From: a virus
Taxonomy: Duplodnaviria; Caudoviricetes
Reading direction: 5' to 3' (one strand)
Length of the DNA stretch: 37,218 nucleotides
IMG/VR virus record: IMGVR_UViG_3300025018_000300
Span: 1-37,218 of that record
The notes beneath the pieces are model-generated. The model saw only the letters and a list, made by a program, of their open reading frames with translations, was not told the origin of the DNA and did no database searches. Positions 1 through 37,218 of this stretch are shown piece after piece; positions within the stretch are counted from its first letter, which is position 1, and each line of letters begins with the position of its first letter. The position numbers and the translations under genes are program-made.

Positions 1-46
1 GTTATCACCAAACCCTACACCTATTACCACAAGCAGTCAAAACCCC

Positions 47-86
47 AAAGAAAAAGCCCCTTATTGGGATTACCAACAAAGGGCTT
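47..86 (-). terminator. intrinsic terminator
   Basis: Minus strand reads AAGCCCTTTGTTGG-TAATC-CCAATAAGGGGCTT then TTTCTTT. The 14-bp stem has two G-U pairs that form only on the minus strand. Confidence 0.7.
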
Positions 87-123
87 CAGTTGTTATCACA
101 TCAACTACGCCAGTTATAGCGTA
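47..123 (-). ncRNA. putative small antisense RNA complementary to the helicase-gene leader
   Basis: Minus-strand TATAAATA at 128-135. Segment 93-119 is 22/27 identical (ungapped) to 486-512. It is followed by a terminator hairpin and T-tract, and there is no ORF. Confidence 0.5.
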
Positions 124-127
124 CAAA

Positions 128-135
128 TATTTATA
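128..135 (-). promoter_or_regulatory. TATAAATA box (T4-late-like)
   Basis: tatttata on + strand, just upstream of the putative sRNA. Confidence 0.5.
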
Positions 136-367
136 CTTCCATTTCCTGCGCTTCGCAATAAATCACTTCGCCCTACTTCATTACCACACTTGTCATTTAC
201 CATTGCTTTTTCTTTCTATTTCTTTGGTATGAAAAACCCTCTAAAGAATACGGTTCTTAAAAATCATCTACTTATCGACGTTTTACGCTATAATTACCGT
301 ATACGCACTTTTTTTTGCTAAAACACTTACTTCCTTGTTTATACTGAATAAAAGGGTAAAAACCGCC

Positions 368-446
368 GTGCTACAAACCCCTATTTGTAGATAAATGTAG
401 ATTGTAGCACTTTCGTAGCACGCCAAAACCCGTGCTACCGTAGCAC
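368..446. repeat. GTAGCAC/GTGCTAC iteron cluster, putative replication origin or operator
   Basis: Heptamer at 368-374 (inverted), 404-410, 415-421, 432-438 (inverted) and 440-446; partial TGTAG at 386 and 396. Lies immediately upstream of helicase/primase. Confidence 0.6.
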
Positions 447-451
447 CTATA

Positions 452-489
452 TTGACACCCTAAAATCATTCTATTATAAATACTATTAT
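452..489 (+). promoter_or_regulatory. promoter of replication operon: TTGACA-N17-TATAAA overlapping TATAAATACTATT
   Basis: TTGACA 452-457, 17-bp spacer, TATAAATA 475-482; SD AGGAG at 511-515. Confidence 0.75.
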
Positions 490-521
490 CACACCAACTA
501 CTACTTTTATAGGAGCATTAA

Positions 522-1910
522 ATGACTACAAATATAAAACAACACCTCCCAAAAATCATGGCTGATGCAGTTGCATCCATCGAAAAAACAACCCAAGTTC
601 CAGAACAGTTTGCATTTCAATCAGTGCTTGCAGCCGCTAACTTTGCCGCTCAAAGCTATTGGCATTGGGACCCCAAACTGTTTGGTAAGGGCAAGAAGCC
701 ACTTGGACTATATCAAATAACACTATCTGCTTCTGGTACTCGCAAAAGTGCAGTATTTGAAAAAAGCCAGATGGGCATCAATCGCTGGTTAGAGGAATGG
801 GAAGAGTTTTGCTATCAAGATAAAAAGCGATTTGCTGCTGAGGACAGTTTATATCAAGACGCACTCAAAGAATATAAAGCCGCACTTAAAACAGACCCCA
901 GTGCGGAACCCCCAAAGGCACCTCGTCTTGCTGCTAATAGTGGTGCAGTTGTTAATCGTGGCACTACTAATGGCTTTATCAATATTATAAACCGTACCCC
1001 GGTAATGGGATTGTTCACTGACGAAGGTGCGCAGGTTTTTGCGGGACATTCAACTAAAGATGACAGTGGCACTATGGAGTTTATTACTAATCTGGTAAAT
1101 CTATGGGATGACGGACGAGTATCCAAAAACACGGGTATGGATGAAGTTCGTTTGCGTAATCGCTCAGTAAGTTTGTTTCTATTAAGTCAACCTACTGTGT
1201 TAGCTAAAGTAATGAACAATCAAACACTCATGGATCAAGGCTTTTTGCATCGTGTATTGGTAATGAATATACCCGAGTTTACTACAAGTCCCACTTCTGC
1301 GCTCAATACGGATCTTGTTAGTGATATATCATTGGGTCGCTTTGGTGACGCTTGTTATAAGTTGCTTAAGGGTATTCAATTCGAGAGGCATACTGAGTAT
1401 CAGTATTTTGAGAACTTAACCCATTGCCTAAACTGGACGAAAAGCGGGCTTGAAATGTATGACGTTATAAATCGCCATTTACATGCGGAGTTAGAAAACC
1501 ATAAGGGCGACACATTTATTGAACCATTCCTAAAGCGTGGTTTAGAACATATTGGTCGTATAGCTGGAACTTTTGTTGCTATTGAAGGGCGCGACAGCTT
1601 TACGGACACGGATTTATTGGCAGCACTACAGGTGTTCACTATTTTTCTGGATGAAAAGATCAACCTAAACATCAGCGACAGCGGATCATTAGATAATATT
1701 GGTAAGATATTAGTTGAGTGGATTTCAAGTCAGACGGATAAAACAAAGCTGTCAAAAAGCAACTTAAGCAAGTTTGGACCAAAGAAATATCGCAGTTTGC
1801 CTATTGAACAGCGCACTCGATTGTTGAAGCTAATGACGGATGAAGGACACATAGAACGTCGTGTGACTTCTGATGGCAGCTTTTATATGGATGTGGTAGG
1901 TGCAGAATGA
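522..1910 (+). CDS. DUF3987/YfjI-like P-loop replication helicase
   Basis: SASGTRKS (Walker A-like), GLFTDEG (Walker B), NLWDDG and GFLHRVL, with a C-terminal winged-helix-like segment. Adjacent to primase. Confidence 0.8.
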   Translation: MTTNIKQHLPKIMADAVASIEKTTQVPEQFAFQSVLAAANFAAQSYWHWDPKLFGKGKKPLGLYQITLSASGTRKSAVFEKSQMGINRWLEEWEEFCYQDKKRFAAEDSLYQDALKEYKAALKTDPSAEPPKAPRLAANSGAVVNRGTTNGFINIINRTPVMGLFTDEGAQVFAGHSTKDDSGTMEFITNLVNLWDDGRVSKNTGMDEVRLRNRSVSLFLLSQPTVLAKVMNNQTLMDQGFLHRVLVMNIPEFTTSPTSALNTDLVSDISLGRFGDACYKLLKGIQFERHTEYQYFENLTHCLNWTKSGLEMYDVINRHLHAELENHKGDTFIEPFLKRGLEHIGRIAGTFVAIEGRDSFTDTDLLAALQVFTIFLDEKINLNISDSGSLDNIGKILVEWISSQTDKTKLSKSNLSKFGPKKYRSLPIEQRTRLLKLMTDEGHIERRVTSDGSFYMDVVGAE

Positions 1911-2791
1911 TTGAGTTTAGTTTCGTTGAAAAAAGCACTATGCAGGCACATGCGCAAACTGTTTCATTAGATTGGGTGGGATTTGTTGAACTAATGCAGG
2001 ATTGTTCCACTATACCTCGACCTGCAACTAAAGCGGACAAGGAGTTTCATACGCCTGCCATAACTGGTGCGGTGTGGGCGCAAAATGCCACTAAGCGGGA
2101 TAAAACAACTGCTCTATATTCTGGACTACACGCATTGGATTTGGATTATTCATCAATATCTGTTTCGGAATGGTTGGAGTTCCTACAATCACTGGGTTGG
2201 TATTATGTGCTTCACACTACTACCTTTTCTACTGTTTTGGAACCTCGTTATAGAATAATACTGCCATTTGATAGACCTGTTCTTTTGAGTGAGTGGGATG
2301 CTATGTGGTTTGCTCTTGAAAGTGTGTTTGGTAAGCAGATGGATACAAAAACAAAAAACATAAATCGCTTGTTCTTTGTTCCACAGGATTGGATATATGA
2401 AAATAGTTATAAGGTGTTTTATTGGGGAGGAGAGTTTGCATTACCGGTTGATTGGTTGATGCAACAGTATCCTTATATACCGCCGCCCCCTCCCGTTATT
2501 CCGCAAATAAGCAACTCTGCATACCCTAGTGATTGGGTTAATATATGGGATAGCCATTTTGCTGGGGCCACTATGGTTGTTAAGTTCACTACTAGTCAAA
2601 AGGGCGGGCGTTTATGGCGTTTCATATGCTCTGTTGTTTTTAAGGCGCAGAAAGCTGGATATAGAATAGCACCCGCTGATTTAGAGATAATGGCTTGGGA
2701 GTTTAACCGGCATTTAGCTAATAAGGATTCTCGCACTAATATGCGAAAGGAAGTAGAAAAAGCAATCAAGAGTGTGTGGGGTGAAATATGA
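1907..2791 (+). CDS. archaeo-eukaryotic primase (prim-pol) family protein
   Basis: ALDLD (DxD), LHTT..S, PRYRIILPF and D....INRLFFVP, plus a helical C-terminal domain. ATGA overlap with helicase. Confidence 0.75.
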   Translation: MIEFSFVEKSTMQAHAQTVSLDWVGFVELMQDCSTIPRPATKADKEFHTPAITGAVWAQNATKRDKTTALYSGLHALDLDYSSISVSEWLEFLQSLGWYYVLHTTTFSTVLEPRYRIILPFDRPVLLSEWDAMWFALESVFGKQMDTKTKNINRLFFVPQDWIYENSYKVFYWGGEFALPVDWLMQQYPYIPPPPPVIPQISNSAYPSDWVNIWDSHFAGATMVVKFTTSQKGGRLWRFICSVVFKAQKAGYRIAPADLEIMAWEFNRHLANKDSRTNMRKEVEKAIKSVWGEI

Positions 2792-3249
2792 AAGTATGGA
2801 TTTTATCATTAACCAGTCCGTTGCGTGGCGACGAGTGGATTGCGTTTCGTGACAGATTTTGGGATTTGAAAGCTGGACTTCTTATCTGGAGCCACGATCA
2901 TAATACAATGCGATATAAGGACGCAACCAAACAACTCTTGAATAACTACAAGATGGCAATAAAGCCAGCAATCTCTGGCATCACTAATAGTGTTGTCTGC
3001 TTTGGTATAGCTGAAACTGATGCTCAGTTGTTCATACTCGCAATGTATGGGACTCTATATTATGTTGATGTTGATGAGCAGTTTATAAATGACTGTTGGT
3101 CAATACTTGAATTGGGTAATGCGAATGGCGATTTAGGGTATAAGGATGTGGTTCATTGCATTTGGATAGATGAGTTCCGACGACAAAATAAGCGGTTGCC
3201 AGAAAATAAGTGGCAATATAGGTCTGGTAAGCAGCAAATGACTATTTGA
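2788..3249 (+). CDS. hypothetical protein
   Basis: 153-aa ORF with ATGA overlap with primase. Confidence 0.7.
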   Translation: MKVWILSLTSPLRGDEWIAFRDRFWDLKAGLLIWSHDHNTMRYKDATKQLLNNYKMAIKPAISGITNSVVCFGIAETDAQLFILAMYGTLYYVDVDEQFINDCWSILELGNANGDLGYKDVVHCIWIDEFRRQNKRLPENKWQYRSGKQQMTI

Positions 3250-3308
3250 TTACGCAACTTCAAAAAGGTCTTTCTTGATTTTAACAATATACAATATATA
3301 CTATTACT

Positions 3309-3707
3309 ATGACCGCTAATGTTTATGTATATGCCGAACTAAGCCATAATATGAAATACCATCTCTTAAGTTGGTTTCGTCGCTCTGGCTATTCAGAAGA
3401 GCTAATAACCGCTTGGCGGGCTGGGTTGGCTACCTGCATCAACGACGCATATTTGAAACGCCGTATGAGCATTAAAGCCAAACAGTCTAAAGTGCCGAAA
3501 GTCCGAAGACCTAAACATACACCGATGAATATTCAACGCGCAATCTCTGATTTTAGAAAAAAGAATCATAGTCTTATAGTCAATCTTCAAACAGGCGACC
3601 GAAACATTCAATACTACAACGTTGACCCAGCCGTCTATAAGATTGCTCAACTCTTTATCACTCGAAATAATAATATTAAACCGTATGATAAACGCAAATC
3701 ATCATAA
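3309..3707 (+). CDS. hypothetical basic protein (possibly leaderless)
   Basis: 132-aa Lys/Arg-rich ORF. Variant box AATATATACTATT lies just upstream and there is no SD. Confidence 0.65.
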   Translation: MTANVYVYAELSHNMKYHLLSWFRRSGYSEELITAWRAGLATCINDAYLKRRMSIKAKQSKVPKVRRPKHTPMNIQRAISDFRKKNHSLIVNLQTGDRNIQYYNVDPAVYKIAQLFITRNNNIKPYDKRKSS

Positions 3708-3928
3708 TCGTGAATGAAGTTATTTAGTCGAGCATAAATCGCCCTTGCCACTTCTGTTTTCTGCGTTTCATCATACTCAACATACTTTGTAGCACTCATT
3801 ATAAACTTTAACTGTATATCCTTGTTATGATTGACAAAAATATAGTCTTTTAGGGTGTTTCCTCCCTGACTTAATATATCTTCCTGCAACCATTCTGGTG
3901 TATCTGATATTTTAGATATTATAACCAT
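3647..3928 (-). CDS. hypothetical protein
   Basis: 93-aa ORF with minus-strand TATAAATA at 3966-3973. The 3' end overlaps the convergent gene. Confidence 0.55.
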   Translation of the reverse strand: MVIISKISDTPEWLQEDILSQGGNTLKDYIFVNHNKDIQLKFIMSATKYVEYDETQKTEVARAIYARLNNFIHDYDDLRLSYGLILLFRVIKS

Positions 3929-3940
3929 TTTCTTATTTGA

Positions 3941-4241
3941 CCTTTAAACATAAATACTATTATAATATTTATATTAGAGCGCTGTTGCTCATTTGAAAGG
4001 AATATGAAAATGGATATCGTCACTATGTTAATCTTGGGTGTTATTGTACTTGTTGTTGCATTCGTTGCTTTTATGGCATTATGGCCCGTAATGGCTGCAA
4101 TGCTGGTGTTTGGTGGTTTGGGCAGTCTTATAGGTCCTGTGGGAATGACCGTGGGCTTGATATTTGGTGCTGCTCTTGGCACTCTTTTTATTTTTGTAGC
4201 CCTTGCACAAGGTTAAGCCTTTAAACATAAATACTATTATA
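3941..4241 (+). repeat. 24-bp exact direct repeat CCTTTAAACATAAATACTATTATA containing the promoter box
   Basis: Copies at 3941-3964 and 4218-4241 flank the 70-aa membrane gene. Confidence 0.9.
4004..4216 (+). CDS. small membrane protein with Gly-rich hydrophobic helices
   Basis: 70 aa, almost entirely hydrophobic, GxxxG motifs; SD AAGGA. Confidence 0.75.
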   Translation: MKMDIVTMLILGVIVLVVAFVAFMALWPVMAAMLVFGGLGSLIGPVGMTVGLIFGAALGTLFIFVALAQG

Positions 4242-4254
4242 GAAAGGAAAATCA

Positions 4255-4470
4255 ATGAAACAATGTATGAAATGTAAACTGTTTAAAGCCACTACAGAAT
4301 TTACTATGAACCGCCACTTAGCTTCCGGGCTGAGTGACTACTGTAAATCCTGCAAGTCAGAAATAGAACGGGATTATAGAGCTAAACCAGAAAATCGTGC
4401 TCGCTTAACTGCTTATCATAAGGAATGGCGCGCTCGTAAAAGACAACTGAAACAACAAACAGAGGAATAA
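4255..4470 (+). CDS. CxxC...CxxC zinc-finger protein
   Basis: KQCMKC...YCKSC followed by a basic helix, as in the N-terminal domains of phage HNH/endonuclease VII-like proteins; SD AAGGA. Confidence 0.75.
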   Translation: MKQCMKCKLFKATTEFTMNRHLASGLSDYCKSCKSEIERDYRAKPENRARLTAYHKEWRARKRQLKQQTEE

Positions 4471-4472
4471 CA

Positions 4473-4715
4473 ATGTATATTATACCAACTATTATACCAG
4501 CAATGACAAACAACTATATGTTGCTTAATGAAAATATAGCCTCAATCAACAAGCTCAATAACCTTATTGAGAGAATAGAAACGGAACTTGACTACAACAC
4601 CAGAGAAGATTTTGATGTGGTCACATTAGAGTATGAGGACGGTGAGCGAATATATTGCTTTATTACAACTTCGCCCGCTATTCACGCAGATATATGCGAC
4701 CTATTAGGAGTATAA
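4473..4715 (+). CDS. hypothetical protein
   Basis: 80-aa ORF, SD GAGGA, tightly packed in operon. Confidence 0.7.
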   Translation: MYIIPTIIPAMTNNYMLLNENIASINKLNNLIERIETELDYNTREDFDVVTLEYEDGERIYCFITTSPAIHADICDLLGV

Positions 4716-4716
4716 A

Positions 4717-5469
4717 ATGAAAATAACGATTCCAACAAAAAAAGCCAGCAGTGACCGCCACTTATCTTGGATTTTGGGATACGAACCTGATATAACACCC
4801 AGAACAGATGACATAACAAAATGCTTCCCCACCGCCGCTTACGATATAGAACTATACAAATGGCATATGGGAGTAGGAAAATACTTTTATCAAAATCACC
4901 TATATGGCTGGCTTTGCAAATATGCTCCAATAAAGCCGCCCTATTATCTTGGAGTAGACATTGGCGCTAATGTGGGACAACACTCTATAATGATGAGCCA
5001 GATGTGTAAGAGAGTTATCGCTTTTGAACCGCATCCTGAAACATTTAATGTGCTACAGAGAAATATGGACGTTAACAACATTAACAATGTTGAACTATAT
5101 CAAGATGCGATAAGTGACCGTATTAGAAAAGCACAAATCACAGATAGAAAAATGAGTGGCAGTAATCATATTAAGTTTGATAATACCCGTTCACCCAGTA
5201 ATATTATGACCAATGTGTATCCATTGGATTATTTCAATCTAAAAACCGTACACATAATAAAGATTGATGTTGAATGTCACGAGTTAGAAGTATTAAACGG
5301 AATGGAACAAACACTTCACTATAACAATCCGTATGTTATTTTAGAAGCACATAGAGGTAGATGGGAAACTCCATATATGTTTGATTTTATGGAAGGCAAC
5401 GAATATTTTGTAATAGCACATTTTCAGAACAACATTATATTTCATAAATCATCACGGAGACATAAATGA
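4717..5469 (+). CDS. FkbM-family SAM-dependent methyltransferase
   Basis: VDIGANVG, VIAFEP and IKIDVECHE motifs. Confidence 0.9.
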   Translation: MKITIPTKKASSDRHLSWILGYEPDITPRTDDITKCFPTAAYDIELYKWHMGVGKYFYQNHLYGWLCKYAPIKPPYYLGVDIGANVGQHSIMMSQMCKRVIAFEPHPETFNVLQRNMDVNNINNVELYQDAISDRIRKAQITDRKMSGSNHIKFDNTRSPSNIMTNVYPLDYFNLKTVHIIKIDVECHELEVLNGMEQTLHYNNPYVILEAHRGRWETPYMFDFMEGNEYFVIAHFQNNIIFHKSSRRHK

Positions 5470-5996
5470 CATATATAATATCAACCAACCCTCTATATAA
5501 ATCAAAAATGAAAAAAGTCGTCTTAGATGACACATATTCAGATAAAATATATAGAACCTGGCTAAAAAACATAATGAAAAAAGCAGGTTACACTATAGAA
5601 AAAAATGTGTATCTATACGAGGTCAACACCGAAAATCTGATACAACATATATTGATAGGAATAGCAACGTCGAATATATTATATCAATCAGAAGATATAT
5701 CAGAACTGAAAAATCTACTCGATAATACATATAAAATATATAATGCCTATATAATAGACAATATTATTCAGGAATACGAAGAGGATAAAAAATACCTAAA
5801 TGAAATGAAAAAAATGATGAAAAATATAAAAAATCTACCCAGACCATATAATGTTCAGATAAAATCACTATTAGATAGTGTCGAACATTATATTAGCTCA
5901 TTGAGCTCAAATCAAATCGAACGAGCTGCAATGATTAAAGCCAGGAAGTATCTGAATCGTCAGATAAATCCAATGAAAAATACAATATCAGAATAA
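5466..5996 (+). CDS. hypothetical protein (very AT-rich)
   Basis: 176-aa ORF with ATGA overlap. Confidence 0.7.
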   Translation: MTYIISTNPLYKSKMKKVVLDDTYSDKIYRTWLKNIMKKAGYTIEKNVYLYEVNTENLIQHILIGIATSNILYQSEDISELKNLLDNTYKIYNAYIIDNIIQEYEEDKKYLNEMKKMMKNIKNLPRPYNVQIKSLLDSVEHYISSLSSNQIERAAMIKARKYLNRQINPMKNTISE

Positions 5997-6018
5997 ATGA
6001 CATAAAGGAATAACAAAA

Positions 6019-6459
6019 ATGGAAATAATAACTAACAACTCAGAAATGCAACCGCATCCTACAATGAGTACAGACTGTTGGATCTGGCGCAAAAGCCTAC
6101 AAGGTCAAGGCTATGGTAATGCAACCTATCAAGGCGCTTACCACCGCGCTCACGTTCTATCATACAAACTGTTCAATAACGACTATGACTTACAAGGCTA
6201 TACAATCAACCATCACTGTGACCGTCCAGCTTGTGTAAACCCGCTTCATTTATATAAGGGTACTCAAGCTGAAAACAACAGAGATACTCGTATGCGTGGC
6301 AGAACACGACGAGTAGAAATCATTTCTGATGAAGGATATTTTGAAACCATATCAGAAGCCTGTAGATATTATAATCGCTCAGCAGATTGGGTTAGATTAA
6401 GAGCCAAACGCAATCCACGTTGGCTGATGCTCGTTAATGGCTATGAGGTGCGAGAATGA
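6019..6459 (+). CDS. HNH endonuclease with NUMOD1-like C-terminal DNA-binding segment
   Basis: CWIW...GYG...AHVLSY...HHCDRPACVNPLHL..GTQAEN; C-terminal FETISEACRY. Confidence 0.9.
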   Translation: MEIITNNSEMQPHPTMSTDCWIWRKSLQGQGYGNATYQGAYHRAHVLSYKLFNNDYDLQGYTINHHCDRPACVNPLHLYKGTQAENNRDTRMRGRTRRVEIISDEGYFETISEACRYYNRSADWVRLRAKRNPRWLMLVNGYEVRE

Positions 6460-6686
6460 AAACCATATATTTGGTAATGCAGCAGGCCTATGATGAATAC
6501 GTCACACATGGTGCTGCATTTGTTGACGTGGAACAATGCTTAGATTTTGTCAAAAGAAAAAATGAACAGTTTCTAAGATCACGTGATATTCCAGAAACCT
6601 ATGAAGCATATACATATGAAGAGATTCATTTGATTGAAACACCAGAGGAATATTTGTCGCTGGTACTAATGATAGAGGAAATATGA
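6456..6686 (+). CDS. hypothetical protein
   Basis: 76 aa, SD GAGG, ATGA overlap. Confidence 0.7.
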   Translation: MKTIYLVMQQAYDEYVTHGAAFVDVEQCLDFVKRKNEQFLRSRDIPETYEAYTYEEIHLIETPEEYLSLVLMIEEI

Positions 6687-6742
6687 TGTTTGAAACACTG
6701 ATAATAATACTCATAATCTGTTCAGTGGTGTTATGCCTATGA
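6683..6742 (+). CDS. 19-aa hydrophobic micropeptide MMFETLIIILIICSVVLCL (not in ORF track)
   Basis: SD GAGGA; ATGA overlaps with both flanking genes. Confidence 0.55.
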   Translation: MMFETLIIILIICSVVLCL

Positions 6743-6975
6743 GAACGATCAGAATACCACCCTTTTTAGACCCTGAGTTTAACCACACCAGTAATCAGAT
6801 GAAAGTTATAGATGCTGATATGGCAATGGCCTCCATAATACGCGAATTGAAAATGACATACAGCCAATATGATCAAGTCAAACGAACCGCAGATGAAGTG
6901 AGTGTTTATGACGACCACCTATTATATCTAACACTTAAACACCCAGAGCTATTAGATAGATTGGAGATTGAATGA
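6739..6975 (+). CDS. hypothetical protein
   Basis: ORF track 6733..6975; start moved to the ATG at 6739, which overlaps the upstream stop. Confidence 0.65.
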   Translation: MRTIRIPPFLDPEFNHTSNQMKVIDADMAMASIIRELKMTYSQYDQVKRTADEVSVYDDHLLYLTLKHPELLDRLEIE

Positions 6976-7208
6976 TGTTGACCCCGTTTCAAAGAATTAT
7001 AAGTGAACTAAAAGAGAAAATGGAATGCCAACAGAGATTCCCTGATTTGGAAACAAATCCGAATAGTAAGATGCAAGCCGTTTTAATTTATGGCGACAAC
7101 ATAGTTGATAGTATTATTAATCAGGAAGCGGAATTTGAAAAAAGCAACACTTTTCGCTACTTACCCGGCGGTAACAAAATATCAATACAACCAAAGGAGA
7201 TTGAATGA
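6972..7208 (+). CDS. hypothetical protein
   Basis: 78 aa, SD GGAG, ATGA overlap; flanked by a 15-bp direct repeat. Confidence 0.7.
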   Translation: MMLTPFQRIISELKEKMECQQRFPDLETNPNSKMQAVLIYGDNIVDSIINQEAEFEKSNTFRYLPGGNKISIQPKEIE

Positions 7209-7330
7209 TGGCAGAACACGAATTCAACGCAACAGAAATAGCATTGATTGAAATAAGATACAAGTTAGATACAATAATAGAACTACTTGAACAACTCGTA
7301 CCAAAGGAGACAGATGAAAAAGACACTTAA
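7205..7330 (+). CDS. 41-aa hypothetical protein (not in ORF track)
   Basis: MMAEHEFNATEIALIEIRYKLDTIIELLEQLVPKETDEKDT; SD AAGGAG, ATGA overlap. Confidence 0.65.
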   Translation: MMAEHEFNATEIALIEIRYKLDTIIELLEQLVPKETDEKDT

Positions 7331-7484
7331 AGAGATACAGGAAAAAGTATTAGAACGTCGCGATAACTCAACAGAAATGCGATTAGCCGCTCTTATCAAG
7401 ACGGTAAAGGAACAGGCAGATCGTATCGAGTATTTAGAAAAAAGCCTTGCCGATATTATTTCTATTATTGACAATGAACAATAA
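7314..7484 (+). CDS. hypothetical coiled-coil protein
   Basis: Start reassigned to the ATG at 7314 behind SD AAGGAG; 56 aa. Confidence 0.65.
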   Translation: MKKTLKEIQEKVLERRDNSTEMRLAALIKTVKEQADRIEYLEKSLADIISIIDNEQ

Positions 7485-7534
7485 GACTACTATACTTAAT
7501 TCTGTTAGTTGAGATATTCAAAATTATTCCTCTG

Positions 7535-7565
7535 AAAAGGAAAAGCCCCTTAAGTGGGGCTTTTC
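7535..7565. terminator. bidirectional intrinsic terminator
   Basis: GAAAAGCCCC-TTAAGT-GGGGCTTTTC between convergent arms. Confidence 0.85.
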
Positions 7566-7996
7566 TATCTCTTCAAAAACCAATCTCGTTCTGCTTTTCT
7601 GCGTCTTGTTAGACCGGCTAATACGCGGCCCCCAGCTTTATTCCATCTAAGGAATTGGTCAGCAGCACCAACATAATCACCCGCATTTAGTTTGCGCAGT
7701 AATGTACTTTCACCTAACGCACCTTCACCTAAATTAAAAGCAAACGATACGAGGGCATCAAACTGTGATTGATTGATTGGCACGGTGACCAAACGACTTA
7801 CAGCGCGTTCAAACCGCTCAATATCTTTCTTTAACAGCGCCAACCCCTGTTCTCTGGTAATGGGTGGGTCAGTCATTTTCACATTGCTAGTATGACCAAA
7901 CCCGATGGTAGCAATGCCACCAGAACAAAGATAAGGTGAACCACCCCACCCTTCAAAGTTCGCAATAAATGTAATAATATCGTCACTTGCTTTCAT
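7565..7996 (-). CDS. endolysin, GH24 lysozyme
   Basis: FEG...Y.C.GG..TIGFGHT, QFDALVSFAFNLG and GLTRRRKAE motifs. Confidence 0.95.
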   Translation of the reverse strand: MKASDDIITFIANFEGWGGSPYLCSGGIATIGFGHTSNVKMTDPPITREQGLALLKKDIERFERAVSRLVTVPINQSQFDALVSFAFNLGEGALGESTLLRKLNAGDYVGAADQFLRWNKAGGRVLAGLTRRRKAERDWFLKR

Positions 7997-8012
7997 TGAT
8001 AACTCCCCATAA

Positions 8013-8025
8013 AATAGTATTTACC
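8013..8025 (-). promoter_or_regulatory. GGTAAATACTATT box upstream of endolysin
   Basis: Shares TAAATACTATT with the boxes at 475, 3949 and 4226. Confidence 0.6.
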
Positions 8026-8067
8026 ACTGATTTCACCTTAATAGCCGTTTGAGTATGTTTCAACAAC

Positions 8068-9627
8068 TTAGTAGAAGGGTTTCACACTTTCTACCCGACG
8101 ACGCGCACTATAATATTTTTCCATCTTAACGTCATTTTCAGTTGTTACGGTAGGGCGGCTGCGCAGTAAGTACCCGATGGCATCATAAGCGTGATCTTCT
8201 TGTCGGGGTCCCGGTCCTTTATCAGCTTCGTTCTTGTCCAATACTAAGTTTGGTACAGTTCGCCAGAAGTTGACGCAGTTTTCCATAATAAACAACATAG
8301 GCACTGGCCTATCTGCGGGATCAACATTATCCTTGTTGCCAGCCAATCGCGCCAAAAATTCATTGAAGTTAGCTTTTCTGTCTTTTATGGATTTTCTCAG
8401 TCGTATTGCGCCACCTGTAGCAACAAACATTTTTTCCTGTGGTGAAGGGCCGTCGCCACTTGCCCACATCTGATAGTCAGCAACACGATAACTGGGTGTT
8501 CCCAGATTTTCATCTTTTTCAATCTCTAATATACGTTTAGCTACTTGGTCACTTCCCCAACGAATACCCTTGTTTTCTTCACCTGTCCAACCATACCACT
8601 CGTAATACAGAACTATTGCCCCTTCTGGTATTATTATCTCTCGTTCTCTACCAAAACGAGTATCTTCTATAATAACACCTTCACTGATAGCAGCCCAATA
8701 TACTGCAAAAGGCGCTGCTGTACCCCAGTCAATAGCCATAACTCGTGTCCAATGTTTGGGTATTTCAAACACGGGTAAGGCGTGGCGTATACGTTCTAAA
8801 TTATGTAATGCTGACCCTTCAATAGCATCCCAGTCACCATCACGTAATGCTTTAGCTCGCTCTGGTGGCATATCTGTAAATACGGTTATATAATCCTTAT
8901 CCAAATGTTCATTGTCTCTGGCTGTTGCTGGTATATAAACGCATCGCTTACCTTCAAAATACTCACCAGTTTTAGGGTCTGTGTATTCACTGGATTTATC
9001 CCTAAACACAGTCTGTGGCGGGGCAGGATCAACAAACCGTTTTTTTAGGTATGCTCTACTGGGGCCACCAATGGGGTTGGTTAGAAATAGTATTCTGGGG
9101 AACAAGTGGGCTTGTGGCTTTCGACCTTCACTTATGCGCTTCAAATCGTAAGCTTCAAGTTTTGCCTTGAACTTGCCTAATCTGCAACGAGTTTGAAGCA
9201 TTTTTAATTGGTAAGGCGTCATTAGAACTGCTTCGTCAACAATCAACATATGCATTTCAGAACCTAAGTATTTATCAACATCAGGTTCTTCTGCCGCTGC
9301 GCAGAAATGTATTACGCTACCGTTATGAAATTCGTATCTTGCCGCCGCTGCTTGATACCGACCAAGTACGTCTGAGCAAATATCATTGACGGTTTTGATA
9401 ATAGTTCTGTCCAAGTCGGCCATAACTCGTCGAAATATAAAACATTGCAGTCCAGGATTTTCTAAACAAGCCGCAACAGCATCCTGTGACGCACCATAGC
9501 TTTTACCACCTCCTGCTGCACCGCCATATAAAATAACGTTCGCTGCTACAGAATGTAAAAGTGCTTGCTTTGGTGTGGGTGTATAGTCTTGTTTCCAAGT
9601 AACAACGGAACTCTTCTTTTCAGCCAT
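8068..9627 (-). CDS. terL: terminase large subunit
   Basis: YGGAAGGGKS (Walker A), LIVDEA (Walker B), TNP coupling motif, AIDWG and EDHAYDA nuclease motifs. Confidence 0.95.
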   Translation of the reverse strand: MAEKKSSVVTWKQDYTPTPKQALLHSVAANVILYGGAAGGGKSYGASQDAVAACLENPGLQCFIFRRVMADLDRTIIKTVNDICSDVLGRYQAAAARYEFHNGSVIHFCAAAEEPDVDKYLGSEMHMLIVDEAVLMTPYQLKMLQTRCRLGKFKAKLEAYDLKRISEGRKPQAHLFPRILFLTNPIGGPSRAYLKKRFVDPAPPQTVFRDKSSEYTDPKTGEYFEGKRCVYIPATARDNEHLDKDYITVFTDMPPERAKALRDGDWDAIEGSALHNLERIRHALPVFEIPKHWTRVMAIDWGTAAPFAVYWAAISEGVIIEDTRFGREREIIIPEGAIVLYYEWYGWTGEENKGIRWGSDQVAKRILEIEKDENLGTPSYRVADYQMWASGDGPSPQEKMFVATGGAIRLRKSIKDRKANFNEFLARLAGNKDNVDPADRPVPMLFIMENCVNFWRTVPNLVLDKNEADKGPGPRQEDHAYDAIGYLLRSRPTVTTENDVKMEKYYSARRRVESVKPFY

Positions 9628-9645
9628 TTAATCTCCTCATCTTTA

Positions 9646-9659
9646 TATTTATATAAATA
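9646..9659. promoter_or_regulatory. palindromic bidirectional TATAAATA promoter
   Basis: TATTTATATAAATA is a perfect 14-bp palindrome giving TATAAATA on both strands, between divergent terL and holin-like gene. Confidence 0.7.
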
Positions 9660-9686
9660 ATATAAAGGCCGTAATAAGGAAATATA

Positions 9687-10403
9687 ATGAGTGAAGAAGA
9701 GCGCGGCCCTAAAACCGCAGCCGTTAACGCGGTGGGAAAATATTTTGAAAATACCTCACCACTAAGAATGATTGCGCACGTATTATTTATAGCTTCAATA
9801 TCAATGGTTAGTCTTGCCGTGTATCTGGGTTATAAAATAATACATCATGATGATGTATTGGTAAGCATAATTGCGAATTTTCGGGATGATCATTCAGATC
9901 ACTTTGATAAGTATCTCACTTCCAATAATATAGCGCGTGATTTTTTAACTGAATTACGAGACAGGTTGGGCGCAACAGACGCAGTTTTATTTCTCTTACA
10001 TAATGGTAAGATCAGCACTGGCGGTATACCATTTTTTAAAGCCACCCAATTTAGCCAAGCATCTACCAGTGCCAGCAATGAGTTTATAGATATTGAAACC
10101 CGAGAGTTTCCTTTTTTAAATAATGCATTAAATGGTCAAACAACAGAATTTAGGTTGGGTGATCAACTTATTGCTGCTCGCGCAAATTCCAAAGATCTTA
10201 TTATATTTCAAGGGCCATTATTCAAAGGCTTATTGGGTGTGCCACACGGATGGATATGGGTGAAATTCCCCGGTGATCGGAAGTTTACCGAAGCAGAGCG
10301 AGCAGAGATAATCAAGCAGGTTGAAACATATAGCCTCCTGATACAAACCGCTCTTATTCTCCGTAAAACTAATGCAAAAGAATTTAATGGGCGTTCTCCG
10401 TAA
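9687..10403 (+). CDS. putative T4-T-like holin (single TM plus GAF-like soluble domain)
   Basis: One TM helix near residues 28-48, then LTELRDRLGATDAVLFLLHNG...QGPLF...GWIWVKF. Size and layout resemble T4 gpT. Confidence 0.55.
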   Translation: MSEEERGPKTAAVNAVGKYFENTSPLRMIAHVLFIASISMVSLAVYLGYKIIHHDDVLVSIIANFRDDHSDHFDKYLTSNNIARDFLTELRDRLGATDAVLFLLHNGKISTGGIPFFKATQFSQASTSASNEFIDIETREFPFLNNALNGQTTEFRLGDQLIAARANSKDLIIFQGPLFKGLLGVPHGWIWVKFPGDRKFTEAERAEIIKQVETYSLLIQTALILRKTNAKEFNGRSP

Positions 10404-10476
10404 AACTTTTGAATAGGTCACAAGTTATTGTGCTGTCTGATGAAATATAGGGTGTGGCAGTTATGTGTATGTCCTC

Positions 10477-13400
10477 TTATAGACCAAGTACATCTATTAG
10501 GTCTTGAAGGTCATTGCTGACTTTCTCTTCGCCTGTTCTTGCCATTGCTTGCCCTAATACAGACTTGAAACGGTCGCCTCCCAAACGCTCCTTTAATTTC
10601 ATATACTTAGCTATACTTACCGGATCGCTCAAACTACGTGCCATACTTCTTTCACTAAACCAGTTACCAGCATATTTAACAGCGGTCATCCTTCTGCCCT
10701 GACTTGTTAGAACACCAAAGCTACCTCTATATGCCGCAAATACCAAAGCTAACCAACTGTCGATCGGTTGACTTTGATTTTTGCCAGTTCTGTTGACTGC
10801 GCTTGCCCAATCAGCTAATTCTTCCAAACCTTTGGCATATTCCTGACCAAACAGTTCATCACTCATATCTTTGTTGGTTTTAATCCAGCTTCTTATTGCT
10901 TCTGCATCCACTTTAACAGCGGGGTCATTGAGTGTTCCGGCTTTAATAATATTATCTTGTAGGTTTGAAACAACATATCTCTTGAACTTATCTTCCAATT
11001 GCAGTTCTGGATACTCACGAGCAATGCTTCTCAAGCGTGATATGTCACCCTTAAAGCCCGATTTCCAAATCGTATCAAATACAGCTAAGGGGTTCTTTGT
11101 ATTGGCGATACGGGCATCAAACGCTTCTTCCAGCATTGTATTCGCACTACTTAATCTGGCTGTTTCCACATCAAGAGCACGCTTCAATTCAACGGGCTTA
11201 CTAAACATACTTAGTTCACCGGGCGTAAAGAATGTTGATAATGCTTCTCTGTATTCTTTATCAAACTTCTTTGCGGCGGCTAAATCAACATTACCGTCTT
11301 TAACCACTAAATCATACCAACGCTGACGAGTTGCTTCTCTGATACGAGTAGCAGTTTCAGTGCTTAATTCGTCTGTTTCAGCTAATCTGCTTTCTCGTTT
11401 GATAATAGTGTCAAACTGGCGACTTGCTCCCGGTTTTGTTACAACATCAAATACTTCTGCATCGCTTAATTCATAACTGCGAACACCATCAGTGGTGCCC
11501 TTCGCTGGGCTGGGTCTGATAATACGTTCCGCATAATCTCTGCGTAGTAAGTTCATACCATCACGATAAAAACTTTGAACTTCATTGCTTTTATTAAACC
11601 AGCTTTCAATGCTGTCTGCACGGGCTGTATCACCACTATCACGAGCAGTTTTGATGGCAGCTTGCCACGCATCATCAATGTCTTGTCTCATTGCGTCAGC
11701 TATCATATTCAAGCTGGATTTGAAGTCTGGGCTTAAGTTGCGGTCATACGCTTTATCTTTTAGTTGGTTAAGTGTTTGTTCAAACTTTGAAAAGTCAACT
11801 GTTTTTCCTTCTGCTGTTTCATTAATATTTGCTATTAGACTATTTTGTGTTTCACCCAACGTTTTTGTAGTTCTGGCTATTTCAGCACGAGTAGCGGCTT
11901 CTGCTTGATCAAAGTTTTTACCAATAGACGCTTCGGTTACGGTATAGTCTCTTGTTATGGAATCAACTTTAGCGGGGTCTGGCGTAAATGTTTGTTTGTT
12001 CGGTGTGAATTTTACCAATTCAACTCTATCCATTACAGCACTACTTATTTTGCTTTCTATGTCACCGCCAACAACGAGAATAATGCGCTTTCTGGGCGCT
12101 TCCATATCAGATATGTTATTCAACTGGGTTTTTAAGTTATCCAATTCAGCAGCATCTTCAACAGAACTTACTCTTAACACTGCGATTGGTTGTTGATCGG
12201 AATCTGTTCGCTTGAATGTTGTATCTGCAAACCAATCTTCCAATTTTCTTCGGTTAGCAGCACTTAAGCCAACAAGATCGTGTTCAACGGCATTACTTTT
12301 GATCAATCCGTCCAACACCGCATTAAAAGACTTATCATCACCGCCTTTGACCATCATAAGAGCAGCACTTTCAGCGGCATCTTGATTGAAAGATAACACT
12401 TGATAATATGACTGTTCATTAGGGAACAAGCTTGGTGAAATGCCTTTTGTAAATTGCTCTTTTGTAATCTGTTCTGGGAACTGACCTAAATTTAGTCCAT
12501 CTTCACGGCTACGTACACGTGGTAATCCACTTGTTCTACCCGGTATTTTTCTTGCTTCTCTAAAACTGGTTACGCCATCCAATGCTTTATCCAACACGTC
12601 TGGAGCACTGGGTTGTTTGTATTTTTGTGCTACACCAAATCCATATGCCTTTTTAGCTAATGGATTATTTAAATCAACGTTAACAAGTCGTTCGTCTCTG
12701 TTTATCTTTCCGGCCGCGCCCTTGGGATTATTGGTTGTGATAATCACTCTAACTTGTTGATATTGTGGCTTTTCAAGCAATTCATTTATTGTATTTCTTT
12801 TTGCTAAATCTGTTAGAGCAACATCGCCTTCATCCAATACCAATACCCGTACTGGTCTTTTTGTGTCGGTAAGGGTAAGTTGATCAAGTTTTCGTTCTAA
12901 TAGTTCCTTGGTGAACGCCTTGCTGTTGATTGTTTCAACCATAACTCTACCAGAGCTTTGGAGCACATTACCAATACTGCTTTTTCCTGATCCCCTTGGC
13001 CCTGAAAATATTATGGTTTCTGGTAAAGCGGTGTTAGCCCCGAGATTTGCTAAACTTTCAATGCTACCATCACCTAAATCTGCTGATTTAACTGTTCCTG
13101 ATATAATTTCCTCTACAACGTCTCTAACAGATTTATCAACAACCAATTCATCTAATGTTGCGGGAACAGGCCCACTTGTTCTACCAGCATTATATGCTTG
13201 ACGCACTATGGGGTCTGCATCTGTTTCAAATTTACGGCCATAATTCTCTAACTGACTAACACCAGCTTCTCGTGACGCTAATTCTGCATCCACTGAGTTT
13301 GGGTTGCTTCTTAATGCGGTTAATGCTTCATCACGCTGCGTTGCCAGTTCTGATAGCTGTTGATTGAGCTTAGTCAAGCGTTGATTAGCTGACAAATCAC

Positions 13401-14937
13401 TCGCCTTAACTGCATCTTCCAGTTCTGTTACTTTTGCTGATAACTGTTGATATTGTTCGCCGTTTAAGCCCTTGTATAAGTTGGATAATAATCGTCTGTT
13501 TTCAGTAACCAGTTCTGGCACTAATCCACCGCCACGATATTCTATTTCATCCATAATACGCGCAATGCTGCTTTCAGGATCAACACGAAGCCCTATATCA
13601 CGGGCTTGGTCATTTATTAATCCCAAGTCACTACGTCGTGTTTCGTCAAATTCGCCGCCTTTTCGTTCTGTCAAATCGCGTAAACTACTGCCTGCTTGTT
13701 CTGGCATAACATTAGTTCTATTCGTTTCTGCTGCATTAGCAGTTTCAGCAGCCAATCTTTCCTGTTCACGAGTAGCCGCGCCCTGTACCACTCTACCAGC
13801 AGCCACTACTTCTTCTCTGGCTACGGGTGCTACATCAACTTTGTCTCTAACAGCGGTGCTCAAACCAAGTTCACGTGCGCCTTTTGCCTTACGCATTATA
13901 TCAGTCGTTTGTGCTAATCCGGCTTCTGCGTTTAATAATTCCGCACCAATCTTTTTAGCATTGTCATCTCCATATTGACTGAGCACCTGCCCAGCACTTA
14001 ACTTTCTTTCCGCTACAACAGCTTCACCACCCGCTCTATTGATTGCTTCGTCAATCTGTTTTGCCGTTAATCCGGGTATGCTCGTTCCGCTTTTAAATTG
14101 TTTAAGTATCTTTATCGCAACTGCACCTACAACTTCACCACCACCAGCCATAGCAGCTTCGTATATTATAGGTTTTAGATATTCGCCAGTCGTTTCGAAT
14201 GTTTGAACACCCAATGCTTTTGCTAATTCTTGTCTACCGGTTTGGGCAACACCCGCCCCGATGCCTGCGCCACCAGCAGCACCAGCCAAACCACCAACCG
14301 CACCTGCAATACCACCAGCCAAACCACCCGCGATTGGAAAAACTTCACCAGCTACGTCGGCTACGTCTCCCACTATGTCACCAAAGCCAATCAAGCTGTT
14401 GCCTTCTGGATCAATGAAGTTGTATTTTCCTGTTTCTGGGTTTTTGAATACTAACTGTTCAGCACCATTTCGTTTAACAACACCAAATTCAACGGGTTTG
14501 CCGTATTTTTCCTGTAATGTTTTTCCAAAATAACCTATTCTGGCATGTTCGTTGGTTGCTAAACTGCCTAATGCACGAGTGCCAGCACCAACACCCACAT
14601 TTTCAGCGCCAATACCTTTAAGTTGTTCATCCAAACTTCTTGTGTCTGTTTTAGGCATTTTAAATTTAACCATTTCGTTAGGATCATTTAAATCCTTGAA
14701 ATATGGGTTAGTTGAATCAAAGTATGTTTTTTCCTCGCCCTGCAACTCGCTATATCGCTTTTCAACAAAAGGTCCGCGAGTGTTTATTTCACCAATAATT
14801 GGTAAGCCTTGACGGTTTAGTTGTTCTGGTGCTTTAACAGCACGAATACGGTCTAATAAATTACCTGTTTCGGGCGCTGATGATTGTGCTTGTGTGGGTG
14901 CTTTAACAGCACGAATTCTGTCTAATAGATTATTCAT
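10477..14937 (-). CDS. large internal virion/DNA-ejection protein with inserted AAA+ module
   Basis: 1486 aa, last of three ejection-type genes, with a Gly/Ala hydrophobic stretch near the N-terminus. Contains GPRGSGKS, VLVLDEGD and IITTNN motifs. Confidence 0.75.
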   Translation of the reverse strand: MNNLLDRIRAVKAPTQAQSSAPETGNLLDRIRAVKAPEQLNRQGLPIIGEINTRGPFVEKRYSELQGEEKTYFDSTNPYFKDLNDPNEMVKFKMPKTDTRSLDEQLKGIGAENVGVGAGTRALGSLATNEHARIGYFGKTLQEKYGKPVEFGVVKRNGAEQLVFKNPETGKYNFIDPEGNSLIGFGDIVGDVADVAGEVFPIAGGLAGGIAGAVGGLAGAAGGAGIGAGVAQTGRQELAKALGVQTFETTGEYLKPIIYEAAMAGGGEVVGAVAIKILKQFKSGTSIPGLTAKQIDEAINRAGGEAVVAERKLSAGQVLSQYGDDNAKKIGAELLNAEAGLAQTTDIMRKAKGARELGLSTAVRDKVDVAPVAREEVVAAGRVVQGAATREQERLAAETANAAETNRTNVMPEQAGSSLRDLTERKGGEFDETRRSDLGLINDQARDIGLRVDPESSIARIMDEIEYRGGGLVPELVTENRRLLSNLYKGLNGEQYQQLSAKVTELEDAVKASDLSANQRLTKLNQQLSELATQRDEALTALRSNPNSVDAELASREAGVSQLENYGRKFETDADPIVRQAYNAGRTSGPVPATLDELVVDKSVRDVVEEIISGTVKSADLGDGSIESLANLGANTALPETIIFSGPRGSGKSSIGNVLQSSGRVMVETINSKAFTKELLERKLDQLTLTDTKRPVRVLVLDEGDVALTDLAKRNTINELLEKPQYQQVRVIITTNNPKGAAGKINRDERLVNVDLNNPLAKKAYGFGVAQKYKQPSAPDVLDKALDGVTSFREARKIPGRTSGLPRVRSREDGLNLGQFPEQITKEQFTKGISPSLFPNEQSYYQVLSFNQDAAESAALMMVKGGDDKSFNAVLDGLIKSNAVEHDLVGLSAANRRKLEDWFADTTFKRTDSDQQPIAVLRVSSVEDAAELDNLKTQLNNISDMEAPRKRIILVVGGDIESKISSAVMDRVELVKFTPNKQTFTPDPAKVDSITRDYTVTEASIGKNFDQAEAATRAEIARTTKTLGETQNSLIANINETAEGKTVDFSKFEQTLNQLKDKAYDRNLSPDFKSSLNMIADAMRQDIDDAWQAAIKTARDSGDTARADSIESWFNKSNEVQSFYRDGMNLLRRDYAERIIRPSPAKGTTDGVRSYELSDAEVFDVVTKPGASRQFDTIIKRESRLAETDELSTETATRIREATRQRWYDLVVKDGNVDLAAAKKFDKEYREALSTFFTPGELSMFSKPVELKRALDVETARLSSANTMLEEAFDARIANTKNPLAVFDTIWKSGFKGDISRLRSIAREYPELQLEDKFKRYVVSNLQDNIIKAGTLNDPAVKVDAEAIRSWIKTNKDMSDELFGQEYAKGLEELADWASAVNRTGKNQSQPIDSWLALVFAAYRGSFGVLTSQGRRMTAVKYAGNWFSERSMARSLSDPVSIAKYMKLKERLGGDRFKSVLGQAMARTGEEKVSNDLQDLIDVLGL

Positions 14938-17002
14938 AACCTTCCTCTAACAGCTTGTCTCTTATCTGCTCGTCTGTTAATCCCTTATCTCTAAGTTGTA
15001 TTACTCGTGTTTCAAACTCTGGCTTTTCGGCGGGCGTTGCTGTTGCGGGCGCTGACGAAGCATTTGCTGTAGGCTCCTGTAGAGGGAATTTTCTGCCATC
15101 CTTGTACATTGAATTGTGTAGTCGTTCTAATGTGGCATAATCCTTTTTAACAAGTCTACCAATTTCGCCTTCAATAATTTGAGCAACTATCATAGGATCG
15201 GCAGTAATTGCGCTTGGATCAGGAATGATTTGATCAGCACGTCTTACGTCAGCGTCAGTTAGAACACCACTACCATTCAATGCTCTTGCAACTTGGAACA
15301 CCAACATTGTTCTTTGTGCGTCTATACCAGCTATATTTCGCGCCGCTTCTCTGAGTTGATTGCCGTATGTGTCACTCAATAATGCACCACTTGCGTCAAC
15401 CAATCCCAAAATGTTATTGACGTTGAAGTTGACACCGTTTAATAAGCTAATAATTGGACTTGCAGCACCCATAAAGCGTGCGTTTTCTCTGATGCTGTTA
15501 GCTAATGCTTTGCCTTCTTCCAATCGACCAGCCAAGTTAATGTGCATATTACTGTATTGTTTCTTTTGGTCATTTGTTAAATTGCTTTCATTGATATAAT
15601 CCAAGTCAGATGACCATTCGCCTGTTGCAGTTACGCCAGCGCCGCCAGTGTTACTTCCTCGGGTTGATGGTGGTTTGTTCAAACTCAAGCCCATTTCTTT
15701 GGCTTTTTCTGTGAATATACGAGTTAGCTGAATGTCATCGAAACTGGCTAATCGGGGTCCCATTTCAGGATCAGCACCAATAGCCGCTAATACAACACCT
15801 AATGTTTCTGGATTATTACCCAATACCGCTTCGGCTACTTTGAATACTCTGCCTTCTTCTGCTGTAGCTTCTCGTTTGGCTTTTTCATATTGTTGACCTA
15901 CCCAGCTTCTTTGTGATGTAGCCATCTGAATAAGTCTGTTCATATAATCCATTTCAGCAGAATTATTGTCTTTAACAATACCTTGGTCAAACTTAACTTG
16001 TTTGTCAAGTTCAGAGGAGAAATCCTTATTACCAAACTGCCCTGTTAAAACACCAGTAAGTGCCATTAAGTCGCGTTCAAGTGGATCACGAACGGGTTGT
16101 GTTTGTGCTCCTTTGGCTTTCATAAGTTCATATAACTGTTGTAGTTCTGCATTTGGTGCGTTTGCTTGTTGTAATAAACTATCTAATCTCGCATTACTAA
16201 AGCCCGAACTTGGTCTGCCAGCGAAAGCCGTAATCGGTGTTGCGCCACCAAATGGTTGCCCTGCTGCTACTGCTGCGCCCTGTTCTTTTGACATACCAAT
16301 TTCCATCTCAATCATTGCGTCTCTGATCTTCGGAATGTCGGCAGTACTAAGTGTTTGTAGTGGGTTTATACCAGTTTTGCTGGCAACGAAATTGATATAC
16401 GTACCTGTATCATTTTCACTGGATGGTGCCCAATTTCTGATAATGTCCTGTATGTTTGTTAATGGTTTACCGGTTGTAGCGCCATTCATATAACGCATAA
16501 TTTGTGCGTCCATCGCAGCAATACCTTCTTCGTATGAATTAAATCTAGCAAAACCGTTTTCACCGGGTTGCGCGCCTGATTGTCCAACGAAGCGAATATT
16601 ACCTGGATTATTATTTCTCACACCAAGTGGTATTTTACCCACTGGTGCTGATGGTTGAGCAACAGCAGGCGCTGCTACAACAGGTGCCGCTACTGGTAAG
16701 TTCATAGGGTCTACGGGTACTGGCGCTGGTACTACAACGGGTGCAGGCTGCGATACGGGAGCCATCGCTACTGGTAAGTTCATAGGGTCTACGGGTACTG
16801 GCGCCGGCGCTGGCGCTGGTGCTGGTGGCTGACCGCCACCAACAGGCACACTGAATGGATCTTGAAACGATGGCATACCCTGATCTTTGCTGCCTGTTCC
16901 CACAGTGCTTAGACCGCTCTGCGCAGGATCACCGTTTAGGATAGCACTACGACCCGTTCTTGCTTGGCGGCGATCTGCGCCGTATGTTGCTCCTACACCC
17001 AT
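14930..17002 (-). CDS. internal virion/ejection protein with lysozyme-like (NNPGNIR) domain
   Basis: GVRNNNPGNIR...GFARF...II.NWAP.SENDT..YI motif, Pro-rich N-terminal linker, helical remainder. Confidence 0.75.
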   Translation of the reverse strand: MGVGATYGADRRQARTGRSAILNGDPAQSGLSTVGTGSKDQGMPSFQDPFSVPVGGGQPPAPAPAPAPVPVDPMNLPVAMAPVSQPAPVVVPAPVPVDPMNLPVAAPVVAAPAVAQPSAPVGKIPLGVRNNNPGNIRFVGQSGAQPGENGFARFNSYEEGIAAMDAQIMRYMNGATTGKPLTNIQDIIRNWAPSSENDTGTYINFVASKTGINPLQTLSTADIPKIRDAMIEMEIGMSKEQGAAVAAGQPFGGATPITAFAGRPSSGFSNARLDSLLQQANAPNAELQQLYELMKAKGAQTQPVRDPLERDLMALTGVLTGQFGNKDFSSELDKQVKFDQGIVKDNNSAEMDYMNRLIQMATSQRSWVGQQYEKAKREATAEEGRVFKVAEAVLGNNPETLGVVLAAIGADPEMGPRLASFDDIQLTRIFTEKAKEMGLSLNKPPSTRGSNTGGAGVTATGEWSSDLDYINESNLTNDQKKQYSNMHINLAGRLEEGKALANSIRENARFMGAASPIISLLNGVNFNVNNILGLVDASGALLSDTYGNQLREAARNIAGIDAQRTMLVFQVARALNGSGVLTDADVRRADQIIPDPSAITADPMIVAQIIEGEIGRLVKKDYATLERLHNSMYKDGRKFPLQEPTANASSAPATATPAEKPEFETRVIQLRDKGLTDEQIRDKLLEEGYE
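16688..16804. repeat. 39-bp exact direct repeat in Pro-rich linker
   Basis: CGCTACTGGTAAGTTCATAGGGTCTACGGGTACTGGCGC at 16688-16726 and 16766-16804 (APVPVDPMNLPVA twice). Confidence 0.9.
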
Positions 17003-17676
17003 TATGTTACCACCGTATCATTAGCACCAAAGATGCTGTCTATTAAACTCTTACCTGTATCACTTCGTTCAAATAATCCACCAGCAATATTGCCTAATCC
17101 AGCGAAAGTGCTTGCTTTCTGTTGTTGGTTGGCTGCTGCTCGTTGACTTTGTATCTGTCCTATTTGACCTAATCCACTTGCCGCACTTTGTATTGGTGCA
17201 GCATTGCCCAATATGGTAGCACTAACATTATTGTTCATTCCGGCTAAATCAGTTAGTCTTGTTCTGGCTGCGGCTTTGGCTGTTGCATCGGCTGTGTCAT
17301 AAGCAGCACCAATAGTTCTGGCTTGCATTTCATCGCGTCTTTCTGGATTTATCAAACCACCAGAACCAATACCACGGGCTTTAGCACGATTGCTGACTAA
17401 TATCATATCCATAAGAGCGTTTCTATTTTGGTTGATATAGTTGTCTTTTTCTTCCTGCATATATTTTTGGAAAAGTGGATTGTCCGTGCCATTTTTTAAA
17501 GCAGCATATATTTGTAATATTTCTGGTACAGTCTTTTCTTCACTGAGTTTTGATAAACGCACAAGTTCTTCATAATACTTGCCGCTCGCAACTTCTGCTG
17601 GGCTGGCTTTTTGGCTTTTAGCGCCGCCCCCTAATAGCCCTCCAACGGCTGATCCCAACGCGGAAAAGATACTCAT
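17002..17676 (-). CDS. small internal virion/pilot (ejection) protein
   Basis: MSIFSALGSAVGGLLGGG N-terminus, Ala/Gln/Gly-rich, positioned after the nozzle gene. Confidence 0.7.
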   Translation of the reverse strand: MSIFSALGSAVGGLLGGGAKSQKASPAEVASGKYYEELVRLSKLSEEKTVPEILQIYAALKNGTDNPLFQKYMQEEKDNYINQNRNALMDMILVSNRAKARGIGSGGLINPERRDEMQARTIGAAYDTADATAKAAARTRLTDLAGMNNNVSATILGNAAPIQSAASGLGQIGQIQSQRAAANQQQKASTFAGLGNIAGGLFERSDTGKSLIDSIFGANDTVVT

Positions 17677-17695
17677 ATAAAAACTCCCTTTATCT

Positions 17696-17703
17696 TATTT
17701 ATT
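17696..17703 (-). promoter_or_regulatory. AATAAATA box upstream of ejection operon
   Basis: Lies in the short intergenic gap before SD GGGAG. Confidence 0.5.
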
Positions 17704-17713
17704 AATATCGCAA

Positions 17714-19768
17714 TTATGGTCTTCCCATTCGGTTGAACGTGACAGCCATTCGCCCCAATATGTCAGGTCCCTTGTTATCTTGTGTGGTAATGCGCCATCT
17801 AAATGCCGTTCCTCGCGCTCGTAATGGTATCTTTGGATTGAATATTCTACTGCCACCTATCTTGCTGGTACCAATAGTGAAAAACCCAATAGGTGCGCCC
17901 TCTGGTAATGCGCTTACTATAACACTATCTAAACTGGTTTGATCCCAATCGCCTTCACAGGTTATTTCATAACTAATTTCATCGCCAGTTTCGAAATACG
18001 GTTCAATAAACTTGGTACTCTTCAAATTCTGTGTTCTACCAGAATCCAAATGATTCCATCCAGTTTGATAATCTGTTAGATAAATATCGCCATTGTCATC
18101 ATAAGTGCCAGTTTCAAAACGGCTAACAACACCATTACTGCCACCTGTCCACAAGTCACCATCCTGCATAACACAGAAAGTAAACTGGTTTGAAAAGCCT
18201 CCTTCAAACTTAAACCAACTGGGTATAATTTTATCTCTTGTTGAATTTCTCGCAAGAGTGATAGGAGCAAAGTTCCAGATATAAAGTTCACTGCCTATCT
18301 TCGCAATCAACCAATTACGGCGGCTGTATTGAATAAGTTGTAGTTCATCTTCTGGTGTAGCACGGATAATGTCTCTGAGTGTTTCGTTTATGCTTTCACT
18401 GATGGATTTTTGAACTATCGCTTGCGCATCTGTAGCACTCCAAAGTTGAATACCGCTATCAGCAATCCAAGCCACATCATTACCCAAGTTAATCAAACTA
18501 TTTTTACTACGAATACCCTGTGGTAGAACTGTTATTGGTGAAAAGTCTGCTCCATCACCAAATGGCTGACTGCCTTGAAAAGCGAACAAGTTCTTACTGC
18601 CACCCAACATTAAAAAGCTTTGAAAGCTAACAATGCTCTTTAGTGTTTCACCTTCTGAGTTCAAGCTACCTGCGTTATAAATATTACCTCTTACGGTACC
18701 ACCAAATTCCGTTAAGTCCAAACTTGCGCTGTCGGTAGTAAAATCTTGTGGATTATTGCTTCCTGATATTCTCAGCTTCTTTCTATCTCTGCTGTCGATC
18801 GCATATAATCTACCAAAATGAACAGCCGCGTTATAGATAAGTGGTGTTGCGAATTTAAGGAATGCCAAGCTGTCGCCATTTGTTTGACCACTCACTACCT
18901 GAGTAAATAATGTTGCGCCACTGATGTTGATAACATAACTTCCTGTTCCTCTGGTTGTGTTGTATATAATATCATTAACACGCAACCCTTTTGAATACCA
19001 ATCAGTTACGCCACTTACTTTTATCTCGTTGTTGGTTGCAGAAGTAGCAGTTGCGATATTATCTTTAAAAAGGCCACCGGGTGTGTCAAAGATATTAAGT
19101 TCAATAGTGTCATATATTTCGTAACGGGTTCCTGCTCTTGAGCCTGTTGTTCCACCAGCAAACCCAAAGTTTGTTCTGTCTAATCGTGTATGTGTGATTG
19201 TGGCTGCTGATATACTGGTTATTAATGCTGTTTGATTGGTTGATGGAAAAAACACTATGTCATTTTCACTAACATCAGTCTGCAAATTCCAACTGCTTAC
19301 TTCACTATCTATGAAAGTGTTGAATGTAGCACTTGCAACCGTTCCTACTTCAACAAGCGGCCTTAATATCTTGAAACTGCTACCGTTGTCAGTCCATACA
19401 TTCAAGTCCTCGCCGTTGAAGAATATAAGCTTTTCTTCCATCTGAATACTTTTAATGCGTTCTGTCTTGTTTGAAAACGCATATACTTCTGTCCAAGCAC
19501 TCACATCATAACGCCATATAGCGCCGGCGCCACTTGCGAATTTAATGCTGGTCCCCAACTCATTAACAAATTCGTGTAGTCCGGTTATGTTAGGTGCTGA
19601 ACTAACAACCACACCCACGCTTTCAATTCCTTCACGCTTTTCTGCGTCTCCGGAACCGTTTACGAAGCGGTTTGTAAATGCTGTAGCGTAGTCAGATGGT
19701 GTTTCTGCTTCACTAAAGCTGGTGCTTAGTCCTCTGGCTGCGATGGGCAATATTCTTGTTTCTGGCAT
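17714..19768 (-). CDS. tail nozzle / DNA-stabilisation protein (tubular B / P22 gp10-like)
   Basis: Beta-propeller-like composition (HFGRLY, RISGSNNPQDF) and position after the adaptor. Start moved to ATG 19768 (TAATG overlap). Confidence 0.75.
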   Translation of the reverse strand: MPETRILPIAARGLSTSFSEAETPSDYATAFTNRFVNGSGDAEKREGIESVGVVVSSAPNITGLHEFVNELGTSIKFASGAGAIWRYDVSAWTEVYAFSNKTERIKSIQMEEKLIFFNGEDLNVWTDNGSSFKILRPLVEVGTVASATFNTFIDSEVSSWNLQTDVSENDIVFFPSTNQTALITSISAATITHTRLDRTNFGFAGGTTGSRAGTRYEIYDTIELNIFDTPGGLFKDNIATATSATNNEIKVSGVTDWYSKGLRVNDIIYNTTRGTGSYVINISGATLFTQVVSGQTNGDSLAFLKFATPLIYNAAVHFGRLYAIDSRDRKKLRISGSNNPQDFTTDSASLDLTEFGGTVRGNIYNAGSLNSEGETLKSIVSFQSFLMLGGSKNLFAFQGSQPFGDGADFSPITVLPQGIRSKNSLINLGNDVAWIADSGIQLWSATDAQAIVQKSISESINETLRDIIRATPEDELQLIQYSRRNWLIAKIGSELYIWNFAPITLARNSTRDKIIPSWFKFEGGFSNQFTFCVMQDGDLWTGGSNGVVSRFETGTYDDNGDIYLTDYQTGWNHLDSGRTQNLKSTKFIEPYFETGDEISYEITCEGDWDQTSLDSVIVSALPEGAPIGFFTIGTSKIGGSRIFNPKIPLRARGTAFRWRITTQDNKGPDILGRMAVTFNRMGRP

Positions 19769-20475
19769 TATCCACGTCCTAACCAACCACCTGCGGGAAC
19801 AAATCTCACACTTGTTCCGCTGTCGTTTGTAAATCTATTATGTGCTTCTCGTTTGGCATTCATATATTCTTCCATAGCAGCACGAATTGGTGCGGATTGC
19901 TCACCGTCGTTTTGTTCAAGTAGTGCTTTGTAATACAACCCTCTAATCAATAAGTTTGCTGGAAAGTCAGGTAGATAATCACCATCGTCTGTGGTTAGAT
20001 TAGGTGTTTTGGCATAATAGAACATAATGAATATGTCTGAACTTGCTACACTTTGTGGCTTTGGGTATATTCTAATCTGTGGGTTATTTTGTGTATCAAC
20101 GCCCCATACACTCCAAAAGCTGGGCTTGCCTTGCGTATTGGTACGAAGCATTAAATAATTCATTTCCTGCTTTTTGACTTGCTTTAATGGTCCTCTGTAA
20201 TCATTATAAAATATCTGATGTACACGCTTTATGGGGTCTGGTGTTGAAAAGGTATAAAGGTCTTGTCCCACGACTGGTGTAGCGTCAACTCGTTCGTATC
20301 GTTCTTCCCAATCACCATAATCATCACAGTCTGTGATAACTTCGTTCAAGAGTTGTAATAATACTCTGCTGTATGAGTTTTGATCAATACTGTCAACGCT
20401 GGTAGTACCCATTTTGTTGAGCACTGAGTTTATAATGTCTTTGGCTGTACTTCGTGTATCAAGTGCGGAACTCAT
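19768..20475 (-). CDS. head-tail adaptor (tail tubular A-like)
   Basis: IINSVLNKMG...LLNEV, GKPSFW and IRIYPKP pattern; size and position fit. Confidence 0.75.
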   Translation of the reverse strand: MSSALDTRSTAKDIINSVLNKMGTTSVDSIDQNSYSRVLLQLLNEVITDCDDYGDWEERYERVDATPVVGQDLYTFSTPDPIKRVHQIFYNDYRGPLKQVKKQEMNYLMLRTNTQGKPSFWSVWGVDTQNNPQIRIYPKPQSVASSDIFIMFYYAKTPNLTTDDGDYLPDFPANLLIRGLYYKALLEQNDGEQSAPIRAAMEEYMNAKREAHNRFTNDSGTSVRFVPAGGWLGRG

Positions 20476-21179
20476 TATAATCTCCTAAATACAACATTGG
20501 TAATCTGATTGGTATATGTAAGAGTAGTAGTGTTTTGGCTGTCTAATACAACTTTTACTTCTCCACTTGTGGGCAATTCAACTAATATATTTGATTGATA
20601 AGCTGTTTGTGTGGCTGCGAGTGCGCTAACATATCCAGTTTCTATCTTTCTATCCACGCCATTGATGCTGAAATGTATTCGTGTACTTTCAGCGGATGAA
20701 AGTGTTCCAGTTGAAATAACAGTAGCCATAAACACTGCGCTGGTTCCCAAGTAAGTTATTGAGTTGCCACTGGTCTTAAAGCCAGTTGATAGGGCTGTTG
20801 TGAACACGCCACTTAATGCCGCTGACGTTGTGGCTGTTAAACTTATCGTTCCGCCTGTCATAATAAACTGTCCGTATGCGTGATTTGTAATCACTTGATC
20901 TGCATACACATTTTGAGCAGAAATCGTAGTTATATTCGCATTTGTAGCACTTAATGTTGTGATGTTGGCAGTGGTAGTATTCAAGTTTGTTGGTGTAAAA
21001 GTAGTAGTATTCAAACTGGTGAAAGTGCCTGTTGGCGCAGTGATCGCACCAGCTAATGATTGTGTAGCTGTATCTTGTAAGTTAAGTGCGCTGTCTATTA
21101 AATCTGCAAAATCTGTTCCAGAAGGCTTGTCGCCTTGTCCAAATTTGGTTTTTAATATTGCTCTGGTCGTACTTGTCAT
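20475..21179 (-). CDS. short tail fibre-like protein
   Basis: LKTKFGQGDKPSGTDFADLIDS N-terminal fibre motif, Thr/Asn-rich shaft, beta-rich C-terminal domain. Confidence 0.6.
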   Translation of the reverse strand: MTSTTRAILKTKFGQGDKPSGTDFADLIDSALNLQDTATQSLAGAITAPTGTFTSLNTTTFTPTNLNTTTANITTLSATNANITTISAQNVYADQVITNHAYGQFIMTGGTISLTATTSAALSGVFTTALSTGFKTSGNSITYLGTSAVFMATVISTGTLSSAESTRIHFSINGVDRKIETGYVSALAATQTAYQSNILVELPTSGEVKVVLDSQNTTTLTYTNQITNVVFRRL

Positions 21180-21457
21180 TATCTGTTCTCCACGGCTATG
21201 TAAATGGTTTTGTCATCTCTTCGCCCCGCAGTAGTCCAGATACGGCTTGTAATCGGGTATGTAGTATTTATAGTTCCGCCCCCTAACCAAAATGTATGGT
21301 CGGTTGATGTATAGCTTTCGCTTAAAATACTTATTCCTGATGTAGCGATTGCTTGTGCTGAAACGATTGTATCACCACCAAGAGCAGTTAAATATGTTGC
21401 CCAGTTCACGCGATAATCCAATATGGCGTCACTGTCCTTTCTAAATCTTGTTGTCAT
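21179..21457 (-). CDS. small Ig-like virion/fibre adaptor protein
   Basis: KDSDAILDYRVNW..YL...DTI...WLGGG...GRRD pattern typical of a small phage structural family. Confidence 0.6.
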   Translation of the reverse strand: MTTRFRKDSDAILDYRVNWATYLTALGGDTIVSAQAIATSGISILSESYTSTDHTFWLGGGTINTTYPITSRIWTTAGRRDDKTIYIAVENR

Positions 21458-21458
21458 A

Positions 21459-23084
21459 TTAATAATGCCTTATGTTATAATGAATATCCACGTCTGCTGT
21501 TGTGCTGGCTGCTGATGCGCAGTTATGCACCCAAAAATCAAATACGCAGGGACTTGGTGCAGCATTACCGGTCAAACCAGTTATGTTAACACTTCTTCCC
21601 GAAACATCAGCAATAAACCCACCATTTACTGTTATATCTCTAATTAAGCTGGTTGAGCTACCGATAATAGCATAAACGTCTCCACCGATAGAAGCGCCGT
21701 TTATCTGATTGAAATGCACATCTAATGAATCTCTGTATTCGTGGAAGAAAGCAACCATATGACTACTTGTATTGCGTATATGACCACCAGCAATATTAAC
21801 GTTCCTTACGCCGTCTAAATACATTCCGTAGAAACAGGAAGAAGCCCCGCTTAGTGTTGCGACGAATATATTGCCAACATTCAACCCGGTCACATTTTCA
21901 ACACGTAATCCATCTTCGTTTGGTCCGGGTGTACTTTGCCAAGCAGCATCAAAAACGCTAAGGGAATTAATTGTGATATTTTGGTGGGGAATAACATTAG
22001 CTTTGATCTTAAAGCCACATTGTCCAGTTCTGATTGTTTCAACTGAGTTGAAGTTTAGGTTTCTTGAGTTGAGTGCGGAGCCACCACCAATATATATACC
22101 GTGTTCGCCTTGATCGGCTATTCGCAATACATTGAAACTGCATTCTGCGCAGTCTTCAACCAATAAGCCATCCTCACCCGGGTTAGCGGAAGTAAGAATA
22201 CTTTTGCCGGTGGTTATTAGGGTTTCAATTGAACTGTTATTTACTTCTCTAAAAAAGATGGAATTTAGACATTTCTCTGTTTGAATATATCCAAGACGGA
22301 CTGCGCTCACTTGATAAGCGATAAGTGCTCTTGCAAAATTGCGTGCATAAATATCGTTGATACAAACATTACTACCTCGTATCTGTATAAAGCCGTCTAA
22401 GTTGCTGTCGCCTGTTAATGGGCGCTCAGCATTGGCAATTACACTTAATGAATTAATTGTGGTATTATCACTTATAATAAGACCTCTATCTAATGAAGAA
22501 ACCTGCGCAGACACTACAATTGATAAGCGATCAATATACAAGCCTGATACAAGTGCGATCGCCGCCGTAGATGTTCCAAAGTTAGTTGTTATTTTGAATG
22601 TTGTATTTGATACATATGGCGCAATTGCTGCGCTGATAGTATATACCGTTCCGCTAACTCGTACTGTTTCAGGAATTGAAATGTTTGGTGCGTATGCTAA
22701 ATTTGCCGATGTTTGAGTGATGAACGCACTTGCTGATATAACTGTTAAATATGCACTTAGCGCACTAACTCTGGCTATTGTGTTATCAACAAAGGTTACG
22801 CCGCCACTTGTTTCAATACCATTGCCAAATCCCACACCTGATATTATGGCTGTATTTATTAGACCAATAGCACTTGCTTCTGTGATAAATGTAGTTCTTG
22901 CACTGGATTTTGTTATTTTGTCGGTTGTATCATCAAGCCTGGCGAGTGGATAACCACCAATAGTTTGACCATCGTGTACAACGGCTGTTTTTCTGCTGGT
23001 ATCAATGGTAAGTTCTGCACTTGCCCCTACGAATAGAGAATGTGCTGATGTGCTTCCACTTCTAAATTTTACTGTTGTTGCCAT
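21459..23084 (-). CDS. tailspike 3: Mtd_N domain plus right-handed beta-helix
   Basis: VKFRSG....FVGASAELTIDT...VVHDG.TIGGYPL, followed by beta-helix repeats (EDGL, EHGIYI). Confidence 0.8.
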   Translation of the reverse strand: MATTVKFRSGSTSAHSLFVGASAELTIDTSRKTAVVHDGQTIGGYPLARLDDTTDKITKSSARTTFITEASAIGLINTAIISGVGFGNGIETSGGVTFVDNTIARVSALSAYLTVISASAFITQTSANLAYAPNISIPETVRVSGTVYTISAAIAPYVSNTTFKITTNFGTSTAAIALVSGLYIDRLSIVVSAQVSSLDRGLIISDNTTINSLSVIANAERPLTGDSNLDGFIQIRGSNVCINDIYARNFARALIAYQVSAVRLGYIQTEKCLNSIFFREVNNSSIETLITTGKSILTSANPGEDGLLVEDCAECSFNVLRIADQGEHGIYIGGGSALNSRNLNFNSVETIRTGQCGFKIKANVIPHQNITINSLSVFDAAWQSTPGPNEDGLRVENVTGLNVGNIFVATLSGASSCFYGMYLDGVRNVNIAGGHIRNTSSHMVAFFHEYRDSLDVHFNQINGASIGGDVYAIIGSSTSLIRDITVNGGFIADVSGRSVNITGLTGNAAPSPCVFDFWVHNCASAASTTADVDIHYNIRHY

Positions 23085-23092
23085 TGTTCTCC

Positions 23093-24733
23093 TTAAGCCG
23101 AATAATTATTTACGCCGCCAATTACAGCGACGGCACTTGTTGTTAAAATATTGTTTGCCGGAACTTCATATTGAGTGTCAGCAGAAATAACCATATTATT
23201 AGTTAAAAACACTCTTGTTGCGCCGCCACTTCCTTGTAGAACACGAATGCCTCTTTCGTCACTGCTGGCATTAGTTGGGGAACTAAAATCCACGCAATTG
23301 TTGCTAACAAATCCATAAATTGAATTTATGCCGGTAGTTGTTAAAAGAATACCGTGTGCTGTAGATGCCGGAATGGTACCATAGGCCAAACAAAAGTTAT
23401 CCGTAACAAATACTCGTTTCCAACCTTCAACGTGGATACCGGATATTCTAAAATTACAATGATTTTCCGTAATCATTAATTGATCGCTTTGGTTATCTGA
23501 ATTTTGCGCAAGTATACCATAGTTGACCGCAATAATATTATTACCTCTTAAATGTACACCTTGATAATCACTGGTTGTTAAGCCAACATTTGCGGGAAGA
23601 ATACGAATACCATAATTGTAATGGGAAATATTGCAGTCCGTAATATGCATATGAACTGGTGCGGCACTACCAACAGCAGCCAATTCAATACCTATTCCGG
23701 TGTAGTTGCCCCAATAGCCAAATACGTCGCAATTGCTGATTGTTCCATTTCTCACATTCGATAAACGTATTCCTATATTAAAGTAATGTGCTGTTGAGAT
23801 TGGTTTTACAGCTATATTGTCAAATCTTATTGCGGGTTCTGAACTGCCAATGCCGGGTTGACCGCTAATTTTAATACCAGTGCCCGCTGCGTATGCGCCA
23901 TTACTTACAACTGCAAAGTCTCTGAAAACAACATCTTGATTAAATTGACCAATTGGCGCAGATGCATCTGAAAGTTTTATGTCTAATCCAACATCAGAAT
24001 GCGTAATATAAAATCCGCTCTGTTGTTTTCCGCCGCCATACACCGCTAAACTGCGTCTTGCTGAGTTTAGGGTTATAGCGATTGGGCTGGTTGTTCTATA
24101 AAAGCTATTTAAGAAAACTATCTTGCCACTATCAAAGGCCGCTTGAACAGCAGCAGTGTCATCTGTAATTATGTCGCCGACGGCGCCATAAAATTCTGGT
24201 GTAATAAAATTATTACCAATACTATTTGGCGTATAAGCCAAATCTGCTGATGTTTGGGTGATGTATGCCGCTAATGTGCTTACTCTGGCTATTGAGTTAT
24301 TAACCGTTGTTCTACCTGAAACGAATGTTATACCATCCCCGGCATTTACCGCCACTTGACCTGATACAACGGTTAAGCCATCCCCGGCATTTACCGCCAC
24401 TTGACCTGAAACGAATGTTATGCCGTCACCGGCATTTACCGCCACTTGACCTGAAACGAATGTTATGCCGTCACCAGCGTTAATGCCTGCGAAAGCAGCT
24501 TCATCTATTAGGCTTTGAGTAGAGGCTGGTGTTATATAGATAGAAGCAGCACTTTCTTTTGAAAGCAGTATATCAATATCTTCTTCTAATGCGAGAGGAT
24601 AACCACCAACGGTAATACCATCGTGTACTCTGACAGTCTTTTTGCCAAGATCAACGGTTAGTTCGCCTTCTGTCCCTTTGAATGATTGGTTTTGTGCTGT
24701 TGTTCCTCTGCGGAATTTAACTTGTGTTGTCAT
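23093..24733 (-). CDS. tailspike 2: Mtd_N, beta-spiral repeats and pectate-lyase-like beta-helix
   Basis: QVKFRRG...GEL..D....RVHDG; YGAVGD..TDDTAAVQAA. Confidence 0.85.
   Translation of the reverse strand: MTTQVKFRRGTTAQNQSFKGTEGELTVDLGKKTVRVHDGITVGGYPLALEEDIDILLSKESAASIYITPASTQSLIDEAAFAGINAGDGITFVSGQVAVNAGDGITFVSGQVAVNAGDGLTVVSGQVAVNAGDGITFVSGRTTVNNSIARVSTLAAYITQTSADLAYTPNSIGNNFITPEFYGAVGDIITDDTAAVQAAFDSGKIVFLNSFYRTTSPIAITLNSARRSLAVYGGGKQQSGFYITHSDVGLDIKLSDASAPIGQFNQDVVFRDFAVVSNGAYAAGTGIKISGQPGIGSSEPAIRFDNIAVKPISTAHYFNIGIRLSNVRNGTISNCDVFGYWGNYTGIGIELAAVGSAAPVHMHITDCNISHYNYGIRILPANVGLTTSDYQGVHLRGNNIIAVNYGILAQNSDNQSDQLMITENHCNFRISGIHVEGWKRVFVTDNFCLAYGTIPASTAHGILLTTTGINSIYGFVSNNCVDFSSPTNASSDERGIRVLQGSGGATRVFLTNNMVISADTQYEVPANNILTTSAVAVIGGVNNYSA
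24314..24481. repeat. four tandem 45-bp repeats (NAGDGITFVSGQVAV)
   Basis: Visible in both DNA and protein of tailspike 2. Confidence 0.9.
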
Positions 24734-24742
24734 ATCACTCCT

Positions 24743-26233
24743 TTAAGAAATATTGTTCGCCGCTATCTTGTTGGGTCCAGATCCACCATCGCTAAAGGCG
24801 GCAATTAAAAATCCACGCAGGTCGTTGCCTGTTAATATATAATTGTTGGAGTCTCCATTATTTATAAGTAGGTTATAGCCTTGTGTAGCAGGGAAGCCAT
24901 TACCGCTTCCAATTCTACAGCCTTGAATACTCATCCCGCTTACCCCTGGTGCAAACTCAACTCCGTGGTAAATACCAAATGATTCCCGACTATTTCCGGT
25001 TATTTCACCATCGTGGAATCTAAAGTTTGTACCCTTAAGTACGCTAACGCCTGCTCGACCATTATTAAATGAGCGATGTTGGCTAAAACGTAATCCATCA
25101 ACAGAACCAGCAGAGTAGTTTACATATATACCTTCTAAGTCAAAGCTGGATGTCCAGCATTGGGTGAAGGAACAGCCTTTGACAGTACCCCCGAGCGGCT
25201 CAACGACTAATCCTCTACCTAACCCACTATCCCAAGCGCAGTTTGTAACGAATAACCATTCAATACTGTTTCCACTGACCGGTTGCAAGGCCATTCCATT
25301 GGTTCCAAGCAAGCAACCAACGTTGTCAACCCAAGTAGCGCCAGTATTTCGTATTAGGAAGCCCACACCGTACTTGTCTAAAGGTGTGCCAGCGATTATA
25401 CCATCTCTAAAATATTGATCGTTACCACCAGATACGATGATACCCATTCCACTGGTTGCGGTTGGAGTTTGAGCTTCGAAGTCTTTAATAGTACCAAGTG
25501 TGCATTGTTTAAAGTGCATCGCAGTATGTGGGCGATCAAAGCTAATGTTGTGTACTAAGAACTTAAATTGGTTTTGGCAGTATAGACTAACACCAGCAGT
25601 TCGTGCGCTTATTGAACTAATTGTCAGGTTGGATATTTGGTTATTGACATATGTTTTTGCCCCATCACCAAGTTCAATTACATTACCAGAATTATAACTG
25701 GTTATAATTTTACTTACGCCACGAGACTCGCCAGTTAGATTAAGGTTGTTGCCTTTATAGGTAAGCTTTTTCGAAATAAAATAGTTGCCATTTGGGATGA
25801 ACAATTGCCCGCCATTGCGAGCACTAACGAATGATAAAGCGGCTTGAATTGCGTCGCTATCATCAGTTGAGTTATCACCTAATGCGCCAAAGTCTTTAAC
25901 ACTAATTATTTCACCTAATTTTTGTGACAGAGATTGGCTCGTTATGCCTCCACTTAAAGTGACTGAATAGGAGCCTAATGCACTTACTCTGGCTATGGTA
26001 TTATCTATAACAATCTGTCCAGAAGTGCTAGTAAGACCATCACCAAAGCTTGCACCACTTACAATGCTTGATGTAACAAAGTCTCTGGTTGCGAGTGCAA
26101 ATCCACCCATTTGTGCAGAATTGTGAACGCGAATAGTATTTAGAGTAGTGTCATAAGTAACTTCACCGATAGCGCCGGTAAATACGGAATGTGCCGAAGC
26201 AGTACCACGCCTAAACTGAATTTGTGTTGCCAT
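24743..26233 (-). CDS. tailspike 1: Mtd_N plus pectate-lyase-like beta-helix
   Basis: QIQFRRG...FTGAIGEVTYD; ISVKDFGALGD..TDDSDAIQAA. Confidence 0.85.
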   Translation of the reverse strand: MATQIQFRRGTASAHSVFTGAIGEVTYDTTLNTIRVHNSAQMGGFALATRDFVTSSIVSGASFGDGLTSTSGQIVIDNTIARVSALGSYSVTLSGGITSQSLSQKLGEIISVKDFGALGDNSTDDSDAIQAALSFVSARNGGQLFIPNGNYFISKKLTYKGNNLNLTGESRGVSKIITSYNSGNVIELGDGAKTYVNNQISNLTISSISARTAGVSLYCQNQFKFLVHNISFDRPHTAMHFKQCTLGTIKDFEAQTPTATSGMGIIVSGGNDQYFRDGIIAGTPLDKYGVGFLIRNTGATWVDNVGCLLGTNGMALQPVSGNSIEWLFVTNCAWDSGLGRGLVVEPLGGTVKGCSFTQCWTSSFDLEGIYVNYSAGSVDGLRFSQHRSFNNGRAGVSVLKGTNFRFHDGEITGNSRESFGIYHGVEFAPGVSGMSIQGCRIGSGNGFPATQGYNLLINNGDSNNYILTGNDLRGFLIAAFSDGGSGPNKIAANNIS

Positions 26234-26802
26234 TATAATGCTCCGTAATCAAATGCTTCATCTACTGTATTATTTATCGTTTCGGTATATATTATGTATT
26301 GAGTGGCGCTTTCAATGCTGCCATAATCGTTGGGGAAGGCAGAAAGAGTAGCACTTACCAAGCCATAATCTTCTGTTTGATCACTTGTATTTAATATGCT
26401 CTGATAATAATATTGTGTGTCTGATGTTTCAGTTATACTGCCATAATCATATCCATTTATAAAAACCGTTAAATCACCAAAGTCATAATAGTAATTTACA
26501 TAATCAGTTAAGTTTAAGAAATCAAAATATAAAATTGGCAATAAAGCGGTATATCCCCAATCTTCTGGCGGAAAGCCATATTCAAATACCTGTGGGTTGT
26601 TTATTAGTTCTGGATGGCTATCTGTTCGCATATAATCAACTACACCATCATATAAATCAAGTGGGTGTTGACCGTCCTCTGTGCCACGCTTTACAACTTG
26701 TCCGTAATAGTCAACAACCGCATCACTCGCGTAGATGGTAAATCCAGTTCTATCGTCTATGACTAAGTTATCTCCTATTCTAATTCTGTTTCGTATTGCC
26801 AT
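26233..26802 (-). CDS. acidic adaptor protein with nine ~13-aa D-[YWF]-G-type repeats
   Basis: N-terminal DDRTGF...HP domain, with repeats running to the C-terminus. TAATG overlap with tailspike 1. Confidence 0.75.
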   Translation of the reverse strand: MAIRNRIRIGDNLVIDDRTGFTIYASDAVVDYYGQVVKRGTEDGQHPLDLYDGVVDYMRTDSHPELINNPQVFEYGFPPEDWGYTALLPILYFDFLNLTDYVNYYYDFGDLTVFINGYDYGSITETSDTQYYYQSILNTSDQTEDYGLVSATLSAFPNDYGSIESATQYIIYTETINNTVDEAFDYGAL

Positions 26803-26861
26803 TATTTCTTACATTTTCCTGTGCAACCACTCTTACTGCATTTTGAACATTTCTTCTTCAT
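26802..26861 (-). CDS. 19-aa Lys/Cys micropeptide MKKKCSKCSKSGCTGKCKK (not in ORF track)
   Basis: Strong SD TAAGGAG, fills the intergenic gap, TAATG overlap with the adaptor gene. Confidence 0.65.
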   Translation of the reverse strand: MKKKCSKCSKSGCTGKCKK

Positions 26862-26870
26862 ATCGTCTCC

Positions 26871-28091
26871 TTATTCTGTGTAAAATATTCTTATGTATAT
26901 TGCGTCCACGTTTGCTATTCTATTAGTTGTACTTGTGTTACCAACTGCGCGAAAATCCAATCCAAAATTATCAGCATTAATTTCAGCAGGTGTCCAAGTG
27001 GTACCCCATAGATCATTGCGTCTTCCGTAAGTGATTGTTCTGTTACCAAAAGCCCAATTTGCCCCCGTAACCGCTTTATTGTCACCAACTGCTGCCCCCC
27101 CTTTGACTAATCGTACAACGTTATCTCTTGCTTGTCCTGTAGTTCCGCCTGATCGATTTCTGACAACAAAAACTTGAATTCCAAATATGGTTGCACTTAC
27201 CGGGATTGAAAAACCAAAATTGCGGGTTTGAAGTGTTTGCTGTGGTATGTTCTTGAACAATGTTTGTGATGATTTAATATTGTTTAAAGTGAACACGTTT
27301 GATGGAGTTGACCACGCATTACCAGTGCCGCTCGAAAGCGCACTTGTGGGTGATGCTGAAATCGCTAATATATCTTTTGCAGTGCCATCGCCTGCATAAA
27401 CAACTATACCAGCGTTGCAGTATGCGGTATTTACTGTCACTGCGTCATAACCAATAGTATATGGGCTTATAGCGGTTGCTAACTCGGATATTGCGATATT
27501 GCTATAGCCGCTTAAGAGGCTTATCGTATTTGTTGATTTAGCAGATATTCCAGTAACATTAGCAAAATAAAAACCTAATATTGCGGCTTGATCGCGTAAA
27601 ACAGAAAGTGTTGTTTCAATTGCAGGATTATCACCCAGTGAACTTACAGACCATTCGGCAGTTGTGATCGCTTGAAGGCTGCTAACATTCACATTGGCTA
27701 TTTCTAAGAATTGTGTATCGTTAATGAAATTGTTCGCCCCGGATTCTAAGAATTGAACTCTCTTTACGTCGCCATCATTGTTGTGATACCAGTATAATCC
27801 AAATGTATCAAAGTTGGTTGTTTGTCTGTAGGCTATTCTATTTATTGCTACGCCACTTATTTGTAACGGGCGCGCAGACACCGCTAATGAAGCATCATTA
27901 TAATGTTCGTGTGCAATGAAAATAACGCTGTCAGTACTGTTTGGTGTCCAGTCGAATGTTTTTGACAAACCGGGAGTATAATTGCGCCAATAGAAGTGTC
28001 CCTTAAAGTCCGGCCCTGAGTATGTTGCACTTGCGGGAGCAGCACTACCGGCATAATATTTCTGAGGATCATATACAGATATAACAAACAT
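26871..28091 (-). CDS. beta-rich virion protein, probable fibre-tip/adhesin
   Basis: Two beta-sandwich-like halves (FGFSIP..ATI.GI.V, TYG...DLWG.TWTPA). Coupled to the upstream fibre gene. Confidence 0.6.
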   Translation of the reverse strand: MFVISVYDPQKYYAGSAAPASATYSGPDFKGHFYWRNYTPGLSKTFDWTPNSTDSVIFIAHEHYNDASLAVSARPLQISGVAINRIAYRQTTNFDTFGLYWYHNNDGDVKRVQFLESGANNFINDTQFLEIANVNVSSLQAITTAEWSVSSLGDNPAIETTLSVLRDQAAILGFYFANVTGISAKSTNTISLLSGYSNIAISELATAISPYTIGYDAVTVNTAYCNAGIVVYAGDGTAKDILAISASPTSALSSGTGNAWSTPSNVFTLNNIKSSQTLFKNIPQQTLQTRNFGFSIPVSATIFGIQVFVVRNRSGGTTGQARDNVVRLVKGGAAVGDNKAVTGANWAFGNRTITYGRRNDLWGTTWTPAEINADNFGLDFRAVGNTSTTNRIANVDAIYIRIFYTE

Positions 28092-29368
28092 TATTTGTTT
28101 CTCCTGCCGTGTAGTGAGAAACTGGTGTTTATCATATCCGTACCAGCACTAACGACTAACGCGATACGATCACCAAATACTGCACTCAAGTTTGCTGTTG
28201 CAGAAGTGATAACTTGTATTGTGGTTATTGCGATATTTAATAAGCCAGTTATTGCAGTACCATTCTTTGTGACCGAATAGCTGCCACTGCCACTTGAACA
28301 ACGGGCAACCATTCGTATAAATTGTGTTTCCTCCGGTATATATTCATCAAGCACGATAATGGTTTGTGTTTGTGCGCTGGAGGGAATTGCTGCTGAATAA
28401 CTTAATAAATAAGTGCCTCTTTGAACGTAAGTAGCGGAAGCATATGCAGAAGTTACAAAAGCGCCACTTGTCCAAGCACTTGTGGCATAGGCAACGGGTG
28501 CGCGTGCTGAGACTATGATTGATTGGCTGGATGTTCTAACATCTATATTCACACCAGTTATATTGTTTATTCGCAGAAATGTTGAGTTGGCATACGCACT
28601 TGTTACGAAGCTGGCACTCGCCCAAGCACTTGTGGCATAAGCAGTTAGTTGGCCTGCGCTAACATAGCCGGGTGTATTGATGAACTGCGATAAGCTGCTC
28701 AAACTTCCTATTTGAACATATCTTGCATCACTATAAGCGGAAGTGACATATTGGCTTTGAGTAGCAGAAGTAAGGTAGTTTCCTCTTAACTGGTATGTTG
28801 CACTTGCGTAAGCACTCGTTGCATACGCTGGTGCGCTGGTAAGGTAGCCTGCATCATTGGTGAACTGGCTGACCGCACTCAAGCTGCCGATAGCCACATA
28901 CGCTGCATCCGCGCTGGACTGAGATAGAAGGCCGCTCGTGCTGGGGATGGGTGTCCCTGCGCTTAGAAACGCACTTTCAGCCCAAGCCGAGGTCGCAAAT
29001 TGTGACTGAGTAGCAGAAGTTAAATAATTGCCGATGATTTGATATTTCGCATCTGCACTACTTTCAGTTATCAATCCCGTTATGCTGGGTATGGGGGTTG
29101 CTGCTGATAGGAATACTGTTCCAGCACTCAAAAAGTTATTTGTAACCCAAGCACTTGTGGCATATTCACTTTGGGTCGCACTTGTAAGGAAATTGCTTAA
29201 ATCAGAAGTTTTGGCTAATGGTGTTCCACCTACAGTAACGCCATCGTTGGTATGTATGGTTTTGGTTGTTAGGTTGTATATTATTTCGCCCGCCGCGCCA
29301 GTAAATGTGGATATAGCAGAAGCTGTCCCGCGTCTTATTCTAACTTGAACACTTAATGCACTACTCAT
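28091..29368 (-). CDS. Mtd_N fibre protein with YATSAW / YLTSATQS repeats
   Basis: QVRIRRG...FTGAAGEI...HTNDG.TVGG. Start moved to ATG 29368 (ATGA overlap). Confidence 0.8.
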   Translation of the reverse strand: MSSALSVQVRIRRGTASAISTFTGAAGEIIYNLTTKTIHTNDGVTVGGTPLAKTSDLSNFLTSATQSEYATSAWVTNNFLSAGTVFLSAATPIPSITGLITESSADAKYQIIGNYLTSATQSQFATSAWAESAFLSAGTPIPSTSGLLSQSSADAAYVAIGSLSAVSQFTNDAGYLTSAPAYATSAYASATYQLRGNYLTSATQSQYVTSAYSDARYVQIGSLSSLSQFINTPGYVSAGQLTAYATSAWASASFVTSAYANSTFLRINNITGVNIDVRTSSQSIIVSARAPVAYATSAWTSGAFVTSAYASATYVQRGTYLLSYSAAIPSSAQTQTIIVLDEYIPEETQFIRMVARCSSGSGSYSVTKNGTAITGLLNIAITTIQVITSATANLSAVFGDRIALVVSAGTDMINTSFSLHGRRNK

Positions 29369-29631
29369 ATTACACCCCAATCAATTGCAAAAGGAGTTTC
29401 GTTAGTGGCACCCCAGTTGTATTTATAGATAAATGGGCTTTCAGTTAAACCCCAGTCCGATATTGAGAAAAGCGTATCACCTGTAGCTTTATGGTAGGGT
29501 TCTACTGTTTCTGAAAAGTTTCTTTTATCAACCATATAAGTGCGATTGCGTATATCAACAGAAGCTTCTCGTTGTCCTGCAACGGCATCAGAAACTGTAT
29601 TGGGTGCGGGTACGATTATGGTATTGCTCAT
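29365..29631 (-). CDS. small adaptor protein with three [DN]WG repeats
   Basis: C-terminus SDWGLTESPFIYKYNWGATNETPFAIDWGVI. Start reassigned to ATG 29631, 4 nt after an AATAAATA box. Confidence 0.7.
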   Translation of the reverse strand: MSNTIIVPAPNTVSDAVAGQREASVDIRNRTYMVDKRNFSETVEPYHKATGDTLFSISDWGLTESPFIYKYNWGATNETPFAIDWGVI

Positions 29632-29644
29632 ATTGTATTTATTC

Positions 29645-29677
29645 AAAACAAAAGAGGGCCAGTTACCCGGCCCCCTT
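29645..29677 (-). terminator. intrinsic terminator after major capsid gene
   Basis: AAGGGGGCCGG-GTAA-CTGGCCCTCTT then TTGTTTT on the minus strand. Confidence 0.8.
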
Positions 29678-29725
29678 GTATAATCAGCTTGTGAGCAGTC
29701 TTATTGTTTAAATAAAAACCGCTGA

Positions 29726-30646
29726 TTATGCTCCTGCTGTTCCAAACAAACAACGCCAGTCAGTTGCACCAACAGCAAATCTAACAGAACCAATGAAGTT
29801 CATCGCGAATGTGTTAAATTCGTTGTCCTGTTCGAAACGCACTGGTGCACGTTCGCAGTATGTTAATCCTTCTTCGGCATCTGTCATAACCCAGAAAGCG
29901 TCAGGGTCAGTTAGGTATGGACTCATATGAACTTCTAATACACCTTTTAGTGTATTTAGAGCGTTTGTATTAGTAATACCAGTACCACCGTTGGTTACAG
30001 TTTGAACAGAAAGATCGCTTTTTATCAATTCTTGTGCTGTCCATTGGTTTTGTGGGGCAATAATCAATTTCTTTGGCATTAGTTTAATTCTTTTGCCTCT
30101 GTCATCAACAGCCAAGCCAATGTTTGTTAGCAAGTCTTGTAGTGAAGTTTGAGCCAAATCTGCTGGTGTGTCCAACATGTTGCTTGCTGTACCACCGCCC
30201 ACTAAAGGATGGGTTGAGTTCATTATTGAAACGCCGTCTGCTGTTTTTTCAGTACTAAATGAGTTATTTAATACGTTGAAAGCTACAACTTCCTGTGTTT
30301 CTGCGATTGAACGAGCAATGTGCTTTGGTTGCTTGTTGATTTTGTCATATTGGTCGTCTTCATAAGCTTCACGGCTTACAGAAGCACCTAAAGCGTATGT
30401 AACGTTTACATATTCTTTTAGGAAACCTTCCAACATTCTATCATAGGCAACGCTTGCGCCTTCATTTTTGATTTGTGCCAAGCCCAATCCAGTTATACCC
30501 TGAACGCGCTCGTAGCTTTTCATACTCTTTTTAACTTTGAATAGTCGTCTGTGAGTTAATTCTTGTGCCTTATAGGAATCACCGAATATGGCTTCAAGTC
30601 CGGGCCATAATAGTGAGGCAAAGTTAGATGTCATTACGTTTTGCAT
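29726..30646 (-). CDS. major capsid protein
   Basis: LLWPGLEAIFGDSY, KNEG..V.YD and PYLTDPDAFW motifs; 306 aa followed by a terminator. Confidence 0.9.
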   Translation of the reverse strand: MQNVMTSNFASLLWPGLEAIFGDSYKAQELTHRRLFKVKKSMKSYERVQGITGLGLAQIKNEGASVAYDRMLEGFLKEYVNVTYALGASVSREAYEDDQYDKINKQPKHIARSIAETQEVVAFNVLNNSFSTEKTADGVSIMNSTHPLVGGGTASNMLDTPADLAQTSLQDLLTNIGLAVDDRGKRIKLMPKKLIIAPQNQWTAQELIKSDLSVQTVTNGGTGITNTNALNTLKGVLEVHMSPYLTDPDAFWVMTDAEEGLTYCERAPVRFEQDNEFNTFAMNFIGSVRFAVGATDWRCLFGTAGA

Positions 30647-30659
30647 ATTATGTTACCCC

Positions 30660-31253
30660 TTATGCCTTTCCATTTTTATACACAGTAGCATTTCCAATAA
30701 CTTCAAAAATAGTATTGGTTGTATCTGCTACAGTTTGAGATACGCCAACTACTCTAAATGGAGCGTCTGCGGAAAGTGTGCCTGTGAATGTTAATCTTGC
30801 GGTTGATGCGCCTAAACGATTATCTACATCAGTAGCTGCGGTAAAGACAACATTGGCGTTTGTACCAATGTATCTTGCGGCGCTTGTTGGTGTTATTGCG
30901 TCTAAGTCGCTTGCTACTCGATATACAATTTCACTTTGTACAAATACATCGAATAGGTCGGTTGTGTTTGCGGTTGTTGAGATTGATCCAGAACCAGAAA
31001 AAGCGTCTTTTGGTCTACCATTTGCATTTAGAACATTAGCTACAACACCTAAGTAAGTGCCAGAAGCTGCTGAAATGTCTGCGGTAAGTAGTTTTTCTAC
31101 GGTTCCGTTTACCAATCTTACGGGATCACCAACCGCAATACGAGCGTCGTCGCCTGTAGCAGCACTCTTGGCGAAACGAACGGTAGCTGTTGCTCCGGTG
31201 CCATCAAGTGTTCTAACAGGAACAAAGCCAAATGCTTGTGCTGAGTTAGCCAT
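30660..31253 (-). CDS. capsid cement/decoration protein
   Basis: MAN...FGFVPVR, IAVGDPVRL; located directly before the capsid gene. Confidence 0.65.
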   Translation of the reverse strand: MANSAQAFGFVPVRTLDGTGATATVRFAKSAATGDDARIAVGDPVRLVNGTVEKLLTADISAASGTYLGVVANVLNANGRPKDAFSGSGSISTTANTTDLFDVFVQSEIVYRVASDLDAITPTSAARYIGTNANVVFTAATDVDNRLGASTARLTFTGTLSADAPFRVVGVSQTVADTTNTIFEVIGNATVYKNGKA

Positions 31254-31275
31254 TTATGTTCTCCTTGTTATAAGA

Positions 31276-31722
31276 TTAAGTTATTTTCATTCTACCATAT
31301 ACTTTGCCACCATCTGAATGAATAGCATTTTCTGCGGTAGTTTTTATCGCCGTAATCATCTCATCACCAATACTCTTATAATAATTCCGTCTTGCTTCGG
31401 CGTTTTCATTTGGTGTTCTTATAAGAATAAACTCTCTCGATTTAATGGTAGTATCAGTTTGTGCGCCATTATCAATTCCGTTAGCTCTAATGCTTTTTAC
31501 GGAATCGGTTTTGGAGTCTACAACTTCCCAACCTTCTTCTTCGTATCTTTGTATATTGCTCTCATCACGCTTTGCCCATTTATAGGCATAATTTGGGTCT
31601 TTGTTTTTAAGTTCTAAAATGTTTGCGGGCTTCCATTTGGTATTGCCCTTCTTTGTTACTGTTGTGGGTGCAACTTCACGTGCGCCTTCATCTTCAAATA
31701 ACTCATCAACTTTTTTAACCAT
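31276..31722 (-). CDS. conserved head-module protein
   Basis: PNYAYKW...EEGWEVV...LIRTP...RRNYY; lies between scaffold and cement. Confidence 0.65.
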   Translation of the reverse strand: MVKKVDELFEDEGAREVAPTTVTKKGNTKWKPANILELKNKDPNYAYKWAKRDESNIQRYEEEGWEVVDSKTDSVKSIRANGIDNGAQTDTTIKSREFILIRTPNENAEARRNYYKSIGDEMITAIKTTAENAIHSDGGKVYGRMKIT

Positions 31723-32726
31723 TAGCTCATCCTTCCAATCTTTTGAAGCTGTAGTGCGTATCTCTTAATCGCTGCGTCCTTATCCAAGTCAGGAAATAGC
31801 ATTGTTGCTACTCTTGCCTGATCCTGTGTTAAACGAACACGATTAGAGTTTCCGCCGGTTGTACGGTCTCCCGTCATAACCTCACTTGGCTCCTGTCTTT
31901 TATTTATATTATCTCGTTGTGGTTCGTCATTCTTAATCGCTTTTGGTGTTATTGCGAATGTTTTACCCAAGCGATGCAGTTCTTCGTCTATCTTTTGTGC
32001 AATTGCTCTTAATTCAACGCCGGGGTTTTGTGCCCAATATTCTGCGCCACTTTTTAGAGCGGCTGCTTTTATGTTGTCATTTACGGCATATGGATGGTTA
32101 TCAAAAAACTCCATAACCTTTTCCTGTTGTGCTGGACTCAGCATTTGAACAAACTTAGCTTCAACAGGTGTGTCTGCGTCCAATATTCTCTGAGTGGCTT
32201 TGCTTATGGGTTCTACTTCCAGTTCTTTGGATTCCAGTTTAAGCTGTTCTCTGAGTTTAACATTAGCAGCTTCGTAATCGCCTTTTCTCTGTGCGTCAGT
32301 TATTTCACGCTGTAGAGTGGTAAGTTGTGATTGACGTTCTTTTTCAGCTTTTTCGCGTTCAATAGCTTCTAATTTTTCCGCAAGTGCTTTATTTTGTGCT
32401 GTCAGTTCTTTTAGGTTGTTATCGCTGGCTTTGAGTTGTCCATATACTCTGTTGAAACGTGCTTGAACCTCGGGTTCAAATTCCACGTAATCATAGCCGG
32501 GCTTTTCAGTTTTCTTTTGTTCTGGCTTTTCTGTGTTTTCTTGTGGTTTGGCTTTTGCTTCAAACCATTCTTTGCTTCCAGTGTCAGGGGCTTCTGTGGG
32601 TTCTTGGCGCTCTGCGGGCTTGAAACTGCTTTCTGGTTTTTCTGTTGACTCTGTGGATTGATTAGCTTCGGTCGTTCCAAACTCTATATCAATCGTGCCA
32701 TCTTTGTTTATTTCTAAATCACTCAT
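31722..32726 (-). CDS. capsid scaffolding protein
   Basis: Acidic N-terminus, coiled coil, VQARFNRV, C-terminal VRLTQDQ...YA. Confidence 0.75.
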   Translation of the reverse strand: MSDLEINKDGTIDIEFGTTEANQSTESTEKPESSFKPAERQEPTEAPDTGSKEWFEAKAKPQENTEKPEQKKTEKPGYDYVEFEPEVQARFNRVYGQLKASDNNLKELTAQNKALAEKLEAIEREKAEKERQSQLTTLQREITDAQRKGDYEAANVKLREQLKLESKELEVEPISKATQRILDADTPVEAKFVQMLSPAQQEKVMEFFDNHPYAVNDNIKAAALKSGAEYWAQNPGVELRAIAQKIDEELHRLGKTFAITPKAIKNDEPQRDNINKRQEPSEVMTGDRTTGGNSNRVRLTQDQARVATMLFPDLDKDAAIKRYALQLQKIGRMS

Positions 32727-33037
32727 TATTTAACTCTCACCAATAAATCTTCATCTTGTACAATATAATATTCGTGGCCTTCGCGTTCTATCCAGGCCCC
32801 CGAAAAATTTCCGAACATAACTGTTTCGCCAAGTTCCACATTTTGTGCTGTGGGACCAATACCAACTACCAAGCCTTCATTTCTGGCGTTTCTACGGGCG
32901 ATTTCTTCGGGTATTATTAACCCGCCTTTGCTCTTCATATCTTCTCGTTGCAATACAACTCTCGCAAATTTCGGTGTAAAAGGGCAATCACTATATAAGG
33001 TTGCGCCATCTACGGTTATTGTTTCTCGTTCATTCAT
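32726..33037 (-). CDS. groES: GroES-like co-chaperonin
   Basis: P.FARVVL, KSKGGLIIPE, GLVVGIGP and Y.IVQDEDLL. Start moved to ATG 33037 behind GGAG. Confidence 0.85.
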   Translation of the reverse strand: MNERETITVDGATLYSDCPFTPKFARVVLQREDMKSKGGLIIPEEIARRNARNEGLVVGIGPTAQNVELGETVMFGNFSGAWIEREGHEYYIVQDEDLLVRVK

Positions 33038-33275
33038 TTTTTTCTCCATCAATTAATTTCTTTCCGTCATAATAATCATTCCAATAGTCCATACTGGTTA
33101 GAATGTATGTGGTGTTGGGACCAAATACACGGGTTATTAATTCAGGATTACGGGAAAAAAAGTTTATGACTTCCAAAACAATGCGGGGGTCATCTGCCGC
33201 AAGTTCTGTAATGCGATTATGTAGAAACTTATTAAGTCTACACAGTTCCGCCCTGTTGGGTGCTGTTTTGCTCAT
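33030..33275 (-). CDS. hypothetical protein
   Basis: Fills the gap between the 523-aa gene and groES; start uncertain. Confidence 0.5.
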   Translation of the reverse strand: MSKTAPNRAELCRLNKFLHNRITELAADDPRIVLEVINFFSRNPELITRVFGPNTTYILTSMDYWNDYYDGKKLIDGEKNE

Positions 33276-34809
33276 CTTGTTCTCTCTCACGTAGCCCTAC
33301 AATTAAGCCACTAACTCTATTTATGCTATCCCATAGGATTTCAGTTATATACTGCTTTAATGAGATAGATTTGCTTATGCCAAGTCTGTATTTTTTAGCG
33401 CCAGCATATTCTTTTGACCAATAAGAGAATGTATTCGCAATAAAATTGCTCTTTGAAAATAGTGTGCTTACTGGCTTTGACCAAGCAACATACCCCTTAT
33501 AGTCTTGTGGGGTTTGTAGCCGCTCGTGATAACGATAAATTACTAACAAATCTCGTTTGTCGGCTTTTTTCAATCTATAAAGTGTGGAGTATATCCAACA
33601 ACCGCCTCTACTGGATGAATTGGAGCTGCCGCCGCTACGATCACCCAAATCAGGCAAGCCAAAACTGCTGGCGTCTTGTGGTGAATAGTTTCTATCTGCG
33701 GGCGCATTAGCACGACTACCAAAGCTGCCTTCAACATCTCGTTGATTATCAATACCGGAACGGTCTGAGTTGCCACCGGAACCCGATATGGCGCTGCCAT
33801 CGTCACGTAGGGCTCGGCCCTGATCGTCTCGGGCGTAGCTGTCTGGTGTTCTTGTGACGGGCGCTGCGGGAGCGGCAGTCTGTGCAGGTTGTGCAGTGTT
33901 ATACGCGCCGGGGTTGGCTGCTATGAGGCTCTCAGGAGTGGTACGAGGCGTGCCAGTCTGTGCAGTGCCTATAGAGGGTACGCCGCCACTAAAAGCGCCC
34001 CCCAGTGCTCTACCAGCTACCATACCCAATGCGCCGCCGACGGGGCCGCCCACCGCGCCGCCAAAGCCGGACAGTAAGCCACTGGCTATGTCACGGGCAG
34101 TAAACTCGCCTAAGCCGGGTATATCTACAATGGTATCATCAGTTGAGGTTGCAGTTTGTGGATTAGCTGCGGTGCGTTCACGAGCCGTATCATTATATAT
34201 GCTGTCTAAGCCGGGGCCAAGTGCTGTATCACCGTAGATATCATTAAAGTAATCCGCTTGGTTATATGGATTGGTTGAAAAGTCTTTTCCGTAGAAACCT
34301 CGTTGTGTATCTGCTAATCCGAATGGTGAGTTTGTTACGGCGCCACCGCCTACGTCATAATCACCGTATCGTTGGTTTGTAGCTGCAACTGGTTGACTGA
34401 AAGGATCACGATCACGCCCGCCTGAATTATCACTACCGCCCTGTAGGGCTTGAACGGTTTGTGCTACTTGTTGTGGTTGAACGACTGGTTGTCTTACTTG
34501 CCCACCAAGAGCAGTGAATACTGATTGTGGGTCATTGCCCTGAATGCCAAGCACATTTCTCAAGTAAAGTTCTTCAATGGGTGCGAGTGCTGTATAATAG
34601 TCGTTTAGGCTTTTTGTTTGTGGATTATAAAGGCTACGCGCCGCAAGGCTGCGATAATACTGTTCAACAGGATCAGTTCTAAAAGCGCCATCCTGCCCAT
34701 TAAGAGCGGAGTTAGCAATAAGTGTTCTAATCTGCAACTCGGTTAGGTTAGGGTCATTAAGTATGTTAACTGGTCTTGCCACTTCACCGGGTAATATGTA
34801 ATCAACCAT
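33238..34809 (-). CDS. hypothetical low-complexity virion-associated protein
   Basis: 523 aa, Gly-rich hydrophobic segment, C-terminal GGCWI...GY.AW..P domain. Confidence 0.7.
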   Translation of the reverse strand: MVDYILPGEVARPVNILNDPNLTELQIRTLIANSALNGQDGAFRTDPVEQYYRSLAARSLYNPQTKSLNDYYTALAPIEELYLRNVLGIQGNDPQSVFTALGGQVRQPVVQPQQVAQTVQALQGGSDNSGGRDRDPFSQPVAATNQRYGDYDVGGGAVTNSPFGLADTQRGFYGKDFSTNPYNQADYFNDIYGDTALGPGLDSIYNDTARERTAANPQTATSTDDTIVDIPGLGEFTARDIASGLLSGFGGAVGGPVGGALGMVAGRALGGAFSGGVPSIGTAQTGTPRTTPESLIAANPGAYNTAQPAQTAAPAAPVTRTPDSYARDDQGRALRDDGSAISGSGGNSDRSGIDNQRDVEGSFGSRANAPADRNYSPQDASSFGLPDLGDRSGGSSNSSSRGGCWIYSTLYRLKKADKRDLLVIYRYHERLQTPQDYKGYVAWSKPVSTLFSKSNFIANTFSYWSKEYAGAKKYRLGISKSISLKQYITEILWDSINRVSGLIVGLREREQDEQNSTQQGGTV

Positions 34810-35020
34810 CGTTTTCGTCCTTTATAATATCCTTTAGTTTATTTATGGGATTTGCTATCTCGCGGATAACATTATGCGCGCCTTTAAGTTGATACAATTC
34901 TTCCAGAGTGGAAATAGATTGAATACGCTTGTTAGCGTCATATAATCTGTCAAACTCTAATAAGATTGTTCTCGTGACGACGTCATCTAACCATTCTTTT
35001 ATCTGTGTTCGGGTTATCAT
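34802..35020 (-). CDS. hypothetical protein downstream of portal
   Basis: 72 aa, ATGA overlap with portal. Confidence 0.65.
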   Translation of the reverse strand: MITRTQIKEWLDDVVTRTILLEFDRLYDANKRIQSISTLEELYQLKGAHNVIREIANPINKLKDIIKDENDG

Positions 35021-36990
35021 TGCGGCGCTCCCTGTGGTGCTCCCGGAGGTGCCATCACTGGTCCAGTGGGTGCGGCTGCGCTGCCACCACCCAGTGCAGC
35101 TAACAGTTCAGGCGGTATGCCGGCTGGTGTGCTCTCTGGGCCTGCTGGGGCTTGTGTGGCCGCTGCTGCGCTTTGTGTGGGAGGCAACAACTCGTCTATG
35201 TTGGGCACTTCATAGGCTGCAAGAAGCATTCTATAAGCACGGTCAATGTATTCTGGGTTTTGTTGTAACAAGGGATTATTCATAAGCACTTCAAATAGTC
35301 TCTGTGCTTTATCTTCTCGTTGTTTGTCAGTTGCCAGTTTAGGATCAGCAATAACGGTCATATCCATATCTATTTGATAATCCAGTGGGCTAACGGTTTG
35401 ACTTTTTAATTCATCACCGTCTAATACAGCCCAATATTCTTCCGAGTTTAAGTTTTCGCCAATAAGTTTGTAGATAGCGCCTAATTCTTCTGTTAATGCG
35501 TCTGTGACATTCACCATAGCTGCGGTAAATGGTTGTAATCCTTGTTCTATTAAGTTAAGGAAAGTAGTAGGCTGTATAACTTTCTCAGTTGTACCGGTAA
35601 CAGCCTCAGTAAGCATACCCAAGCGATCGGTTCTTGCAACTACTGCTTGAAATAGCTGTATAAGCGCAGGGTTTGGTCCCGCAAACTGGTGTTGATAAAT
35701 ACCCTTTCGAATATCATCCACAGCCGCATTAACAGTTAAAAACTCTCCAAGTCTCAATCGTGTTTCACCTTTTGGTATGCCTACTCGTTCGTCAACATAA
35801 CCAGAAGGTATGTTGGATAATGTACCCGCATCAATGGATTGACGTAACATTCTATTTACAGAGCGATTTGTTTCACCAAGCAGTGTACCCATTCCCTCGC
35901 CATAAAAGCCATTGGGATTGGTTTGATAAAAGAAGTGCGTAAAATATTCTATGGGTTCGTAATCTTCGGGTTCACCGAATTCGGGATTATCCGCCATAAT
36001 GCCTTGGGTTATTGTGGGGTCAAAAGTAGAGGGTGCGGAACTGATTGTGGTTTTTTGTTTGTTGACACGGTATCTTGCAGCTATTCGAACTATCTTACTG
36101 GTAGCTGGCGCAATCCAAACTATAACTGGTATTTCCATTCCATCATCGTTCAAATCTAAAAATGTGTGACATTCCCAGATTTCAATATAACCATTTAAGT
36201 TTCTACCTTTTGCTTGATCCATCTTTTGATTAGAGTTCTGTTGGCTGGTTACGGGGTCTGGATTAGCTGTGTCTTGTGGTTCTGGCTTAAGCAGTTCTGT
36301 AAAGAATCCATTGGTGAATTGTCTGCGGGCTCTTGATTGTGTAATCCAATAACGGTGTGTTTTACGGTCAAGCTCTGAAATATGACAGGGTTGAGTGCCC
36401 TGCGGAATAATCATATCCTTGGGTTCAATATTCACCACCTCCACATTATTAGAAAGAGTGTTAAAGAAACGCTTTCTAAAGAATGAGCCGTAAAGTGGAA
36501 GGCTTTTAAGCATTTGTTTTAAGCGCGTTTTATAACTCTTATCCTTAATCATAAGGCAGTAGTTCATATGTTTTTCAACTCTTTTAGCTGCATCTAAGTC
36601 TGCTTGCGTGATATTACCAAATGGTCTGGAACGTATAAATTCACTTTGATTGAACAGTGTTTGAATTGCTCGATTACTGAATTGGTTTACTGCTTCGGTT
36701 AGAATAGGAACGTGGTCTTTTGATGCACCAAGGAAGGGTTCTTGAGTAGCATTATAGTCTTCTTGATTGTAGACTGCTAACCAAGATCCAAGTTTAGCTA
36801 ACCAATCCTGTCTTGAGTTGTCATCTTCTCGTATTTGATCCATTAGAGTGCCAGTGATTGTACCAAGGCGGTCGGTTGACAGTATTCGTGCTAAGTTTTT
36901 AAGTTGTGGATTTGTAATCTCGTAGTCTGGTATGCTTTCACCTGAGACGGCGTCTGTATCCAACTCTACTTCAATGTATTCTTCATCCAT
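35017..36990 (-). CDS. portal protein
   Basis: SRQDW, PFLGAS..HVPILTEA, LPLYGSFFRK, GFYGEG and DAGTLSN..SG motifs. Confidence 0.9.
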   Translation of the reverse strand: MDEEYIEVELDTDAVSGESIPDYEITNPQLKNLARILSTDRLGTITGTLMDQIREDDNSRQDWLAKLGSWLAVYNQEDYNATQEPFLGASKDHVPILTEAVNQFSNRAIQTLFNQSEFIRSRPFGNITQADLDAAKRVEKHMNYCLMIKDKSYKTRLKQMLKSLPLYGSFFRKRFFNTLSNNVEVVNIEPKDMIIPQGTQPCHISELDRKTHRYWITQSRARRQFTNGFFTELLKPEPQDTANPDPVTSQQNSNQKMDQAKGRNLNGYIEIWECHTFLDLNDDGMEIPVIVWIAPATSKIVRIAARYRVNKQKTTISSAPSTFDPTITQGIMADNPEFGEPEDYEPIEYFTHFFYQTNPNGFYGEGMGTLLGETNRSVNRMLRQSIDAGTLSNIPSGYVDERVGIPKGETRLRLGEFLTVNAAVDDIRKGIYQHQFAGPNPALIQLFQAVVARTDRLGMLTEAVTGTTEKVIQPTTFLNLIEQGLQPFTAAMVNVTDALTEELGAIYKLIGENLNSEEYWAVLDGDELKSQTVSPLDYQIDMDMTVIADPKLATDKQREDKAQRLFEVLMNNPLLQQNPEYIDRAYRMLLAAYEVPNIDELLPPTQSAAAATQAPAGPESTPAGIPPELLAALGGGSAAAPTGPVMAPPGAPQGAPQ

Positions 36991-37014
36991 AATATTCCTT
37001 TGGTTGTTTCTTTT

Positions 37015-37035
37015 TATTTATCGTTTCTATAAATA
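37015..37035. promoter_or_regulatory. divergent GATAAATA (-) and TATAAATA (+) boxes upstream of portal
   Basis: tatttatc at 37015-37022 and tataaata at 37028-37035. Confidence 0.55.
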
Positions 37036-37116
37036 GTGGTCTTGGTCGTAGGGGGAATGGTGTATTGAAGTATTTAATTCGAAAAGCATAGGGTGTGTTC
37101 AACTGTATTCAATGAT

Positions 37117-37211
37117 TATCAAAGACAATGACCATACTCAAAGACAATACTCAATGGAATATCAAAGACAATGATTGGTCTGCGGAGCAATCATTTGATT
37201 GGTCTGCGGAG
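37117..37211. repeat. cluster of short direct repeats at right end
   Basis: TCAAAGACAAT three times (37119, 37138, 37162); TGATTGGTCTGCGGAG twice (37172, 37196). Confidence 0.85.
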
Positions 37212-37218
37212 GAGATTT

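What the first reader, a model, noticed from the sequence alone, without database searches (positions are those of the whole stretch)
26233..29631. Triplet D-[YWF]-G peptide sockets whose count matches the Mtd_N trimers: a plug-and-socket RBP docking code
Seen: the 189-aa protein ends in nine units spaced 13,13,12,13,13,14,13,13 residues apart. They group as three triplets (DWG/DFL/DFG; DYG/YYQ/DYG; DYG/YTE/DYG), each with a degenerate middle unit and exactly 26 residues from first to third, and the last ends at the C-terminus (FDYGAL). This gene is translationally coupled to a run of three Mtd_N tailspikes. The small protein after the capsid gene ends in a single triplet (DWG/NWG/DWG, spacing 13,12, ending IDWGVI) and is coupled to one Mtd_N fibre gene. 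Established: Mtd and tailspikes are homotrimers. Inference: each triplet wraps one Mtd_N trimer (one motif per protomer), solving the 1:3 symmetry mismatch. A linear peptide would thus set how many RBPs are displayed and where (a tail-anchored versus a possibly capsid-anchored adaptor). This differs from the gp10-like branching domains of known multi-spike phages and could be engineerable.
Basis: partly seen in the sequence, partly recalled or inferred. Interest (0 to 1): 0.85.

Follow-up and report, generated by a model that had tools for sequence, protein, structure and literature searches.

The report
Peptide rope docking trimeric phage tailspikes
Two proteins of this phage end in repeated short Asp-aromatic-Gly tags that are predicted to wrap, three at a time, around the trimeric cap of its receptor-binding spikes, and the same tag precedes such caps in many unrelated phages, which likely explains how the well-known Bordetella phage Mtd protein is fastened to its tail fibre.

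Summary
Observation confirmed: nine ~13-residue units in the 189-aa protein (six strict D[YWF]G; 0 of 100,000 shuffles; 40-residue module period), three in the 88-aa protein, and four Mtd_N genes, two of them overlapping the tagged genes. Binding is well supported but not shown. A model of three Mtd_N caps plus the 88-aa triplet scores 0.85 against 0.16 for the best control, one motif per protomer on an invariant Arg. In viral contigs picked by the motif alone, the next gene starts with Mtd_N in 55 of 66. The counting rule does not generalise: 33 of 36 socket clusters have one Mtd_N gene nearby whatever their motif number, doublets are commonest, and S-CAM1 has about five blocks for one gene. 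Tags likely set the number of trimers, not genes. Cognate specificity and capsid anchoring are untested. Neck anchoring of the 189-aa protein is supported by gene context. It works like the GP4/A1002 rope proteins but carries a different cargo. BPP-1 Bbp9 has two such tags, conserved in 19 of 19 relatives. This scan noted the same plug-and-socket idea before on other DNA, with DGG tags.

The parts
26233..26802 (-). 189-aa rope-like adaptor: N-terminal virion-anchor domain plus nine D[YWF]G-type units in three ~39-residue modules
26608..26802 (-). N-terminal ~65-aa domain of an unnamed phage family; 80-145-aa relatives lie at or near the neck adaptor gene in ct2G2228, QDWS535 and HTVC023P
   Evidence: pLDDT about 90 over residues 11-40
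26470..26562 (-). module 1 (residues 81-111): DWG / DFL / DFG
   Evidence: P0002 has DFL / DLG / DFG here
26356..26448 (-). module 2 (residues 119-149): DYG / YYQ / DYG
   Evidence: kept in P0002
26236..26328 (-). module 3 (residues 159-189): DYG / YTE / DYG, likely a duplicate of module 2 (offset 40; 47 of 93 bases identical)
29365..29631 (-). 88-aa adaptor after the capsid gene, ending in one triplet DWG / NWG / DWG (29368-29457)
28091..29368 (-). 425-aa fibre with Mtd_N cap; start overlaps the stop of the 88-aa gene (ATGA)
26871..28091 (-). 406-aa protein after the fibre gene, no family hit; possibly the fibre tip (inference from position)
24743..26233 (-). 496-aa tailspike 1: Mtd_N cap + pectate-lyase-like beta-helix; start overlaps the stop of the 189-aa gene (TAATG)
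23093..24733 (-). 546-aa probable tailspike 2 with Mtd_N cap; its body occurs with another anchor in L088
21459..23084 (-). 541-aa probable tailspike 3 with Mtd_N cap
21179..21457 (-). GP4 gp77-like collar (fibre-tail adaptor)
   Evidence: PF23148 E 1.6e-19; 8jou_D E 0.00096
19768..20475 (-). SU10-type neck adaptor (context)
   Evidence: PF24175
29726..30646 (-). major capsid protein (context)

Best explanation
The repeated [hydrophobic]-D-[Y/F/W]-G-x-[I/L/V] units are likely docking tags for the trimeric Mtd_N cap: three successive units are predicted to wrap one cap, one unit per protomer, so the 189-aa protein would act as a neck-anchored rope carrying up to three tailspike trimers and the 88-aa protein would carry one fibre trimer. 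Shown: the units, their triplet period, the four caps, the gene overlaps, and the tag-then-cap gene order in many unrelated phages. Predicted: the interface, with the aromatic-Gly of each unit against the first cap strand and its invariant Arg. Inferred: neck anchoring (from gene context), free repeats unstructured until bound, and stoichiometry. The tag number likely sets how many cap trimers load, whether they come from one gene or several; the 3+1 match to gene number here is a feature of this genome, not a rule. Tags can likely also be supplied in trans, one per chain, by a trimeric fibre. Which spike takes which module is open.
For: Complex model: 3 x Mtd_N of the 425-aa fibre + last 40 aa of the 88-aa protein, ipSAE 0.85 (0.86/0.83/0.85) against best control 0.16. 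The mark was reached by 116 of 157 solved and 2 of 215 mismatched pairs; those counts hold only roughly here. Runs share at least 92% of contacts and partner pLDDT is at least 87. All three copies use residues 3-14, 18-19, 22, 25 and 30; W12, W25 and W37 each touch R12 of a different copy; R12, G14 and F22 are invariant in 51 of 51 caps. No solved cap-peptide complex was found by sequence or fold, so recall of a known complex is unlikely. Motif-first scan: next gene starts with Mtd_N in 55 of 66 evaluable loci, 29 of 35 clusters. Cap-first: 17 of 36 upstream C-terminal clusters carry D[YFW]G in the last 60 aa against 18 of 809 other genes, odds ratio 39, p 2e-16. The two main exception classes belong to one ~85-kb phage group, and contig G002 holds both socket and cap about 12.7 kb apart. 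Related N-terminal-domain genes without tags sit in regions without Mtd_N (3 of 3). Repeats get pLDDT below 50 alone. Tag classes sort by cap class: DYG before Mtd_N 11 of 46 and before the other cap class 0 of 39; DGG-type 3 of 46 and 11 of 39; p 1e-4.
Against: No experiment; one complex modelled, and it was the 88-aa triplet, not the 189-aa modules with their weak middle units (YTE172 scores poorly). The cap was given as three copies by design. Doublets are the commonest array (25 of 36 clusters; inflated because the motif scan asked for a doublet), so three tags in one chain are not required. 19 of 36 upstream clusters lack a strict tag, and no doublet was found by profile in HTVC008M, LR756508 or three partial contigs of the 134-aa class. 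Residues 145 and 159 form a textbook 14-spaced doublet that cuts across the triplet grouping. Low pLDDT may only reflect an alignment with two rows over the repeats.
Confidence: 0.75

Rival explanations
1. Strict address code: each triplet selects one cognate Mtd_N protein, so triplet number equals Mtd_N gene number and fixes the order of spikes.
For: Exact 3+1 match and gene coupling in this window. Module 1 and the 88-aa triplet use W/F where modules 2-3 use Y. A1002 loads two different dimers at fixed rope positions. Tag class does sort by cap class.
Against: 33 of 36 clusters have one Mtd_N gene within 6 kb for 1 to 8 motifs (two window rows left out). S-CAM1 has one Mtd_N gene and about five divergent blocks on one protein. 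K437 and Phosso have two genes and one detected triplet each. Cap residues at modelled contact positions show no evident pairing with the tag aromatic.
Confidence: 0.15
2. The binding unit is a pair of tags (or a single tag) rather than a triplet: only the six strict motifs bind, the middle units are spacers, and the number of trimers per rope is two or three depending on register.
For: Doublets dominate among relatives; 145/159 and 107/119 are 14 and 12 apart; DFL94 and YTE172 score weakly.
Against: The repeat period is 38-40 residues; P0002 ends after unit six; the modelled triplet fills all three sites; triplets with one degenerate unit recur in S-CAM1 and Phosso. This rival still keeps the docking function.
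Confidence: 0.2
3. The repeats fold by themselves (for example a calcium-binding or beta-roll repeat) or bind something other than Mtd_N, and the gene order is inherited synteny.
For: The repeats are acidic and aromatic; no binding has been measured.
Against: No Pfam or PHROG family; no predicted fold. The tag sits on unrelated carriers (T7-fibre, P22 head-binding, T4-like large proteins) yet is still followed by Mtd_N. Controls in the complex job score 0.16 or less.
Confidence: 0.07

Closest known systems
Bordetella phage BPP-1 Mtd on the tail fibre Bbp9 (PF18454; PDB 1YU0-1YU4, 2IOU)
   Same: Same cap family and fold. Mtd is a trimer at fibre ends, two per fibre (PMC2408619, passages); its beta-prism 'presumably' attaches it (PMC10743442, passages). 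Bbp9 lies just upstream of mtd and has DFG201, DYG425 and a terminal DLG.
   Different: The papers seen name no binding site on the fibre. Here the tags sit in tandem on small stand-alone adaptors, and there are four cap genes and no retroelement cassette among the annotated ORFs.
Rope proteins of chain-like fibres: Ralstonia phage GP4 (five gp80 dimers), Pseudomonas phage A1002 gp39 (11 dimers of two proteins), Bas63 collar rope
   Same: An extended chain sets the number and place of bound oligomers, by beta-sheet augmentation in A1002 (PMC13730344 abstract, passages, sections 8 and 11; PMC12609058 passages). This phage also has a gp77-like collar.
   Different: The cargo there is small gp80-type dimers; here it is Mtd_N-capped trimers with large spike bodies and a short recurring motif. 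No GP4 protein of 8 tested matched the adaptor's N-terminal profile.
Branched RBP systems with T4 gp10-like domains and N-terminal conserved peptides (G7C, K1-5/SP6, KP32, CBA120/Menlow)
   Same: Several spikes are joined to one anchor through short peptides (PMC6872550, passages).
   Different: Polarity is reversed: there the peptide is at the spike's N-terminus and the adaptor has the folded domain; here the folded trimer is on the spike and the peptides are on the adaptor.
DGG-tag / Mtd_N-HylP cap pairing noted earlier in this scan (e1-5982740, e1-5567347, e1-5530632; AI notes, unchecked)
   Same: Tag-then-cap gene order read as plug and socket.
   Different: A different tag class. In my loci DGG-type tags mostly precede another cap class and D[YFW]G precedes the Mtd_N class.

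Membership tests
Mtd_N (PF18454) cap proteins | Pfam score above the curated cut-off at the N-terminus | tested here: met
   4 of 4 ORFs, 27.7-38.4 bits against 26.3; four matches in the genome
Mtd_N (PF18454) cap proteins | fold of the Mtd N-terminal domain | tested here: met
   model pLDDT 88; Foldseek 1yu1 E 1.7e-4, rmsd 0.8; 1yu0_A Z 7.5, rmsd 1.2, 50 aligned; tested for the 425-aa protein only
Mtd_N (PF18454) cap proteins | homotrimer | tested here: inconclusive
   modelled as three copies by design, pLDDT 92; Mtd itself is a trimer
GP4/A1002 rope-type chain fibre | extended scaffold chain binding several oligomers in tandem | tested here: inconclusive
   no fold predicted for residues 81-189; one triplet modelled around one trimer; multi-trimer loading not modelled
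GP4/A1002 rope-type chain fibre | cargo is a gp80-type dimer | tested here: not met
   the coupled genes encode Mtd_N-capped proteins of 425-546 aa
GP4/A1002 rope-type chain fibre | gp77-like collar on the neck | tested here: met
   PF23148 and 8jou_D; whether either adaptor binds it was not tested
GP4/A1002 rope-type chain fibre | sequence kinship to a GP4 rope protein | tested here: inconclusive
   no hit of the N-terminal profile or of the 88-aa protein among 8 GP4 proteins; which gene encodes the GP4 rope was not established here
T4 gp10-like branched RBP systems | folded gp10-like docking domain on the anchor | tested here: not met
   no family hit for either adaptor; the only confidently modelled part is a ~40-residue domain of another family
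calcium-binding or other self-folding repeats | repeat family hit or confident repeat fold | tested here: inconclusive
   no Pfam hit, pLDDT below 50, but only two alignment rows cover the repeats

The most novel reading that the evidence does not exclude
Tailed phages of many lineages share a family of short C-terminal tags, each read by its own class of trimeric cap (D[YFW]G by Mtd_N, DGGx[FY] by a sister cap). Tags supplied in cis or in trans count out trimers in threes, small converter proteins swap one tag for another, and in this phage each triplet addresses a particular spike. Bbp9's conserved tags are the missing attachment site of BPP-1 Mtd.
Probability: 0.3. Interest if true: 0.88.

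Novelty: new variant of a known kind. Interest (0 to 1): 0.72.

Why it matters
It names a specific, testable binding site for a cap domain whose attachment has only been presumed in the papers seen, including for the model tropism-switching phage BPP-1. It gives a function to many 'hypothetical' proteins ending in DYG repeats (about 340 stretches in IMG/VR hold one narrow form of the doublet; about 3,400 hold the cap). It also suggests a small peptide-trimer pair for displaying several spikes on one scaffold.

Tried and rejected
Word-index search found no relative of the 189-aa protein; the full HMMER search gave 20 hits, of which P0003, P0013 and P0014 are low-complexity false matches. P0002's locus was not found in viral contigs, so its cap-gene count is unknown. 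Scans with alignments A1/A2 in genome contigs, A3 and A6 could not be run (too little conserved stretch), so no prophage survey was made. No PDB chain matches the repeats or the N-terminal family. The 88-aa protein has no informative relative (atlas hits at 0.85 or less), so capsid anchoring could not be tested. Fold search of the 189-aa model was not run. No covariation between tag aromatic and two cap contact positions was evident. Profile searches for doublets were empty in G006-G008, HTVC008M, LR756508 and G009; degenerate tags would be missed. Paper searches that found no description of the motif; one search matched only mtDNA and is uninformative. The library lacks most subscription papers: the GP4 structure paper (J Mol Biol 2023), the Mtd crystal paper and the BPP-1 cryo-EM paper were not read, and no supplements were opened.
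Full report
Setting. The window is a 37,218-base virus record, about 78% complete, of a podophage with an SU10-type portal and adaptor, a Mu gpT-like capsid, GroES and a GP4 gp77-like collar. On the minus strand the order is capsid, 88-aa protein, 425-aa Mtd_N fibre, 406-aa protein, 189-aa protein, three Mtd_N proteins of 496, 546 and 541 aa, collar, a 234-aa protein and the neck adaptor. All four caps pass the Pfam cut-off.

The 189-aa protein has units at 81, 94, 107, 119, 132, 145, 159, 172 and 185; six are strict D[YWF]G, which 0 of 100,000 shuffles reach. Autocorrelation peaks at offsets 40, 13, 38 and 26, and modules 2 and 3 look like a duplication. The single close relative P0002 keeps units 1-6 and stops after the sixth, though its contig is only 2.6 kb. 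The 88-aa protein has DWG/NWG/DWG at 59, 72, 84. Both tagged genes overlap the next cap gene. The middle units are uneven: YYQ132 fits the family profile outside the D and G columns, DFL94 and YTE172 do not (the profile came from 142 units upstream of Mtd_N genes in fetched loci, window excluded).

The motif travels with Mtd_N. In six cultured phages first checked, the gene upstream of the cap gene carried the motif near its end: single in S-TIP37 and CRP-3, double in a Syntrophomonadaceae phage, triple in Vibrio K437, and looser forms in AH02 and BPP-1. Cap-first test: in 179 loci chosen for Mtd_N (the best 80 of about 500-570 confirmed per scan), 17 of 36 clusters of upstream C-termini have D[YFW]G in the last 60 residues, against 18 of 809 clusters of other genes (odds ratio 39, p 2e-16). 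Motif-first test: a DNA pattern for a 13-spaced doublet gave 120 viral loci, 118 of them new loci (a few on contigs already seen in the cap scans). I dropped 14 that my protein pattern missed and 38 with under 300 bases downstream or an open end. In 55 of the remaining 66 the next gene starts with Mtd_N, 29 of 35 after clustering. For scale, about 3,400 stored stretches of 2.9 million contigs hold the cap pattern. The main exceptions explain each other: sockets with no cap gene beside them and a 134-aa cap class with no socket beside it share many genes at roughly 40-80% identity, and one contig (G002) holds both about 12.7 kb apart. Some cases stay unexplained: 19 of 36 upstream clusters have no strict tag, many showing a longer degenerate form, and profile searches were empty in several records.

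Structure. Alone, the 189-aa protein is modelled with confidence only over residues 11-40; residues 81-189 are below pLDDT 50 (Atlas pTM 0.23), with the caveat of a shallow alignment. Three copies of the 425-aa protein's cap with the last 40 residues of the 88-aa protein scored ipSAE 0.85 against a best control of 0.16. The mark was reached by 116 of 157 solved and 2 of 215 mismatched pairs, counts that hold only roughly for this job; runs agree in at least 92% of contacts and partner pLDDT is at least 87. Each copy uses the same residues, and Trp12, Trp25 and Trp37 of the peptide each touch Arg12 of a different copy. Arg12, Gly14 and Phe22 are invariant in 51 caps. It is a prediction, made for one of the four triplets. 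The cap model matches Mtd first, then weakly streptococcal phage hyaluronidase and collagen trimerisation domains; no solved cap-peptide complex turned up.

The count. In this genome three modules precede three cap genes and one precedes one. Across 36 other clusters with a whole socket gene and at least 4 kb downstream, 33 have one cap gene within 6 kb whether the array has 1, 2, 3, 4 or 8 motifs, and 3 have two genes (two doublets, one triplet) (two window rows left out; the automatic count misses degenerate units and the motif scan favours doublets). Whole genomes agree: S-CAM1 has one cap gene and a 2130-aa protein with about five DLV/DYG/DWG-type blocks; K437 and Phosso have two cap genes and one detected triplet. 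So tags likely count trimers, not genes, and one cap accepts divergent tags, which argues against a strict address for each spike. A1002 does load two proteins at fixed rope positions, so an address is not excluded. Singlets sit at the C-terminus of S-TIP37's T7-type fibre (PF03906; trimeric by established knowledge) and of CRP-3's fibre, which would give three tags in trans. Doublets on trimeric carriers would give six tags and possibly two trimers. Both points are inference. There is a code at a coarser level: D[YFW]G ends 11 of 46 genes before Mtd_N and 0 of 39 before a second cap class, while DGG-type tags end 3 of 46 and 11 of 39 (p 1e-4). Small proteins that join one class of cap to the other class of tag occur often.

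Anchoring. The first 65 residues of the 189-aa protein belong to an unnamed family with variable C-terminal payloads. Its members in ct2G2228, QDWS535 and HTVC023P are 80-145 aa, lie directly before, a few genes before, or directly after a neck-adaptor-like gene, have no tags, and have no Mtd_N in the 18-20 kb fetched. That supports a neck position, by inference. Capsid anchoring of the 88-aa protein rests on gene position alone.

BPP-1. Mtd is a trimer at the fibre ends, two per fibre (PMC2408619, passages), attached 'presumably' through its beta-prism (PMC10743442, passages). Bbp9, just upstream of mtd, has DFG201, DYG425 and a terminal DLG; in the 19 closest of 24 relatives D425-Y426-G427 and D503, G505 are invariant. 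These are candidate attachment sites; three candidates do not simply give two trimers.

What is known. Rope proteins that carry a fixed number of dimers are described for GP4, A1002 and Bas63 (PMC13730344: abstract, passages, sections 8 and 11; PMC12609058: passages). Peptide-mediated branching through gp10-like domains is described with the opposite polarity (PMC6872550, passages). The outline of 10.64898/2026.06.25.734500 was seen and not used. My searches found no paper naming this motif or a binding site for Mtd_N, but the library lacks most subscription papers and I read no supplements. Three earlier notes of this scan propose the same plug-and-socket idea for DGG tags on other genomes; they are unchecked and were not used as support.

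Verdict. A real and widespread tag, likely the docking site of Mtd_N trimers, here arranged as a three-module rope and a one-module adaptor. It works like a rope protein but is not a member of the GP4/A1002 type by cargo. Docking with one tag per protomer: 0.75. Strict gene-level counting code: 0.15. New variant of a known kind; interest 0.72.

Noticed in passing
L088:1-9708 against window 20076-24235: L088 is 99.95% identical to the window from its base 5549 on, but bases 1-5548 belong to another phage; the body of tailspike 2 is joined in frame to a different, non-Mtd anchor. This is either a recent swap of a spike body between two phages or an assembly chimera through a shared segment.
   Followed up: partly
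L015:3159-3362, L021:1100-1306, L037:6217-6471, L052:9777-10001: Tiny converter proteins: 67-84-aa Mtd_N-only proteins ending in a DGG-type tag, and 74-aa proteins with the second cap class ending in a DYG doublet.
   Followed up: partly
L011:8473-9220, L075:8815-10742 and related loci: A third recurring junction: genes ending in an AIAVALG-like tail are followed within one or two genes by a 113-aa protein starting MANTFK; possibly another tag-and-socket pair.
   Followed up: no
L316:2572-9459 (Synechococcus phage S-CAM1): A 2130-aa protein with repeated tag blocks precedes a single 152-aa Mtd_N protein annotated 'putative hoc', suggesting a long rope studded with one small trimer.
   Followed up: partly
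L001:4599-6125 (BPP-1 bbp9): Candidate Mtd-binding tags at residues 201, 425 and 503; the last two are conserved in 19 of 19 close relatives.
   Followed up: partly
window 26608-26802: An unnamed small virion-gene family (no Pfam, PHROG or PDB match) found near the neck adaptor gene in GroES-encoding podophages; it could be a neck accessory such as the unassigned 'bonding protein' of A1002 (speculation).
   Followed up: partly
window 10477-14937: The 1486-aa probable ejection protein has an internal AAA-family hit at residues 642-751 (PF00004, E 9.3e-7), unusual for such a protein.
   Followed up: no
window 4717-5469 and 32726-33052: An FkbM-type methyltransferase and a GroES co-chaperonin.
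   Followed up: no
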